Positions 1-64,000 of a stretch of DNA of 64,000 nucleotides are shown piece after piece (positions within the stretch are counted from its first letter, which is position 1; each line of letters opens with the position of its first letter). Source of the stretch: an uncultured Kaistella sp. (GTDB taxonomy: Bacteria > Bacteroidota > Bacteroidia > Flavobacteriales > Weeksellaceae). The notes under the pieces were generated by a model. That model had not been told where the DNA came from. It did not search any database and was given only the letters and a program-made list of their open reading frames with translations. A program made the translations under genes and the position numbers. The stretch is taken from NCBI GenBank assembly GCA_964532055.1, contig CAZHFE010000001.1:3576-67575 (forward strand), given 5' to 3'.

Positions 1-461
1 GAACTTAATAAAGACAATCTGCATGTTTTCAGAAGATTATTAAAAGTTACAATTTTATCCGCTTCAAAATCGCCAATTTTAGTTGGATTCAGGTTTTCGT
101 CGCAACGCGAATAATTGGAGTAAGCGAGTTCTGCATTTTCCCTTTTCATAAAATCTACCATTTCTTCGAGAAAATCAGCTTCCCAAAAATCGTCTGCATC
201 AAGGAAAGTGATGAATCTTCCGGTTGCATTTTCTAGGGAAATGTTTCTTGCATGTCCTGCTCCACAATTTTTTTCGGTTCGATAAATTTTGATTCTGCGG
301 TCGTTTGTTTTTTCTAGAATTTCTATGGAATTATCCTGTGAACAATCATCCGTAACCAGCCATTCCCAATCGGTAAAATTCTGATGAAGAACAGAATCAA
401 TCGTTTCCTGCAAAAATTTTGAAGAATTGTAACAAGGCGTGATAATAGAAACTTCCGGCAT
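1..461 (-). CDS. Glycosyltransferase family 2 (partial, runs off the window start)
   Basis: Hand translation from ATG at 461: MPEVSIITPCYNSSKFLQETIDSVLHQNFTDWEWLVTDDCSQD...GAGHARN...FITFLDADD. This is a typical GT2 N-terminus with a DxD motif; not in the ORF track. Confidence 0.9.
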   Translation of the reverse strand, partial: MPEVSIITPCYNSSKFLQETIDSVLHQNFTDWEWLVTDDCSQDNSIEILEKTNDRRIKIYRTEKNCGAGHARNISLENATGRFITFLDADDFWEADFLEEMVDFMKRENAELAYSNYSRCDENLNPTKIGDFEADKIVTFNNLLKTCRLSLLS

Positions 462-490
462 TTGCGAGTTTTTGCAAAGATAAAGAAAGA

Positions 491-552
491 TGTTGGATAG
501 TGGAAGCAAGAACACATTCAGTATTCGGAGCCAAAAAACTTCCCACTTCCAA
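491..552. repeat. 7-nt-unit GGA(AG)/CTTCC stem-loop repeat, intergenic
   Basis: tgttgga tagtgga agc ... cttccca cttccaa; same type as 6040-6085. Confidence 0.45.
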
Positions 553-596
553 ACTTTTTCTTAAATTTGTCAATCTTAAAAAACAATCAGAATATT

Positions 597-1787
597 ATGA
601 ATCTTCACGAGTATCAATCCAAAGAGATTTTATCGAAATACGGTGTTTCAATACAGCGCGGTTTTGTTGCCAATAATGTAGAGGAAGCAGTTGCTGCTGC
701 CGAAAAACTCACTGCCGAAACCGGAGCAAACGGTTGGGTGGTAAAAGCACAAATTCACGCAGGTGGACGAGGAAAAGGGGGTGGTGTAAAGTTTTCACCC
801 AATATGGACAAATTGAAAGAAAATGCAGGGAACATTCTCGGAATGCAGTTAATAACCCCGCAAACTTCTGCCGAAGGTAAAAAAGTAAACTCGGTTTTGG
901 TGGCAGAAGATGTCTATTATCCGGGTGAAACGGAAACCAAAGAATTTTATATTTCTATTCTTTTGGACAGAGCGCAGGGAAAAAACACAGTTGTTTACTC
1001 AACAGAAGGAGGAATGGATATTGAGCATGTTGCTGAAGTTACACCACATCTCATTCATAAAGAAACCATAGATCCTACTTTAGGTTTACAAGGTTTTCAG
1101 GCGAGAAAAATCGCCTTCAATCTCAGTTTGGAAGGAAATGCTTTCAAAGAATTTACAAAATTCATCACCAATCTTTACAATGCTTATGTAGGAATTGATG
1201 CATCACTTTTTGAAATCAATCCGGTTCTGAAAACGTCCGACAACAAAATTATCGCCGTAGATGCAAAAGTAACTTTAGATGATAATGCTTTGTTCCGTCA
1301 TAAAGATTTGGCTGAACTTAGAGATAAAAGAGAAGAAGACCCAATGGACGTTGAAGCGGGAGATGCAGGTTTGAATTTCGTGAAATTGGACGGAAACGTT
1401 GCCTGCATGGTAAACGGAGCTGGATTGGCAATGGCGACAATGGATATCATCAAACTTTCTGGCGGAAATCCTGCAAACTTCCTTGATGTTGGCGGAACTG
1501 CAGATGCGCAAAGAGTACAAACCGCTTTCGGAATTATTTTGAGAGACCCGAATGTAAAAGCAATTCTGATTAATATTTTTGGCGGAATCGTGCGTTGCGA
1601 TCGTGTTGCACAAGGTGTTGTAGATGCGTACAAAGCTATGGGAAGTTTACCTGTTCCTTTGATTGTTCGTCTTCAGGGAACCAACGCTGTTGAAGCAAAA
1701 CAATTGATTGACAACTCAGGTTTACCTGTTCATTCTGCAATTACGCTGGAAGAAGCGGCAAATAAAGTAAAAGAAGTTTTGGCTTAA
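597..1787 (+). CDS. sucC: Succinyl-CoA synthetase beta subunit
   Basis: MNLHEYQSK start, KAQIHAGGRGKGGGVK, NGAGLAMATMD, NFLDVGG, NIFGGIVRCD. Start set to ATG 597. Confidence 0.97.
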   Translation: MNLHEYQSKEILSKYGVSIQRGFVANNVEEAVAAAEKLTAETGANGWVVKAQIHAGGRGKGGGVKFSPNMDKLKENAGNILGMQLITPQTSAEGKKVNSVLVAEDVYYPGETETKEFYISILLDRAQGKNTVVYSTEGGMDIEHVAEVTPHLIHKETIDPTLGLQGFQARKIAFNLSLEGNAFKEFTKFITNLYNAYVGIDASLFEINPVLKTSDNKIIAVDAKVTLDDNALFRHKDLAELRDKREEDPMDVEAGDAGLNFVKLDGNVACMVNGAGLAMATMDIIKLSGGNPANFLDVGGTADAQRVQTAFGIILRDPNVKAILINIFGGIVRCDRVAQGVVDAYKAMGSLPVPLIVRLQGTNAVEAKQLIDNSGLPVHSAITLEEAANKVKEVLA

Positions 1788-1803
1788 ACCCAAACACATA
1801 ATA

Positions 1804-1838
1804 AAAAAAATCTTCTTTCATTGAAAGAAGATTTTTTT
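1804..1838. terminator. Bidirectional intrinsic terminator
   Basis: aaaaaaatcttctttca-t-tgaaagaagattttttt perfect inverted repeat between convergent genes. Confidence 0.85.
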
Positions 1839-1851
1839 ATGTCCTCATTTT

Positions 1852-2163
1852 TTAAAAATGATGATTCGGATTTTGATTTTCAGCGGTTTGCTGTTTCGCC
1901 AGTTCTGCCGCTTGTTTTTCTAATTCTTCTTTCTCTTTTTTCAGCTGTTTTAGTTCTTTTCTCTTTTGCTCTTCTTTTAGTGCGGCTCCTTTGCTAAGGT
2001 AACCTACAATACCTCCAATAATTAAACCGATTCCGATTCCGGCAAGAATTCCCATTAAACTAATGGGTTCAAAAAGTCTCACCAATGAAAACTGAGGCAG
2101 CATATAATACAGCAAAAAAGACAACCCGAGAAGCAATAATCCTATAAAGTGTAAATTTTTCAT
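1852..2163 (-). CDS. Small membrane protein with C-terminal coiled coil
   Basis: Two hydrophobic segments followed by a charged K/E/Q-rich tail. Confidence 0.75.
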   Translation of the reverse strand: MKNLHFIGLLLLGLSFLLYYMLPQFSLVRLFEPISLMGILAGIGIGLIIGGIVGYLSKGAALKEEQKRKELKQLKKEKEELEKQAAELAKQQTAENQNPNHHF

Positions 2164-2223
2164 TTTAAAGAAATTAAAAACTGATTTTCAAAATTAAACA
2201 AATTTCATAAACCAGAGTTAATA

Positions 2224-3033
2224 TTAAATTTTTCCTCCGGAAGCTTTATAATATTCCAAAGCTTTTGCTAAATGTTTTTCTAAATCGGCTCTTCTAGTAT
2301 CAGGATTTGGGTGGGTCGAAAGAAACTCCGGTGTTTGCTGTCCGTTTGAAGCGGCTTCCATTCTTTGCCAGAAAGGTTGTGCTTGTCTTGGATCGTAACC
2401 TGCCATAGACATCAGATAAAGTCCCATTTCATCTGCTTCTAATTCTTGACTTCTGCCATATTTTAAAAGCGCAACTTGTGCACCGATTGGATATGCCTGT
2501 TGAAAAATTGCTGCCATCTGCGAATTGGAAATTGTACTGCCTAAAATCGCACCGCCGTATTGTGCAACCATTGCCTGGGAAATTCTTTCATTTCCGTGTC
2601 CGGCAAGAGCATGGGAAATCTCGTGTCCTAAAACAACCGCCATTCCTGCGTCATTTAGTGTAATGGGTAAAATCCCAGAATAAACGGCAACTTTTCCTCC
2701 CGGCATACACCATGCATTAACCTGTTTATCTTCTAACAAATTGAATTCCCACTGATAATTGGCAAGGTCTTGTTCTCTGCCGATTTGCCGGTAATAATTT
2801 TCTGCTGCATTTTTTATTCTTAGTCCTACGTTTTGCAAACCCTTAGCGGCGGTAGTTCCGGATATTACTTTTGCGCTTGAGAGTGTTTCCCGATACTGCT
2901 GCAAAGCAACGGCTGCAATTTCTTGATTGTTGGCTAATTGCAATGATTTTCTTCCGGTAATGGGATTGGTTGTACAAGCGAATAACGCGATAGATAAAGT
3001 TGCTGCTGCAAATAATTTTTTAATTTTATTCAT
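2224..3033 (-). CDS. M48 family metallopeptidase lipoprotein
   Basis: Lipobox LFAC, NAWCMPGG, HEISH zinc motif, ELEADEMG, FLSTHP. Confidence 0.93.
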   Translation of the reverse strand: MNKIKKLFAAATLSIALFACTTNPITGRKSLQLANNQEIAAVALQQYRETLSSAKVISGTTAAKGLQNVGLRIKNAAENYYRQIGREQDLANYQWEFNLLEDKQVNAWCMPGGKVAVYSGILPITLNDAGMAVVLGHEISHALAGHGNERISQAMVAQYGGAILGSTISNSQMAAIFQQAYPIGAQVALLKYGRSQELEADEMGLYLMSMAGYDPRQAQPFWQRMEAASNGQQTPEFLSTHPNPDTRRADLEKHLAKALEYYKASGGKI

Positions 3034-3144
3034 TGTGTAGATTTTTAATTAATATTCACGAATCAACATCTGTTCCAACGAATTGTTTTAATTTTATTAA
3101 AAACATTTTTTGAAAACAAACTAAAAAGGCAATGTTATGAAAAA

Positions 3145-4167
3145 TTACAATTTCCCGAGCAATTTGTCCACAAAAGATTTGGCTTCACTACTCGGATTCG
3201 ATTGCTGTTCAGATGCTTTTTTTCTGTGCATTTCATACTCGTTTCCTGTTGATTTACGCGATTTTGTTTTTTGTAAAATATATTCCTGAACCCAATAATC
3301 AAATCTTTTTTCCTGCTGTTTTTTTCGGGTTTCCATAAAAGAATTGTTCTTGATTTTTAGCTGAACAAAAGCGTCTATTTTTTCATAAACCTCATCTAAA
3401 CCATTGTTATTGAGAGCAGAGCCGAGCAAAACAGGAACCGTCCAATCTTTTTCTTTCGGAGCCATAAAATGCAATGCACGAAGTAATTCTACTTTGGTAC
3501 TCTTTGCTTTGTGCAGATTTTCTTCTTCCACTTTATTGATGAAAATAACATCTACCATTTCCATTACGCCGCGTTTTATTCCCTGCAATTCATCACCGCC
3601 GCCGATGATTTTCAGAAAAATGAAAATATCTGTAATATCTGAAACCAGCACTTCGCTTTGGCCAACTCCCACCGTTTCTATCAAAATATAATCATATCCT
3701 GCAGCTTCGCAAATGAGCAGGGTTTCAAAAGTGGTGTTTGCAATTCCGCCCAAAAATCCGGAGTTCGGACTTGGTCGTATGAACGCATTTTCTTCTTTTG
3801 CCAATTCTTCCATTCTGGTTTTATCGCCCAAAATAGAACCTTTGTTCAAAGAAGAACTCGGGTCAATTGCCAAAACCGCAACTTTCTTAGATTTGGAAAT
3901 GGCGAGTTTGCCGAAGTTTTCGATAAAGGTTGATTTTCCTGCACCCGGAACTCCCGTAATTCCTATTCTTATTGAGTTTCCTGTAAAAGGCAAGATTTCT
4001 TTCAGCAGTTCATCTGCTTGTGTGCGGTGTTCTGGTTTTTTGCTTTCTATCAATGTAATGGCTTTTCCGAGCATGCGTTTGTCGCCGGATTTTATGCCAT
4101 TGATAAGTTCTTGTGTTGAAAGCGTTTTCAAAGTAATGTTTGTTTTTAACCAGAGTAACTGCTTCAA
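3145..4167 (-). CDS. meaB: Methylmalonyl-CoA mutase-associated GTPase MeaB/ArgK
   Basis: GITGVPGAGKST, LAIDPSS, GDKTRM, FIRPSP, ETVGVGQSE, GDELQGIKRG. True start may be TTG 4131. Confidence 0.93.
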   Translation of the reverse strand: MKQLLWLKTNITLKTLSTQELINGIKSGDKRMLGKAITLIESKKPEHRTQADELLKEILPFTGNSIRIGITGVPGAGKSTFIENFGKLAISKSKKVAVLAIDPSSSLNKGSILGDKTRMEELAKEENAFIRPSPNSGFLGGIANTTFETLLICEAAGYDYILIETVGVGQSEVLVSDITDIFIFLKIIGGGDELQGIKRGVMEMVDVIFINKVEEENLHKAKSTKVELLRALHFMAPKEKDWTVPVLLGSALNNNGLDEVYEKIDAFVQLKIKNNSFMETRKKQQEKRFDYWVQEYILQKTKSRKSTGNEYEMHRKKASEQQSNPSSEAKSFVDKLLGKL

Positions 4168-4178
4168 AATTACGAAAT

Positions 4179-5177
4179 CTAAATCAAAGAAATTCCCAAT
4201 CCGGGTTTTTCTGAAAGCACCAATTTCCCTTTTTCTACAAAGCTGCCTTTAGCAAAATCACTTGAAATTAAATTTGCACCGTCTAAATCAGCAAAATCGC
4301 ACAAAGTCGAGATGGCAATTCCTGCAGAAATTCCCACAGAAGATTCTGTCATGCAACCAATCATGATTTTGTAACCGGATTTTCTTGCTTCGGCAATCAG
4401 CTCCAAAGCAGGACTTATTCCGCCGCATTTCATCAACTTGATGTTGATTGCTGCATAATGCGGTTTTAGTTTTTGCAGGTAAGAAATATCTTGACAATCT
4501 TCATCTGCCATCCAAACTGCGTTTTTGTTTTTATCTAAAACGTGGTATTCACCAATCGGTCGAGGTTGTTCTATATAAAGGAAATTCTTGCTCAGTGCAT
4601 TGTTTTGCAGAAAATTACAATCATCATCAGAAAAACTTGTATTGGAATCAAGTGCGATTTCTTTTCCTGTATTGATGAGCTGATGAAGATTTTCACGATT
4701 CAATCCGTTGCATTTTACTTTAAACTTTTGCCATTCCGAATTTTCTATTTTTCTGATTTGCTTATCAATTTCTGCGATGCTTATGGTGAAAGAAGATTCT
4801 GGTAAGCAATTGTGATTTAATTTATTAAGTTCGTGAAAGGTTTTATTTTCCAACTTTCCGAATAAATCCCAATATGCACAATCTAAAGCGGAACGTAAAA
4901 AAGAATGAACCTCTAAATTCAAAATAAATTGGTAAAATTCTTTTGGATGTATGATTTTTGTGTTTTCAATAAGGTGCTGAATTTCAGTTAATTTCAAAAT
5001 CAATTCGTCAAGATTAATCCCGTAATAATTAATAGCAACACATTCGCCGAAACCGGCTTTATCTTGATGAGAAAGGATCACCAAAAGCGATTCCCGAAAA
5101 TCATAATTTCCGTAAGCGATTGAAAACGTTTCTTTTAGCAAGAGTTTTTTCTTTGTCCAGGAAATTTTCATCGGCAA
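4179..5177 (-). CDS. Enolase-superfamily dipeptide (L-Ala-D/L-Glu) epimerase-like protein
   Basis: ETFSIAYG, GFGEC, KFKVK, LDSN, IEQP, ADED, NIKLMKCGG, MIGCMTES, DLDG. Confidence 0.88.
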   Translation of the reverse strand: MPMKISWTKKKLLLKETFSIAYGNYDFRESLLVILSHQDKAGFGECVAINYYGINLDELILKLTEIQHLIENTKIIHPKEFYQFILNLEVHSFLRSALDCAYWDLFGKLENKTFHELNKLNHNCLPESSFTISIAEIDKQIRKIENSEWQKFKVKCNGLNRENLHQLINTGKEIALDSNTSFSDDDCNFLQNNALSKNFLYIEQPRPIGEYHVLDKNKNAVWMADEDCQDISYLQKLKPHYAAINIKLMKCGGISPALELIAEARKSGYKIMIGCMTESSVGISAGIAISTLCDFADLDGANLISSDFAKGSFVEKGKLVLSEKPGLGISLI

Positions 5178-5243
5178 TTTTTTTTGTGTGTATTAGCAAA
5201 TGTAAACAGAATTTTGTTTATTTTTGGATTATAATTATTAGTT

Positions 5244-5531
5244 ATGAAAAATATAATCGTTGTTGCTGTTTTGATTGGAACAGGTTTTTTGATTTCATGT
5301 ACCCCAAAAACAACACCCGAAGCTGCAGGAAAGAAAATCATCACCGCAGAATATCTTGCACAGGGAAAAACGATTTTTGATAATTCTTGTGGTAAATGTC
5401 ACGATTTGCCAAACCCTACCGACCATTCTGCACAAGATTGGGTGGGAATCATGAATTCTATGGCTCCGAAATCCCGATTAAATGAGCAGCAACATGAAAT
5501 GGTATATGATTATATTGTCTCGGTGAAGTAA
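5244..5531 (+). CDS. Single-haem cytochrome c lipoprotein
   Basis: Lipobox LISC, CGKCH haem motif, W-x3-M-x2-M distal ligand region. Confidence 0.85.
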   Translation: MKNIIVVAVLIGTGFLISCTPKTTPEAAGKKIITAEYLAQGKTIFDNSCGKCHDLPNPTDHSAQDWVGIMNSMAPKSRLNEQQHEMVYDYIVSVK

Positions 5532-5535
5532 TTTG

Positions 5536-6027
5536 TTAATCAACATAAATTCCTGCCCAACTTCTTTTCAAAGGGAGCAGAAAATCTGAAAGAAAATTAA
5601 CGTAAGTAGATTTTGAAAAATCGAAAACCTCTATATCTTGTGAGATTTCACTGTTTTTCAGTCCGTTTCGGAAATCCTGAAGTTTCATCGTTTTCACTTC
5701 ACCGTTTTCTACAAAACTCGCTTTCATTCTGTCGAATAATCCCAATCCCAATTGGTTATCAATTTCTCTCATCACTCCGCCAAGAGAATCTATGGAACAA
5801 CCCGATGCGGCTTCTTTTTCTTCGTCCACACAAACCACGATAAACTGATTTTTTTCAATCTTAAAAGACGAAGAAAGTGGTTTTCCGTGTGCAGCCCAAG
5901 TTGCGAGAAAATCATATAATTTTTCGGTAATGACTTTGCTCTCTTTCGGTGTAAACGGTCGAGATGCGGGATAAATAATCACTCGGTAATCGTTGGTTTC
6001 TATGATTTCGGATTGTTCTATTTTCAT
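5536..6027 (-). CDS. Conserved Bacteroidota hypothetical protein
   Basis: RVIIYPASR, WAAHGKPL, ASGCSID, FDRM motifs. Start moved to ATG 6027 because the upstream extension is a repeat element. Confidence 0.8.
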   Translation of the reverse strand: MKIEQSEIIETNDYRVIIYPASRPFTPKESKVITEKLYDFLATWAAHGKPLSSSFKIEKNQFIVVCVDEEKEAASGCSIDSLGGVMREIDNQLGLGLFDRMKASFVENGEVKTMKLQDFRNGLKNSEISQDIEVFDFSKSTYVNFLSDFLLPLKRSWAGIYVD

Positions 6028-6039
6028 AATTCTTAAATT

Positions 6040-6085
6040 TGGGAGATGGAAGTTGGAAGAAGGAAGAAAAACTTCCGACTTCATG
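6040..6085. repeat. 7-nt-periodic stem-loop repeat
   Basis: tgggaga tggaagt tggaaga aggaaga aaaa cttccga cttcatg. Confidence 0.6.
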
Positions 6086-6088
6086 CTT

Positions 6089-6874
6089 TTATAAATCCTC
6101 TGCTTCTGCCAAAAGTTCTGCGATATCTTTTACGGCAACTTCTTCGTTTTTGTTAAAATGTTTCACGCCGTCTGTAATCATTGTCATACAAAACGGACAA
6201 CCTGTTGCAATAACATTCGGTTTTTCGGCAAGTGCTTCTTCGGTTCTTTCTACATTGATGTCTTTGTTTCCTTTTTCGGGTTCTTTGAACATTTGCGCTC
6301 CACCTGCTCCGCAACATAATCCGTTAGATTTACAGCGTTTCATTTCCACCAATTCAACATCAAGTTTTTCCAGCAACATTCTTGGTGCTTCATACTCATT
6401 GTTGGCTCTTCCGAGATAACATGGGTCGTGAAAAGTGATTTTTCTGCCTTTGAAACTTCCGCCTTCAATTTTCAGTCGTCCTTCTTCCATCAATTGTCTT
6501 AGGAACTGTGTATGATGAACCACTTCGTAATTGCCACCCAAACTTGGATATTCGTTTTTCAAAGTATTGAAGCAGTGCGGACAAGCTGTTACGATTTTTT
6601 TTACTTCGTAAGCATTTAGAACTTCAATATTCGTCAAAGCCATCATTTGAAAAACAAATTCGTTTCCGGCGCGTTTTGCAGGGTCACCTGTGCAACTTTC
6701 CTCTTGTCCGAGAACGGCAAATTCAACATTGATTTTGTTCAGGATTTTGCAGAAAGCACGTGTAATTTTTTTTGCTCTGTCATCGAAACTTCCGGCGCAA
6801 CCAACCCAAAAGAGAACTTCTGGAGATTTACCTTCGGCTGCATATTCTGCCATTGTTTTTATCGTGAAATCCAT
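6089..6874 (-). CDS. CCG-domain (Fe-S)-binding protein
   Basis: FWVGCAGSFD, ESCTGD, TACPHC, FHDPCYLGR, LCCGAGG, TGCPFC. Confidence 0.92.
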   Translation of the reverse strand: MDFTIKTMAEYAAEGKSPEVLFWVGCAGSFDDRAKKITRAFCKILNKINVEFAVLGQEESCTGDPAKRAGNEFVFQMMALTNIEVLNAYEVKKIVTACPHCFNTLKNEYPSLGGNYEVVHHTQFLRQLMEEGRLKIEGGSFKGRKITFHDPCYLGRANNEYEAPRMLLEKLDVELVEMKRCKSNGLCCGAGGAQMFKEPEKGNKDINVERTEEALAEKPNVIATGCPFCMTMITDGVKHFNKNEEVAVKDIAELLAEAEDL

Positions 6875-6953
6875 AATTTTAATTTGCTAATTAGTTGATT
6901 TGAAGATGTGCTGATAAAAAATTACCACATCGTCACATTTCCAAATCATCACA

Positions 6954-8279
6954 TTATTCATTTGCCCAATTCAATCTATCGGCTTGGTTATATTGCCACG
7001 GTGCAGCGTTGTTTTCTACATTGGTCATCATTAAGTTTAATTCTTGCGGAGCTGCAGATTGTTCCATGACCAAAAATCGACGCATTTCAAAAATAATGGA
7101 AAGCGGGTCTATCAAAATCGGACACGCTTCTACACATGCGTTGCAGGTTGTACACGCCCAAAGTTCTTCTTTGGCAATGTAATCGTTCAGCAGTTTTTTT
7201 CCGTCATCTGCAAATTTTCCGTTTTTGTTGATGTTTCTTCCGACTTCTTCTAATCTGTCCCGTGTTTTCATCATTATCAATCTCGGCGAAAGTTTTTTTC
7301 CAGTGATATTTGCGGGACAAACCGCAGTACATCTTCCGCATTCCGTGCAGGAATAAGCGCTTAACAACTGAACCTGATTCAAATCAAAAACATCTTCCGC
7401 ACCGAATTTTGATGGAACTTCCGCGTCGTTTTCCGGTGGTGCTGCGTAAGGATCTGCATTCGGATCCATCATCAGTTTTATTTCTTTGGTAACGGAATCC
7501 AGATTATTGAAACTTCCTTTCTTTTCAAGATTGGCGTACCAAGTGTTCGGAAATGCGAAAATAATATGCAGATGTTTGGAATAATACAGATAATTCATAA
7601 AGAACAAAATCCCCAAAAAGTGAAACCACCACACTGCTCTTTCTGTAAAAATAAGAAAATTGTTGCTGAAATTTTCAAAAATAGGAGCCATTAAATGTGA
7701 GCTTATCGGAAAACTTCCGTGTGCGTGAAAAACTCCTCTTTGCTGCAACACCCAATCTGCTCCATTCATTTTGAAGAACGCCATCATCAAAGCAAATTCG
7801 ATAATCAAAATCCAGTTTGCATCGTGTTTCGGCCAACCAAAAAGCTCTTTCATCGTCAATCTTTTCACACCGTAAAAATTTCTTCGGATAAAGAAAATTA
7901 CAACGGCTACAACGACCAGTAATGCTAAAATTTCCAGAGTTGCGGTAAAAATTGAATATAACGATTCGCCGAAAATTCCTGCTAAAAACCGATGTGTCCC
8001 GAAAATTCCATCAACAATAATTTCGATGAGTTCTAAGTTGATAATCACAAAACCAACGTAAACGAAAATGTGTAAAATCCCTGCAATTGGGCGTTTCGTC
8101 ATTTTGCTTTGTCCGAGTGCGACTTTCGCCATTGTTTTCCAGCGTTCTGGTTTACGGTCGGTTCTGTCGATTTCTTTCCCGAGTTTGATGTTGCGATACA
8201 GTTCTCTCAAACTTTTTGCAAAAAGCCCGAATCCTGCAACGAGGAGAACAAAAAAAATGATATTGTCAATATATTGCAT
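6954..8279 (-). CDS. Membrane-bound 4Fe-4S oxidoreductase subunit
   Basis: Several TM helices plus CTECGRCTAVCP and CTTCNACVEACP ferredoxin motifs. Confidence 0.92.
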   Translation of the reverse strand: MQYIDNIIFFVLLVAGFGLFAKSLRELYRNIKLGKEIDRTDRKPERWKTMAKVALGQSKMTKRPIAGILHIFVYVGFVIINLELIEIIVDGIFGTHRFLAGIFGESLYSIFTATLEILALLVVVAVVIFFIRRNFYGVKRLTMKELFGWPKHDANWILIIEFALMMAFFKMNGADWVLQQRGVFHAHGSFPISSHLMAPIFENFSNNFLIFTERAVWWFHFLGILFFMNYLYYSKHLHIIFAFPNTWYANLEKKGSFNNLDSVTKEIKLMMDPNADPYAAPPENDAEVPSKFGAEDVFDLNQVQLLSAYSCTECGRCTAVCPANITGKKLSPRLIMMKTRDRLEEVGRNINKNGKFADDGKKLLNDYIAKEELWACTTCNACVEACPILIDPLSIIFEMRRFLVMEQSAAPQELNLMMTNVENNAAPWQYNQADRLNWANE

Positions 8280-8290
8280 ATTGAAGATTT

Positions 8291-9250
8291 TTAGTCCTTA
8301 CTATTTTTCCCGAAAACCGAAAAGTTGATGTATCGTTTCGGATTGGTTTTGATGTCTTCTACCAATTTGTTGAGGTTATCTGATGTGGTGATGAGATTGT
8401 TGTACAATTGCTCGTCTTTCGCCAATTTGCCTAAACTTCCGTCTCCGTTTTGTATTCCTCCGATAACGGAATTCAATTTATCTGCCGTCAAACTCAGTTT
8501 ATCTATTGTATTGTTGAGTTTTTTCACATCTATTTCATCGGCAACTCTTCCGTATTTGTCAATTGTGGTTCTTGCACTGATTGTCGCGAGATTTGCGTTA
8601 TCCAGCATTTTCTGAATTTTCGGGTCGTTATTTCCTACCAATGCATTGGCTTGTTTGGAAGTGATTTCAAACGAAGCCACCGTTCTGTTGAGATTATTGA
8701 GCAAAGCGCGAATTTCTGTTCTATTATTTTCATCTAAAATTTTGTTGGCGTTATCGGTAAGAGAATCCACCCTTTTCAGAACAACCTGCAATTGGTCTTT
8801 TACGGGCATTATCTGTGTAGAAATATCGTTCATCATCGAGAGCCGATAAGCACCGGACAAAGTATCGCCGTCTTTTGCCATCGGTTGTCCGTATGCAAGA
8901 TTGATGCGCATTTCCTTTCCCGACATCAGTCCCGGTTCAAAAATCTCTAATGTTGATTTTTTTGAAAACTGAAAATTATTGTCCACAATAACTTTTACCA
9001 CGAAATAAATCTGTCCGCTTTTTTCGGTAATGGGAATGATTTTATCTACCCTTCCTACTTTCAAACCGTTGATGGAAACAGGATTAGATGCAGCCAAACC
9101 TTCTACATTATCAAATTTTGCATAAAAAATATTATCCGTTGTGAACAAACTTTTTCCTTTCATATACTGAAATAGGAAAACAAATCCTACAATAGCAAGT
9201 AGCGCAATGAGACCTGCTTTTATTTCTTTGGTGAACTTCACTTTCTTCAA
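8291..9250 (-). CDS. MlaD/MCE family protein
   Basis: N-terminal TM helix, VEGLAASNPVSINGLKVGRV MCE motif, C-terminal GSLGKL...NPKRY. Confidence 0.92.
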   Translation of the reverse strand: MKKVKFTKEIKAGLIALLAIVGFVFLFQYMKGKSLFTTDNIFYAKFDNVEGLAASNPVSINGLKVGRVDKIIPITEKSGQIYFVVKVIVDNNFQFSKKSTLEIFEPGLMSGKEMRINLAYGQPMAKDGDTLSGAYRLSMMNDISTQIMPVKDQLQVVLKRVDSLTDNANKILDENNRTEIRALLNNLNRTVASFEITSKQANALVGNNDPKIQKMLDNANLATISARTTIDKYGRVADEIDVKKLNNTIDKLSLTADKLNSVIGGIQNGDGSLGKLAKDEQLYNNLITTSDNLNKLVEDIKTNPKRYINFSVFGKNSKD

Positions 9251-9373
9251 ATTTTATGATAACAAATATAGAATATTTTTAATAAATGCAGTATGCAGAA
9301 TTCCTGATATTGCTGCACAAAAAAAGCGACTGTTAAAAAAGCCGCCTTTTTGAATATATTGTTTAAAAAAGTA

Positions 9374-11518
9374 TTACTGTTGAGAAACGTTGTTATACAA
9401 ATCTATTCTGTAATCTTTTATCTTGGCGTTGTCTTGCAAACTCTTCAGGAAAAACTGCCCAAACTGTTGTGAACTTCTCCCTTGAATAGATTCAGAAAAT
9501 TGTTTGATATCTCCCGGTTGTTTGCTCAGCGTTTCAGATTTTTTCACCAAAACATAAACTCCGGTTATTCCCTGTACAGGATTTGAGAGTTTTCCTTTTG
9601 CAACACCAAAAGCAGCTCCTGCAACTTTCGGTTCCATAGCACCTGCAATTTGCGGACTCAGCAAATTAATTTGTCCGGATTGTTTTGAGGTGTTGAATTG
9701 TTTCGCAATCTGGTCAAGACCGGTTGCTTTTGCAGCGTTGATTTTATCGGAAATCTGTTTTCCAACGAGTTGGTTTTTTACGATAGGTTCTATCTGTTCT
9801 CTCATTGCTTCAGCATCTGCAAGTCCCGCATCTTGAATACCGTTCAGATAAGCTACAATTCTGTCGCCTGTGCCTTCAACAGTGAAAATGTCGGTATCGC
9901 CTTTTTTTCTTTTTTTGTTAAATGCCCACGAAATTACTTCTTCATCTTTATCTGTTCCTAAACCGGGAAGTTGCCCCTGAAATCTGCCCACTTCTTTAGG
10001 ATTGCTGAATTGGTAGTTTGCTTTTTTGGAGATGTTTGTAAAATCATTGAAACTCTTACCTTGAACTTGCTGAATGAATTTCGTTGCTTTAACATGGATT
10101 TGGTTTTCTGTTTTATCAGATGATTTCACCGCTTTTACAAGATTAGCTACTTTATAAGTCATCGCCCCCGATTTTTTATCTTCTACATTGATGATGTGAT
10201 ATCCGAAAGATGTTTCTGCCAAACCAGTACTTCCTTTACTATTATTTGCAAGGAAACTCAAATATCCAGGTGCAAATTGTGATTCAGGAGTAGTCCATCC
10301 CACACTACCATTTCTCTCTACAGCATTCGGTTCGTCTGAAAGTTTCAGACCTTCTGCGAATTTCGTAGAATTTGCTTTAATGACAACAAGTAAACTATCT
10401 GCAATTTTTTTAGCTTGTTCTTTAGTTCTTGTTGCGGTAGATCTTTCAGCTCCTTTATAGGCAATCAAAATATGTTTTGAAAGTGTAGAATCTGAAGTTT
10501 TTTTATCTAAAAGTTTAGATACCACATAAAAATTTTGCTCTTTGTAAGGTCCGAAAGTTTGTCCTATACTTGCTGTAGAAACCTTGTCCTTAATTTCTGA
10601 CGGTAATTGATTGGATGAAAAATATTGAGGATTAAATGGAAAATCAGAATTCAATGCGACAAACATAGAGTCATTTGTCGTATTTTGGAAATTTTCTTTT
10701 CCACCGCTCATATCGCTTCCTTCGGAAAATAATTTGTTGATTTCTTTTTGTGTTGCAGCATCGTCTTCATTACTCGGAGTTGATGGGAAATAAACCAAAC
10801 CGATATTTCTGCTCGCATCTCTTTTAAACTGAATCGGGTGTTTTTTGATGTAATCTGTTAAATCCTGTGTAGTAACTTTCACCGGATTTTTTTGTGCATA
10901 AGCATCATAATCAATTTTCACGAAATCAATGTCTGCGATTTGGTCGCGCTGCTTCATCAATTCTTCTACCTCTTTTTTACCTACGGTAACTCCTGTAGAA
11001 ATATTGGCAAAAACTTGTCTTGCCATCATTCTATATTCAATAGCTTGTCTTGTTTTTAGCCAGTTGTTGTATAATTCGGCGTTGGTTCCTTTTGCTTCTT
11101 CTACCTGTTTTTTGATTTCCTGTAATTTGAAGTTCCCTTTTTCGTCAAAATTTTCTTTATTTTGAGCAAACATCGGGTCAAACTGCAATTGATTCCAAAA
11201 CATATCATCAGTAAGCTTCAGTCCCATTTTTTCAAATTGCTGTTTGATGAGTTTAGACTGCACCGCCAATTGCCATGCTCTCTCTTCTAAGCCTTTTGTG
11301 GGTTGTCCTTGTTGTTGCGCTTGCTGCTGAAGTATAAAAAGCTGGTTGTCATATTCTTCTTTGCTTATTTCGTCGCCATTTACTTTCCCGAAAACTCCGG
11401 GATTTGCTCCAAATAGTTTTTCTAAACTGTCGGGATTTACAACAAAAGCCAACATTGCCACTGCAATAATCCCCATCAAAAGCCAAGGTCTATTTCTAAT
11501 CTGTCCTAAAACTGCCAT
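9374..11518 (-). CDS. Peptidyl-prolyl isomerase/chaperone, PpiD/SurA N-terminal family
   Basis: MAVLGQIRNR start, N-terminal TM helix, GKVNGDEI, SKHILIAY parvulin motif, FGYHII. Confidence 0.9.
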   Translation of the reverse strand: MAVLGQIRNRPWLLMGIIAVAMLAFVVNPDSLEKLFGANPGVFGKVNGDEISKEEYDNQLFILQQQAQQQGQPTKGLEERAWQLAVQSKLIKQQFEKMGLKLTDDMFWNQLQFDPMFAQNKENFDEKGNFKLQEIKKQVEEAKGTNAELYNNWLKTRQAIEYRMMARQVFANISTGVTVGKKEVEELMKQRDQIADIDFVKIDYDAYAQKNPVKVTTQDLTDYIKKHPIQFKRDASRNIGLVYFPSTPSNEDDAATQKEINKLFSEGSDMSGGKENFQNTTNDSMFVALNSDFPFNPQYFSSNQLPSEIKDKVSTASIGQTFGPYKEQNFYVVSKLLDKKTSDSTLSKHILIAYKGAERSTATRTKEQAKKIADSLLVVIKANSTKFAEGLKLSDEPNAVERNGSVGWTTPESQFAPGYLSFLANNSKGSTGLAETSFGYHIINVEDKKSGAMTYKVANLVKAVKSSDKTENQIHVKATKFIQQVQGKSFNDFTNISKKANYQFSNPKEVGRFQGQLPGLGTDKDEEVISWAFNKKRKKGDTDIFTVEGTGDRIVAYLNGIQDAGLADAEAMREQIEPIVKNQLVGKQISDKINAAKATGLDQIAKQFNTSKQSGQINLLSPQIAGAMEPKVAGAAFGVAKGKLSNPVQGITGVYVLVKKSETLSKQPGDIKQFSESIQGRSSQQFGQFFLKSLQDNAKIKDYRIDLYNNVSQQ

Positions 11519-11752
11519 TTTTTTGTTAATTTTATCAGTCTGCGAAAATACACATTTTTAACAGATTAGAAAAAAAAAACAGGATTTATTTATAATGAAA
11601 GCAGGAATGCGGTAATTTTGTCTAAAATTTGCTGTGGCATAATGCTTGTCAAATAATTGCCAGCTTTTTATTATGCACTATAGCAAACGTTTTTATCTAA
11701 AAACAAATTTTAAACTTTAACTAAAATGACAAATTGTCATCAGTAATATAAT

Positions 11753-14158
11753 ATGACAGAATTTGAAGACATCAGTTTTGATGAGATTATGAATGACGGA
11801 TTTAGTATTGTAGCGGAAGAAATCAATATGAATGATTTTGTGGAAACCGGCGAAAACACCACCCAGAAAATCTTCCCTATTTTGCCGGTGAGAAATATGG
11901 TGATGTTTCCAAAAGTAGTTATCCCGATTACTGCCGGAAGAGAAATGTCTATCAAACTCTTAGAAGAAGCGCAGCTGAGCGGCGAACTCATCGGGATTTT
12001 GAGTCAGAACAATGCCAGTATCGATAATCCTTCACAAAAAGATTTGTACCAAACCGGAACATTGGCAAGAATCGTGAAAATCATCAAACTTCCCGATGGA
12101 AATACCACTGCAATTACTAAGGGCTTTCAAAGATTTAAAATTAAAAATTTCACCGCTTCCAAACCATATTTCAAGGCGGAAGTAACAAAATTGAAAGATA
12201 CACCTCCTAAAAATTCGGAGCAATTTGTTGCGCTCATTGAAAATATAAAAGATCTTGCTGAGAAAATCATCAATCTCGACCCCAACATTCCGAATGCTGC
12301 GAATTTCGCCATTAAAAATATCGGGGAAAGTGAAGATTTGCTGAACTTCGTTTGTGTAAATGCCAATTTTTCGGCAGAAGAAAAACAAAAACTGCTGCAG
12401 GAAAAAAATCTGCATTCTCGTGCAGAGAATTTGTACCAATTAATGCACGATGATTTCAGAAAACTGGAACTCAGAAACCAAATCCACCAAAAAACCAATA
12501 AAGAACTCGACAAAAATCAAAGAGAATACTTCTTAAATCAGCAGCTGAGAACCATACAGGAAGAACTTGGTGGAGGTTTGGAATCTGATGTGGACGAACT
12601 TTTGGAAAAAGCCAAAAAACTGAAGTGGAGTGATGAGGTTGAAAAACATTTCACAAAAGAAATCAACCGGCTGCAAAGACAAAACCAAAACTCGCCGGAT
12701 TATAATGTGCAGAGAAATTACTTGGATTTCTTCACCGATTTGCCTTGGGAAAAATACTCGAAAGATATTTTTGACCTCAACAAAGCGGAACGCATTTTAG
12801 ACAAAGAACATTTCGGGTTAGAAGATATTAAAAAACGCATTCTGGAGCATGTTGCGGTTTTGAAATTAAAGAAAAATATGAAGTCGCCGATTTTGTGTTT
12901 AGTTGGTCCTCCCGGAGTTGGGAAAACCTCTCTCGGAAAATCTGTTGCAGATGCTCTCGGTAGAAAATATGTGCGTGTTTCTTTGGGCGGATTGCACGAT
13001 GAATCTGAAATCCGCGGACACCGGAAAACCTATATCGGAGCAATGGCGGGAAGAATCTTACAGTCCATAAAAAAAACCGGAACTTCAAATCCCGTAATCG
13101 TTTTAGATGAAATTGATAAAATCGGACAGGGAATTCACGGTGACCCGAGTTCTGCGCTGCTTGAAGTTCTAGATCCCGAACAAAACAATTCTTTTTACGA
13201 TAATTTTTTAGAGTTCGGTTACGACTTGTCCAAAGTCATGTTTATTGCAACAGCAAATTCACTTTCTACCATTCAAAGACCGCTTCTCGATAGAATGGAA
13301 GTCATAGAAATTGCAGGATATACTTTAGAAGAAAAAACAGAAATCGCAAAACGCCATCTCATCAAAAAACAATTGGGCGAAAACGGATTGCAGACAAAAT
13401 CTTTTAAACTCGGAAATCCCGAACTAAAACATATTATAGATGCACATACATCTGAAAGCGGAGTGCGCGGATTAGAAAAACAAATCGCAGCTATTTCGAG
13501 ATGGGTAGCTTTGCAAATCGCGATGGAAAAAGATTATGACCCGAAAATTCCCATTAATAAAATTGATGAAATTTTGGGCGTTCCGCGACCGAAAAATTTA
13601 TCTGAAATCAGCGGAGTTCCGGGTGTTGTAACAGGTTTAGCTTGGACTTCAGTTGGCGGCGATATTCTCTTCATCGAAAGTATTTTGAGTGAGGGAAAAG
13701 GAAATCTCACTATGACCGGAAATCTGGGAACAGTGATGAAAGAATCTGCCACAATTGCATTAGAATACATCAAAGCAAAACATGAAGAATTGGGAATTTC
13801 TTCAGAAGACATTCAGAAAAAAAACATTCACGTTCACGTTCCGGAAGGAGCAACGCCGAAAGACGGTCCTTCCGCAGGAATTGCCATGCTGACTTCTATG
13901 GTTTCGAGTTTCAAAAACAAGAAAGTAAAATCGCATTTTGCGATGACCGGTGAAATTACGCTTCGCGGAAAAGTACTTCCTGTAGGTGGAATTAAAGAAA
14001 AATTACTCGCTGCAAACAGAGCAGGAATCAAAGAAATCATTCTCTGCGATGCAAACCGCAAAGATGTTGAAGAAATCAAAAAAGATTATTTGAAGGGGTT
14101 GAAAATCAATTATGTAAAGAGAATGAGCGAAGTGATTGATTTGGCTCTCGAAAAATAA
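11753..14158 (+). CDS. lon: ATP-dependent protease La
   Basis: LPVRNMVMFP, GPPGVGKTS, LDEIDK, PKDGPSAG, GGIKEK. Confidence 0.98.
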   Translation: MTEFEDISFDEIMNDGFSIVAEEINMNDFVETGENTTQKIFPILPVRNMVMFPKVVIPITAGREMSIKLLEEAQLSGELIGILSQNNASIDNPSQKDLYQTGTLARIVKIIKLPDGNTTAITKGFQRFKIKNFTASKPYFKAEVTKLKDTPPKNSEQFVALIENIKDLAEKIINLDPNIPNAANFAIKNIGESEDLLNFVCVNANFSAEEKQKLLQEKNLHSRAENLYQLMHDDFRKLELRNQIHQKTNKELDKNQREYFLNQQLRTIQEELGGGLESDVDELLEKAKKLKWSDEVEKHFTKEINRLQRQNQNSPDYNVQRNYLDFFTDLPWEKYSKDIFDLNKAERILDKEHFGLEDIKKRILEHVAVLKLKKNMKSPILCLVGPPGVGKTSLGKSVADALGRKYVRVSLGGLHDESEIRGHRKTYIGAMAGRILQSIKKTGTSNPVIVLDEIDKIGQGIHGDPSSALLEVLDPEQNNSFYDNFLEFGYDLSKVMFIATANSLSTIQRPLLDRMEVIEIAGYTLEEKTEIAKRHLIKKQLGENGLQTKSFKLGNPELKHIIDAHTSESGVRGLEKQIAAISRWVALQIAMEKDYDPKIPINKIDEILGVPRPKNLSEISGVPGVVTGLAWTSVGGDILFIESILSEGKGNLTMTGNLGTVMKESATIALEYIKAKHEELGISSEDIQKKNIHVHVPEGATPKDGPSAGIAMLTSMVSSFKNKKVKSHFAMTGEITLRGKVLPVGGIKEKLLAANRAGIKEIILCDANRKDVEEIKKDYLKGLKINYVKRMSEVIDLALEK

Positions 14159-14187
14159 TTTGAGAATTAAACGGAAATTTTTTCTAT

Positions 14188-14220
14188 AAAAATTCTGTGA
14201 TGTTATGTTACAGAATTTTT
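14188..14220 (+). terminator. Intrinsic terminator of lon
   Basis: aaaaattctgt...acagaattttt followed by a T-run. Confidence 0.7.
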
Positions 14221-14251
14221 TTATTTTTGATGAAACACAATCACATTTCCC

Positions 14252-15361
14252 ATGAAAGAGTTTAAACTCCCGTTTTTGGTAAATCTTGCGCTTATTTTGC
14301 TCTGCATTTTGGCGTTTGGTTATCTTGCGTATCTTGGTAAAAATATACTTTCGCCGCTGTTTTTTTCTTTTCTCATGGCATTGTTGTTTTTGCCTTTTGC
14401 TCATTTTTTAGAGAAAAAACTACGATTTTCGCGGATAATTTCCACCTTTTCATCTGTGCTGATTATGGCGGTGGTTTTTTTGGGAATTCTTTATTTCTTT
14501 GCTTCACAGCTCAGCAATTTCAGTCAGGATTTTCCTATGCTTCGCAACCAAGTTACTCATTCACTTAACGACTTACAACTATGGATTTCCAGAACGTTTA
14601 ATCTCAATATTGACAATCAGTGGAAATATATTAATCAGGGATTAGACGAACTGCTTTCTTCAACCGGAATAATATTGGGATTTACAGTTTCTATGTTTAG
14701 TTCATCGCTTGCTTTTGTGGCATTCAGCATTTTATTTTTCATTTTTATTCTGAATTACCGCCGTTTGCTTTACGGTTTCATTGTTTCGGTTTTCAATGAA
14801 GCACATTATGCTAAAGTTTATGTCGCCATCGAAAATATCCAGAGTGTCATCAAATCTTACATTACCGGACTTTTTATTCAAATAGTGATTGTTACTATGT
14901 TAACAAGTATTTTGCTCTCAATACTCGGTGTGAAGTATGCAATTTTATTGGGCGTTTTAACCGGTTTGCTCAATGTGATTCCGTATATCGGGATTTTTGT
15001 TTCGTGTATTGTTGCATGTATTATTTCTTTAGCTACTGCAGGATCCGGAACTTTTTTCGTTTTAATCGGTTATATCGGTATTCATGCAATTGACGGAAAT
15101 ATAGTGCTGCCTTTAATTGTGGGATCCAAAGTGAAAATCAATGCGCTTTTCACGTTCATTGGTTTATTGGTGGGTGAATCTCTTTGGGGAATTTCGGGCA
15201 TGTTTCTCAGCATTCCGTTTTTGGCGATTCTGAAAATTATTTTTGAAAGTGTGAGCGGTTTAGAATCATGGGGACGACTTTTGGGTGAAGAAACCAAAAT
15301 TGCAAGAGCACGCAGAAAATACAAAATCACCAAAAACATCACACTCCAGGAAAAGGAATGA
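14252..15361 (+). CDS. AI-2E family transporter
   Basis: Multi-TM protein with GLLNVIPYIG, IDGNIVLPLIVG, LWGISGMFLSIP. Confidence 0.92.
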   Translation: MKEFKLPFLVNLALILLCILAFGYLAYLGKNILSPLFFSFLMALLFLPFAHFLEKKLRFSRIISTFSSVLIMAVVFLGILYFFASQLSNFSQDFPMLRNQVTHSLNDLQLWISRTFNLNIDNQWKYINQGLDELLSSTGIILGFTVSMFSSSLAFVAFSILFFIFILNYRRLLYGFIVSVFNEAHYAKVYVAIENIQSVIKSYITGLFIQIVIVTMLTSILLSILGVKYAILLGVLTGLLNVIPYIGIFVSCIVACIISLATAGSGTFFVLIGYIGIHAIDGNIVLPLIVGSKVKINALFTFIGLLVGESLWGISGMFLSIPFLAILKIIFESVSGLESWGRLLGEETKIARARRKYKITKNITLQEKE

Positions 15362-15492
15362 TTTTACAAGTCGCTTATTTTCAATGATTTAAATTTCCAA
15401 ATCGGCTTTACAAATATTTTAAAACCATTTTACAAAAATCATGAATTTTTCTTATGGAAATTTGGTTTCAACAAATCAATAAAAATTTCGTT

Positions 15493-16404
15493 ATGAAAAA
15501 TTCAGTTTTAAAAACCATTCTTGGTTCGCTCGTTTTCGTAGCCGTTTTCTCATGTAAAAAAGATGAATCCGCATTAGCTTATTCCGAAAAAGAAGAAGTT
15601 TCTTCCGCAAGTGATTATGCAGTGGAAGTTTCAGACAGTATATCTTCCGTTCCCACAATGAAAGTAAAAGACAAGCAATTTATAAAATCTGCGCAGGTAA
15701 ATATGGAAGTGAAAGGGGTTTATGATGCCACGATTTCCATTGAAAAATTGGTGAAAGATTTGGGTGGATTTGTAACCAAGAGTAATCTCCAAAGCAATGT
15801 GGTTTCCGAAGAAACGTATAATACATCTGATGAAAATGCTGTTTTGGTTCGCAAATTCCAAACAGAAAACCAAATGCAGGTTCGTATTCCTATGGCAAAG
15901 CTGGGCGAATTTCTTTCTGTCATTAATGATAAAAAACTGTTTTTATATTCAAGGAATATTTCCGCAGAAGATGTAACTTCAAATATCAAGCTCGCCGAAT
16001 TGGAGGCAAAAAGAAATGCAAAAACCGCAGAAAATATTGCTCAACTCAAAATCAATTCCGGCAAAGTAAAAATAGATGATGAAAATATGAGCGAGGCAAA
16101 TCAGCAGAAAATCGCAAGTCTTGAGATGACCGACAATCTGCAATATTCTGACGTAGATCTTTACCTAAAAGAACCGAAACTGCGTATCGCAGAAATTGCA
16201 GTAAACAACATCAAAAACATTGACAATAAATATAAATTCAGTTTTTTCTATGATGTAAAAAATGCTTTCGTGGAAGGGTTTTATCTGATGATGGCTTTAC
16301 TGGTGTTTTTGGTGAGAATTTGGTTTATAATCGTAATTGGCGGTGTAATTTTCTATTTTTACAAAAGAAGAAAGAAGAACTTAAAAGCCAAATCAGCCGA
16401 TTGA
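15493..16404 (+). CDS. DUF4349-like lipoprotein
   Basis: Lipobox VFSC, FIKSAQVNMEV, GGFVTKSNL, EDVT, C-terminal TM helix. Confidence 0.75.
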   Translation: MKNSVLKTILGSLVFVAVFSCKKDESALAYSEKEEVSSASDYAVEVSDSISSVPTMKVKDKQFIKSAQVNMEVKGVYDATISIEKLVKDLGGFVTKSNLQSNVVSEETYNTSDENAVLVRKFQTENQMQVRIPMAKLGEFLSVINDKKLFLYSRNISAEDVTSNIKLAELEAKRNAKTAENIAQLKINSGKVKIDDENMSEANQQKIASLEMTDNLQYSDVDLYLKEPKLRIAEIAVNNIKNIDNKYKFSFFYDVKNAFVEGFYLMMALLVFLVRIWFIIVIGGVIFYFYKRRKKNLKAKSAD

Positions 16405-16491
16405 AAAAACCTATTGCTGTTTTTTTCGATAAAAGTTAGGGTGCAGAAGTAAATCTTATTGCTTATTTTTGAGCATTATAATACAATGATA

Positions 16492-18555
16492 ATGAAATTT
16501 AAAAATTATTTGGTTCTGCTTTTGGTCTTCCTTTTTCAAGGGATTTCTGCGCAGATTAAAGACCCTGTAAAATTCAAATACAATATCAATCAGCTTCCCA
16601 ATGATGAATATGAAGCGGTTCTCACGGCGACTATCGAAAAAAACTGGCACATTTATTCCAAAGATTTGCCAGAAGATTCAGGGATTCCTACAGAAATGAA
16701 ACTCAGTTCAAAAGACGGAATTCAACTCATCGGAAAAGTAACGGAACTCGGAAAAAAACACGACGAGTTTTCGGAAGCATTCGGAGTACAGATTGTGTAT
16801 TATTCTGATATAGTGCAGTTTAAGCAGAAATTTAAACTCAAAAATAAATCTAAACCAGCCAACATTGCGGCAGAAATCACTTATCAAACTTGCGATGATC
16901 GGGTTTGTCTCGCTCCGAATACTTTAGAATTTGAGCAGAAAGTTATTCCCATTTCTGCAGGAACTGTAATAATTACAGAAGAAAAAATCCCGAAAACAGA
17001 AACCTCTGAAACTCCTGTCATTCAAACGAATACAACAGAAAACACCAAAATTATTTCACCCAATACAACACAACAAAAAGGGCTGAAAATTGCTTCCATT
17101 GACTTAGAAAATCCTTTGACAGATTGCGGAGTTGCAAAACAAAAAAATAACGAAAATTTTTGGAATTATCTTCTTCTTGGGTTTTTCGGCGGATTGATTG
17201 CATTGCTCACTCCGTGCGTTTTTCCGATGATTCCGCTCACGGTTTCTTTTTTCACGAAGGGACAAAAAAATACGGCAAAAGGAAAACGCGACGCTTTTAT
17301 TTATGGATTTTTCATTCTGCTGATTTTCGTTTTGTTGAGCGTTCCGTTTCATATTATCGACGGAATTGCCGGAAATATCTTTAACCAAATTTCTACTTCG
17401 GTTTGGCTGAACATTGCATTTTTCCTCATCTTTTTATTTTTTGCCGGAAGTTTTTTCGGGTATTATGATATTGCATTGCCGAGTTCTATTGCCAACAAAT
17501 CTTCTAAAGCCGAAGAAGCGGGCGGAATCATCGGAATATTTTTCATGGCGCTGACTTTGGTGATTGTTTCGTTTTCCTGTACAGGTCCTATTTTGGGCAG
17601 TTTGCTGGGAAGTGCAGTTACCGGTTCTGCAAATGTACCGTTGCTTTTAACTTTCGCTTTAGCAGGATTTGGGTTGAGTTGGGCAATTGTTTTCGGACTT
17701 TTGGCGCTGTTTCCTCAAGCGTTGCAGAGCTTGCCGAAATCAGGCGGTTGGATGAATACGCTGAAAGTCGTTTTAGGATTCATAGAACTTGGATTGGCTC
17801 TGAAATTTTTGTCGAAAGCAGATTTGGTTTCCAAAACATTTTTGCTGAAAAGAGAACTGTTTATCATACTCTGGATTATGATTACACTCGGTTTGGTATT
17901 TTATTTATTCGGGAAAATCAGATTTCCGCACGATGATAAAAAACCGAAAATTTCAATGACAAGAAAAATTTTCGGCATGTTGGGAATTGCATTTCTCGTT
18001 TATCTGATTCAGGGATTATTTCCTGCGGAAAGACCAAAACTGCAAATGCTTTCGGGAATTTTGCCGCCGATAAATGTAAGTTATCTTCATAACGAAAAAG
18101 ACGGAATTTTAGGAATGCATCCTGAACACGATTATTTCAAAGCAATAGAACTTGCCCGAAAAGAAAACAAACCCGTTCTCATTGATTTTACGGGATACGG
18201 TTGTGAAAATTGTCGAAAAATGGAAGAGTTTGTTTGGAGCGAACCCGACATTTTACCAATACTGCAAAACGAGGTGATTCTCGCGTCACTTTATGTGGAC
18301 GATAAAGAGGAACTGCCGGAAAACGAGCAGACAAAAATCGATATGGGAAATGGACAAAAGAAAAAAATAAAAACCATCGGTGATAAGTGGAGTTTGTTTC
18401 AGCAGGTGAATTTCAACAACAACTCTCAGCCGCATTATGTATTGCTCAATCCCGACGGAAAAATGCTCAATCACCACGTTTCCGGATATATGCCGAAAGA
18501 AGATTTTAAAAATTTCCTGAAATGCGGCATTGATTATTTTAAGAAAAATCCGTAG
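16492..18555 (+). CDS. dsbD: Thiol:disulfide interchange protein DsbD family
   Basis: WHIYS, QTCDDRVC, LLTPCVFPMIP, FSCTGP, thioredoxin motif GCENC. Confidence 0.93.
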   Translation: MKFKNYLVLLLVFLFQGISAQIKDPVKFKYNINQLPNDEYEAVLTATIEKNWHIYSKDLPEDSGIPTEMKLSSKDGIQLIGKVTELGKKHDEFSEAFGVQIVYYSDIVQFKQKFKLKNKSKPANIAAEITYQTCDDRVCLAPNTLEFEQKVIPISAGTVIITEEKIPKTETSETPVIQTNTTENTKIISPNTTQQKGLKIASIDLENPLTDCGVAKQKNNENFWNYLLLGFFGGLIALLTPCVFPMIPLTVSFFTKGQKNTAKGKRDAFIYGFFILLIFVLLSVPFHIIDGIAGNIFNQISTSVWLNIAFFLIFLFFAGSFFGYYDIALPSSIANKSSKAEEAGGIIGIFFMALTLVIVSFSCTGPILGSLLGSAVTGSANVPLLLTFALAGFGLSWAIVFGLLALFPQALQSLPKSGGWMNTLKVVLGFIELGLALKFLSKADLVSKTFLLKRELFIILWIMITLGLVFYLFGKIRFPHDDKKPKISMTRKIFGMLGIAFLVYLIQGLFPAERPKLQMLSGILPPINVSYLHNEKDGILGMHPEHDYFKAIELARKENKPVLIDFTGYGCENCRKMEEFVWSEPDILPILQNEVILASLYVDDKEELPENEQTKIDMGNGQKKKIKTIGDKWSLFQQVNFNNNSQPHYVLLNPDGKMLNHHVSGYMPKEDFKNFLKCGIDYFKKNP

Positions 18556-18609
18556 AAAACCGAACCGTAAAAAATTATTTTGGAAATTTAAAATTAACAA
18601 AGACTTATC

Positions 18610-18723
18610 ATGAACAAAATATTTAAAATATTGTTCTTTTTAATCGTATTATCCAATTACTCTTTTGCCCAAAATAATAAAGAAATTGCCATGCAAAAAG
18701 GAAGAGAAGCAATAACTCATTAA
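18610..18723 (+). pseudogene. 5' remnant of a secreted-protein gene (37 aa)
   Basis: MNKIFKILFFLIVLSNYSFAQNNKEIAMQKGREAITH*: intact signal peptide (A|Q cleavage site), then an abrupt stop. Confidence 0.5.
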
Positions 18724-18852
18724 TATTAAATTCTGTTAAAATTTAGGCGAATTTTAAACACATATCCTATTTTTGCACGATTATTGATTTCACCCATTGA
18801 TTTTGAAAATATTTCAGACAAATTAATGCAGTATAAACCATAAACTTTTATC

Positions 18853-19536
18853 ATGATGAAAAAATCGTATGAAGTTATTTTCGAAAACAACAGAAAATGG
18901 GTAGAATCCAAAATTGCTGAAACCCCTGATTATTTTCACGAACTTGCTAAAACGCAGACCCCGGAATTTCTCTACATCGGTTGTTCAGACAGCAGAGTTT
19001 CCGCAGAAGAACTGATGGGCATGAAACCAGGCGAAGTTTTTGTAACCCGAAACATCGCAAACGTAGTAAACACTTTAGATATGAGTTCTACTGCGGTTAT
19101 TCAGTATGCAGTGGAGCATTTAAAAGTGAAGCACATTATTGTCTGCGGACATTACGGTTGCGGCGGTGTAAAAGCAGCGATGACTCCCGAGGATTTGGGA
19201 CTTCTGAATCCTTGGTTAAGAACAATTCGTGATGTGTACAGATTGCATCAAAAAGAACTGGATTCTATTGAAAATGAACAGAAACGGTATGATAAACTTG
19301 TGGAACTTAATGTTCAAGAGCAGTGCATCAACGTTATCAAAATGGCTGTAGTGCAGGAACAATATTTACTTGATGAGTATCCTGTTGTTCATGGATGGGT
19401 TTTTGATTTGAAGACTGGAAAAATTATTGATTTGGAAATTGATTTCGAGAAAATCCTAAAAGACATCCAGAAAATCTATAACCTAACAAACTCAGATTGG
19501 GTGATGAGTAAAAAGAATAACAAAAATTTCATCTAA
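18853..19536 (+). CDS. can: Beta-class carbonic anhydrase
   Basis: IGCSDSRV, RNIAN, CGHYGCGG zinc ligands. Confidence 0.95.
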   Translation: MMKKSYEVIFENNRKWVESKIAETPDYFHELAKTQTPEFLYIGCSDSRVSAEELMGMKPGEVFVTRNIANVVNTLDMSSTAVIQYAVEHLKVKHIIVCGHYGCGGVKAAMTPEDLGLLNPWLRTIRDVYRLHQKELDSIENEQKRYDKLVELNVQEQCINVIKMAVVQEQYLLDEYPVVHGWVFDLKTGKIIDLEIDFEKILKDIQKIYNLTNSDWVMSKKNNKNFI

Positions 19537-19830
19537 ATGAAACTTTGGAGTATTATTACATTAGCGGTTTTTTTCAATTTTATGGCTTTACCAAGTATTG
19601 CCACAATTTTAGATTGGGATTTGCCGGGAACCAATGTCGTAATTTCCGAAGAAGAAACCCACTCCTCATCTTTTACAGTTTTTGAAAAAGTAATGCCGGA
19701 AATTTTGACTGTTCACAATTTTCTGAAATTTTTTGAAAATGATTTACAACGCAAATCTTTTGTAATGATAGATGATTCCATTCATTTGTCTCCTTTTCTC
19801 ACAATATTTTCTCCTCCTCCGGAAATTTAA
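19537..19830 (+). CDS. Small hypothetical protein in the carbonic anhydrase operon
   Basis: Abuts the can stop; N-terminal hydrophobic helix and C-terminal IFSPPPE. Confidence 0.75.
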   Translation: MKLWSIITLAVFFNFMALPSIATILDWDLPGTNVVISEEETHSSSFTVFEKVMPEILTVHNFLKFFENDLQRKSFVMIDDSIHLSPFLTIFSPPPEI

Positions 19831-19970
19831 TTTTTAAACAAAATTATTCATAGACTCTTTTTCTTTTTGGGATTTGAGTTGTATGACTTCGTCTTAAAAT
19901 TAAATTTCAATCTTTTGTAAGGTCTAAAAAATTAAAATACAGATCATTACATTAAAATCTTTTTCTTAAA

Positions 19971-21569
19971 ATGAAAAAAGCAAAATCATTATATGGAGGA
20001 ATGAAAGAAAATTTCCCTTCAGGACTTGTTGTATTTTTAGTGGCACTTCCGTTGTGTTTAGGAATTGCATTGGCTTCAGGAGCACCTCCTTTATCAGGAA
20101 TTATTGCGGGAATTGTCGGTGGAATTGTCGTGGGATACATCAGTAATTCTAATATTTCAGTTTCGGGTCCTGCTGCAGGATTAACGGCAATTGTTCTATC
20201 TGCTATTACAGATTTGGGAACATTCGAACTATTTCTTTGTGCCGGAATTATTGCCGGAATCATTCAACTGGTTTTAGGATTTATCAAAGCCGGAAGTATT
20301 TCCAATTATTTTCCGAATAACGTAATTGAAGGAATGCTTGCCGGTATCGGAATTATTATTATTCTAAAACAAATTCCTCACGCTTTAGGGTTTGACAAGG
20401 ATTATATAGGAAACCAAAGTCTTTTCGACAACGGATTCAATCTTGATTATTTTTCAGAATTGTTTTCTGGTATTCATTTGGGAGTAATTGCAGTTACTAT
20501 GGTTTCTATATCCATTCTTTTAGCGTGGGACAAAATCCCAAAACTAAAACAACTTAAAATGCTTCCTGGTGCTTTGGTTGCTGTTGCTGTGGGAATTTTG
20601 CTGAATTATATTTTCACAATTTCGGGGAGTTCACTGGCAATTGGTTCAGAACATTTGGTGTCGCTTCCTGTTCCGCAGAATGTTGACGATTTCAAAAATC
20701 TAATTGTATTTCCCGATTTTTCAGGACTTTTAAACTCAAAAGTTTGGATTGCAGGTGCAACGATTGCTATTGTCGCTTCTATCGAAACATTGCTTTGTAT
20801 TGAAGCTTCAGATAGATTAGACACTCACAGAAGAATTACGGACACCAATCTCGAACTAAAAGCACAGGGAATTGGTAATCTCATTAGTTCTGCTATCGGA
20901 GGTTTACCAATGACTTCGGTTGTAGTGAGAAGTTCCGCAAATGCAAACGCAGGAGCAACGTCGAAATTTTCTACAATAATTCACGGTGTACTTCTGTTGG
21001 TTTGTGTACTTTCCATTCCGTTTATTTTAAATTTAATCCCATTGGCAACATTGGCAGCAGTTCTTATCTTAATCGGATATAAATTGGCAAAACCCACGAC
21101 CATCGTACATTTTTGGCATAAAGGAAAATATCAGTTTATCCCGTTCATTGCTACAATTATTGCGGTTGTATTTCTTGATTTGTTGAAAGGAGTCGGAATT
21201 GGTTTGTTGATTTCCGTTATCTATATTTTGCAGGGAAATATGAAACGTGCTTATTATCTGAGTCGCGAAGAACTTGATGATGCTGATGAAATCAATATTA
21301 AATTGGCTGAAGAAGTTTCTTTCCTGAATAAAGCCGCTATCAAAAAAACACTGAAAAATGTAAAACCCAATTCAATTGTTCAGATTGATGCAAGAGGAAC
21401 TTCATATATTGCGACTGATATTCTAGAGATGATTCAGGATTTTGCCAATATCCGTGCAAAAGAAGAAGATATTGAAGTGAAGCTTATAGGATTTAGGACC
21501 TCTTACAAAGAGTTTGAAGATGAAGCGGAGGATTCTCATATAGTCATCGCACACAGAAGAGCAATGTAA
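19971..21569 (+). CDS. SulP/SLC26 anion (probable bicarbonate) transporter
   Basis: GLVVFLVALPLCLGIALASG, VSGPAAGL, ELKAQGIGN, PMTSVVVRSS, STAS-like tail. Confidence 0.94.
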   Translation: MKKAKSLYGGMKENFPSGLVVFLVALPLCLGIALASGAPPLSGIIAGIVGGIVVGYISNSNISVSGPAAGLTAIVLSAITDLGTFELFLCAGIIAGIIQLVLGFIKAGSISNYFPNNVIEGMLAGIGIIIILKQIPHALGFDKDYIGNQSLFDNGFNLDYFSELFSGIHLGVIAVTMVSISILLAWDKIPKLKQLKMLPGALVAVAVGILLNYIFTISGSSLAIGSEHLVSLPVPQNVDDFKNLIVFPDFSGLLNSKVWIAGATIAIVASIETLLCIEASDRLDTHRRITDTNLELKAQGIGNLISSAIGGLPMTSVVVRSSANANAGATSKFSTIIHGVLLLVCVLSIPFILNLIPLATLAAVLILIGYKLAKPTTIVHFWHKGKYQFIPFIATIIAVVFLDLLKGVGIGLLISVIYILQGNMKRAYYLSREELDDADEINIKLAEEVSFLNKAAIKKTLKNVKPNSIVQIDARGTSYIATDILEMIQDFANIRAKEEDIEVKLIGFRTSYKEFEDEAEDSHIVIAHRRAM

Positions 21570-21629
21570 TTTTAAAAAATAAATAATCCGGTTTTTTCGG
21601 TTAAAAATCAATTTAAAATATTAAAAATA

Positions 21630-22268
21630 ATGAAAGCACATACTTTAGAAACACAAGCTACCATAACACCTGAAAAAGCCCTCTTGTTTTTGAAAGAGGG
21701 CAACGAAAGATTTATTAATAATTTAAAAATCAATAGAAATCTGTTGGAGCAGGTAAATGATACAAGGGAAGGACAATGGCCATTTGCAGTAATCCTGAGT
21801 TGTATTGACAGCCGGACTTCTTCCGAACTGATTTTCGATCAGGGTTTAGGCGATATTTTCAGCATCAGGATTGCAGGGAATTTTGTAAATCAGGATATTC
21901 TCGGCTCTATGGAATTTGGCTGTAATGTTGCCGGTTCCAAACTGATTGTAGTTTTGGGGCACAGCAAATGCGGTGCGCTGAAAGGCGGTTTAGACGCCTC
22001 GAAAATTGAAGGTTTAGGAATGGATAATCTCAATCATCTCATCAATCATTTCGATGGCTGCATCACCGAAATTTTGAAAGAAGGCGAAGAAAGGTCCTCT
22101 AAAAATGAAGATTTGTTAGAAAGATTGGCTATTTGCAACATTCATAAAACAATTGCGGACATTCGAGATAAAAGTTCCACATTACGAAACCTAGAAAAAA
22201 ATGGAGATATAAAAATCGTAGGTGCAAATTATTGCGTGGAAACCGGTGTTGTAGAATGGTTCGGGTAA
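21630..22268 (+). CDS. Second beta-class carbonic anhydrase
   Basis: LKEGNERF, LSCIDSRT, RIAGN, GHSKCGA. Confidence 0.94.
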   Translation: MKAHTLETQATITPEKALLFLKEGNERFINNLKINRNLLEQVNDTREGQWPFAVILSCIDSRTSSELIFDQGLGDIFSIRIAGNFVNQDILGSMEFGCNVAGSKLIVVLGHSKCGALKGGLDASKIEGLGMDNLNHLINHFDGCITEILKEGEERSSKNEDLLERLAICNIHKTIADIRDKSSTLRNLEKNGDIKIVGANYCVETGVVEWFG

Positions 22269-22281
22269 ACTGAAATACAGC

Positions 22282-22307
22282 AAAGCCGGAATGTTTGTTC
22301 CGGCTTT
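22282..22307. terminator. Intrinsic terminator between convergent genes
   Basis: aaagccggaa-tgtttg-ttccggcttt. Confidence 0.8.
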
Positions 22308-22871
22308 TTATTTTCCGTTAAACGTGGTCATTGTATTTTGTATTCCTGCGAAAACGAATGACAGAGATGCTTTTGCGGCGGTTTCTATCCTTTCAAGAAG
22401 TGTTGCGTATTCTTCTTCGTTCCATTTTCCGAGAACGTAATCTACTTGTTTTCCTTCGGAAAAGTCGGCGGAAATTCCGAACCGTAATCTCTGGTAATTT
22501 TGGGTTTGCAATTCTTCTTGAATGCTTTTCAATCCGTTGTGTCCCGCATCAGAACCTTTCATTTTCATCCTTAAAGTTCCGAAAGGAAGCGCTAAATCAT
22601 CGGTAATAATCATTACATTTTCCAACGGAATATTTTCTTTCTGAAGCCAGAATTTCACGGCTTTTCCACTTAAGTTCATATAAGTATCGGGTTTCAGAAC
22701 GAGGACTTTTCTACCCTTATATTTTCCTTCGGCAAGAAGTCCGAAGTTTGAAGATTTGAAAGTAACTTCCAAAGTTTCCGCAATTTTATCGGCAATTTTA
22801 AACCCGACATTATGCCGGGTTTCAGTATATTCTTCTCCTTTGTTACCAAGCCCAACAATAAGATATTTCAT
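22308..22871 (-). CDS. pth: Peptidyl-tRNA hydrolase
   Basis: LIVGLGN, TRHNVGF, KPDTYMNLSG, DDL, GHNGLKSI. Confidence 0.97.
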   Translation of the reverse strand: MKYLIVGLGNKGEEYTETRHNVGFKIADKIAETLEVTFKSSNFGLLAEGKYKGRKVLVLKPDTYMNLSGKAVKFWLQKENIPLENVMIITDDLALPFGTLRMKMKGSDAGHNGLKSIQEELQTQNYQRLRFGISADFSEGKQVDYVLGKWNEEEYATLLERIETAAKASLSFVFAGIQNTMTTFNGK

Positions 22872-22881
22872 AACGAAAGGA

Positions 22882-23715
22882 TTATTGATAGGTATATTTT
22901 ACCGATCCACCGTCAATACCTGTTGTCATTTCCACATAATCTTCACTGTCATAAGTGTGGTTATAATTTACCTCTTCTGAAGTGCCATCATTATTGACAA
23001 CTTTGTATTTTGTTACGTTGTTTGTGGACAGAAAAGCTGCGCCTTGTGGACCCACTCCGGCCAAATAAATTGCAAATTCTTGAGGTAGCAATTTGTATGG
23101 AGATTTTTTAGCATCATAGGTAAAATCTGCCATTGTTGGGCGATCGTCCATTTCTAAAGTTCCGTCCGGTAAATACACTCCTGCATGTGCAACTAATTTT
23201 ATCATATTTTCACCTGCAAATTGGTATGTTGATTCCAAATATATTTTCACAGGAAACGGAAAAGTATATTCTTGGGTTGAGATAGATTTTGAAAGTTTAC
23301 CCGCTGTATAAGTGTAAGTTGTGGTAATTTTCCCAAATCCACCCGCTATTTCCGTAATCATTTTAGAAACCGAACCGCCACTGTATTCTAATGTAGTGTT
23401 TTGTCCTGTATTTTTAATTTTAGAAATCTTATTATTACTGTTGTATTCAAAAGTTGTTACCCCAGATTCATCACTAGTAGAAATGAGTTTGCTTCCTGAA
23501 TAATTAAAAACCATTTCTGTATCTTCCCACTCTCCGACATCATTTTTTTCGTGCGAATTGATTTTTTTCAACAACCTTGTTGAAGTAGGATTTTCGCCCG
23601 AACCGTTATTGATAAGTCCGTTCAGCAAATCACCGTTATCATCGCGGCTTGGTTCACATGAGAACACAATAAGCAAACTGAAAATAAACGCTAAAATATT
23701 AATAGTCTTTGTCAT
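22882..23715 (-). CDS. Hypothetical lipoprotein (beta-rich)
   Basis: Lipobox VFSC followed by RDDNGDLL; YD/RHS-like Y-x-Y pattern. Start set to ATG 23715. Confidence 0.75.
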   Translation of the reverse strand: MTKTINILAFIFSLLIVFSCEPSRDDNGDLLNGLINNGSGENPTSTRLLKKINSHEKNDVGEWEDTEMVFNYSGSKLISTSDESGVTTFEYNSNNKISKIKNTGQNTTLEYSGGSVSKMITEIAGGFGKITTTYTYTAGKLSKSISTQEYTFPFPVKIYLESTYQFAGENMIKLVAHAGVYLPDGTLEMDDRPTMADFTYDAKKSPYKLLPQEFAIYLAGVGPQGAAFLSTNNVTKYKVVNNDGTSEEVNYNHTYDSEDYVEMTTGIDGGSVKYTYQ

Positions 23716-23791
23716 CTTAAAAATGTTTTTGCAAAAGTAATCTTTTTTACAAAACAAAAATTTTGATTTTTTATTTTGAAAAATACAATTT

Positions 23792-26700
23792 TTATCCCAA
23801 AATTCTCTCCAAAACCAAATTCACTTCATCTACATTTTTTACGTTGTCTTTTCTCATTAAGAGTTGATTGTTTTTTTCTTTCAAAGTCGCTTCTTGCGGG
23901 TTTTGTGTGAGATAAGCGATGATGTTCCGGAATTTTTCACTTTGATAAAATTTATCCTGCGGATTTGGAGGAAAATATCCCAGAAAAACTCCGTTTTTTA
24001 CCACCAATTTTTCAAAGCCAATTTCTGCAGCGAGCCATTTCAGTTCTACCGATTTCAAAAGATTTTTAGCTTCTTTTGGTAGATTTCCGAAACGGTCAAT
24101 GAGTTCATTTTCAAATTGCTGCAAATCTTTTTCGTTGTCAATTTCCGCTAATTTCTGATAAAGCGACAATCGTTCTTCGGTTGAACTCACATAAAAATCA
24201 GGCAGCATCAGTTCCAAATCGGTGTCGATATTCACATCTTTTGTCGATTTGAAAAATTTTTTTCGGTCTTCTTTATTTTCAAAAAGATTGGTAAAATTAT
24301 CATCGTCTTTCAGTTCTTCCAACGCTTCCTGCATTAATTTCTGGTAAGTTTCAAAACCCATTTCGTTGATGAATCCGCTTTGTTCCGCTCCTAATAAATC
24401 TCCTGCTCCGCGAATTTCTAGATCTTTCATCGCAATCTGAAAACCGCTTCCCAAATCCGAAAACTGCTCAATCGCTTCGAGGCGTTTTCTCGCATCTGTA
24501 GTCATCATATCAAAAGGCGGCGTTATCATATAACAAAACGCTTTTCTGTTGCTTCGTCCTACTCTTCCGCGCATTTGGTGCAAATCTGCCATTCCGAATT
24601 TCTGGGCATCGTTAATAAAAATTGTATTTGCGTTTGGAACATCTACGCCACTTTCCACAATCGTTGTGGAAACCAAAACATCATATTTTCCTTCCATAAA
24701 ATCCAGAACATTTTGTTCCAGTTGTTTTCCTTCCATTTGTCCGTGTCCCGTAATAACTTTTGCATCAGGAACTAAACGCTGAATTAAACCGGCAATGTCT
24801 TTCAGGTTTTCAATTCTGTTGTTGATGAAATACACTTGTCCGTCCCGCTGAATTTCGTACGAAACCGCATCACGGATAATTTCTTCATTAAATACAATAG
24901 ATTGTGTTTCAACTGGTTGTCTGTTTGGTGGCGGAGTTTTAATCACGGATAAATCTCTTGCTGCCATGAGTGAAAATTGTAAAGTTCTCGGAATCGGAGT
25001 TGCCGTTAATGTCAAAGTATCGACATTGGTTTTCAGTGTTTTCAGTTTGTCTTTTACAGAAACGCCGAATTTATGTTCTTCATCAATAATTAATAAACCT
25101 AAATCTTTGAATTTCAAGTCTTTTCCAACTAACTGATGAGTTCCTATGACAATATCGATTTTTCCGTTTTTTAACCCTTCCAATGTTTCGGATTTTTGTT
25201 TTGCAGAACGAAAACGATTTAAATATGAAACAGTTACGGGAAAATCCTTTAATCTTTCTGTGAAACTTCGATAATGCTGAAACGCCAAAATCGTAGTCGG
25301 AACAAGAACTGCAACTTGTTTTCCGTCAGTTGCTGCTTTGAAAGCCGCTCTCATTGCAACTTCTGTTTTCCCGAAACCTACATCTCCGCAAATTAATCTG
25401 TCCATCACCGTTTCTGCTTCCATATCTTTTTTCACTTCGAAAGTCGCTTTTTCCTGATCGGGAGTATCTTCGTAAATGAAACTTGCCTCCAATTCGTTTT
25501 GCAGATAAGAATCCGGCGAATATTGAAATCCTTTTGCGGTTTTTCTTTGAGCGTATAATTTTATTAAATCAAATGCGATTTGCTTTACCTTTGCTTTGGT
25601 TTTTTGTTTCAGCGATTTCCAAGTAGGAGAACCGAGTTTCGACAAAATGATTTCTTTTCCATCGGGACCATTATATTTTGAAATTTTGTGAAGCGAATGA
25701 ATGGAAACGTACAGCAAATCGCCATTTTTATAAGTCAGTTTGAAACATTCCTGAACTTTTCCATCATTATTCACTTTTACCAATCCCATAAATTTCCCGA
25801 TTCCGTGGTCAATGTGTGCAATGTAATCACCGACTTTCAAAGACATTAAATCTTTCAGAGTGAGTTGTTCGGATTTTGCAAAAGCATTTTTGGCTTGATA
25901 TTTTTGATAGCGGTCAAAAATCTGATGGTCTGTATAGACTAAAATTTTATGTTCGGAATCGATAAAACCTTCGTGCAGTTCCGATTTGAAATTCTTAAAT
26001 GGAATTTCGTGTTCAAGTTCTTCAAAAATAGATTCGAGGCGTTCTCTCTGCTTTTCAGAGGAAAATGAAATCCAAATATCAAAACCCTGCTCTTTTTTTT
26101 CCTTTAAATCTTCGGCAAGAAGTTCAAAATTTTTGTGAAAACTCGGTTGAGGTTTTTGGTTAATAGTTATGAGTTTTGAGTTATGAATTCTTGATTCTTG
26201 GCTCTCGGTTCTTGGTTCTCTTGAAAAATCAACGGTTTTAAAATTTCTAATTCCATTTAAAAATTCGTCTTCGGAAACAAATAATTCTTCCGGTTTTTGG
26301 TGTTGGATATTTCCGCTGAATTTGGCAAAATTTTCTTCGGCTTTTTCGTAGAAATTTTTAATTTTATTCATTCCCAAATCCAGATTTTTAGAAATGATAA
26401 TCGCATTTTCCGGCAGCAATTCCAACAAAGAAACCTTGTTTCCCGAAACCGAAAAATTCATATTGGAAACCAACTGAAATTCATCAATTTTTTCCTGGGA
26501 AAGCTGCGTTTCGATGTCGAAAGTTTTAATGTTTTCAACCTCATTTCCGAAAAAAGAAATCCGGTACGGTTTTTCATTGGAGTAGGAAAAAACATCTACA
26601 ATTCCGCCTCTCACGGAAAATTCACCCGGTTCGGAAACAAAATCGGTTTGATGAAAATTGTATTTTTCCATCAGTTCTTCCGAAATATCAAAATCCAGAG

Positions 26701-27157
26701 AATCGCCGGTTTTTATTTTCAGGGAAATCGCTTTGAAGTCTTCTTTTTTTAGCACTTTTTCGGAAACCGCTCCGGAATAGGCAACGATAATTTTTGGATT
26801 TTTTTCGGAATTGAGTTTGTTCAAAACTTCGGTTCTCAAAACCAAATTTGCATTTTGTGTTTTCTCAATTTGATACGGTTCGAGATGAGTTGCCGGAAAA
26901 TATAGCACGTTTTCTTTACCCAAAAGATCTTCCATTTCGGCATTTGCATAGAGTGCGTTTTCTTTGTCATCAAAAAGAAAAAGTGTGGTTTTTTTCTGAA
27001 TCAGAAAAAGTTCCGACGCAAAAACCGACGGCGAAGAACCCGCAAAACCTTTCACGGAAAGATGCTGATGATTCTCAGAATTTTTAAAAATGGCTGCTCC
27101 GAATTCATTTTTCAGAAGATACGGAAGAAACGCTTCACTGATTTTTTTTAGTCCCAT
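23792..27157 (-). CDS. mfd: Transcription-repair coupling factor
   Basis: GEFSVRGGIVD, HIDHGIG, CGDVGFGKTEVAMRAAF, IIDEEH, QMRGRVGRS, DLEIRGAG. Confidence 0.98.
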   Translation of the reverse strand: MGLKKISEAFLPYLLKNEFGAAIFKNSENHQHLSVKGFAGSSPSVFASELFLIQKKTTLFLFDDKENALYANAEMEDLLGKENVLYFPATHLEPYQIEKTQNANLVLRTEVLNKLNSEKNPKIIVAYSGAVSEKVLKKEDFKAISLKIKTGDSLDFDISEELMEKYNFHQTDFVSEPGEFSVRGGIVDVFSYSNEKPYRISFFGNEVENIKTFDIETQLSQEKIDEFQLVSNMNFSVSGNKVSLLELLPENAIIISKNLDLGMNKIKNFYEKAEENFAKFSGNIQHQKPEELFVSEDEFLNGIRNFKTVDFSREPRTESQESRIHNSKLITINQKPQPSFHKNFELLAEDLKEKKEQGFDIWISFSSEKQRERLESIFEELEHEIPFKNFKSELHEGFIDSEHKILVYTDHQIFDRYQKYQAKNAFAKSEQLTLKDLMSLKVGDYIAHIDHGIGKFMGLVKVNNDGKVQECFKLTYKNGDLLYVSIHSLHKISKYNGPDGKEIILSKLGSPTWKSLKQKTKAKVKQIAFDLIKLYAQRKTAKGFQYSPDSYLQNELEASFIYEDTPDQEKATFEVKKDMEAETVMDRLICGDVGFGKTEVAMRAAFKAATDGKQVAVLVPTTILAFQHYRSFTERLKDFPVTVSYLNRFRSAKQKSETLEGLKNGKIDIVIGTHQLVGKDLKFKDLGLLIIDEEHKFGVSVKDKLKTLKTNVDTLTLTATPIPRTLQFSLMAARDLSVIKTPPPNRQPVETQSIVFNEEIIRDAVSYEIQRDGQVYFINNRIENLKDIAGLIQRLVPDAKVITGHGQMEGKQLEQNVLDFMEGKYDVLVSTTIVESGVDVPNANTIFINDAQKFGMADLHQMRGRVGRSNRKAFCYMITPPFDMMTTDARKRLEAIEQFSDLGSGFQIAMKDLEIRGAGDLLGAEQSGFINEMGFETYQKLMQEALEELKDDDNFTNLFENKEDRKKFFKSTKDVNIDTDLELMLPDFYVSSTEERLSLYQKLAEIDNEKDLQQFENELIDRFGNLPKEAKNLLKSVELKWLAAEIGFEKLVVKNGVFLGYFPPNPQDKFYQSEKFRNIIAYLTQNPQEATLKEKNNQLLMRKDNVKNVDEVNLVLERILG
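26166..26221. repeat. In-frame 7-nt-periodic repeat insertion inside mfd
   Basis: gttatga gttttga gttatga attcttg attcttg gctctcg gttcttg gttctct (8 x 7 nt), translated as ...SREPRTESQESRIHNSKLIT... Confidence 0.7.
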
Positions 27158-27365
27158 TTATTAATCGTATAAACGCAAAAAGCGATTCCGAAAGATTTTC
27201 CGAAACCGTGATTTACACCGCAAATTTACGAAAAATAAAGAACCGGTTGTTTTCAAAATCTTATTAATCTTTTTTTAAGAAGCGGTAAAGTTTGGTTAAA
27301 GTTAACCGAGATGAAATTTGTAGCATATAATTTGTTAATTTTACTTCAACAAATATTTTTTAATT

Positions 27366-27605
27366 ATGAAAAAATTATTAACAGCACTTTCCGTAGTCAT
27401 CGGACTCGGTTTGGCAAATGCACAACAAGTTGCTCCTGCTGCAACTACCACACAAACAAAATCTGCAAAACCGGCAGTTTCTGAAACAGTATCAAAACCC
27501 GGCGTAAAGTTGAAAAAAGACGGAACACCGGACAAAAGGTACAAAGCCAACAAACGCCTGAAGAAAGATGGAACTCCCGACAAAAGGTATAAAGAAAACA
27601 AATAG
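27366..27605 (+). CDS. Small secreted basic protein with two KKDGTPDKRYK repeats
   Basis: Signal peptide ending ANA|Q, low-complexity linker, tandem LKKDGTPDKRYK. Confidence 0.85.
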   Translation: MKKLLTALSVVIGLGLANAQQVAPAATTTQTKSAKPAVSETVSKPGVKLKKDGTPDKRYKANKRLKKDGTPDKRYKENK

Positions 27606-27623
27606 ATTTTTGTCAAACCCAAC

Positions 27624-27654
27624 AAAAACGGCTCAAATAATTTGAGCCGTTTTT
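27624..27654. terminator. Bidirectional intrinsic terminator
   Basis: aaaaacggctcaaa-taa-tttgagccgttttt. Confidence 0.85.
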
Positions 27655-28185
27655 TTATTTTTCAGAGAGTTCTTTCAGTTTTGCCAATCCTTCTTCAAAA
27701 GATTTATTCATCTGCCAATTCATACAGGGTTTCATCGGTTTGAAGTACGTATCTATTTCATAATCTATTGTCCACGTTACTTTTGTTGCGTCGTTTTCCG
27801 TTGAAAGAAGTAAGTCAGAAACGGCAGTATCTTCCATTGGTTTAATGAAATGCATTTTCGTAGAAACCTTTTTCATTGGTACAATTGCAGTAATTTCCTG
27901 TTCGCCTTCACCTACATCGTCATTTCCTTTCCAGTGATAACCATCGCCGATTTCTCCGCTTGTTCCTTTGTAAGTTATGACCAGATTCGGGTCGTATTTC
28001 ATCCACGGGTTCCATGAATTTATTGCTTTTGTAGAATTTACACTCTGCCACACTTTTTCTTTGGGAGCATTGATGACGATTGATTGTTCGTTATGACATT
28101 TGCTGTCAAAAAACAACATTGCAATCACGCAATACACTATCAGCAAAGCGATAATGACACCTAAAATTTTCAGAATTTTTTTCAT
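27655..28185 (-). CDS. SRPBCC (START-like) family protein
   Basis: IVINAPKEKVWQSV, WNPW, YHWKGN..VGEG, TKVTW, FEEGLAKLK. Confidence 0.88.
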   Translation of the reverse strand: MKKILKILGVIIALLIVYCVIAMLFFDSKCHNEQSIVINAPKEKVWQSVNSTKAINSWNPWMKYDPNLVITYKGTSGEIGDGYHWKGNDDVGEGEQEITAIVPMKKVSTKMHFIKPMEDTAVSDLLLSTENDATKVTWTIDYEIDTYFKPMKPCMNWQMNKSFEEGLAKLKELSEK

Positions 28186-28286
28186 TTTTAATTATTTTGT
28201 TGCAAACAAAGTTAGTCAATTTTACTATTCAAATTTATTTTTTGGTTTTGATGATAATAAATTTTCTTTACCTTTAAAAACAAAAA

Positions 28287-28655
28287 ATGCGAAGGTTTTT
28301 TTCAATTTTTCTTTTGTCGGTTTTTTTAGTTTTTATCGGCTGTATAAGAGCAGATACCAATAATTCCAGAGCGTATGCAGAAGGAAAAATTTCAGGCGAA
28401 AATGTGAATTTTTCTTCCGTTACCATAAAATTAGTGAGCGACAATACCCATATCGCATCTGCAATTCCTGATGATTCGGGAAATTTTGTTTTATCGGGAC
28501 CAATGACTTCCAGCTCTTTTTCATTGGTTTTGAACCAGAAAATAAAATCTTTCAGCGCATCAATGCAGGGTTGCGAAATTTCCGGAAACGGCAAAAAAAT
28601 TACTGTTCCCAAAGAGATTACTTATATTGTATTTCACGAAATTGTTTTGGAATGA
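28287..28655 (+). CDS. Hypothetical lipoprotein
   Basis: Signal peptide with FIGC lipobox; stop overlaps the next start (ATGA). Confidence 0.75.
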   Translation: MRRFFSIFLLSVFLVFIGCIRADTNNSRAYAEGKISGENVNFSSVTIKLVSDNTHIASAIPDDSGNFVLSGPMTSSSFSLVLNQKIKSFSASMQGCEISGNGKKITVPKEITYIVFHEIVLE

Positions 28656-29263
28656 AGAGCGTTTTCACTTTAATTTTACTGATGATTTCTGCGATGGTTT
28701 TTTCGCAGAATAAGAAAAAATACGATTTAGATGTGGTTGCAAATATTGATGCGAAATTCATTGCAATGCAGCCGATTGGGAACAATGCTTTTGCAAAATA
28801 TCTGCGTAGTTTTTACGGATTCGGTTTTGGCGGAAATTTGATGACGCCTATCAATTTCGGGATTGGTCTTGATGTGAATTTTCTGTATTCTAACGTGATT
28901 TATGGCAAAGAAAATCTCTACGGAAGTATTGCTTCACCGGTGATTAATTCTTATGATATTTATCTCACGCACCGCAGTATTCTTTCGGAAGAATTCTTTA
29001 CCGAAGAAATGGCGGGTTTCACTTTTTACCGGCAAATCAATCTTTTCACCGAAGAAAAAAACACGAAAAATATCAATTTGGGAAACGGTTTAAACTTCGG
29101 TGCAAAACTCGTTTATGTGCTTACAGAACCGCAGCAGGTTTTTCTCGCTGCGAAATTCAACACTTATAAAACTTCTGTTTTCAATGAAAATCCCGAAATT
29201 GAAAATTTCTATAATCATTCTTATTTTCTGAGTTTGAGTTTAGGGTATCGTTATCAATTCTGA
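28652..29263 (+). CDS. Outer-membrane beta-barrel-like hypothetical protein
   Basis: Signal peptide from ATG 28652; alternating hydrophobic strands; C-terminal LGYRYQF. Confidence 0.7.
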   Translation: MKSVFTLILLMISAMVFSQNKKKYDLDVVANIDAKFIAMQPIGNNAFAKYLRSFYGFGFGGNLMTPINFGIGLDVNFLYSNVIYGKENLYGSIASPVINSYDIYLTHRSILSEEFFTEEMAGFTFYRQINLFTEEKNTKNINLGNGLNFGAKLVYVLTEPQQVFLAAKFNTYKTSVFNENPEIENFYNHSYFLSLSLGYRYQF

Positions 29264-29282
29264 AATTTTATACATTTGCTCT

Positions 29283-30782
29283 ATGCTAAATTTCATTAAG
29301 AAAAAAATCGCATTGCTTTGGGCAAAAAAACATGTACGGAACTCCGGAATTTTCAAGCAAAACACTGTTGAAAATCAGGAAAAACTTTTGCTTTCTTTGA
29401 CGAAAACCGCCGAAAAAACCCTTTTCGGAAGAGAACACCGTTTTGAAGAAATACAATCTGTTGAAGATTTTCAAAAACGAGTTCCAATCGCTGATTATGA
29501 AGATTTAAAACCTTATATCGAAAGAGTAAAAAAAGGACAAAGAAACATTCTCTGGACAGAAACTCCGGAATATTTTGCCAAAACTTCCGGTACAACTTCC
29601 GGCTCAAAATATATACCGATTTCCAAAGAGGGAATGCCGTTTCAAATTGCTGCTGCACAAAGTGCGATTTTTCATTACATCGAAAAAAAAAACAATGCAG
29701 ATTTCGTCAACGGGAAAATGATTTTTTTGCAAGGAAGTCCGGAATTGCAGGAAATCAACGGCATCAAAACCGGAAGATTGTCGGGAATTGTTGCACATCA
29801 CATTCCGAATTATCTGCAAAAAAACCGATTGCCGAGTTTCAAAACTAACCTTATCGACGATTGGGAAACAAAAGTTGATGAAATCGTAAAAGAAACTGAA
29901 AAGGAAAATATGACTTTGATTTCGGGAATTCCGCCTTGGTTGATTATGTATTTTGAAAAACTGATTGAGAGAAACGGCAAAAAAATTTCTGAACTTTTCC
30001 CCAATCTGCAACTCATCATTACAGGCGGCGTAAATTACGAACCGTACCGCGAAAAGATGAATGAACTCATCGGAAAACCAATAGATATTGTACAAACATT
30101 TCCTGCAAGTGAAGGATTTTTCGGGTTTCAAGACGATTATCAAAATGACGGACTTTTACTTTTGACCAATCACGGAATTTTCTATGAATTTATTCCGCTG
30201 GAAGAATTTGGGAAAACTGATGCGAAAAGATTAACATTAAAAGATATTGAACTTCATAAAGATTATGCGTTGATTCTCACGACCAACTCAGGACTTTGGT
30301 CTTATTCTATTGGTGATGTAGTGAGATTTATTTCTAAAAATCCGTACAGAATTTTGGTTTCGGGAAGAACAAAACATTACACTTCTGCTTTCGGTGAACA
30401 CGTGATTGCCTTTGAAGCTGAAGAAGCGATGAAAGCAACTGTGGAAAAATTTCATGCACAGATTACCGAGTTTCATCTCGCTCCGCAAGTGAATCCTAAA
30501 CAGGGACTTCCTTTTCACGAATGGTTTATTGAGTTTGAAAAAGAACCGGAAAATTTTGAGGATTTCAGAAAAAATTTGGACTTAGAAATGCGGAAAAGAA
30601 ATTCGTATTACGATGATTTGATTTCCGGAAACGTGCTGCAATCTTTGGTAATTTCCAAACTCAAGAAAAACGCTTTCAACGAATATGCAAAATCCGAAGG
30701 GAAACTCGGCGGACAAAACAAAATTCCGAGATTGGCAAATGACAGAAAAATTGCAGATTTTTTAGCAGATTTCAGAATGTGA
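29283..30782 (+). CDS. GH3-family acyl-adenylate/amido synthetase-like protein
   Basis: FAKTSGTTSGSKYIP, YPASEG-like FPASEG, GLWSYSIGDVV, GGQNKIPRL. Confidence 0.9.
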   Translation: MLNFIKKKIALLWAKKHVRNSGIFKQNTVENQEKLLLSLTKTAEKTLFGREHRFEEIQSVEDFQKRVPIADYEDLKPYIERVKKGQRNILWTETPEYFAKTSGTTSGSKYIPISKEGMPFQIAAAQSAIFHYIEKKNNADFVNGKMIFLQGSPELQEINGIKTGRLSGIVAHHIPNYLQKNRLPSFKTNLIDDWETKVDEIVKETEKENMTLISGIPPWLIMYFEKLIERNGKKISELFPNLQLIITGGVNYEPYREKMNELIGKPIDIVQTFPASEGFFGFQDDYQNDGLLLLTNHGIFYEFIPLEEFGKTDAKRLTLKDIELHKDYALILTTNSGLWSYSIGDVVRFISKNPYRILVSGRTKHYTSAFGEHVIAFEAEEAMKATVEKFHAQITEFHLAPQVNPKQGLPFHEWFIEFEKEPENFEDFRKNLDLEMRKRNSYYDDLISGNVLQSLVISKLKKNAFNEYAKSEGKLGGQNKIPRLANDRKIADFLADFRM

Positions 30783-30829
30783 GATTTAACTGTTTGAAAT
30801 TACGTATTTTTGTCCCTTAATTTCATCGA

Positions 30830-32668
30830 ATGAAACCGCTACAACGTATTCTTTCTTTTGCAAAACCTCATCAGAAATATCTTTTCGGAAGCATTTTTTT
30901 CAATCTGCTTTATTCTATGTTACAAATTGCTTCTATCGTTACAATGCTCCCGATTCTCAGAATCCTTTTTAAATTAGATGATGAAGTCGATACTTCTAAA
31001 GTTCCTGTTTACAGTGGAAAATTCGCAGATTATTTCGGATATCTGAAAGATACGGCGTATTACAAAATACAAATGAGCATCAACGAACACGGTGCAATTC
31101 ATATTTTGGCGATTCTCTGTGGAATTACCGGATTGGCGTTTCTGCTGAGAAATCTCTTCCGCTATATCGGTGCTTATTTGCTGGTCAATTACCGAGTTGG
31201 GATTACCAAAGATTTGCGAACCGCAATGTATGACAAGTTTCTGAAACTGCCGGTTTCGTTTTTTACCGAACAGCGAAAAGGCGATATGATGAGCAGGATT
31301 TCAAACGACATTGGTGCCGTAGAAGGCGGAATTATGGGAAGTTTGGTAGATTTGCTGAACTCGCCGTTTATGATTATCACTTCGTTGATTACGCTTTTCA
31401 TTCTCTCTCCGCAACTCACGCTGTTTTCACTTTTGGTTTTTCCGGTGATGGGTTGGCTGATTTCTTTTGTCGGAAAAAGTTTGAAAAGACACGCAACTGC
31501 TGCACAAGAAGAACTGGGGAATCTTTTTTCTTTGGTAGATGAAACCCTGAAATCTTCTAAAGTCATCAAGATTTTCAATGCAGACAAAATCCTGAAAAAC
31601 CGTTTTAACACAACAACCGACAATTGGCAAAAATATGCGATAGGAATGAGCAGAAGAAGGGAACTCGCTTCACCGATGAGTGAATTTCTAGGTTCTGTTA
31701 CAATGTTGATTATCACTTGGTTTGCAGGAGTACAGATCATTAGTGGCGTGAACAAAGACCCTGTAACTTTTCTTGCATTTATCGGGGTTTTCTTTCAGAT
31801 TCTTGACCCTGCGAAAAAATTGTCGAATGCGTTTTCTGCAATTCAGGGCGGAATGGCGAGTTTAGACCGCGTTTCAGAAGTTCTGGATTACGATTTAAAA
31901 ATTGATGAAGCCGAAAATCCCATTCCTGTTTCCGATTTGAAGGACAAGATAGAATTTAGAAACATCGGTTTTTTCTACGATAAAGACAATGTGATTCTCA
32001 AGAATTTTTCGCTCACGATTCCGAAAGGAAAAACCATTGCTTTGGTCGGTCAATCCGGTTCTGGAAAAACAACGATTGCTAATTTGCTTGCAAGGTTTTA
32101 TGATGTTTCCGAAGGGGAAATTTTAATTGACGGCATCAATATTAAAGAGTTGAAAATAAAGGATTACCGCCATCTTTTAGGAATGGTAACACAAGAATCG
32201 GTTTTGTTCAATGATTCTGTTTTCAATAATATTTTGATGGGAAAACCTGATGCAGCCGAAGAAGAAGTGATTGCCGCCGCAAAAATTGCAAACGCTCATC
32301 AGTTCATCGAAAATCTCCCAGAAAAATATTTTACCAATATCGGGGATGATGGCAACAAACTTTCCGGAGGACAAAAACAGCGTGTTTCAATTGCAAGAGC
32401 CGTTCTGAAAAATCCGCCAATCATGATTTTAGACGAAGCTACTTCCGCTTTGGATACCGAAAGCGAAAGATTTGTGCAGGACGCTTTGGAAAAAATGATG
32501 GAAAACCGCACTTCATTGGTTATTGCACACCGACTTTCAACCATTCAAAAAGCCGATTTAATTGTCGTAATGGAACGCGGTGAAATTGTGGAACAGGGAA
32601 CTCATCAAGAACTTTTCGACAAAAATGGCATTTATAGAAAGTTGGTGGAGTTGCAGAATTTTACATAG
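30830..32668 (+). CDS. MsbA-like ABC exporter (TMD-NBD fusion)
   Basis: GQSGSGKTT, LSGGQKQR, LDEATSALD, IAHRLST, six TM helices. Confidence 0.93.
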   Translation: MKPLQRILSFAKPHQKYLFGSIFFNLLYSMLQIASIVTMLPILRILFKLDDEVDTSKVPVYSGKFADYFGYLKDTAYYKIQMSINEHGAIHILAILCGITGLAFLLRNLFRYIGAYLLVNYRVGITKDLRTAMYDKFLKLPVSFFTEQRKGDMMSRISNDIGAVEGGIMGSLVDLLNSPFMIITSLITLFILSPQLTLFSLLVFPVMGWLISFVGKSLKRHATAAQEELGNLFSLVDETLKSSKVIKIFNADKILKNRFNTTTDNWQKYAIGMSRRRELASPMSEFLGSVTMLIITWFAGVQIISGVNKDPVTFLAFIGVFFQILDPAKKLSNAFSAIQGGMASLDRVSEVLDYDLKIDEAENPIPVSDLKDKIEFRNIGFFYDKDNVILKNFSLTIPKGKTIALVGQSGSGKTTIANLLARFYDVSEGEILIDGINIKELKIKDYRHLLGMVTQESVLFNDSVFNNILMGKPDAAEEEVIAAAKIANAHQFIENLPEKYFTNIGDDGNKLSGGQKQRVSIARAVLKNPPIMILDEATSALDTESERFVQDALEKMMENRTSLVIAHRLSTIQKADLIVVMERGEIVEQGTHQELFDKNGIYRKLVELQNFT

Positions 32669-32680
32669 ATTTTAAAGCTG

Positions 32681-32749
32681 ATGAATCCGATTCAGGAATA
32701 TTTTTACCGTATAGACGAACCGGCAAGAAGCGTTTTTTGTTCATCGTGA
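32681..32749 (+). pseudogene. 5' remnant of a DUF1801-like gene
   Basis: MNPIQEYFYRIDEPARSV, then loss of frame and a stop. N-terminus recalled as typical of Weeksellaceae DUF1801 proteins (not verified). Confidence 0.4.
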
Positions 32750-32792
32750 TTCATCATATAACTCCTATATTTTACGTTAATAAAAAAATGTA

Positions 32793-33578
32793 ATGAAGAA
32801 AATACTTTCAGTTTGTTTTATTTTCAGTTTATTTTTTTGTTTTTCGCAAAGAACAGAAACTTTTGCCGTAAACGGAGCAGAACGACAAGCATTAATTTTT
32901 GAACCCAGCATAAAATCTGCTAAAATTCCGGTTGTATTTGTTTTTCATGGACACGGCGGTAATGCACGTTTTGCAAGCCGAAAAATCAATTTTCAGGATT
33001 ATTACAAAGAAGCACTTGTCATTTTTATGCAGGGAATTCCAGGCAGGACTTCAATACGAGTAGATCCGAAAGGAGTGATGAACGGTTGGCAATTTTTTCC
33101 CAATGATTTAGGAAATCGCGATGTGTTGTTTTTCGATGAGGTTTTAGCGAAGTTGCATCAAAATTATACGATTGATGATGACCGAATTTATGTTGTGGGT
33201 CATTCAAACGGAGCGCGTTTTGTGAATGTGCTTTGGAAAGAACGTCCGGAAAAAATTGCCGCAATTATTTCTGTTGCCGCTCAAGGTGGTTTTATGGTTT
33301 CCGGAGCCAAACCGATTTCTGTTTGGATGAGTATGGGCAAAAAAGATCCTTTGGTTTCGTTTGAAAGTCAGGTGAGATCTGTTCCTATTATTCAAAAAAA
33401 CTTAGCTGTAAATACTGAAAATCTTACTGTAAAAGGTGATTTGCAAATATATAAAGCAATCGGTAAAACAGAACTTGTTTTAGAACAAAGAAATTCAGGA
33501 CACGAATTTCCCGAAAATTCACTTGCAGAAATGACCGATTTTTTGAAACGGAATCAAAAATATCATGAAGAGAGGTAA
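32793..33578 (+). CDS. Secreted alpha/beta-hydrolase (PHB depolymerase/LpqC-like esterase)
   Basis: Signal peptide, VFHGHGG, RIYVVGHSNGA nucleophile elbow, C-terminal GHEF. Confidence 0.85.
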   Translation: MKKILSVCFIFSLFFCFSQRTETFAVNGAERQALIFEPSIKSAKIPVVFVFHGHGGNARFASRKINFQDYYKEALVIFMQGIPGRTSIRVDPKGVMNGWQFFPNDLGNRDVLFFDEVLAKLHQNYTIDDDRIYVVGHSNGARFVNVLWKERPEKIAAIISVAAQGGFMVSGAKPISVWMSMGKKDPLVSFESQVRSVPIIQKNLAVNTENLTVKGDLQIYKAIGKTELVLEQRNSGHEFPENSLAEMTDFLKRNQKYHEER

Positions 33579-34072
33579 ACCAATTCTCTACTGAAAATAT
33601 CATCGGGATTTTCTAATATTTTTGCAGATTTTGTTTTCTCAAAAAGCTTTTCAACGAAAAAATTAGTCTCAAAAAACTGCCGGTGAATTCCTTTGAGCAT
33701 TTCCATGAACAAATCTATTCCGAGCTGGTTATTATGCAAATCCATTTTGGTTTCCAATGGCTCATTGGGGAAAAGTTCTTCGTGCAAATCGGTCATTCTT
33801 TTACAGAAATCCCGTGCTTTTTCGGGGGAAGAAATTTTGCAGCAATACATCATGATTAAGCAAGTCCAGAGTGCATGTCTGAAAGCATTTCCTATTCCGT
33901 TGGAAGAACTTGTTTCGGGGAAATATTTTTGTGCAATCGCAAACGACTTTACCGTTGCAAAAAATCCTAAAATTGTAAACAGCGGATGCGGAACTGTTAA
34001 TCTTAAAATTTTAACAATTTTGGTAAAACTCAGCGTTCTTAAAGCATTAATTAAAATTACGGCAGTTCTCAT
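33563..34072 (-). CDS. DUF6973-like protein
   Basis: GNAFRHALW and MDLHNNQLG motifs. Start moved to ATG 34072. Confidence 0.7.
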   Translation of the reverse strand: MRTAVILINALRTLSFTKIVKILRLTVPHPLFTILGFFATVKSFAIAQKYFPETSSSNGIGNAFRHALWTCLIMMYCCKISSPEKARDFCKRMTDLHEELFPNEPLETKMDLHNNQLGIDLFMEMLKGIHRQFFETNFFVEKLFEKTKSAKILENPDDIFSRELVYLSS

Positions 34073-34126
34073 AACAGAAATCTCTCCCAAAAATAAGGAG
34101 AGATTTTTTATTCGCTAAAAATTTGA

Positions 34127-34978
34127 TTAAGAATGAACCAAAAGATTGACAGTTTTAGAAACCTTGTCTTTGATTTCCGTTCTTTTTACGATAAAATCTA
34201 CAAATCCTTTTTCCTGCAAAAACTCGGAAGTTTGGAATCCTTCTGGTAAATCTTTACCAATGGTTTCGCGAATTACTCTCGGTCCTGCAAAACCAATTAA
34301 AGCTCCTGGTTCTGCCATGATAATATCTGCAGTCATCGCAAAAGAAGCGGTAATTCCTCCGAAAGTAGGGTCGCACAAATAAGCGATGTATAAAAGTCCT
34401 GCTTCGGAAAGCTGTGCCAATTTTGACTGTACTTTTGCGAGTTGCATCAGAGAATAGGTTGCTTCTTGCATTCTTGCTCCTCCTGATTGACAAATTATCA
34501 TGTACGGAAGTTTATTTTCGATACAATAATCTACTGCTCTGCGAATTTTTTCGCCCATTACAGAACCTAAAGAACCGCCGATAAATCCGAAATCCATACA
34601 TGAAATGACCATTTCCGTTCCGTTTACTTTTCCTACAGCATTGCGGAGAGAATCATTGAGTTTGGTTTTGGCTTTCACCTCTTTCAACCGATCAGAATAT
34701 GATTTGGTATCTTTGAAATTCAGCATATCTACACTTTCTACATTTGCATTAAGTTCGGTGTATTTATTTTCATCAAAAAGGATTGAGAAAAATTCGTTGC
34801 TGCCGATTCTCACGTGAAAACCATCTTCAGGCGAAACATAATTGTTGGCTTTCAGATCTTCGTGCTCGATGATTTTTCCTGTCGGAGTTTGATGCCAAAG
34901 TCCTTTCGGAACGTCTTTTTTGTTTTCCGTAGAAGTGGTGATGTTCTTCTCTTTTCTTTTAAACCAGTCGAATGCCAT
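34127..34978 (-). CDS. accD: Acetyl-CoA carboxylase carboxyltransferase beta subunit
   Basis: [45 protein letters not shown]. Confidence 0.97.
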
Positions 34979-34984
34979 AATCTA

Positions 34985-35045
34985 TGATTGATAAGTGATG
35001 ATTGACAAGTGGTGATTGACAAAGCACGAAAGCTTTAATCAATCA
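34985..35045. repeat. 7/14-nt-periodic stem-loop repeat, intergenic
   Basis: TGATTGA at 34985, 34999 and 35013; aaagc/gcttt inner stem; complementary TCAATCA at 35039-35045. Confidence 0.65.
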
Positions 35046-35064
35046 ACAATTATCATTTATAAAT

Positions 35065-36132
35065 TTAGAGTGTATTAATATTATTCAGGTCTTCAAATGC
35101 CTGAACCAATCTTTTGCTAAAGGTTTCTTCGCCTTTTCTTACCCAAACTCTTGGGTCGTAATATTTTTTGTTCGGTTTGTCGTCTCCTTCCGGATTTCCG
35201 ATTTGGGATTTCAGATATTCCAGTTTTTCTGTCATATAATCTCTTATTCCTTCGGTGTAAGCAAATTGCAGGTCGGTATCAATATTCATTTTAATCGCAC
35301 CATAACTTATTGCCTCTCTAATTTCTTCTAAGGTAGAACCTGAACCGCCGTGGAAAACAAAGTTGACAGGTTTTGCTCCCAAACCAAATTTTTCTGCGGT
35401 ATATTTTTGAGAATTATCCAAGATTTTCGGGGTGAGTTTTACGTTCCCTGGTTTGTAAACGCCGTGTACATTTCCGAAAGCAGCAGCAATTGTAAAGTTC
35501 GGCGAGATTGCTTTTAATCTTTCGTAAGCATAAGCAACTTCATCGGGTTGTGTATAGAGTTTGGAAGAATCTACACCAGAATTGTCCACTCCGTCTTCTT
35601 CGCCTCCTGTAACACCGAGTTCTATTTCTAAAGTTATTCCTATTTTCGCCATTCTCTCAAAATATTTGCAAGAAATATCGAGGTTTTCTTCAATAGGTTC
35701 TTCAGATAAATCGAGCATGTGTGATGAGTAAAGAGGTTTTCCTGTTTGTTTGAAAAATTCTTCATTGGCATCCATCAACCCATCAATCCACGGAAGAAGT
35801 TTTTTTGCACAGTGGTCTGTATGCAGAATTACCGTTGCTCCATAAGCTTCTGCCAAAGTGTGGATATGTTTTGCACCTGCAATTCCGCCTAGAATTGCGG
35901 CTTGTTGCCCGTCATTGCTTAAACCTTTTCCTGCGTTGAAAGCTGCACCACCATTAGAAAACTGAATGATAACCGGTGCGTTTAGTTTTGCTGCAGTTTC
36001 CATCGTAGCATTTACGTTGCTAGAGCCGATGACGTTAACCGCCGGAAGTGCATATTGATTTTCTTTAGCGTGTTCAAAAATTTCTGTGACCAAGTTACCA
36101 GTGGCAACACCTGCCGGAAATAGTCTGCTCAT
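35065..36132 (-). CDS. fbaA: Class II fructose-bisphosphate aldolase
   Basis: LHTDHCAKKLLPW, SSHMLDLS, ELGVTGGEED, FGNVHGVY, FHGGSG, KMNIDTD. Confidence 0.97.
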   Translation of the reverse strand: MSRLFPAGVATGNLVTEIFEHAKENQYALPAVNVIGSSNVNATMETAAKLNAPVIIQFSNGGAAFNAGKGLSNDGQQAAILGGIAGAKHIHTLAEAYGATVILHTDHCAKKLLPWIDGLMDANEEFFKQTGKPLYSSHMLDLSEEPIEENLDISCKYFERMAKIGITLEIELGVTGGEEDGVDNSGVDSSKLYTQPDEVAYAYERLKAISPNFTIAAAFGNVHGVYKPGNVKLTPKILDNSQKYTAEKFGLGAKPVNFVFHGGSGSTLEEIREAISYGAIKMNIDTDLQFAYTEGIRDYMTEKLEYLKSQIGNPEGDDKPNKKYYDPRVWVRKGEETFSKRLVQAFEDLNNINTL

Positions 36133-36201
36133 AATTTAATTGTTTTTAGATTTGTTTTTAAATTCAGGACTGTAAAGTTAAGAATTTTTAAGGGAATTAT
36201 C

Positions 36202-37068
36202 TCAATTCCTCTTGTCATTTCCCCAAAGCAGCTTTTGGCGTATGGTTTCGTAGAAACTTAAATTGTTCGGGTAAATCAGTGAGATTTGGAAGTTTGCTTT
36301 TCGAAGCACAACTTCTACATCGGTTTCCATATTGACCAATCGAGAATCCAGCGAAAGTGTATATTGCGGAACACGACTTTTTATTTTCATTCGTATTTCT
36401 ACATTATCATTTACAATTAAAGGACGTACATTCAGATTGTGCGGAGCAATTGGTGTTACAACGAAATTATCATTGTTTGGCGTGAGAATAGGACCGCCGC
36501 AACTCAGTGAATATGCCGTAGAACCAGTCGGTGTAGAAATGATAAGTCCGTCTCCCCAAAAAACATTTAGAAATTCATCATTGATATAAGAATCTACCGT
36601 AATCATAGAAGTTGTTTCTTTTCTGGAAATGGTAATATCATTCAGCGCATAAGGAAAGAAAAATGCATTTTTCGGCGAAACTACTTCTATCACAGAACGT
36701 TTACTGATTTTTACATTACCTTTGATAATCTCGTCAAGCTCTGCAAAAATTTCTTCTTTGGTAAAATTCGCCAAAAAACCCAGCCGACCTGTATTGACAC
36801 CGACTACGGGAATTTCTGAATCGTGAACATACAAAAGAGAATTTACGATAGTGCCGTCTCCGCCGAAAGTAAAGAACAAATCGACATTCTTTTCGCACAA
36901 GTCTTCTTTAGAAGCAAATCGCTCAAAATTTCCATTAAAAGGCATTTCGTTTGCCATTTCCTGAAACAAAATCGGCTGTACTCCTCTTTTTTCAAGCTCA
37001 GAAATAAATTTGCCTAAATACAGAAAAGTATCTTGGTCATTTTTTTGGGTATAAACAGCGGCTTTCAT
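36202..37068 (-). CDS. nadK: NAD kinase
   Basis: GGDGT, GRLGFL, NDITI, GDGLIISTPTGSTAYSLSCGG. Confidence 0.96.
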   Translation of the reverse strand: MKAAVYTQKNDQDTFLYLGKFISELEKRGVQPILFQEMANEMPFNGNFERFASKEDLCEKNVDLFFTFGGDGTIVNSLLYVHDSEIPVVGVNTGRLGFLANFTKEEIFAELDEIIKGNVKISKRSVIEVVSPKNAFFFPYALNDITISRKETTSMITVDSYINDEFLNVFWGDGLIISTPTGSTAYSLSCGGPILTPNNDNFVVTPIAPHNLNVRPLIVNDNVEIRMKIKSRVPQYTLSLDSRLVNMETDVEVVLRKANFQISLIYPNNLSFYETIRQKLLWGNDKRN

Positions 37069-37069
37069 T

Positions 37070-37723
37070 TTAATACTCAAGATATTTTTGGAAAAAATCA
37101 AATCGGTTTTTCAGCAGTTCTTCTTTTTCATCGTCATAAAATTTATGAACCACGCTGTAACCGTATCTTTCAAAGGTTTCGTCTATAGAGCTCAAATTTT
37201 CGCTGCTGATTTTCAAAGTTACCTGTATCTCGTCTTCAATGATAGAACTAATGTAACAACTGTAAATTTTGGCATCATTCTGCTCCACGATTTTGCAAAT
37301 CTCCGTCATGGAATAATTTTTCTCATGTACCTGAACCACAAGCAACGCACCGTTTTCTGAAAATAAAGGATATTTTGAAAACTCGTTGAAAATATCATCA
37401 CAGGAAAGATAACCTCTGTATTTTTCATCTTTGTTGATGACGGGAACCACGTTTGCATTGAACGTGTGAAACAACTTAATAGAATCTAAAATATTGCCGT
37501 CATCTAAAATCGCAAATTTCTCGTAATGAATTGCAAGAGAAGCCAAATTTCCTTCCGGACTTTCATCTAAAAAAGATTGGCTGATTGCACCTTGGTAAAT
37601 TCCCTTTTTTTTGATGAAAATATGGGTATAACCAAATTCTTTGGCAATTTCATTGGCAACCTCAATTGAGTCGCTGCTTTGAAATGCGGGATAATCTTTA
37701 GAAATATATTCTTTAATAAACAT
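37070..37723 (-). CDS. CBS domain protein
   Basis: Tandem CBS-like repeats (VVPVIN...YRGYL); directly upstream of nadK on the same strand. Confidence 0.8.
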   Translation of the reverse strand: MFIKEYISKDYPAFQSSDSIEVANEIAKEFGYTHIFIKKKGIYQGAISQSFLDESPEGNLASLAIHYEKFAILDDGNILDSIKLFHTFNANVVPVINKDEKYRGYLSCDDIFNEFSKYPLFSENGALLVVQVHEKNYSMTEICKIVEQNDAKIYSCYISSIIEDEIQVTLKISSENLSSIDETFERYGYSVVHKFYDDEKEELLKNRFDFFQKYLEY

Positions 37724-37830
37724 TAGCCAAATTTAGCAAAAATCTGAATTAGAAAGCGTATTTGTGGTTAAATTTAAAAATTAAACAAAAAATTTGCAGC
37801 ATACGGAAACTTTTATATATCTTTGTAGCC

Positions 37831-37895
37831 TTTCATTTTTACTTTTTATTAGATTTATTTCAAACTGCGCTGTTTTAGGACGGTGCAGTTTTTTA
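37831..37895 (+). ncRNA. Candidate small RNA
   Basis: TATCTTTG (-7 box) at 37818-37825, U-rich body, terminator aaactgcgctg/cggtgcagttt plus T-run on the + strand, in a block of minus-strand genes. Confidence 0.4.
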
Positions 37896-38777
37896 TTTCT
37901 TTGGGGTTTGATTGCTCCTTAAAAAAATAAGTCCTGCTAAAATAATCGCTCCGCCGAAAAGCTCTACCACACCGAGTTTTTCACCATCTAAAATTCCCCA
38001 AATTACGGCAACAATCGGCATGAGCAAAGTAACGGTAGAAGTAAATAATGCGTTTGAAATCTTCAGCAGACGGTAGTTCATCATCATCGCAAGTCCCGTT
38101 CCGAAAACTGCAAGCAGGGAAACAAAACCCATTCCCGCTAAATGATTTCCGGAAAAATGAAAATCCTTGAAAAACCCAGAAATTGCAAGCGAAACCAATG
38201 ACGGAAAAAACAAGACAAACCCGAAAATAAAAGAAGAAAGCGCAATCGGTTCTATATGATTTAATTTTTTCTTCACCGTGAGTTGATTAATGGCGTATAA
38301 TAAGGTAGCCAAAAGCAGAAGTAAAATCGGGAACAGTTTCAGTTCGCCCGCTTCATGACCGCCTAAAGTCAAAATGCAAACTCCTGTAAAACTGATGATT
38401 ACTCCAATTTTTTGAGCACGGGTAGAAATTTCTTGGTAGAGAAAAGGACCAATGATAATGATGAAAATGGGAACCATAGAATTGATGATTCCTGCAACAC
38501 TGCTACTGATTTCGGTTTCAGCCATCGGAAAGAGAAACATGGGGAAGAAATTTCCGCACGCCGCAGAAAGAAGCAGCCATTTTATATGCTTTCTCGGGAA
38601 TTTTTTAATATTCAGAATAGCGACCGGCATAAGCAAAATTGAAGCAATTAGAATCCTCAAAGCTCCTATTTCGTAGGGATTGTAATAATCAAGCGATTTT
38701 TTGATGAGGATAAATGATGAACCCCAAATCAGGGTTAAAACCATCAGCAAAACCCATTTTTCTTTTTCTCGGCTCAT
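37893..38777 (-). CDS. DMT/EamA family transporter
   Basis: TLIWGSSFILIK, ten TM helices, two EamA repeats. Confidence 0.92.
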   Translation of the reverse strand: MSREKEKWVLLMVLTLIWGSSFILIKKSLDYYNPYEIGALRILIASILLMPVAILNIKKFPRKHIKWLLLSAACGNFFPMFLFPMAETEISSSVAGIINSMVPIFIIIIGPFLYQEISTRAQKIGVIISFTGVCILTLGGHEAGELKLFPILLLLLATLLYAINQLTVKKKLNHIEPIALSSFIFGFVLFFPSLVSLAISGFFKDFHFSGNHLAGMGFVSLLAVFGTGLAMMMNYRLLKISNALFTSTVTLLMPIVAVIWGILDGEKLGVVELFGGAIILAGLIFLRSNQTPKK

Positions 38778-39418
38778 TGATTTTCTTTTAAAATTTTAAG
38801 ATATTCTTTTTTGGGAATCATTTTCGCGCCAAGCGATTCCAAATGCTCGGAATAAATCTGACAGTCGATAAGCTCAAAATTTTCGAGATTTTTCTGAACG
38901 AAATTGATGAATCCCGCTTTAGAAGCATTGCTCACTTTAGAAAACATACTTTCTCCGCAAAATACTTTCCCGATTTGAATCCCATAAAATCCACCGACTA
39001 ATTCATTATTTTGCCAAACCTCTATACTTTTTGCAAATCTGTTTTTGTGAAGAATTTCAAAAGAATCAATCAGCGCTCCGGAAATCCACGTTCCGTCTTG
39101 GTCTTTTCTAAAAGTACTTCTGCATGCTTCCATCACTTTCTTGAAACATTGATTTTCGGTAAAGGTGAAAATCTCATCGCGAAGTATTTTCTTCATTGAT
39201 TTTGAAATTTTCAACTCGTCGGGAAACAATACAAATCTCGGATTTGGGCACCACCAAAGAATTTCTTCGCCCTCATTAAACCAAGGAAACAACCCTAGTT
39301 GATAACCGAATAATAATCTTTCCGGTGATAAATCGCCGCCAATCGCAATCACTCCCGACTCTGAGTTGAGTAATTCGGGATTTGGAAACGAAATTTCTTT
39401 AGAATTTAGCCGAATCAT
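38774..39418 (-). CDS. aat: Leucyl/phenylalanyl-tRNA--protein transferase
   Basis: GGDLSPERLL, GLFPW, WWCPNPR, ELVGGFYG, FCGESMFS, LIDCQ. Confidence 0.96.
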   Translation of the reverse strand: MIRLNSKEISFPNPELLNSESGVIAIGGDLSPERLLFGYQLGLFPWFNEGEEILWWCPNPRFVLFPDELKISKSMKKILRDEIFTFTENQCFKKVMEACRSTFRKDQDGTWISGALIDSFEILHKNRFAKSIEVWQNNELVGGFYGIQIGKVFCGESMFSKVSNASKAGFINFVQKNLENFELIDCQIYSEHLESLGAKMIPKKEYLKILKENQ

Positions 39419-39475
39419 GACTGCAAAAGAAATCCCACTTAATCAGTAGGATTATTTTCAATGCGGATAAATCGT

Positions 39476-39877
39476 TTAGAATGGTAAATCGTCATTTTCA
39501 TCAGTTCCAAAAGGGTCGTCGTCTTTTGCTGCGATGTTTTCAACAGAGTTAGATGAAGTTGCTGCAACATTGATCGGCTCGTTATAATCTGCAGAACCAT
39601 CAGTTTTTTGAATTCTCCAGCCGACAATCGAGTTAAAATATTTCACTTCACCTTGCGGCGAAGTCCACTCTCTGCCTCTTATGTTAATGCCGATTTTCAC
39701 TTTGTCACCCTCTTTTATATTATTGAGCAATTCTGCTTTTTCCTGCAAAAACTCTATATTAATAGGTTGTGGATACTGTTCTTCTGTTGAAAGTACCAAT
39801 TCTCTTTTCTGAAAGCCGCTTGCAAAAGTCAGTATTTCAGATAATTTCTTTACTGTTCCCTGTAATTCCATAATCAA
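39476..39877 (-). CDS. DUF3127 family (SSB-like OB fold) protein
   Basis: GFQKRELV, YPQ, GREW, YFNSIVGWRI, acidic DDLPF tail. Confidence 0.88.
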   Translation of the reverse strand: MIMELQGTVKKLSEILTFASGFQKRELVLSTEEQYPQPINIEFLQEKAELLNNIKEGDKVKIGINIRGREWTSPQGEVKYFNSIVGWRIQKTDGSADYNEPINVAATSSNSVENIAAKDDDPFGTDENDDLPF

Positions 39878-40024
39878 AATATTAAAAATGTAAAGGTAAT
39901 AAAAACCATAGAAAAAATAAAACAGAGGTTAAAATTTCGCGAATATTTTTTCAAAAAAGACTTTGTTCAGAATTGAAAAAGTTTATATATTTGCAATCAC
40001 CAAAAAAGGAATATTGTTCATTCA

Positions 40025-40106
40025 GCGGATGTGGTGTAATTGGTAGCCACGCCAGACTTAGGATCTGGTGCCGTGAGGCGTGGGGGTTCGAGTCCCTTCA
40101 TCCGCA
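40025..40106 (+). tRNA. tRNA-Leu (TAG)
   Basis: GCGGATG/CATCCGC acceptor stem, CTTAGGA anticodon loop, long variable arm, GGTTCGAGTCCC T-arm. Confidence 0.96.
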
Positions 40107-40115
40107 CATTTTTTT

Positions 40116-40188
40116 GCGAAAATAGCTCAGCTGGTAGAGCGCAACCTTGCCAAGGTTGAGGTCGCGGGTTCGAACCCCGTTTTTCGCT
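40116..40188 (+). tRNA. tRNA-Gly (GCC)
   Basis: GCGAAAA/TTTTCGC acceptor stem, TTGCCAA loop, GGGTTCGAACCC. Confidence 0.96.
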
Positions 40189-41831
40189 CATATTTCTACC
40201 TGCCTTGGTGGTGGAACTGGTAGACACGCAGGACTTAAAATCCTGTGTCCGCAAGGACGTACGGGTTCAAGTCCCGTCCGAGGTACATAGCGGGAGTTGG
40301 TTGAAAAATCATCTCCCGTTTCTTTTTTCAACCTCTGGAAATCTCGATTATACCTGCAAAGTAATGAGATTGCTTCATTAAAAGGAAGGGTTCGGAATTT
40401 ATTTTTTTCAAAAATTAATTTTTCTGTGAAGTACGAACCCAATAAAAGTACTTTCGTTTCTACAGTAGCATTTTTGTAAAAATCATCGAGATTTGAGATA
40501 ACCGTAAGTCCGAAAGATAGAAGTTTATTTAAATCATCATTGTAGTTACTATATTCGTTTTTTCTTAACTTCAAATCGACCAGCTCTGACTTTTTTATTT
40601 CCGACATTTTTAAATAGAGGCTGTCATCAATAATCCCATTTATATTTTTATTTACAAGTGCTATTTGCTCTTTTTCTAACTGGCATATTTTTTCCTCTAT
40701 ACTTTTTGATAGTCTAATGCTTTCTTGAAGAGTTTCTTGGTATTCATCAATTAGAATTTCTTCAAATAACTTTAGAATGCCTTTAGAGGGTTTTGCTTTA
40801 GAAAGAACTCTATATAATTCTTTGTGAATTATTTCAGGGGAATACTTCTCTCCACAGTTGTTTGAACATCTATATGAAGAATGAAATACCTTTTTCTGTT
40901 TTCCATTATTACTCTTACTTCCGTAGAGTGGGCTACCACAGCAAGCACATACCAAAAACCCACTTAAAGGAAAGTCAGGGTTTTTAGGTCGTTTCTTTTT
41001 AATCATCCTGTTTCTGCCTTTTTTGATGTCCTGCACCGTGTTAAATAATTTTTCCGGGATGATTGCTTCGTGCAGCCCTTTTTGCAAATTGTAAGGAGGT
41101 ATTTTATGCTTTTTAAGGTCAATATAACCTGCGTACAAAATATTACTCAGGATTATGCTTAATGACGATTCAGAAATATTTAGTCCTTCTGCCTTATATT
41201 TTTTTACCAACTCTGCCTGTGTATATAAACCAGTCGAGTAATCTTCAAATAACTGTCTTATTAGAGGTGCTTTTTCATTTGGTACTATGCCTTTTTTTAA
41301 AGAACCATCTTCATTAATTCTTCCCCACTTATAACCATTCGGGGGAGTTTTAATATATCTTCCCTTCTTCATTGCTCTTCTTTCCCCAAGCCTTGTCCGT
41401 TCGTTAATGATCGCCCTCTCATATTCAGCAAAAGTAAACTTCAAATGCATTATCATTCTACCTTGTGCAGAATCAATATCATTAATCCATTCATCAACGA
41501 AATTAACTTCAATACCTAATTTATTGATGTCTTCATAAGCCTCAACACCTGTCTTAACCCCTCTTGTAAATCTATCGGCTTTTTTAGTTAAAAAGAGGTT
41601 AATTTCACCTTTATTTTCTTTCAAAAATTTATGCGCTTTTTCAAATTGAGGTCTTTTAAAGTCCTTTCCTGAATAAACATCTACATAAGTATCTAAAAGA
41701 ATAATGTTATTGTTTATACAAAAATTTTTAATGCTTTCTTTTTGGCTTTCAAGTGAAGTACCATCTTCTTGGCTAACAGAACTAACACGTAAATATCCTA
41801 CCGCTGTTTTATATGTTTTTTTCTTCTCCAT
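40188..41831 (-). CDS. Large serine recombinase (integrase); C-terminus reads through attL antisense to tRNA-Leu
   Basis: GYLRVSS catalytic motif, SGKDFKRP, KADRFTR, AEYERAIINERT, recombinase domain, zinc ribbon CACC...YRCSNNC, coiled coil. Confidence 0.95.
   Translation of the reverse strand: MEKKKTYKTAVGYLRVSSVSQEDGTSLESQKESIKNFCINNNIILLDTYVDVYSGKDFKRPQFEKAHKFLKENKGEINLFLTKKADRFTRGVKTGVEAYEDINKLGIEVNFVDEWINDIDSAQGRMIMHLKFTFAEYERAIINERTRLGERRAMKKGRYIKTPPNGYKWGRINEDGSLKKGIVPNEKAPLIRQLFEDYSTGLYTQAELVKKYKAEGLNISESSLSIILSNILYAGYIDLKKHKIPPYNLQKGLHEAIIPEKLFNTVQDIKKGRNRMIKKKRPKNPDFPLSGFLVCACCGSPLYGSKSNNGKQKKVFHSSYRCSNNCGEKYSPEIIHKELYRVLSKAKPSKGILKLFEEILIDEYQETLQESIRLSKSIEEKICQLEKEQIALVNKNINGIIDDSLYLKMSEIKKSELVDLKLRKNEYSNYNDDLNKLLSFGLTVISNLDDFYKNATVETKVLLLGSYFTEKLIFEKNKFRTLPFNEAISLLCRYNRDFQRLKKETGDDFSTNSRYVPRTGLEPVRPCGHRILSPACLPVPPPRQVEI
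40202..40285 (+). tRNA. tRNA-Leu (TAA); integration target
   Basis: GCCTTGG/CCGAGGT acceptor stem, CTTAAAA loop, variable arm, GGGTTCAAGTCCC. Confidence 0.96.
40271..40300. other. attL site
   Basis: tRNA 3' end gtcccgtccgag-GT-acatagcgggag. Confidence 0.75.
40291..40328 (+). terminator. Element-supplied terminator after the tRNA cluster
   Basis: cgggag-t-tggtt-gaaa-aatca-t-ctcccg followed by tttctttttt. Confidence 0.65.
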
Positions 41832-41985
41832 CTTTTATTTTTGTTTTTACAGAATTGGCTTTAAACTCTTTGATAACTATCTTAGCCTGTCTTTGGAGTT
41901 CCCAAAGAATTTTTTCTATCTCATCATCAGAAAAATTTTCTCCTGCGTTTTGGAGGGTTTTTCGGGCTTTCTCCTTTGTAACCAT
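41809..41985 (-). CDS. 58-aa ORF immediately upstream of the recombinase (not in ORF track)
   Basis: MVTKEKARKTLQNAGENFSDDEIEKILWELQRQAKIVIKEFKANSVKTKIKDGEEKNI*. Starts 4 nt after the upstream stop and overlaps the LSR start by 23 nt. Confidence 0.65.
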   Translation of the reverse strand: MVTKEKARKTLQNAGENFSDDEIEKILWELQRQAKIVIKEFKANSVKTKIKDGEEKNI

Positions 41986-41988
41986 CAC

Positions 41989-42786
41989 TTATAGTTTTAT
42001 ACTTGTCTCTAATTCATCATTAATGGCAATATCAATCTTCTGAAAACTCCAGCTAATGATTGTCTCCATTACTTCTTCATTGAGAAGTAAACTTTGGGAA
42101 TTTTCAATAAACCTTATATCCCCTTCTTTCAGATGAAACTTGAGGTACTGATAATCGCCCGTTTTAAGAAAGTAAAGCAATAGCATTTTATTTTTATCCT
42201 CTAACGGGTTTTGTATTTTAAAATCTGTTGAAAGAGCATTATTAGGATATTCTAAAGCGATATAATCCTCCAGTTTGAAAATTGTGTGAACAGGAAACCT
42301 TCCTTTAGAAAACCATCTCATATAGGCTTCAAACGAGTATAATCTTGCGTGTCCCTCAATAGGAATATATAAGACTTGGGGCATTGAAAACAAAGTTTTA
42401 ATAACCTCCAACTTAAAAAGTGAAAAATCTTTTATAGATGATTCTAATAATGTCTTTCTCGCATCCTTTAAAATATTTATGGGAATCCCAAACTTACGAG
42501 CATCAAAAACTATATTGAGCCAAATATTCTCCAACCTATTAAATCTTCGTATTTTTCCTTTGTCTCCGTCCTGTAATTTAATGACAGCTTGAGCGAGCCA
42601 ACTATTAACAATTCTTGCAGGATGTTCTGGTTTGATTCCTGTTTTATTTTCCTGCAAACAGTAGTTTAATACATCGTTTCTCAAAAAATGAACGACCTCT
42701 AATGGCAAATCTCCATAAACATCCAATACTGCTTTTTCGCTAATACTTTTTTCCTGTTGTCTTGCTTTCTCAATATCAAATCCCAT
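41989..42786 (-). CDS. Protein with MerR-like HTH region
   Basis: ARIVNSWLAQAVIK...IRRFNRLENIWLNIVFDARKFGIPINILK resembles the MerR wHTH pattern; TATATTTG promoter at 42803-42810. Confidence 0.55.
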   Translation of the reverse strand: MGFDIEKARQQEKSISEKAVLDVYGDLPLEVVHFLRNDVLNYCLQENKTGIKPEHPARIVNSWLAQAVIKLQDGDKGKIRRFNRLENIWLNIVFDARKFGIPINILKDARKTLLESSIKDFSLFKLEVIKTLFSMPQVLYIPIEGHARLYSFEAYMRWFSKGRFPVHTIFKLEDYIALEYPNNALSTDFKIQNPLEDKNKMLLLYFLKTGDYQYLKFHLKEGDIRFIENSQSLLLNEEVMETIISWSFQKIDIAINDELETSIKL

Positions 42787-42883
42787 AATCGAAATATTTT
42801 TACAAATATATAAATTTTACAATTAAATGTAACAAAAATTTTATTTTATTTCTTTTCGATGTATTATGAATTGTTTTCTACAA

Positions 42884-42913
42884 AAAAGACTTTCTAATAA
42901 TAAGAAAGTCTTT
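42884..42913 (-). terminator. Terminator after qatD
   Basis: aaagacttt(t)ct-aataata-agaaagtcttt. Confidence 0.65.
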
Positions 42914-42948
42914 AAAATGAAATAGTACTTTTATTAAGTGTAAAGTTC

Positions 42949-43680
42949 TTATTTCAAACAACTAATTAATCTTAAGAAGTTAGATGAAATAATATTTTCT
43001 ACGTTGTAACTCGAGGCATTCCATTCTTGAGCCAAATAATCGATTACTGGGGATGTTTCTCCCGGATTTAAAGGTAAACCTTTCTCAACTATAAATGGAC
43101 CATCTGTTTCTGTTAAAATAAACTCTTTAGGTATTTTTGATATGATTTTCCTTCCAGAGACAGATTTTATCATTGCCGGATTAACAGAGAAAAAATAACC
43201 TGCTTCTCTAATGGCTTCAATTAAATCTAATCTTCCTGAATACCAATGAAAAATTGCATATTTTATATTATATTCTAACAATAGATCTAAAACTTCTTTC
43301 TCCGCTTTTCTGGAATGAATGCTCAATATTTTTTTCTGCCCTGAAATAATCTTAAGTATTTTAGAAAAAGTATCTAATTGAATATCTTTTGTAGAAATCC
43401 CTTCTTTAGAAAAGTCTAAACCAATTTCTCCTATATACGATGTTTTACCAACGTTCTTAATGAATAAATCAAACTCCTTTTTATGCGAATCGGCCATCAA
43501 AGGGTGCATTCCTAAAGCTAATCTTATTCTTTTTAATGATTGAAAATGAGCGTATCCCATTTCAAAATGGCTTGGCAAATTGGTCATTGCTAATACTGAT
43601 ATATTAGCTTTTATGCAATCCTGCAAAACTTTTCTTGGATTCTGATATAAATCTATATGGCAGTGTGTATCAATAATCAT
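42949..43680 (-). CDS. qatD: TatD-family nuclease, Qat defence subunit D
   Basis: DTHCH, LGMHP, IGEIGLD, SIHSR, FHWYSG, LTETDGP; ATGA overlap with qatC. Confidence 0.9.
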   Translation of the reverse strand: MIIDTHCHIDLYQNPRKVLQDCIKANISVLAMTNLPSHFEMGYAHFQSLKRIRLALGMHPLMADSHKKEFDLFIKNVGKTSYIGEIGLDFSKEGISTKDIQLDTFSKILKIISGQKKILSIHSRKAEKEVLDLLLEYNIKYAIFHWYSGRLDLIEAIREAGYFFSVNPAMIKSVSGRKIISKIPKEFILTETDGPFIVEKGLPLNPGETSPVIDYLAQEWNASSYNVENIISSNFLRLISCLK

Positions 43681-45044
43681 CTTATCCCTAACTCAGACTT
43701 TACAAATCTATTTCCTTTATCTCTAAATAATTGTAAAACCTCTTCTTTAGACCTTAATACCATATCCGCATACTCTTCAAGATCAGCAATCTCAATATTT
43801 CCATTCACTAATAAATCTCTTTTCATATTTTCCAAAGAAATATTTCTTTTTAAATAGCTGGTTAATGCAGGCAGATCTTTACTGTAATTTCGTGAAGTGG
43901 CATTAGTAATAAAATTGCCATAGTGGTCTTCATTATCTAATGTTGCTTTATTTAGAGCAGCCCTTCTATAAATGCAAGGCATACATATTCCACATTCTTG
44001 TACTCCAGTTCTTACTTCCCAATTTTGTTTCCTTCCTCTTTTACCACAAGAAACCGAATCTTGAAAAATACTTTGTATAAATGTTTGGTTTGTACATTCA
44101 ACAAACATTTCCCCCTTAGTTTTAAATGTATAAGGGTTATGTATTCTTGTAGATACTCCTAAATCGGCAAGTAATTCTTGAGTGTTTTTCAATACATAAG
44201 GATGCGTTGTTCTAGTACTTAAAGAACTCACTCTTGATGGAGTTAGTGGATAATTGATTGAGATTGTGCCGTTCTCAGGAATTATCAAATCATCAGTAGG
44301 GGACAAATAACAACCCAAACCAATGAAAAAGAAAGAACGACTACGGTAATTATTTTCGACATTTATTTTATTGCCATCACTATCTTTTCTTAACAATGCC
44401 AATTTTGATTGCACCCAATATATTTTGTCTTGATATTGGGCCATCAAATGCCTTAATAGCTTTCTTTGGTCTCCATTTGGACCTGGGGATTTTGAATCAA
44501 AATGAGATACCAAAAGTATTCTTTCATTATTTCCTAGCTTCTCCAATTCATCGATAACTCCAATTAAAGAATCCAAACCACCCGAAAATAAACTTACAGA
44601 TTTGATGGAGTCTCTGTCGTAAGTTGGAATTTTTCTTCTGTTTGTACGTGGTTGAAACAAATTAACTTCTTCTATTTCTCGGAAATAAATCTGCCAATTA
44701 TCACCTGTTAAGAAGTCTAAAACTTGTTTCAATTTTTCTTCTTTCCCACTCCAAACAGCTAAGTTATTCACTGGAAATTCCACTTCTATATCTCTTGCCC
44801 AACCATCATTTGAATAAATAGCCCGACTAAGCAGGTTATCTACACCATAAACTATTGCAGACACAAGAAAAAAATCAAATTTTACAGAAGTAAAATCAGT
44901 CGTAAAATCAAAAACCCTTTCATAACCTAAGAATGATAATGGAACTTTTCTATTCACTCCATTATCCATATAACAAAGTTGCAAATCTGAGAACTTGCCA
45001 TAATCTGCATCCTCAATAACTACGTTTACTCTCATATTATTCAA
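43677..45044 (-). CDS. qatC: QueC-like protein, Qat defence subunit C
   Basis: SLFSGGLDS PP-loop, RSRSFFF, IPENG, TRTTHP, SCGK...CGICMPCIYRR. Confidence 0.9.
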   Translation of the reverse strand: MNNMRVNVVIEDADYGKFSDLQLCYMDNGVNRKVPLSFLGYERVFDFTTDFTSVKFDFFLVSAIVYGVDNLLSRAIYSNDGWARDIEVEFPVNNLAVWSGKEEKLKQVLDFLTGDNWQIYFREIEEVNLFQPRTNRRKIPTYDRDSIKSVSLFSGGLDSLIGVIDELEKLGNNERILLVSHFDSKSPGPNGDQRKLLRHLMAQYQDKIYWVQSKLALLRKDSDGNKINVENNYRSRSFFFIGLGCYLSPTDDLIIPENGTISINYPLTPSRVSSLSTRTTHPYVLKNTQELLADLGVSTRIHNPYTFKTKGEMFVECTNQTFIQSIFQDSVSCGKRGRKQNWEVRTGVQECGICMPCIYRRAALNKATLDNEDHYGNFITNATSRNYSKDLPALTSYLKRNISLENMKRDLLVNGNIEIADLEEYADMVLRSKEEVLQLFRDKGNRFVKSELGIR

Positions 45045-45777
45045 ATACGGTTAATATATCTTGCTGAATATTTTTAACAACCCTATCGGCTTCGTCAGAA
45101 CTCCAATCAATGTTTTGTAGTGGATTTCTTTTGTGCATATCTCCAACTCTTTCAACTATAAAATTTTTTATTTGGTTGAAAAGGTTGTTACAATCACTTT
45201 CACTCTTATTTTTTATTAAATTTTCATAGAACCACTTTGATAAAAGCTCATTAATGTAATATCCAAAATATTTTACTATTACATCTTCCAATGTATTTGT
45301 GGTAAAAGTCTCCTGTAATAAAGTTTGTACTTCATCAATGGATTCAGCTTGCCCCATTAGTTCTTCTAATAATAATCTTGTGGCTTCTTTTGCCGCATTA
45401 TCATCAATTGAAGTTGCATTACCGGAACAATACTCAATCAAATGATTAATTACATCGCCAACCGTTTTATTATCAATATCGGTTAAACCAGTAGATTCAA
45501 GAGTTTCTCTAATATTATTACCCGAACTGATAAACTTTGAAAAGACTCCTCCGATTTTCTTTGCAGTTCTGATACTGCTTCTTCCTCCTGCTTTTGAACC
45601 GCCACGCCCTCCTGTTGATGCTCCGCCCAATGCTGAAACAAAATGCCCCATAATGTTCTGTAGCTTCTGAGCTGGAAGAACAGAAGAATCACAATTTGAG
45701 GTAAGCGAAGAACTAAGCGTACCCCAATTCGGAACCATTGAGTGTTTTACATCAGAAAATGATTTAGATGTTCCCAT
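45037..45777 (-). CDS. qatB: Qat defence subunit B
   Basis: MGTS N-terminus, Gly-rich GGASTGGRGGS segment, position between qatA and qatC. Confidence 0.8.
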   Translation of the reverse strand: MGTSKSFSDVKHSMVPNWGTLSSSLTSNCDSSVLPAQKLQNIMGHFVSALGGASTGGRGGSKAGGRSSIRTAKKIGGVFSKFISSGNNIRETLESTGLTDIDNKTVGDVINHLIEYCSGNATSIDDNAAKEATRLLLEELMGQAESIDEVQTLLQETFTTNTLEDVIVKYFGYYINELLSKWFYENLIKNKSESDCNNLFNQIKNFIVERVGDMHKRNPLQNIDWSSDEADRVVKNIQQDILTVFE

Positions 45778-45779
45778 TT

Positions 45780-47678
45780 CTATTTTTTTAGATTAAACGC
45801 TTTACTTGCTCTTGATTTTCCATCTTTGAAATAATCATTCAAAAACGTTCCAATTTCAGGTTCTGATTTAAAGTCTGCCAATCTCGTAGCAACCGCAGGT
45901 TCAATATCTGATACGCTGATTATTTTAAGAGTTTCCATATAGTGATAAACTGCATTTTCTATTTTATCTTCTGTCATTACATTGAAAATGTCATACAACC
46001 GCTTTTGCTGAGGATTCCTTTTTAAATTTGAAGATAAAAGATTGAAAAAAGCATCTTTTTCAATATCGCTAAAAGGTTGAAATTTTTCATATAGTAGAGA
46101 TTTTGTAACTGTTGCCGTCATATTATCGGGTAATAACTCATTAAACAATGCCCTTACTACTGGTGGAATCATACTCGTTGCAGTGATAGAATTTTCTAAT
46201 TTATCACGGGCAATCCAATAATAATCCCGTAAATCAACTCCTGATAACAATGGTTCTATTTGAAACCATTTTATTATTTTGGGTTTACTCCATTCTTTGA
46301 AATCAGTATCTTTTATTTCCAAAAGAACATCCTCAATGCCTTTATCCTTACATATAGATTCTATTTCTGTTATTTCTTTTGGCATTCCGTCTTGGGAAAT
46401 TTGCCACTCAAATAATTTTTTGAACAGCTTGGGTTCTGAATATTCAAGTATCATCATTTTTGCAAGAACAGCATCATTAAAACTTTGTAACGATGCAACT
46501 TCGGCAAGTCTTTTTCTAATTGTATAAGTATTTAGAAACCGTTTAATCTGTCGGGGATTTCCATACAAACTATTTGTAATCAATGGTACTAATGCCGGAA
46601 TCGTAATTACATTATCTTTAACTTTTCCAAATTCCTCTGCTTCTAAAATCTTTTCAAAATTTGATAATCCAAATGCAGAATATTTATTCGTTAACCTATA
46701 CTTCTGAAATTCAGCAAGTACGTTTTCAAATTTGGTATTATCAATCTCTTTTTTACAGATAAGCATTGATATATAAGTTTCGACTTCTGATTCCGACAAT
46801 CTCGGTAACGAATATGGAAGCTGAATTAATTTTTCTAAATAATCAATAACAATTCGGTTGTTATCTTCTTCGATTTCTTTATTATTTTTGTATTTATTTT
46901 CAATGGCATATTTCACTATTCGAGGGTCTGCTCCAATAATGAATGCTGTTTTGGGTACGTTTAGGAAAAGTTTAATTGCTTCAAGGTTCTCAATAATTCT
47001 TTCGGGGCTACATCTGTCTAAATCATCAATAATTACAACCAATCTTTTAAAGTTTGTGGCTTCTAAGAGTTCAGCAAAATCTTTTCTAAATTCTGCCACC
47101 GCATTAGTGGAATTTTTATCTTCCTCTTTACTTTCTTTTATAAAGGCTTTAAATGTTTCCTGACCTTCTTTGGAGTTAAGTTTTTCTATTATTTTTTCAG
47201 GATTATCTCCCCATTCGGTTAGCTTTTGAACGGCAAAAGGAAGTAAACTAATGCCTCCTGTAAAGTATGCAGAAACAGCGGGTAAGGCAACATTCTTCAT
47301 AACCATACCTGCTCCACGTATCCAATCAATAGATTTCCAAAGTTTCTTTGCTTTTTCTTTTATCGTATCCTTTATTTCGGCTGAAATCTTTTTATTGTCT
47401 TCCAATTCCTTAAGAATTGAATTTAGCAATGCGGCTTTAGCATCATCATATCCTTCAAAAGTCCATCCATTAAAGTATATGCAGAGAGAATCCTTATCAT
47501 CCTCCTTATCAAATTCTTCTTTTACTATTTGTAAGATACTGGATTTCCCACTTCCCCAATCGCCAAAAACGCCTATTGTAATCGGCAAAACAGACTCGTC
47601 ATTGATTATATTGATTAACAAATCTGCGTGTACTTTAAAACCTAAAAGGTCTTCGGAGGTTTCGTTATCTGCCCACAT
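45780..47678 (-). CDS. qatA: KAP-family P-loop NTPase, Qat defence subunit A
   Basis: MWADNET, IGVFGDWGSGKSS, FNGWTFEGYDDAK, IIDDLDRC, YLEKLIQ, GNPRQIKRFLN. Confidence 0.92.
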   Translation of the reverse strand: MWADNETSEDLLGFKVHADLLINIINDESVLPITIGVFGDWGSGKSSILQIVKEEFDKEDDKDSLCIYFNGWTFEGYDDAKAALLNSILKELEDNKKISAEIKDTIKEKAKKLWKSIDWIRGAGMVMKNVALPAVSAYFTGGISLLPFAVQKLTEWGDNPEKIIEKLNSKEGQETFKAFIKESKEEDKNSTNAVAEFRKDFAELLEATNFKRLVVIIDDLDRCSPERIIENLEAIKLFLNVPKTAFIIGADPRIVKYAIENKYKNNKEIEEDNNRIVIDYLEKLIQLPYSLPRLSESEVETYISMLICKKEIDNTKFENVLAEFQKYRLTNKYSAFGLSNFEKILEAEEFGKVKDNVITIPALVPLITNSLYGNPRQIKRFLNTYTIRKRLAEVASLQSFNDAVLAKMMILEYSEPKLFKKLFEWQISQDGMPKEITEIESICKDKGIEDVLLEIKDTDFKEWSKPKIIKWFQIEPLLSGVDLRDYYWIARDKLENSITATSMIPPVVRALFNELLPDNMTATVTKSLLYEKFQPFSDIEKDAFFNLLSSNLKRNPQQKRLYDIFNVMTEDKIENAVYHYMETLKIISVSDIEPAVATRLADFKSEPEIGTFLNDYFKDGKSRASKAFNLKK

Positions 47679-47759
47679 AAATTGTAATTGTTAATGTGTG
47701 AAAATTATTCAAAGTATTCTATGTTGTCAGCAAAAATATTTCATTACGATTAATAAATA

Positions 47760-47775
47760 TTACGGAAAACCGTAA
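47760..47775. repeat. TTACGG-N4-CCGTAA palindrome, copy 1
   Basis: ttacggaaaaccgtaa between the Sir2 remnant and qatA. Confidence 0.75.
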
Positions 47776-47800
47776 AAATGAATTTAGTATTAAAAAATAA

Positions 47801-48012
47801 TTTTTCATATTTATAGTTCTTATAAAATTCGGCAGAATTTATATTTTAGACAGATAAATATCTTTTTTCCTCTTCCAAATACAGTCATAAGCAGATTGAA
47901 TACCAGAACTAATAGACGCTCCAGCACCCAATAAAAAAGAATGCGGAACATCCAAATTCCATTTAAAAGACCTTAAAAATGCATCGTATTCAAGTAGTAT
48001 GTTTTCTGTCAT
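47801..48012 (-). pseudogene. Truncated, frameshifted Sir2-domain gene (resembles SPARSA Sir2-APAZ N-termini)
   Basis: MTENILLEYDAFLRSFKWNLDVPHSFLLGAGASISSGIQSAYDCIWKRKKDIYLSKI* (47839-48012); one extra A would continue it as SKNINSAEFYKNYK. Confidence 0.75.
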
Positions 48013-48043
48013 ATTAATTTACCTTTATATACAGACGGGTTAT

Positions 48044-48748
48044 TTATAAATATTTTAATAATTCTTCTGCCAACCTAAATACTGTAGTCGATGATTCTTC
48101 TTTCGCTGGATTTTTGTGGTCAAATTGTTCAAAGTTTCTTGTAGCTCTTGTAATAGCTAAATCAACTCTTTTCTTTTTTGTTTTCGTATCAATTCCGTCT
48201 AATAACTCAAAAAAATCCTCACTCACTTTTTTAGTCCCGTTTCCGTCATATGTTACGCCGAACGGTTTAAGTAATTCATTTATTTTGTCGTTGTAATCAC
48301 TCCTGTGCATTCCTCCTCCTTGATGGTCGTCAAAATGAAGAATTAACCAATACTCAAAAGATTGATTAGAATAAGCTACATTAAAATTTTGAGCTTCTGC
48401 TATTTGGATTGCACGATTAAAATCATTTTCAGTAAAGTCGTCTTTGTCAAATACACACCAAACTTGGTCATATTGCTTTTCGCCCGCTAATTGTTCTGCT
48501 CTATTGACCAACGATATTGTGTTATACCCTTCGCCAACTGATTTTACCGTTGCAGAAGAAAGTCTAAACTGATTGAAATAGGAAGGCTCTGTATTTTCAC
48601 CTTCACAAACAATCAATATCGAAGGTTTTTCAATCAATTCAGCATCTGGTCTTTCCAAATTTGGTTCAATCCGCCTTTTAGCTTTAAGTTGTTCCTTATG
48701 TTTTTGTTTAGCCGCTATTTGCTCAGCTCTTTTGTTCTTCATTTTCAT
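48044..48748 (-). CDS. RloB-family (AbiLii-like, TOPRIM-like) protein
   Basis: LIVCEGENTEPSYF, VWCVFDKD, AYSNQSFEYWLILHF, STTVFRL. Confidence 0.9.
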   Translation of the reverse strand: MKMKNKRAEQIAAKQKHKEQLKAKRRIEPNLERPDAELIEKPSILIVCEGENTEPSYFNQFRLSSATVKSVGEGYNTISLVNRAEQLAGEKQYDQVWCVFDKDDFTENDFNRAIQIAEAQNFNVAYSNQSFEYWLILHFDDHQGGGMHRSDYNDKINELLKPFGVTYDGNGTKKVSEDFFELLDGIDTKTKKKRVDLAITRATRNFEQFDHKNPAKEESSTTVFRLAEELLKYL

Positions 48749-50057
48749 ATTGCGGCATATTAAAATTTAGGTTATCAAAAAAGCCTAAATATGGAATAGC
48801 ACCATATTTACCTCTAATGTAATTATCTTCAAAAGGTTCATTTTTCTTAACTTCATCAGACTTAAAGTTTGCTAAAGAATATAGTTTAGCCTCACCGTAT
48901 TTATCTTTATTCGTAAACCAAATTTGGTCTCTTCTAAATAAGCCTGAACTTAATAAGTTAGTATCGTGAGTGTTGAAAATTAATTGAGCGTTTTTTGTAT
49001 TGAATTCTTTTGAGTTAAACAAAGAAACAATTTTACACACTAAATTGGGATGTAACTTTGAATCAAGTTCGTCAACAACTAAAGTGTCGCCGTTTTCAAT
49101 GACATCTAAAATAGGACCCGTTAAAGCAAAAAACTTTCTTGTCCCCGAAGATTCATCTTCATCAAGAGAAAAATTCACATTGCCCAATAATTGCTTATTT
49201 AAGTCATACTTTTTATGGGTTGTCAATATATCAGCAAAAAACTGAGTGTTTTCTTCTTTCATTTTCCTAATAATTTCATCCTTCATCTCTTTAGGCATTC
49301 CTGTAGGCAATTTATCAATATCCAATTTTTGAATCTTAATATCCTGAATCCCTAAGTCAGCAGCTTTTAATAATTCAAGAATTTTTGCTTTATGTGTTGG
49401 AATTTCGGTTTTGCCAACAGTAAAACCTTGATATCCGATTTCATCTAAACCTGAAAGGAATTTCAGTTTTTTAAACCAATCAACGACTGCAATAGCTATT
49501 TTTTCATTGAATTGTGCTGCAACTGAAATGAAAAGAGCATTATCTCTTACAAGCCCTCCTTTTATTACTGCTGAACCTCTTGTGAATTTTCTGCTATGAG
49601 TTTCAAATTGATTTCCATCTCTGTAAAACAATTCAATCTCCTTTGTTTTAGGTTTATGATATAGCCATTCTGAAACAATATTTTCTTTAGTCGCTTCAAA
49701 ACCATAACGAAATAATTCTCCATTAAAAAGAAAAATAATTTCAAATTCAGATGGCTCATTTTCGGTTTCTTTACTTAAACGAAATGGTTCAACTTCAATG
49801 CTTTCTCCTTTTTGAGTTTCTTTTGAACTATTAATCACAAAATATCTCATAAAAGCAATAGCATCTAAAAATTTACTTTTTCCACTTGCGTTTGCTCCAT
49901 AGATTACTGCACTTTTGAGTAATCTGTAATTAAATGTTTGGTCTTCAAAAACATTCTCTACTTCTCGTGTTTCTTTATCATAATTAGAAGCAATTAAACT
50001 CAAAGTTGCTTTATCCTTAAAGATTCTGAAATTTTTAACTGAAAATTGTAGAAGCAT
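48723..50057 (-). CDS. RloA/AbiLi-like ABC-type ATPase
   Basis: IYGANASGKS, ESSGTRKFF, LVVDELDSKLHP, QLIFNTHD, RRDQIWF, YIRGKYGAIP. Confidence 0.92.
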   Translation of the reverse strand: MLLQFSVKNFRIFKDKATLSLIASNYDKETREVENVFEDQTFNYRLLKSAVIYGANASGKSKFLDAIAFMRYFVINSSKETQKGESIEVEPFRLSKETENEPSEFEIIFLFNGELFRYGFEATKENIVSEWLYHKPKTKEIELFYRDGNQFETHSRKFTRGSAVIKGGLVRDNALFISVAAQFNEKIAIAVVDWFKKLKFLSGLDEIGYQGFTVGKTEIPTHKAKILELLKAADLGIQDIKIQKLDIDKLPTGMPKEMKDEIIRKMKEENTQFFADILTTHKKYDLNKQLLGNVNFSLDEDESSGTRKFFALTGPILDVIENGDTLVVDELDSKLHPNLVCKIVSLFNSKEFNTKNAQLIFNTHDTNLLSSGLFRRDQIWFTNKDKYGEAKLYSLANFKSDEVKKNEPFEDNYIRGKYGAIPYLGFFDNLNFNMPQYENEEQKS

Positions 50058-50361
50058 AATAATTTCGCTTTTGTTAAATTTTATTACAAAGATAATACTT
50101 ATTTATTTCGCATATACAAAATAAATGTAATTTTTAACAAATTTACGATTTAAAACGCTTTTATTTTACGAGTATTAACAAAATAATAATTTCCATAGAG
50201 GTGTTTTTATTATAAGATATTTTTAATACTTTATGATGGTTGATGTTTAATTTTGCAAAAATTCAGGTGTTTTTCAAGTGGAAACTCAAAGCCAAATTTA
50301 AAATCTCAACTTAACAAATATATCTCTTTAAAAGTTTTGCTACCTTTCTAATCATTCATAA

Positions 50362-50395
50362 AAAATGCTACTTATGTCTAAATAAGTAGCATTTT
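50362..50395 (-). terminator. Terminator after the OB-fold membrane gene
   Basis: aaaatgctactta-N8-taagtagcatttt. Confidence 0.75.
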
Positions 50396-50415
50396 ACTAT
50401 TATCAACTCAATTCA

Positions 50416-51672
50416 TCACTCCCACAACTCGCAATTTTTAACAACCACATCCGTCAGAGAACGTCCTGAGCAAGTTCCGATAATCTGAACCTTCTGACCT
50501 TTATTAAGTTGGGAAAGAACTTTATTATTTTTATCCGAGAAATAGCAGTTCACACTTTGCAGGTAGTCGATTTTCAGAGAAACATAAGGGTCATCCAATA
50601 CATCCTTTCCAATTGTTCCTACAACTCCTTTAATCAGTAGTCTTTTTCCTTTATATTGTCCATCTGCTGAAACTTCATTAGCTTCATAGGCATTGTAAAG
50701 TTCCGATGCTGATACTTCCATATCAACCTTTGGAAACAGCTTGCTGTTAGGGTCAACTTCTTTCAGCTTGGTTAAAAATCCGTCTTTGGTGGCAAGATAA
50801 GGATAGATATAACTTCCTTTGTCATTCCAAGAAGAAAGACCTTTATTTTTAGCCTCGTAAAGTGCTTCTAAATTTTGCTTATCCGGGTTCATTAAAGCAA
50901 AGAAAGGGGTTAAATCATAGTCGTATTTGATTTGCTGTGAGTTCATATTCGCATCATACGTCATTCCTTTTACTCCAGATGCATTGAATTTGTTTTTATA
51001 ACGGACAAAGACATCAATAATCTCTTCCGGCAATCCGCCATTTACAGTTGGCATAGCCAAAGCACCACACTTAACCACAAAATCCATTTTGTTTTCTCCG
51101 TCTTCGGAGGATGTTACCTGTTTTTCCAAATCTGCATTAATAGCATAATTCTTAGACGAAATATTAGTAATTCCATTGGTTATAGCGTTGAGAACCGGCA
51201 GATATTCCGAACTCACAACTTTTTCAGTCACCAGCTTAGTATAAACCGGATTTTCTTTTAATGCGGAAAGCAGTTTCTCTCTGTTGGCTTTCAACTCCGG
51301 AGAAAGAGAAGCAATATTTTTAGCCGATTCGTCAAGATAGCTTTGATAAGGGTTTTGATTGACAACCTCTTCGGTTTTTTCTTTTGTAATCGAAGTGGAA
51401 GCAGGAAATTTTGTTTTGTTGGCTGTTATTCCAATCAAAGCCAACAGCACAGCATAAGAAACATACCGGACAGCCCGACTGTTCCATTGCTTTAATTTTT
51501 GTTTTAAATTTTCCGAGACCGGAGGAAGGATAACCACTCCTAAAATTGCAGAAATTAATCCTGCGAGCACTTCTTTCTGTGCAATCATTCCGAGTGCGGC
51601 AATGATGAACAATGCACCGATAATAAACTTTACGATTCTCATAAGACTGATATTTTTAAAATTAAACTTCAA
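50416..51672 (-). CDS. Membrane-anchored protein with C-terminal tRNA_anti-like OB fold
   Basis: Three N-terminal TM helices; C-terminal VSASELYNAYEANEVSADGQYKGKRLLIKGVV...LNKGQKVQIIGTC. Confidence 0.8.
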   Translation of the reverse strand: MKFNFKNISLMRIVKFIIGALFIIAALGMIAQKEVLAGLISAILGVVILPPVSENLKQKLKQWNSRAVRYVSYAVLLALIGITANKTKFPASTSITKEKTEEVVNQNPYQSYLDESAKNIASLSPELKANREKLLSALKENPVYTKLVTEKVVSSEYLPVLNAITNGITNISSKNYAINADLEKQVTSSEDGENKMDFVVKCGALAMPTVNGGLPEEIIDVFVRYKNKFNASGVKGMTYDANMNSQQIKYDYDLTPFFALMNPDKQNLEALYEAKNKGLSSWNDKGSYIYPYLATKDGFLTKLKEVDPNSKLFPKVDMEVSASELYNAYEANEVSADGQYKGKRLLIKGVVGTIGKDVLDDPYVSLKIDYLQSVNCYFSDKNNKVLSQLNKGQKVQIIGTCSGRSLTDVVVKNCELWE

Positions 51673-51768
51673 TTTTATTCTCTTTCAGCCCCAGAAAGAT
51701 TCATAAAACCGGAAACCGACCTTTAATAAAATGAGTTTCCAATTTTAAAGATTGTTTATTGGTTTTCC

Positions 51769-51784
51769 TTACGGAAATCCGTAA
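51769..51784. repeat. TTACGG-N4-CCGTAA palindrome, copy 2
   Basis: ttacggaaatccgtaa, extended by flanking tattggtt/aaccaata. Confidence 0.75.
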
Positions 51785-51819
51785 AACCAATAAAAAAAGG
51801 CGTGAGGACTTAACCAAAC

Positions 51820-51931
51820 GCTTCAAAGGCATCGCCAAACGCCCTATAACAATATGGAAAGCCCCACACCAAGTGTGGTAGCGGTTTTCCATATTCTCTG
51901 TTATAATTTGAAATTGGCGATTTCTTGAAGC
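51820..51931 (-). ncRNA. Structured RNA candidate: five nested stems
   Basis: gcttcaa/ttgaagc, atcgccaa/ttggcgat, tataac/gttata, aatatggaaa/tttccatatt, ccacac/gtgtgg. Strand inferred from the flanking genes. Confidence 0.6.
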
Positions 51932-52220
51932 AAGAATATGATTACACTACTTTGTTTTATCTATATTAAATTTACTTTTCTTATAAGTTTTATTTTTTAA
52001 CTTCTGCTAATATAGAAATTTCCTTCCATAAATTAAATCGGTTGCTTTAAAATTATATTCCTTTAAAAATTTTCGCATCAGCGAAAATTCCTCTATTCAT
52101 GGTATTTTCAACGGGTTTGTTGAAATATTTTACATTCAAAATTCGGTTGTTTTTCCTGCGATATTTCCGTTCAAAATTCCTTTTGGTGTTATCCCTTTGC
52201 TTTTAAAATTTGAAGGAATT

Positions 52221-52898
52221 TTAAACCTCTATTTGCGCTTGAAAAAATCTATCATATAATATCAACACTTGAGATGAGGTAAATTCACAGCCTCTGCTGG
52301 TCTTGAAACCGCTTTTATTCAGCTCATCAGCAATCTTTCCGTAACTGTTTCCGGCATTTCGTAATGAAACAATGAGGGCAGTTGCCTTACGGTTGTTCTC
52401 ATTTTGAAGAGCCTTTAACCTCATCGCCTCGCTTCCCATTTGTCTGGCTTTGGCAGTTAGGTTATTTGGAGTTCCAAGTTTTACGCCTTTCGCTTTGAGT
52501 TCCTGAAGTGCAGCAATGGTTCTTTTGCTGATGAGTTCCCGCTCTTCTTGTGCAAGAACTGCCATTATTCCGATTGTAATCGAATTGGCTTCCGGCATAT
52601 CACAGCATTTGAAATCTATATTGCTATCCTTCAATAAAAAGATAAACCCAGCATTTCTGCTGAGTCTATCAAGTTTAGCGATGAGCAAGGTTGCACCTTC
52701 ATTCTTACTTTTCTCTATGGCTTTCAGGAGCTGAGATCTGTTATCATTCTTGCCACTCTCAATTTCCTCGAATTCGTCTATCAGAATATCATCATCTTTG
52801 AGATAATTTCTTACCATTGATTTCTGGGCTTCCAATCCTAAGCCGGAATTTCCTTGTCTCTGAGTTGACACTCTGTAATAGGCTATGTATTTTTTCAT
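52221..52898 (-). CDS. Small serine recombinase (resolvase/invertase family)
   Basis: YIAYYRVSTQRQ, ESGKNDNR, AKLDRLSRN, AQEERELISKRT, GVKLG, C-terminal HTH. Confidence 0.93.
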   Translation of the reverse strand: MKKYIAYYRVSTQRQGNSGLGLEAQKSMVRNYLKDDDILIDEFEEIESGKNDNRSQLLKAIEKSKNEGATLLIAKLDRLSRNAGFIFLLKDSNIDFKCCDMPEANSITIGIMAVLAQEERELISKRTIAALQELKAKGVKLGTPNNLTAKARQMGSEAMRLKALQNENNRKATALIVSLRNAGNSYGKIADELNKSGFKTSRGCEFTSSQVLILYDRFFQAQIEV

Positions 52899-53041
52899 TT
52901 TTAGTAGTTGGGTTGGTTTGTAATGGTGCTTGAACGCTCGTTTATGAAATTCAACGGCAGTGATTTCCTATGCAAATATTTAATTTTCAGGGTCTGATTC
53001 TCTTAAGCATGCCTCATTTGCCTCGTTATATGCACAAATTG

Positions 53042-53785
53042 TCACGAAAATTCAATGTGTTTTTTGTTTATTAAATCCACCTCTTCATTTAGCAAGTCGC
53101 TTGGAACTGTCCAGTAGGAAAGGCTTTTGTAAGTCCAGACCCTGTAAATTATATCCTCATATTCAACTAAATTCCCAAAGTACCTTATATGAGAAACTAT
53201 CTTCAAAAAAGTGGAATTATTGCCGAATTTCTCACGGATTGAATAGAAATGAGGATTGTTTTGCATCGTTTTAGCAAACGTCCATTCCATACGTTCTAAA
53301 GTTTCCCCTGCGAACTGGTCAGTCAGATTGAAATGACCTCTGAGTTTGTAGATGTCTTCACTCCAGTATTTGCGTTGGATGTTTTGGTCAATACCTGTTT
53401 CATCTTCTACAGGGATTTTGTTGGCTCTTAAAAAGTCTGCAAAGATGTGACGGTAGCAAAACTCGTTGCCTTCTCCATATCCGAGCAGGACAACCTTAGT
53501 GGTATTCTCTTCTTTGCAGAACTGTCTGAGGTCAGTCAGTAGTTTTTCTACTCCCTTTCTTTCCACCTTTTTCCGGTAAAGTAGATTACAGGCTAAAAAA
53601 TCTCCTGCTCTCTGATTATCATACATTCTGAATATACTGAACCCTACCAGCTTTCTGACCTTCTCCGAGTTTCTGAAACTTCCATAGACTTTCCCTACAA
53701 CGCTTACCAGTGTATAGCCTTCATAGGTTTTTGTGTTTAAACTCTCGAAACTTTCAGTAACTATCTGTAAATCTGCATTTTTCAT
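53042..53785 (-). CDS. DUF488-like domain fused to an uncharacterised WTFAKTM..PH.Y domain
   Basis: VVLLGYGEGNEFCYRHIFADFL resembles the DUF488 LLCxE..FCHRH motif; C-terminal WTFAKTMQNNPHFYSIR...SYWT. Confidence 0.55.
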   Translation of the reverse strand: MKNADLQIVTESFESLNTKTYEGYTLVSVVGKVYGSFRNSEKVRKLVGFSIFRMYDNQRAGDFLACNLLYRKKVERKGVEKLLTDLRQFCKEENTTKVVLLGYGEGNEFCYRHIFADFLRANKIPVEDETGIDQNIQRKYWSEDIYKLRGHFNLTDQFAGETLERMEWTFAKTMQNNPHFYSIREKFGNNSTFLKIVSHIRYFGNLVEYEDIIYRVWTYKSLSYWTVPSDLLNEEVDLINKKHIEFS

Positions 53786-53840
53786 TACTTAAAGATACAA
53801 AAATTTTCGCATACGCAAAAATAAATCACTGATATACTGT

Positions 53841-54035
53841 AAGTTACAATCAGGATGTCAAGTAACTTTATAAAAACTGCCTAACACTACTGCTGGTGGT
53901 TTGAATGTTTCTGACTCTTCCCATACTTCCTAACCCTATCTACCTTTCTCCTCTCTGCTATATAATTAATTTACTCTGTACTGTACAGAGTTCACAGAGT
54001 AAGGTGTAGGGGATATTTTCTTTTCCCCTATATAC
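53841..54035. other. Inverted-repeat cluster, candidate origin (oriV/oriT)
   Basis: aagttac/gtaactt (53841-53868), actctgtac-t-gtacagagt (53973-53991), tagggga/tccccta (54007-54030). Confidence 0.35.
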
Positions 54036-54061
54036 CCCATTACTACTGTACACATTTTTTC

Positions 54062-54814
54062 CTAATCAATTTTTTTAAATTTCCGCTTCAAATGAACATT
54101 GATTTTGATGAGGTCTGAGCCTTTGATTAAAATTCCTCTCGCTGATTTTATGCAATACTGTTTATTGAAACTGATGTGCTTCATAAATTCTGCACTCACT
54201 TTGTTTCCCCTATCATCTTCTAAATAAAAATGGTTTTTCTTAATCGAAATAAAGTTGTTTTTTAAAGCCTCTTTTTTCAAGTTCTCTGCTGTGGTAACAG
54301 AAACGCCCAAACACTTGGCAAAATACCTCACAGGAAGGTCGTAAAAGTTTTTAGGATAAGCATAGGTATTCATACTGGGTATTCCATTAATTACACCCGA
54401 CACCTTATTTTTCTTATCCGTAAATTTTTTTGAGTTCCTGTAAAATCCTATAAGTGCAGCAGCACAAAGTCCACGAAAATCTTTAAAATCATTTCTATCA
54501 AATTTTAGAGCAGTTTGTGAACTTAATCTGTATTGCCGTTTTAATTGAACATAACTTACTACCCTCAACGATTGTTTTTTGGAGTTAAAAGAAAGCCATC
54601 TTTTTCTCAGCATCCAATCCAGAGAACTCTTAAAGGTTTTTACATTAATCCCTATTTCTTTTGCCTATATTTTATGACTGTCGGCTTTCACAGACAAATG
54701 ACCGCTGGATATGCACTTTAGAAAAATGTATATTTTAAGATGATTGAGTTTTCGTCTGGTAATAGCAAATTGTATTAACCCAATAGGAATTGTTGTGTAA
54801 GCCCCCTTCATCAT
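54062..54814 (-). pseudogene. Rep-like/HTH protein (250 codons) interrupted by an in-frame TAG at 54665-54667
   Basis: Frame is open from ATG 54814 (MMKGAYTTIPIGLIQFA...) to 54062 except for TAG at codon 50. HTH-like segments AKEIGINVKTFKSSLDW and YFAKCLGVSVTTAENLK. Confidence 0.65.
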
Positions 54815-54942
54815 AACCTTGCGAAATTTTGAGGGGTTTGTGCTAATGGGTATAAGCCTGCCTCTTCCAAGATGGGCTTCAGGTCATACAATCTCTTTAA
54901 ACCTTCATAAAATTGGTTCGTAATGAGTTTCGCTACGGGTAC
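54811..54942 (-). other. Orphan 3' exon-like segment: alternative LSR C-terminus used in the excised form
   Basis: In frame with the LSR across the core: VP-VAKLITNQFYEGLKRLYDLKPILEEAGLYPLAQTPQNFARL*; the stop overlaps the next ATG. Confidence 0.7.
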
Positions 54943-54955
54943 TTAAAACACTGAT
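54925..54955. other. attR site
   Basis: gagtttcgctacgg-GT-acttaaaacactg. Confidence 0.75.
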
Positions 54956-54978
54956 GATTTGATAATTGTCAGTGTTTT
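54945..54978. terminator. Host hairpin (original tRNA-Leu/pyrD convergent terminator)
   Basis: aaaacactga...tcagtgtttt starting 3 nt after the GGTAC core. Confidence 0.7.
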
Positions 54979-54988
54979 TGTTTAACAG

Positions 54989-55996
54989 TTACCCTATATT
55001 TAATATTTCCTCATTAATTTTCTTGATTAAACTAGACCCCTCATAAATAAATCCGGTATACAACTGTACCAAACTTGCTCCTGCATTGAGTTTTTCTATG
55101 GCGTCTTTTGCAGAATGAATTCCGCCGACTCCGATAATCGGGAATGCTTTGTTGCTTTTTTCTGAAAGAAAACTAATAACTTCCGTAGAACGTTCTGTTA
55201 AAGGTTTTCCGGAAAGTCCGCCTGTTTCTTTTTTGTTTTCGGAAACTAAATTTTCTCTCGACAAAGTTGTGTTTGTTGCAATAACACCTGCAATTTTGGT
55301 TTCTTTCACAATGTCGATAATATCCAGCAGTTGTTCGTCGGATAAATCCGGTGCGATTTTCAGAAGAATCGGTTTCGGGTTTTGCTTTTCAGAATTTAGT
55401 TTTTGCAGTTCACATAAAAGTTTCGTTAAAGGTTCTTTATCCTGCAATTCCCGAAGATTCGGCGTGTTTGGCGAAGACACATTAACTACAAAATAATCCA
55501 CATAATCAAACAGTTTTTCAAAACAGATTTTGTAATCATCTGCTGCATTTTCATTCGGCGTGATTTTATTTTTCCCGATGTTTCCGCCAATCAGAATATT
55601 TTTATTTTTGTTTAATCTTTCAACTGCCGCATCAACTCCGTCATTATTAAATCCCATTCTGTTGATGATTCCCGAATCTTCAATCAGCCGAAACAATCTT
55701 TTTTTATCGTTTCCTGGTTGTGCTTTCGGCGTTAAAGTCCCGATTTCGACAAACCCGAATCCTAAATCTGACAGTTCTTTGTAGAGTTTCGCATCTTTAT
55801 CAAAACCTGCCGCTAAACCAACCGGATTTTTGAATTTTAAACCGAAAACTTCACGCTCTAATCGTTTGTCTTCAATCGGTCTCGGAAAAAATAATTTTGC
55901 TAAAAACCCGAAATTCTTTAAGAAAGAAAAAGTAAAATGATGAACTTTTTCGGGGTCGAATTTGAAAAGAATAGGTCGGATTATGTTTTTGTACAT
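54989..55996 (-). CDS. pyrD: Quinone-dependent dihydroorotate dehydrogenase
   Basis: [44 protein letters not shown]. Confidence 0.97.
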
Positions 55997-56096
55997 CGGA
56001 GAAAAGTTTTACAAAAATACCGAATTTTGTTGGAAGTTTGAAGACGAAAGTTTGTAACATTTTTCTTTCCTTTACCTCTAAACATAAAATCACTCG

Positions 56097-56594
56097 ATGC
56101 AGGATTTACATTTTGAAACCATTTACGAAAAATTCCGAAAGCCGATTTTCAGGCTTTGTATGGGTTATGTAAATGATGATGAACTTGCAAAAGATTTGGT
56201 GCAGGAAACTTTCATCGCGGTTTTTCGGCAGCTCCCGAAATTCCGGCACGAAGCAGCGATAGGAACTTGGGTTTACAGAATTGCTTCAAACATTTGTCTT
56301 AAACAGATTAATCTGGAAAAAAGAATGCCCAAATCGGAAATTCCGGCTTCGCTGAAAGATAATGATACACTTCACGAAAAAATCGAGAAAGATAGAATGA
56401 CAGATTTTTTGTATCAATGTATTTCAGAGCTTCCGGAAACGGAAAGAATCATTATCTCTATGGAACTGGAAAATGTGAAACAAGCCGAAATCGCAGAAAC
56501 TCTGGGAATCTCTGCCGGAAATGTGAGGATAAAAATCCACAGAATTAAAGAAAAATTAACCGAAAAATTCAGACATTATGGAAACCCAATATAA
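56097..56594 (+). CDS. ECF sigma factor
   Basis: AKDLVQETFI, TWVYRIASN, region 4 QAEIAETLGISAGNVRIKIHRIK. Confidence 0.93.
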   Translation: MQDLHFETIYEKFRKPIFRLCMGYVNDDELAKDLVQETFIAVFRQLPKFRHEAAIGTWVYRIASNICLKQINLEKRMPKSEIPASLKDNDTLHEKIEKDRMTDFLYQCISELPETERIIISMELENVKQAEIAETLGISAGNVRIKIHRIKEKLTEKFRHYGNPI

Positions 56595-57168
56595 TTTTGA
56601 GGAAATCTGGAAAAAGAAAAAAGCCGATGTTCCTGATGCTTCGGAAATTAAATCCAAAGCAAACAAATTCAGAAGAAAACAACTGCTTTCTTCTCTGTAC
56701 AACACGCTTTGTCTTCTCATCAGTTTGGGAACGGTAACCTGGGTTTGGTTCAGTTTCCCGAATCTGCATTTTCTTACAAAATCGGGAATGGTTCTGATGT
56801 TGGCTGCACTTGTGATTTTTATTTTTCAGAATTTTCAGAAAATCAGAATCATCAACAAAATCAATCCGTCGCTCAGCAATCAGGAGTATCTGAAACAGAT
56901 GAAAATGCTGCAGCAGAAAGACCTGTATTTGCAGACAAAAGGAATCAGTGTTTATTATCTGCTCCTTTCACTCGGGATTGCATTTTACCTTTTCGAATTT
57001 ACACAGAGAATGACCCTTTTCTGGGGAATCTTCACCTATTCCGTTACATTCGGGTGGATTCTTTTCGGGTGGATTTTCATCAGACCAAGAAAAATACGGA
57101 AAGAGCAAAAGAAAATTTCTGAAGTGATACAATCTTTAGAGAAAATGGAAGAGGATTTTTTAGAATAA
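56578..57168 (+). CDS. Putative membrane anti-sigma factor
   Basis: Overlaps the sigma stop; four TM helices. Confidence 0.75.
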   Translation: METQYNFEEIWKKKKADVPDASEIKSKANKFRRKQLLSSLYNTLCLLISLGTVTWVWFSFPNLHFLTKSGMVLMLAALVIFIFQNFQKIRIINKINPSLSNQEYLKQMKMLQQKDLYLQTKGISVYYLLLSLGIAFYLFEFTQRMTLFWGIFTYSVTFGWILFGWIFIRPRKIRKEQKKISEVIQSLEKMEEDFLE

Positions 57169-57205
57169 TAGTGAGATGTATTATATTTGCTTTAAATTAT
57201 AAATA

Positions 57206-57691
57206 ATGAAAAAAGGAATATTATTTTTAGGAATTTTCTTAGCACAATTTGTATCTGCACAAGTTTCTATCGAAAAAAACAAATTGGTAAAAGATGGCAT
57301 TTCGTATAAATTTTCAAAATATGAAGATGTTTTACAAAACACCGAAGCAAAAGAGTATTTCAAAAAAGCGCGAACCAACAATACAGTCGCACAAATTTTT
57401 GCCTATACTGGAGGTTTTGGCTTAGGATATGGACTTGCAACATTAATTTCAGGCAAAGAAAACACAATTTCTGCAAACGGAACTACTTATACAAAGGAAG
57501 CAAAAAGTGGAGGTTGGGCATTTTTGGCAGCAGGAGTTGGACTTATAGGAGTTGGGATTCCATTTGCACTTGCAGTAAAGAAAAATATGGATAAAGCTAT
57601 ACAAATGGAAAACGGGGAAACAACCGCATTTCAACCTTATTTCAAATTAGAACCAACAGGAAACGGATTTGCTTTGAGTTATAATTTCTAA
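57206..57691 (+). CDS. Hypothetical exported/membrane protein
   Basis: Signal peptide VSA|Q, two Gly-rich hydrophobic segments, C-terminal FALSYNF. Confidence 0.75.
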   Translation: MKKGILFLGIFLAQFVSAQVSIEKNKLVKDGISYKFSKYEDVLQNTEAKEYFKKARTNNTVAQIFAYTGGFGLGYGLATLISGKENTISANGTTYTKEAKSGGWAFLAAGVGLIGVGIPFALAVKKNMDKAIQMENGETTAFQPYFKLEPTGNGFALSYNF

Positions 57692-57793
57692 AAAAATTGA
57701 CAAAAAAACATAATAAAGACAGAACTTTTGTTTCTGTCTTTTCTTATTCTAAACTTGATAAATTTACCTATTTTTGCACTTCAATTCAGATTT

Positions 57794-59335
57794 ATGGCAA
57801 AGCAAGAAGATGTTTTCAAAAAAGTGGTTTCCCACGCTAAAGAATACGGTTTTATTTTTCAATCCAGCGAAATCTATGACGGACTTTCCGCTGTTTACGA
57901 TTACGGACAAAATGGTGCGGAACTGAAAAATAACATCAAACAATACTGGTGGAAAGCAATGGTGCAACTCAATGAAAATATTGTCGGGATTGATTCTGCT
58001 ATTTTGATGCACCCTACAACTTGGAAAGCATCGGGACACGTTGATGCATTCAATGACCCTTTGATTGATAATAAAGATTCTAAAAAACGTTTCCGTGCCG
58101 ATGTTTTAGTAGAAGATTGGGCTGCAAAACAAGAAGAAAAAGCACAAAAAGAAATCGAAAAAGCTGCAAAAAGGTTTGGAGATTCTTTTGACCAAGCGCA
58201 ATTTGAAGCGACAAATCCAAGAGTTTTGGAATATCGTGCAAAGCAAGATGCAGCCGTAAAAAGATTGGCGAGATCTTTGGAAGCAAATGATTTGGCTGAT
58301 GTGAAAGCATTAATCGAAGAATTGGAAATTGCAGATCCTGATACAGGTTCTAAAAACTGGACCGATGTTCGTCAATTCAACTTGATGTTCGGAACAAAAT
58401 TGGGTGCTTCTGCAGAAAATGCAACGGATCTTTATCTAAGACCAGAAACTGCACAAGGTATTTTCGTCAACTTTCTGAATGTTCAAAAAACATCAAGACA
58501 TAAACTTCCTTTCGGAATTGCTCAAATTGGTAAAGCATTTAGAAATGAGATTGTTGCGAGACAATTTATTTTCAGAATGAGAGAATTCGAACAAATGGAA
58601 ATGCAATTTTTCGTTCCTCCCGGGACTGAGTTGGATTTCTACGAAGCATGGAAAGAAAAGCGTTTGAATTGGCATTTAGCTTTAGGTTTAGGAAGCGAAA
58701 ATTACAAATTCCACGATCACGAAAAATTAGCGCATTACGCAAATGCAGCTGCAGATATTGAGTTTAAATTTCCATTTGGTTTTAAGGAATTAGAAGGAAT
58801 TCACTCACGAACTGATTTTGATTTGTCGGCACACGAAAAATTCTCCGGAAGAAAATTGCAGTATTTCGACCCTGAAAGAAACGAAACTTATACTCCGTAT
58901 GTCGTGGAAACTTCTATCGGTTTAGACAGAATGTTTCTTGCGATGATGTCGTATTGCCTGAAAGACGAGGTTTTAGAAGACGGCTCAGAAAGAACTGTAT
59001 TAAATTTACCTCCAGCTTTAGCTCCGGTAAAAACGGCAATTCTACCTTTGGTAAAAAAAGACGGATTACCGGAAATGGCAGAAAAAATCTTTAATGATTT
59101 GAAGTATGATTTCAATGTAATTTTTGAAGAAAAAGATTCTATCGGAAAACGTTACAGAAGACAAGATGCGATTGGGACACCTTTCTGCATCACAGTTGAT
59201 CACGACTCTTTAAATGATTTCACTGTAACTCTAAGAGAAAGAGATACCATGAGACAAGAAAGAGTTCCTATCGAAAATTTGAGAAGAATTATTGATGAAA
59301 AAGTGAATTTCAGAACTTTGCTAGAAAAACTTTAA
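57794..59335 (+). CDS. glyQS: Glycine--tRNA ligase (homodimeric type)
   Basis: YDYGQNG, LRPETAQGIF, GKAFRNEI, FRMREFEQMEM, PYVVETSIG, YRRQDAIGTP. Confidence 0.97.
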   Translation: MAKQEDVFKKVVSHAKEYGFIFQSSEIYDGLSAVYDYGQNGAELKNNIKQYWWKAMVQLNENIVGIDSAILMHPTTWKASGHVDAFNDPLIDNKDSKKRFRADVLVEDWAAKQEEKAQKEIEKAAKRFGDSFDQAQFEATNPRVLEYRAKQDAAVKRLARSLEANDLADVKALIEELEIADPDTGSKNWTDVRQFNLMFGTKLGASAENATDLYLRPETAQGIFVNFLNVQKTSRHKLPFGIAQIGKAFRNEIVARQFIFRMREFEQMEMQFFVPPGTELDFYEAWKEKRLNWHLALGLGSENYKFHDHEKLAHYANAAADIEFKFPFGFKELEGIHSRTDFDLSAHEKFSGRKLQYFDPERNETYTPYVVETSIGLDRMFLAMMSYCLKDEVLEDGSERTVLNLPPALAPVKTAILPLVKKDGLPEMAEKIFNDLKYDFNVIFEEKDSIGKRYRRQDAIGTPFCITVDHDSLNDFTVTLRERDTMRQERVPIENLRRIIDEKVNFRTLLEKL

Positions 59336-59411
59336 GAATCTAAAAAAACAGTGAGTAGAGTTCAATAAAAAAACTAAATTCACGGAATATTAATTTTTGA
59401 AATCAAAAATC

Positions 59412-60149
59412 ATGAGAAGAGATTTATTCGGGTGGTACAGCCCTTCATTACAGAAAGAAATGCCAATTGTGAGTTACGGACATTACGGTTTTGCTTTGCT
59501 TTTGGTTCCTACTGCCGCTGCAGACTATTTAGAGTATGAGCGTTTTTTGCTTTTAGATATTTTAAAACCTTATATCGAAGCCGGAAAACTCCGCGTTTTT
59601 TCTGTGAACAGTATTAACAGTGAAAGTTGGCTGAATAAAGAACTACTCGGTGAACACAAAGCAATTCGCCACAATCAGTTTAATGACTATATCTACAACG
59701 AGGTGATTCCGTTTATTAAGCAGAATACATCACCTGAAACTCCCATTATTACTTGCGGTGCTTCACTCGGTGCGCTGCACAGCATGAATCTCTTTTTAAA
59801 ACGCCCAGATTTAATCAACGGTGTTATTGCAATGAGCGGTGTTTATGATTTAACTTCTTATACATCAGGTTTTTATGATGAGCAGGTTTATTTCAATTCA
59901 CCTTGTCATTATCTTCCTAATCTGAATGATGAGTATGTTTTAAATCAAATCCGAAACAGCGAGCATATTCATCTTCTTTCCGGTTCCGGTAGTTATGAAG
60001 ATCCCGATGCAAGCAGAAAACTCAGCGGAATTTTCTCCGGAAAAGGAATTACTCACGACCTTGATATTTGGGATTCGCAATGGACCCATGATTGGCCAAC
60101 TTGGCGCGCAATGCTACCAATTGTTTTGGAGCACAGATTTGGGTTGTAA
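59412..60149 (+). CDS. Putative esterase (alpha/beta hydrolase)
   Basis: YGHYG, VPTAAAD, CGASLGALH, AMSGVYD, HDWPTW. Confidence 0.85.
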   Translation: MRRDLFGWYSPSLQKEMPIVSYGHYGFALLLVPTAAADYLEYERFLLLDILKPYIEAGKLRVFSVNSINSESWLNKELLGEHKAIRHNQFNDYIYNEVIPFIKQNTSPETPIITCGASLGALHSMNLFLKRPDLINGVIAMSGVYDLTSYTSGFYDEQVYFNSPCHYLPNLNDEYVLNQIRNSEHIHLLSGSGSYEDPDASRKLSGIFSGKGITHDLDIWDSQWTHDWPTWRAMLPIVLEHRFGL

Positions 60150-60280
60150 GATCTAAACCTCTTTATTTGAGCGTGTTGAAATTTTGAATGGTCAACAAAC
60201 TCTGAAAAACTGACATTCAAAAGATTGTTAATAACTTTCTTTTGGAAAACTCTTGACTTTTCCCTTTTATGGAATTATTT

Positions 60281-60297
60281 TTGAAATATAATTTCAA
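60281..60297. promoter_or_regulatory. Palindromic operator candidate upstream of the radical SAM gene
   Basis: ttgaaat-ata-atttcaa about 30 nt before the ATG. Confidence 0.35.
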
Positions 60298-60328
60298 GAC
60301 TGTTTCTTTGTTTCCCTAATCTTTAAAA

Positions 60329-61585
60329 ATGAATTTCGACCGCCTCAAAGAAAAACTCGAAATACTTGCAGATGCTGCGAAGTACGATGTTTCTTGCTCT
60401 TCAAGTGGTGGGAATAGAAAAAATAACGGCGGATTGGGCGACAGTTCCGTAAGCGGAATTTGTCATACTTACACAGAAGACGGACGATGCGTTTCGCTGC
60501 TGAAAATCCTTTTGACCAACCACTGTATTTATGATTGTGCATATTGCGTTTCCAGAAAATCAAACGATATTAAAAGAGCTGCTTTCACGGTAGATGAAGT
60601 CGTGGATTTAACGATTAATTTTTATCGCAGAAATTACATAGAAGGATTATTTCTAAGTTCTGGAATTTTTAAAGATGCCGATACTACAATGGAAAGATTG
60701 GTGAGAGTTGCAAAAAAACTGAGAACAGAACATAAATTCAATGGATACATTCATCTTAAATCAATTCCTGGTGCGAGTGATTTGCTAATGCAGGAAGCTG
60801 CACTTTATGCAGACAGATTATCCGTAAATATTGAAATTCCGACAGAATCTGGTTTAAAATTATTGGCTCCAGACAAAAATCGAGAAGATATGTTGCAACC
60901 AATGCGGATTGTTCAAAAAGGAATTATACAATATAAAGACGAAAAAAAATTAATTAAAAGGGTTCCGAAATTTGCACCTGCAGGACAATCTACTCAAATG
61001 ATTGTAGGAGCAACCAACGAAAATGATTTACAAATTATAAAAGTTGCAGATTATTTCTACAAAAAATACGGAATGAAACGCGTTTATTATTCTGGGTACG
61101 TTCCTGTTTTAGAAGATAAAAGATTGCCTGCTTTAACTACAGCAGTTCCGATACTTCGTGAAAATCGGCTGTATCAATCGGATTGGTTGATGCGTTTTTA
61201 TGGTTTTAAAGCAGATGAAATTTTGGATTTCAATATGCCGTTCCTCGATTTGGAAATTGACCCGAAACTGAGTTGGGCTTTGCGAAATTTAGAACAGTTT
61301 CCCATTAATCTTCAAGCCGCAGATTATAAAATGATTCTCAGAATCCCTGGAATTGGAGTGAAAACTGCGAAAAAAATTGTTTTAGCAAGGCGTTTTCAGG
61401 TTTTGAATATTGATCATCTCAAAAAACTAGGAGCTGCAACAAATCGTGCTAAATATTTTATTGATTTCACTTACGGAAATCCATTTCTGAAACATTTAAC
61501 CGATTTGAATCTTCGAAAATTAATTATTGGTGGAAGTCAATCCAAATTTCAGAATCAGTTTTCACAGCAGTTGACTTTGTTTTGA
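60329..61585 (+). CDS. Putative DNA modification/repair radical SAM protein (TIGR03916-like)
   Basis: AAKYDVSCSSSG, GICH, CIYDCAYC, GQSTQMIVG, RENRLYQSDWL, HhH IPGIGVK. Confidence 0.93.
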   Translation: MNFDRLKEKLEILADAAKYDVSCSSSGGNRKNNGGLGDSSVSGICHTYTEDGRCVSLLKILLTNHCIYDCAYCVSRKSNDIKRAAFTVDEVVDLTINFYRRNYIEGLFLSSGIFKDADTTMERLVRVAKKLRTEHKFNGYIHLKSIPGASDLLMQEAALYADRLSVNIEIPTESGLKLLAPDKNREDMLQPMRIVQKGIIQYKDEKKLIKRVPKFAPAGQSTQMIVGATNENDLQIIKVADYFYKKYGMKRVYYSGYVPVLEDKRLPALTTAVPILRENRLYQSDWLMRFYGFKADEILDFNMPFLDLEIDPKLSWALRNLEQFPINLQAADYKMILRIPGIGVKTAKKIVLARRFQVLNIDHLKKLGAATNRAKYFIDFTYGNPFLKHLTDLNLRKLIIGGSQSKFQNQFSQQLTLF

Positions 61586-61595
61586 AATATAAAAC

Positions 61596-62240
61596 ATGAA
61601 AATTCAAAAAGATATTGTTGAAAAATGGCTGAAAGCGTGGTCTTTATCGAGAGAATTACCATTGCCTGTTCCTTTCAAATCGGGTTACAAAGTTGAGGTT
61701 GGTTATGAAAACCAGAAATCCCGTTACGTATTTCCCGAACTGAACAATGATTTTATCAGACTTTCAAAATCCGTTGAAGACCCTTTTGTTTTCATGAAAG
61801 TTTGTGCGTCTCAAGAAGATGTCAAAAATAAAATTCCCGAAAAATGGCAAATCCAGCCGCAAGGTTATATGATGTCCTGTTTTCGCCCGATGAAAATTCC
61901 GGATATCGATTTGCCTGATGAATACAATCTGGAATCCGACCTATATAATTCCACATTTCTTCTCCGGATTGTTACGGAAAACGGAAAAACTGCTTCAACG
62001 GGACGTGTGGTTATGGTGGACGATTTGGCTGTTTACGACCAGATTTTGACGGAAGAAAATCACAGAAGAAAGGGTCTTGCAACTTTTCTGATAAAAGAAC
62101 TCGAAAAAATCGCTTTGTCAAAAGGTATTTACAAAAATTTTCTCGTGGCAACGGAACAGGGAAAACGACTTTATCAGTCCTTGGGTTTTGATGTTTATAG
62201 TCTTTATACTTCGGCGGTGATTCCTGTTGATTCAGAATAA
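61596..62240 (+). CDS. GNAT N-acetyltransferase
   Basis: Motif A HRRKGLAT, LVATEQGKRLYQSLGF. Confidence 0.85.
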   Translation: MKIQKDIVEKWLKAWSLSRELPLPVPFKSGYKVEVGYENQKSRYVFPELNNDFIRLSKSVEDPFVFMKVCASQEDVKNKIPEKWQIQPQGYMMSCFRPMKIPDIDLPDEYNLESDLYNSTFLLRIVTENGKTASTGRVVMVDDLAVYDQILTEENHRRKGLATFLIKELEKIALSKGIYKNFLVATEQGKRLYQSLGFDVYSLYTSAVIPVDSE

Positions 62241-63024
62241 ACTGATAAAAAATAATGACATAAAAATGACTATACTTATTTACGACGGCAGTTTCGATGG
62301 ACTTTTCACAGCGATATTTGAAGTTTTCGAATACCATTATAAGGATGTAAAAATTGTCAGCAAAGAGCGATTTCATCAGGAAAATATTTTTGCGGAAATT
62401 CACGAAGTTATTACTCAAAACGAAAAATCGGAGCGGGTTTTAAAAAAAATAGAACAAAATATCGAAAAACAAGGAATTCTTCAACTTCTGAAAGTCTATT
62501 TATCTGAAAATTCTGAAGCCGAATATCTTATTTTATCGGCAGTAAAGCAATCCATAGAAAATCCCGACAAAAATATTCTACAAAATTATGCAGATGATGA
62601 TATTCTAAAAATTTCAAAAATCTGCAAATCCGTAAGCAGAGAACGCCACAGAATGACCGCTTTTGTAAGGTTCGAGAAAATGCAAGACGATATTTATTTT
62701 GCCAAAATAGAACCCGATTTCAATGTTCTTCCGTTGGTTCGCAAATTTTTCAAAGACCGTTATCAAGATCAGAAATGGATGATTTTTGATTTGAGGCGAA
62801 ACTTCGGACTTTTTTATGATTTAAAGAATTGCGATTTTTTCTATCCCGATGACAATTTCTCGCTTAACAATTACGATGAAAAATTCCATGATGAGGAAAG
62901 GAATTATCAAAAATTATGGCAACGTTATTTTACCAAAACTAATATTGTAGAACGGAAAAATACGAAATTACATCTGCAACACGTTCCGAAAAGATATTGG
63001 AAATATCTAACTGAGAAATTTTAA
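62227..63024 (+). CDS. DUF4130 / TIGR03915-like DNA metabolism protein
   Basis: YDGSFDGLFTAIF, ERHRMTAFVRF, EPDFNVL, LWQRYF, HVPKRYWKYL. Confidence 0.9.
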   Translation: MIQNKLIKNNDIKMTILIYDGSFDGLFTAIFEVFEYHYKDVKIVSKERFHQENIFAEIHEVITQNEKSERVLKKIEQNIEKQGILQLLKVYLSENSEAEYLILSAVKQSIENPDKNILQNYADDDILKISKICKSVSRERHRMTAFVRFEKMQDDIYFAKIEPDFNVLPLVRKFFKDRYQDQKWMIFDLRRNFGLFYDLKNCDFFYPDDNFSLNNYDEKFHDEERNYQKLWQRYFTKTNIVERKNTKLHLQHVPKRYWKYLTEKF

Positions 63025-63027
63025 TTA

Positions 63028-64000
63028 TTAATCTTCCAACTGCGTTCCCAGAAATTCCCATTCCTGCAATGCTAAATCGAGTTCTTCTTTTTTAGAATTG
63101 TATTGCTCCAAGGTTTCTTCTGTTGGATTTTCTTTGGCAAAATCGGCTTCAAATTTTTCAATTTCCATTTCCAGAAGCGAAATTTTTTCCTCTGTTTTTT
63201 TGATTTTATTCTGAATGTTTTTTTGCTCTTTCGATACAATGGTCGTCGGTTGAGAGTTGTTGGTTGTCGGTTTTTCAGAATCTTGATTCTTGGTTCTTGA
63301 ATTTTGATTCTCTTCTGTGTGCAATTTTGAACGTTCCATCGATACCTCTCTCAAACTTTCTTTCTGCCGGTAATCCAGATATTCATTAATGTCGCCGAGA
63401 AATTCTTTCATATTTCCGTCACGGAATTCAAAAATCTTATCTGAAAGTCCCTGTAAAAATTCACGATCGTGAGAAATGAGGATAAGCGTTCCGTCAAAAT
63501 TTTTCAATGCCAATTTGATGATTTCTTTAGACTGAATATCAAGGTGATTCGTCGGTTCGTCCATAATTAGCGTGTTGAACGGACGAAGCAATAATTTGCA
63601 CAAAGCCAATCGGTTTCGCTCACCTCCGGAAAGTACTTTTGTTTTCTTCTGAACATCTTCACCCGAAAATAGAAAACTTCCCAACAAATCCCGAACTCTT
63701 GGTCTGGTTTCTTCCGTTGCAGAATCTTCTGCTTCCTGAAGAACGGTTTTGTTCGGTGTGAGAACCTCCTCCTGATTTTGGGCGAAATATCCGATATTCA
63801 CATTATGACCGAGTTTCCAATCTCCGGTATAATCTTTAATTTCTCCGGCAAGAATTTTGGCTAAAGTGGTTTTTCCTTGTCCGTTTTGCCCTAAAAGTGC
63901 AATTCTATCACCTCGCTCTACGAAGAAATTTACGTTGTCGAAAATTTTTTTTGTGCCGTAACTTTTCCCGAGATTTTCGGCTTCAAAAATCACTTTTCCT
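63028..64000 (-). CDS. ABC-F family ATPase (3' part; 5' end outside the window)
   Basis: GQNGQGKTT, LSGGERNRL, MDEPTNHLD, ISHDR, C-terminal coiled coil. Confidence 0.93.
   Translation of the reverse strand, partial: GKVIFEAENLGKSYGTKKIFDNVNFFVERGDRIALLGQNGQGKTTLAKILAGEIKDYTGDWKLGHNVNIGYFAQNQEEVLTPNKTVLQEAEDSATEETRPRVRDLLGSFLFSGEDVQKKTKVLSGGERNRLALCKLLLRPFNTLIMDEPTNHLDIQSKEIIKLALKNFDGTLILISHDREFLQGLSDKIFEFRDGNMKEFLGDINEYLDYRQKESLREVSMERSKLHTEENQNSRTKNQDSEKPTTNNSQPTTIVSKEQKNIQNKIKKTEEKISLLEMEIEKFEADFAKENPTEETLEQYNSKKEELDLALQEWEFLGTQLED
63242..63313. repeat. In-frame 7-nt-periodic repeat insertion inside the ABC-F gene
   Basis: gtcgtcg gttgaga gttgttg gttgtcg ... aatcttg attcttg gttcttg aattttg attctct; encodes ENQNSRTKNQDSEKPTTNNSQPTT. 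Confidence 0.7.

What the first reader, a model, noticed from the sequence alone, without database searches (positions are those of the whole stretch)
54062..54814. Excision-gated rep-like gene, now carrying one amber stop
Seen: the gene really starts at 54814, not 54613; its ATG overlaps the stop of the orphan LSR tail; a single TAG interrupts codon 50. Integrated, its upstream region is only the start-less tail and the host terminator. On the circle it becomes the fourth gene of the MerR-like/58-aa/LSR operon, translationally coupled to the full-length integrase. Inference: recombination itself switches on the replication or maintenance gene; the amber codon suggests domestication of the island as a fixed defence locus, or a sequencing error.
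Basis: partly seen in the sequence, partly recalled or inferred. Interest (0 to 1): 0.7.

Follow-up and report, generated by a model that had tools for sequence, protein, structure and literature searches.

The report
Excision-wired rep-like gene, amber-inactivated
At the edge of a 14.65-kb anti-phage island sits a 250-codon DNA-binding gene resembling a replication initiator; it appears wired to be expressed only after the island excises and re-joins its integrase gene, and in this strain one real stop codon has killed it.

Summary
On the minus strand, 54814..54062 is one 250-codon frame. Its ATG overlaps (ATGA) the stop of a start-less 43-codon frame, which is the severed C-terminus of the large serine recombinase (LSR) at the island's other end. 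Codon 50 is TAG.

Intact 248-250-aa homologues (75-92% identical) all have TGG (Trp) there. Four independently assembled metagenome runs carry the same TAG, so it is a real nonsense mutation.

The protein belongs to a large unannotated family (721 clusters) of tandem winged-helix proteins. Distant members match phage replication-initiator families, and a phased 10-bp repeat array always lies just downstream.

In ten elements (35-92% identity) the LSR-tail stop overlaps the start or lies within 7 nt of it. A terminator-like hairpin lies just upstream in every junction read, and was folded in six. No excised form, transcript or replication was observed, so excision gating and Rep function remain inferences.

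The four closest relatives whose downstream genes were read also carry a terminase-small-subunit-like gene that this copy lacks. That supports decay of the mobility backbone while the QatABCD and AbiL cargo stays intact. The logic is known from Tn916; the wiring through a recombinase gene that spans its own attP looks new.

The parts
54062..54814 (-). Rep-like tandem winged-helix gene: 250 codons plus stop, a pseudogene by one nonsense codon
   Evidence: Single frame. Intact 248-250-aa homologues at 75-92% identity. AF2 model pLDDT 91.9.
54665..54667 (-). Amber codon TAG replacing the invariant Trp50 (TGG)
   Evidence: Alignment. TGG read in L001, L004, L015, L016 and L028. Identical in contigs of 4 runs.
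54811..54942 (-). Start-less C-terminal tail of the LSR (43 codons plus TGA). It also forms the P' arm of attP. Its stop overlaps the target ATG.
   Evidence: The tail is conserved as protein, with synonymous change, in 10 loci.
54938..54942 (-). attR copy of the crossover core GTACC
   Evidence: Shared with attL. The same GTACC(C) appears at the junctions of L001, L004, L016, L025 and L028.
54945..54978 (.). Host hairpin with a flanking A-run and U-run (terminator of the tRNA operon and of pyrD), ending 2-5 nt before the crossover; a likely insulator
   Evidence: Fold -11.1 kcal/mol, z -5.1. Equivalent hairpins in 5 other loci, z -4.9 to -6.9. The simple terminator scan did not call it.
40282..40286 (-). 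attL copy of the core GTACC, at the 3' end of tRNA-Leu(taa)
40188..41831 (-). LSR gene in its integrated form: 547 aa. Residues 1-517 are native; the last 30 are encoded by the antisense of tRNA-Leu.
   Evidence: Pfam Resolvase, Recombinase and Zn_ribbon_recom. All 54 database homologues cover only about 92-96% of the rebuilt 558-aa protein.
41809..41988 (-). 59-aa ORF overlapping the LSR start; second gene of the operon
   Evidence: Counterparts of 54-57 aa in Riemerella, Epilithonimonas, Polaribacter and L027.
41989..42786 (-). 265-aa first gene of the LSR operon; no family match
   Evidence: Counterparts of 265-268 aa.
42803..42836 (-). Bacteroidetes-type promoter of the operon: TTTG, 22 nt, TATATTTG, lying 17 nt before the ATG
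   Evidence: Read. The consensus itself is from my own knowledge of Bacteroidetes promoters.
54021..54061 (-). Conserved non-coding block GAAAAAATGTGTACAGTAGTAATGGGGTATATAGGGG, directly 3' of the target stop
   Evidence: Conserved in 7 of 8 loci, down to 52% protein identity. Consensus RNA fold is weak at -4 kcal/mol.
53877..53960 (-). Purine-rich TAG/GTTAG repeat region (candidate iterons or origin); degenerate in this copy
   Evidence: Runs of at least 3 TAG at exact 10-bp spacing occur only here, about 80-135 nt 3' of the target stop, in 15 of the 24 loci held at that point. Four-TAG runs: 0 expected by chance.
53042..53785 (-). Conserved 247-aa backbone gene of unknown function, with its own promoter
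   Evidence: 80% identical to the E. pallida counterpart. Present.
52899..53041 (-). Gap where relatives carry a 133-145-aa TerS-like gene; about 400 bp is missing here
   Evidence: Alignment. TerS PHROGs hit at 1.2e-9. ORF maps.
52221..52898 (-). Small serine recombinase (resolvase), the last backbone gene before the variable cargo
   Evidence: Pfam Resolvase 1.4e-25. Conserved position.

Best explanation
Shown:
- The window holds a 14.65-kb island (about 40287-54937) integrated at the 3' end of tRNA-Leu(taa) by a large serine recombinase.
- The recombinase's own reading frame spans attP. Integration cuts off its last 41 codons and leaves them, start-less, at the far end of the island. There they overlap the ATG of the 250-codon gene at 54814..54062.
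- That gene encodes a protein with two winged-helix domains.
- In this strain Trp50 (TGG) has become TAG. The stop falls before the recognition helix of the first domain, so no intact protein can be made.
- This copy also lacks the TerS-like gene that the four closest relatives whose downstream genes were read (L001, L004, L015, L016) carry.

Inferred:
- The protein is the element's replication initiator. It would act on the conserved block and phased 10-bp repeats immediately downstream.
- When integrated, the gene has no promoter and no upstream translation, and sits behind a terminator hairpin, so it is silent.
- After excision the joint rebuilds a four-gene operon (265 aa, 59 aa, full-length LSR, initiator) driven by the promoter at 42803-42836. 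The initiator is then translationally coupled to the LSR, and replication starts only on the free circle.
- The copy here is therefore a decaying mobile backbone that still carries intact QatABCD and AbiL defence cargo.
For: Gene model and mutation. The TAG recurs in four runs.

Split LSR:
-.
- All 54 homologues lack the tail. Four of the six read in full end in tRNA-antisense peptide.
- The same 265/57-aa/LSR operon occurs in Riemerella, Epilithonimonas and Polaribacter.

Coupling conserved across attP:
- ATGA overlap in the window, L001, L004, L015, L016, L028 and L042.
- TAATG overlap in L041.
- 3-nt and 7-nt spacers in L008 and L040.
- The tail is conserved as protein with third-position change.

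Insulation:
- Hairpins with z -4.9 to -6.9 abut the crossover in 6 of 6 loci folded.
- No TTTG tetramer occurs in the 175 nt between the pyrD stop and the ATG (read).
- The operon start has TTTG-22-TATATTTG.

DNA binding and Rep-likeness:
- AF2 pLDDT 91.9, two winged-helix domains.
- HTH_36 in 37 of 90 family members.
- Twenty-six hits to replication-initiator, O-like or DnaD-like PHROGs among 90 members, against 4 hits to regulator/HTH families.
- Seven BFVD matches at E<=1e-3, six of them with TMq 0.38-0.53. One is named replication protein O. A named replication initiator protein follows at E 7.8e-3.
- RepA_N N-terminal domains at E about 0.03, sharing a W-x-x-D/N...G/S-x-Y/L wing motif.
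- Phased TAG arrays lie only next to the gene.
- In tyrosine-integrase relatives the gene follows int and HTH_17. From my own knowledge, that is where satellite islands keep rep.

Decay: TerS-like gene absent. Cargo intact.

Precedent for the logic: Tn916 (PMC11658703).
Against: - No excised form was seen. There were no joints in the four runs, and island depth equals flank depth.
- No attP-form contig turned up in protein, viral or metagenome searches.
- There are no transcript data for any copy.
- The target and its close relatives match no Pfam, NCBIfam or PHROG family.
- No PDB fold match reaches E<=1e-3. The best are ordinary winged-helix regulators, and Rep_3 structures reach only TM 0.32-0.34.
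- The repeat array in this window is degenerate.
- Homologues in tyrosine-integrase elements are not split from their operon.
- L004 and L015 have a one-mismatch -7-like box (AAnnTTTG) 7 nt before the ATG, so a weak internal promoter cannot be excluded.
- pyrD lies upstream on the same strand, and read-through of a weak hairpin is possible.
Confidence: 0.55

Rival explanations
1. The protein is a transcription factor rather than an initiator. Examples would be a switch that turns the 247-aa/TerS/resolvase module on or off after excision, or a repressor of the element. It would bind the conserved block, or the TTTCGCATnnGCGAAA palindromes, as operators.
For: All the best PDB fold matches are winged-helix regulators such as BusR/GntR, IclR, PadR and MarR. 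The profile also hits the DeoR HTH at E 0.008. A palindrome overlaps the promoter of the next gene and recurs after the resolvase gene. There is no helicase, primase or nuclease domain.
Against: Named sequence and viral-fold relatives are overwhelmingly replication initiators. Initiators of the lambda O, Rep_3 and RepA_N type are themselves only winged-helix proteins (my own knowledge). An array of 3-6 in-phase 10-bp repeats next to the gene looks more like iterons than an operator.
Confidence: 0.22
2. The gene is not excision-gated. It is expressed from the integrated island by an unrecognised promoter in the tail or by read-through from pyrD, and the tight spacing to the LSR tail is only genome compaction.
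For: Bacteroidetes promoters are poorly predicted, and the sigma-70 scan is uninformative here. L004 and L015 have a near -7 box 7 nt upstream of the ATG. pyrD is co-oriented. The simple scan did not call the hairpin a terminator. Tyrosine-integrase relatives express the homologue from an unsplit operon.
Against: Start/stop overlap is kept in 8 of 10 elements down to 35% identity, which points to selection for coupling. The near -7 box is absent in the window, L001 and L016. No TTTG occurs in the 175 nt upstream. A stable A-run/U-run hairpin abuts the crossover in every locus folded.
Confidence: 0.2
3. The TAG is a sequencing or assembly artefact and the gene is intact.
For: Only assembled contigs, not raw reads, could be examined. 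All four runs come from one study, and contigs drop rare variants.
Against: Four separate assemblies at 5-11x depth agree with no difference over 1.1 kb. The site is not in a homopolymer. A second, independent lesion (TerS-like gene lost) lies in the same backbone.
Confidence: 0.03

Closest known systems
Tn916 excision-coupled expression (Porf7 reads across the circle joint; terminator T1 acts as insulator) - PMC11658703
   Same: DNA-processing and replication genes have no promoter while integrated. They are joined to a promoter at the other end only after circularisation. A terminator at the element's edge blocks host read-through. The rationale is also the same: do not fire replication from an integrated element.
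   Different: Tn916 uses a tyrosine recombinase and an RNA antiterminator, and its joint lies between genes. Here the joint lies inside the recombinase ORF, the downstream gene is also translationally coupled to it, and the insulator is the host tRNA terminator rather than an element sequence. Nothing here has been tested experimentally.
State-dependent promoter switching of int in ICEKp1, ICEclc and ICEEc1 - PMC13023037
   Same: The transcription unit of a mobility gene differs between the integrated and excised states because recombination changes what lies upstream. These elements also sit beside a tRNA gene.
   Different: There the integrase gene itself changes promoter. Here a downstream rep-like gene gains or loses both its promoter and its upstream cistron.
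SSV1-type 'suicidal' integrases of archaea - PMC8371274
   Same: The recombination site lies inside the recombinase's own gene, so integration partitions the gene.
   Different: Those are tyrosine recombinases that are split so as to be inactivated. The review states that self-disrupting recombinases are known only in Archaea. Here a bacterial serine recombinase loses only its last 41 residues and keeps its catalytic, recombinase and zinc-ribbon domains.
Integration-dependent immunity of mycobacteriophage BPs (attP inside the repressor gene) - PMC4557955
   Same: Integration swaps the C-terminus of an element protein, producing two isoforms that report the integrated versus free state.
   Different: The gene affected there is the repressor, not the recombinase, and no downstream gene is uncoupled.
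Rep-ori modules of phage satellites (SaPI/PICI; Vibrio PLE, which has an LSR integrase, PMC6002521) - largely my own knowledge
   Same: Small tRNA- or site-specific islands with an integrase, an initiator next to an iteron-type origin, a TerS-like packaging gene in relatives, and anti-phage function.
   Different: SaPI Rep is a helicase paired with a primase. Here there is only a 250-aa tandem winged-helix protein. No helper phage, capsid-remodelling gene or induction data are known, and expression control by excision is not described for those satellites.
Iteron-binding initiators (lambda O, plasmid Rep_3/RepE, RepA_N)
   Same: Winged-helix DNA-binding architecture, similar size, and a gene adjacent to short phased repeats.
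   Different: No significant direct sequence or PDB fold match. The link runs through distant family members and predicted viral structures only.

Membership tests
Iteron-type replication initiators (lambda O-like / RepA_N / Rep_3) | Significant match of the protein itself to a curated initiator model | tested here: not met
   Pfam, NCBIfam and PHROGs give no hit for the target or for P0003. RepA_N chains score only E about 0.03 with the family profile.
Iteron-type replication initiators (lambda O-like / RepA_N / Rep_3) | Homology to initiators through intermediate family members | tested here: inconclusive
   HTH_36 in 37 of 90 members. Replication-initiation, O-like or DnaD-like PHROGs account for 26 hits among 90 members, best 1.5e-9. 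The matches probably cover one winged-helix domain only.
Iteron-type replication initiators (lambda O-like / RepA_N / Rep_3) | Winged-helix DNA-binding fold (two domains in Rep_3) | tested here: met
   AF2 pLDDT 91.9, with WH1 at about 7-105 and WH2 at about 162-245. BFVD full-length matches at E down to 3.8e-9 include a protein named replication protein O. PDB Rep structures reach only TM 0.32-0.34.
Iteron-type replication initiators (lambda O-like / RepA_N / Rep_3) | Adjacent origin with repeated binding sites | tested here: inconclusive
   Phased TAG repeats at 10-bp spacing lie only 3' of the gene in 15 of 24 loci, with four-TAG runs not expected by chance. The window's own array is degenerate, and no clear AT-rich unwinding element was found.
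Iteron-type replication initiators (lambda O-like / RepA_N / Rep_3) | Supports origin-dependent replication | not testable with these tools
   Needs a replication assay.
Excision-coupled gene expression (Tn916 type) | No promoter for the gene inside the integrated element | tested here: inconclusive
   No TTTG in the 175 nt upstream. No conserved -7/-33 box in 10 aligned junctions. Promoter prediction in Bacteroidetes is weak.
Excision-coupled gene expression (Tn916 type) | A promoter at the other end reads across the joint after circularisation | tested here: met
   Met by sequence only. A canonical promoter lies before the 265-aa gene. All four genes are co-oriented and overlapping or abutting once attP is rebuilt.
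Excision-coupled gene expression (Tn916 type) | Insulating terminator at the element edge | tested here: met
   Hairpins of -11 to -17 kcal/mol, flanked by an A-run and a U-run, lie 2-5 nt from the crossover in 6 of 6 loci folded. Function was not assayed.
Excision-coupled gene expression (Tn916 type) | Measured difference in expression between integrated and excised states | not testable with these tools
   No RNA runs hold this or related islands.
Phage satellite (PICI-like) island | Site-specific integrase, size about 10-15 kb, specific att site | tested here: met
   LSR, 14.65 kb, tRNA-Leu 3' end, GTACC core.
Phage satellite (PICI-like) island | Packaging-redirection gene (TerS or similar) | tested here: not met
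   Absent in the window. Present in relatives L001, L004, L015 and L016; the L004 and L016 proteins were scanned and hit phrog_4044 at 1.7e-7 and 1.2e-9.
Phage satellite (PICI-like) island | Induction and packaging by a helper phage | not testable with these tools
   No relatives were found in viral contigs.

The most novel reading that the evidence does not exclude
A whole family of Flavobacteriia defence islands uses a serine recombinase gene that spans its own attP as a physical sensor of state. Integration into a tRNA 3' end swaps the recombinase's last 41 residues for tRNA-antisense-encoded peptide. At the same stroke it unplugs a translationally coupled replication initiator, parking it behind the tRNA's own terminator. 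Excision restores both. The two recombinase isoforms might even set directionality without a classical directionality factor. This would be the first bacterial, serine-family case of a self-partitioning recombinase, and a new way to license replication only on the free circle.
Probability: 0.3. Interest if true: 0.8.

Novelty: new variant of a known kind. Interest (0 to 1): 0.55.

Why it matters
Mobile islands must not fire their origin while they sit in the chromosome. Tn916 solves this with promoter separation plus an insulator. This family seems to reach the same end more economically, by placing attP inside the recombinase ORF with the initiator overlapping its stop codon.

If confirmed, several things follow:
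- It gives a compact, portable design in which a gene is on only when the element is excised.
- It identifies a large unannotated protein family (721 clusters) as the likely initiator of Flavobacteriia islands that ferry defence systems.
- It extends self-partitioning recombinases from archaeal tyrosine enzymes to bacterial serine enzymes.

The amber codon, together with the lost TerS-like gene, is an ordinary but clear snapshot of a mobile defence island becoming a fixed chromosomal locus.

Tried and rejected
- A Python script to tabulate the junctions failed because the script machine was lost. All junctions were read by eye instead.
- Pfam, NCBIfam and PHROGs on the target and close relatives gave nothing.
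- PDB sequence search with the shallow profile gave noise.
- Foldseek against PDB with both models gave no E<=1e-3. The results are generic winged-helix regulators, so I make no Rep claim from PDB.
- I searched for the excised form in several ways, without success:
  - The rebuilt 558-aa LSR found no homologue with the tail.
  - The two longest-covering hits, P0181 and P0183, proved not to be attP forms.
  - Viral contigs gave no relative.
  - None of the six metagenome loci whose ORFs were listed, out of 18 found, has an LSR directly upstream.
  - The four runs show no excision or circle joints.
- The sigma-70 promoter scan and a Bacteroidetes -33/-7 pattern search over the window were uninformative: 275 hits against 256 expected.
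- Rfam found nothing in 53700-55050.
- The conserved 3' block is not a convincing RNA structure, at -4 kcal/mol consensus.
- The Riemerella 10K genomic island (PMC6764341) was checked as a possible described relative. It is a tyrosine-integrase island with no evident target homologue, and its att sequence is absent from my loci.
- An RDF role for the target was considered and rejected. A factor needed for excision would not be wired to appear only after excision.
- Suppression of the TAG was considered. The nearby tRNA-Leu(tag) reads CUA codons and is not an amber suppressor.
- Names for 10 distant family members were looked up. Those that carry a name are all 'hypothetical protein'.

Full report
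**1. Observation**

On the minus strand, 54814..54062 is one frame of 250 sense positions plus a stop.
- It is interrupted once, by TAG at 54667-54665 (codon 50).
- ATG 54814-54812 overlaps TGA 54813-54811 of a start-less frame: VPVAKLITNQFYEGLKRLYDLKPILEEAGLYPLAQTPQNFARL*.
- In the target's own frame a TGA lies at 54886-54884, with no start codon before 54814. So 54814 is the first possible start.
- The ORF lister's 183-aa product (54062..54613) is only the piece after the stop.

**2. The full-length gene is real**

- A search with the read-through protein found ten proteins of 245-250 aa covering 98-100% of it at 75-84% identity. A 92% one came from a metagenome scan.
- All have Trp at position 50, an invariant column.
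- TGG was read at that codon in L001, L004, L015, L016 and L028.
- A profile search of 1.84 billion representatives gave 721 clusters at E<=1e-3. Nearly all are 240-270 aa and align from profile position 1-8.
- The lesion is therefore TGG>TAG, a C>T change at 54666 on the + strand. Every other invariant residue is retained, so the inactivation is recent.

**3. The stop is not an artefact**

Four metagenome runs of one study hold the locus. Their separately assembled contigs (depth about 5-11x) are identical to the window over 54000-55100. Only contigs, not reads, were available, so a minority TGG allele cannot be excluded.

**4. The setting**

The island:
- Low-GC DNA from about 40287 to 54937 lies between tRNA-Leu(taa) (40202-40286, +) and the pyrD terminator.

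The split recombinase:
- A large serine recombinase ORF (41831..40188; Resolvase, Recombinase, Zn_ribbon_recom) leaves its native sequence at ...SRYVP. It then reads 30 codons of tRNA antisense.
- GTACC occurs at both junctions. Joining attL-left to attR-right restores one 558-codon frame ending in the orphan tail.

Cargo and remaining genes:
- The cargo is a complete QatABCD system and AbiLi/AbiLii.
- There is also an OB-fold membrane protein, a small serine recombinase and a conserved 247-aa gene.

**5. The split recombinase is the rule in this family**

- The rebuilt 558-aa LSR found 54 homologues across Flavobacteriia: Epilithonimonas, Riemerella, Flavobacterium, Nonlabens, Tenacibaculum and Polaribacter. 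Every one covers only about 92-96% of the query.
- Of six read in full, four end in tRNA-antisense peptide such as GLEPVRP. The other two end in unrelated sequence.
- The upstream 265-268-aa and 54-59-aa genes are conserved.
[quoted passage not shown] I found no bacterial counter-example in the library.

**6. The junction is conserved**

I read the region upstream of the target homologue in nine other integrated elements.
- The LSR-tail stop overlaps the target ATG as ATGA in L001, L004, L015, L016 (E. pallida DSM 18015), L028 and L042.
- It overlaps as TAATG in L041.
- It lies 3 nt away in L008 (Aquimarina agarilytica) and 7 nt away in L040.
- Target identity across these ranges from 35% to 92%.
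- The tail is conserved as protein, with third-position change. It is therefore translated somewhere, which can only be in the attP form.

**7. What lies upstream when integrated**

- A stable hairpin flanked by an A-run and a U-run ends 2-5 nt before the crossover in all six loci folded (-11 to -17 kcal/mol; z -4.9 to -6.9). It is the host tRNA/pyrD terminator.
- Between the pyrD stop and the ATG (175 nt) there is no TTTG tetramer. By contrast, the operon's first gene is preceded by TTTG-22 nt-TATATTTG.
- L004 and L015 have a one-mismatch -7-like box 7 nt before the ATG. The window, L001 and L016 do not.
- Generic promoter scans were uninformative.
- Silence in the integrated state is thus plausible but unproven.

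**8. What the protein is**

Structure:
- With a 90-sequence alignment, AF2 gives pLDDT 91.9 and pTM 0.88.
- The model has a winged helix at about 7-105, a long helix at 113-136, a flexible linker, and a second winged helix at about 162-245.
- The amber codon lies in the helix before the first recognition helix. Neither the 49-aa fragment nor a product restarted at Met68 has an intact first domain.

PDB comparisons:
- PDB fold search gives only generic winged-helix regulators below significance. Rep_3 structures have the largest global TM, at 0.32-0.34.

Evidence pointing to replication:
- HTH_36 in 37 of 90 family members.
- PHROG matches among members are mostly replication initiation, O-like and DnaD-like families: 26 hits against 4 to regulator/HTH families, best 1.5e-9.
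- BFVD gives seven matches at E<=1e-3, six with TMq 0.38-0.53 (TMq 0.48-0.53 for four). One is named replication protein O. A named replication initiator protein follows at E 7.8e-3.
- The family profile weakly hits RepA_N N-terminal domains at E about 0.03, aligned over the wing motif.

**9. A cis element next to the gene**

- Directly after the stop lies a conserved block, GAAAAAATGTGTACAGTAGTAATGGGGTATATAGGGG.
- A purine-rich region of TAG/GTTAG repeats follows.
- Runs of at least three TAG at exactly 10-bp spacing occur in 15 of the 24 loci held at that point. In each they occur only about 80-135 nt downstream of the target stop. This includes Aquimarina and the tyrosine-integrase elements. 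Four-TAG runs are expected 0 times by chance.
- The window's array is degenerate.
- The block is not a convincing RNA structure, and Rfam is silent.
- I read this region as a candidate origin or binding array. It is not proven.

**10. Modularity**

- The backbone of target, 245-aa gene, 122-145-aa gene and small resolvase, followed by variable defence cargo, recurs in all relatives.
- In a sister lineage at 52-54% identity the same backbone follows a tyrosine integrase, a 223-aa gene and an HTH_17 gene, with only 12 nt before the target.
- In that lineage nothing is split. Excision gating is therefore a feature of the LSR lineage.
- The gene's position after int and xis-like genes matches where satellite islands keep rep (my own knowledge).

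**11. Decay in this copy**

- L001, L004, L015 and L016 carry a 133-145-aa gene between the 245-aa gene and the resolvase. Scans of the L004 and L016 proteins match terminase small subunits (phrog_4044 1.2e-9).
- The window lacks about 400 bp there.
- That makes two independent lesions in the mobility backbone, while the LSR, tail, att cores and defence cargo remain intact.
- This fits an element drifting towards a fixed defence locus.
- Island depth equals flank depth, and no excision joints appear in the four runs.

**12. Comparison and verdict**

- The logic is that of Tn916. There, replication and transfer genes lack a promoter when integrated, are read from Porf7 across the joint after excision, and are shielded by a terminator (PMC11658703).
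- State-dependent int promoters in ICEKp1 are another relative (PMC13023037).
- Partition of a gene by attP is known for SSV1-type integrases (PMC8371274) and for the BPs repressor (PMC4557955).
- What I have not found described is the combination. A bacterial serine recombinase ORF spans attP, and an initiator-like gene overlaps its stop, so that one crossover changes the recombinase C-terminus and unplugs the downstream gene.
- It is a new variant of a known kind, of moderate interest.

Noticed in passing
window 40188-41831 and 54811-54942: The LSR reading frame spans attP. All 54 database homologues are in the severed (attL) form, and four of six read in full end in tRNA-antisense peptide. 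A 2021 review says self-disrupting recombinases are known only in Archaea. The integrated 547-aa and free 558-aa isoforms may differ in activity or directionality.
   Followed up: partly
window 53877-54061; L004 10881-10913; L010 9851-9893; L008 10841-10863: A conserved non-coding block sits right after the target stop, followed by TAG-containing repeats at exact 10-bp spacing. In each ~5-20-kb locus these repeats occur only at this spot. This is a candidate origin or protein-binding array.
   Followed up: partly
window 52899-53041 (compare L016 11819-12256): A terminase-small-subunit-like gene (133-145 aa) present in L001, L004, L015 and L016 is missing here. Its presence in relatives suggests the family are phage-satellite-like islands.
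   Followed up: partly
window 53805-53820 and 52071-52086: The 16-bp palindrome TTTCGCAT(nn)GCGAAA occurs twice. One copy overlaps the promoter of the 247-aa gene and the other lies just past the resolvase gene, so together they bracket the backbone module. They could be operators or resolvase sites.
   Followed up: no
window 42949-50057: The cargo is a complete QatABCD system (QatA 1.4e-113, QatC 2e-92, QatD 1.6e-61) plus AbiLi/AbiLii. All ORFs are intact.
   Followed up: yes
window 52221-52898; L001, L004, L010, L015, L016: A small serine recombinase always sits at the border between the conserved backbone and the variable defence cargo. This matches the recent report that small serine recombinases mark defence loci (PMC13552941).
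   Followed up: partly
L010-L014, L017-L019, L030-L037: The same target/245-aa/resolvase backbone occurs behind a tyrosine integrase and an HTH_17 gene instead of the LSR. This is modular exchange of the integration module between otherwise related islands.
   Followed up: partly
L025 7734-10332; L004 4015-9728: Other integrative elements (tyrosine integrase, HTH_17, in one case a Terminase_2 gene) lie directly next to the LSR island. This indicates tandem arrays at the same tRNA hotspot.
   Followed up: no
window 54945-54978; L016, L004, L028, L042 equivalents: The hairpins abutting the crossover are similar between hosts, with compensatory stem changes and a shared AAUCA..UGAUU inner stem. 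The recombinase's attB half-site appears to be the tRNA terminator itself.
   Followed up: partly
window 41809-41988: A conserved 54-59-aa ORF overlaps the LSR start in every relative examined. Its function is unknown; it is a candidate directionality or regulatory factor.
   Followed up: no
L022-L024 11549-11623: The Riemerella anatipestifer relatives of this LSR integrate at tRNA-Met rather than tRNA-Leu, and carry type I restriction-modification and GmrSD cargo.
   Followed up: no
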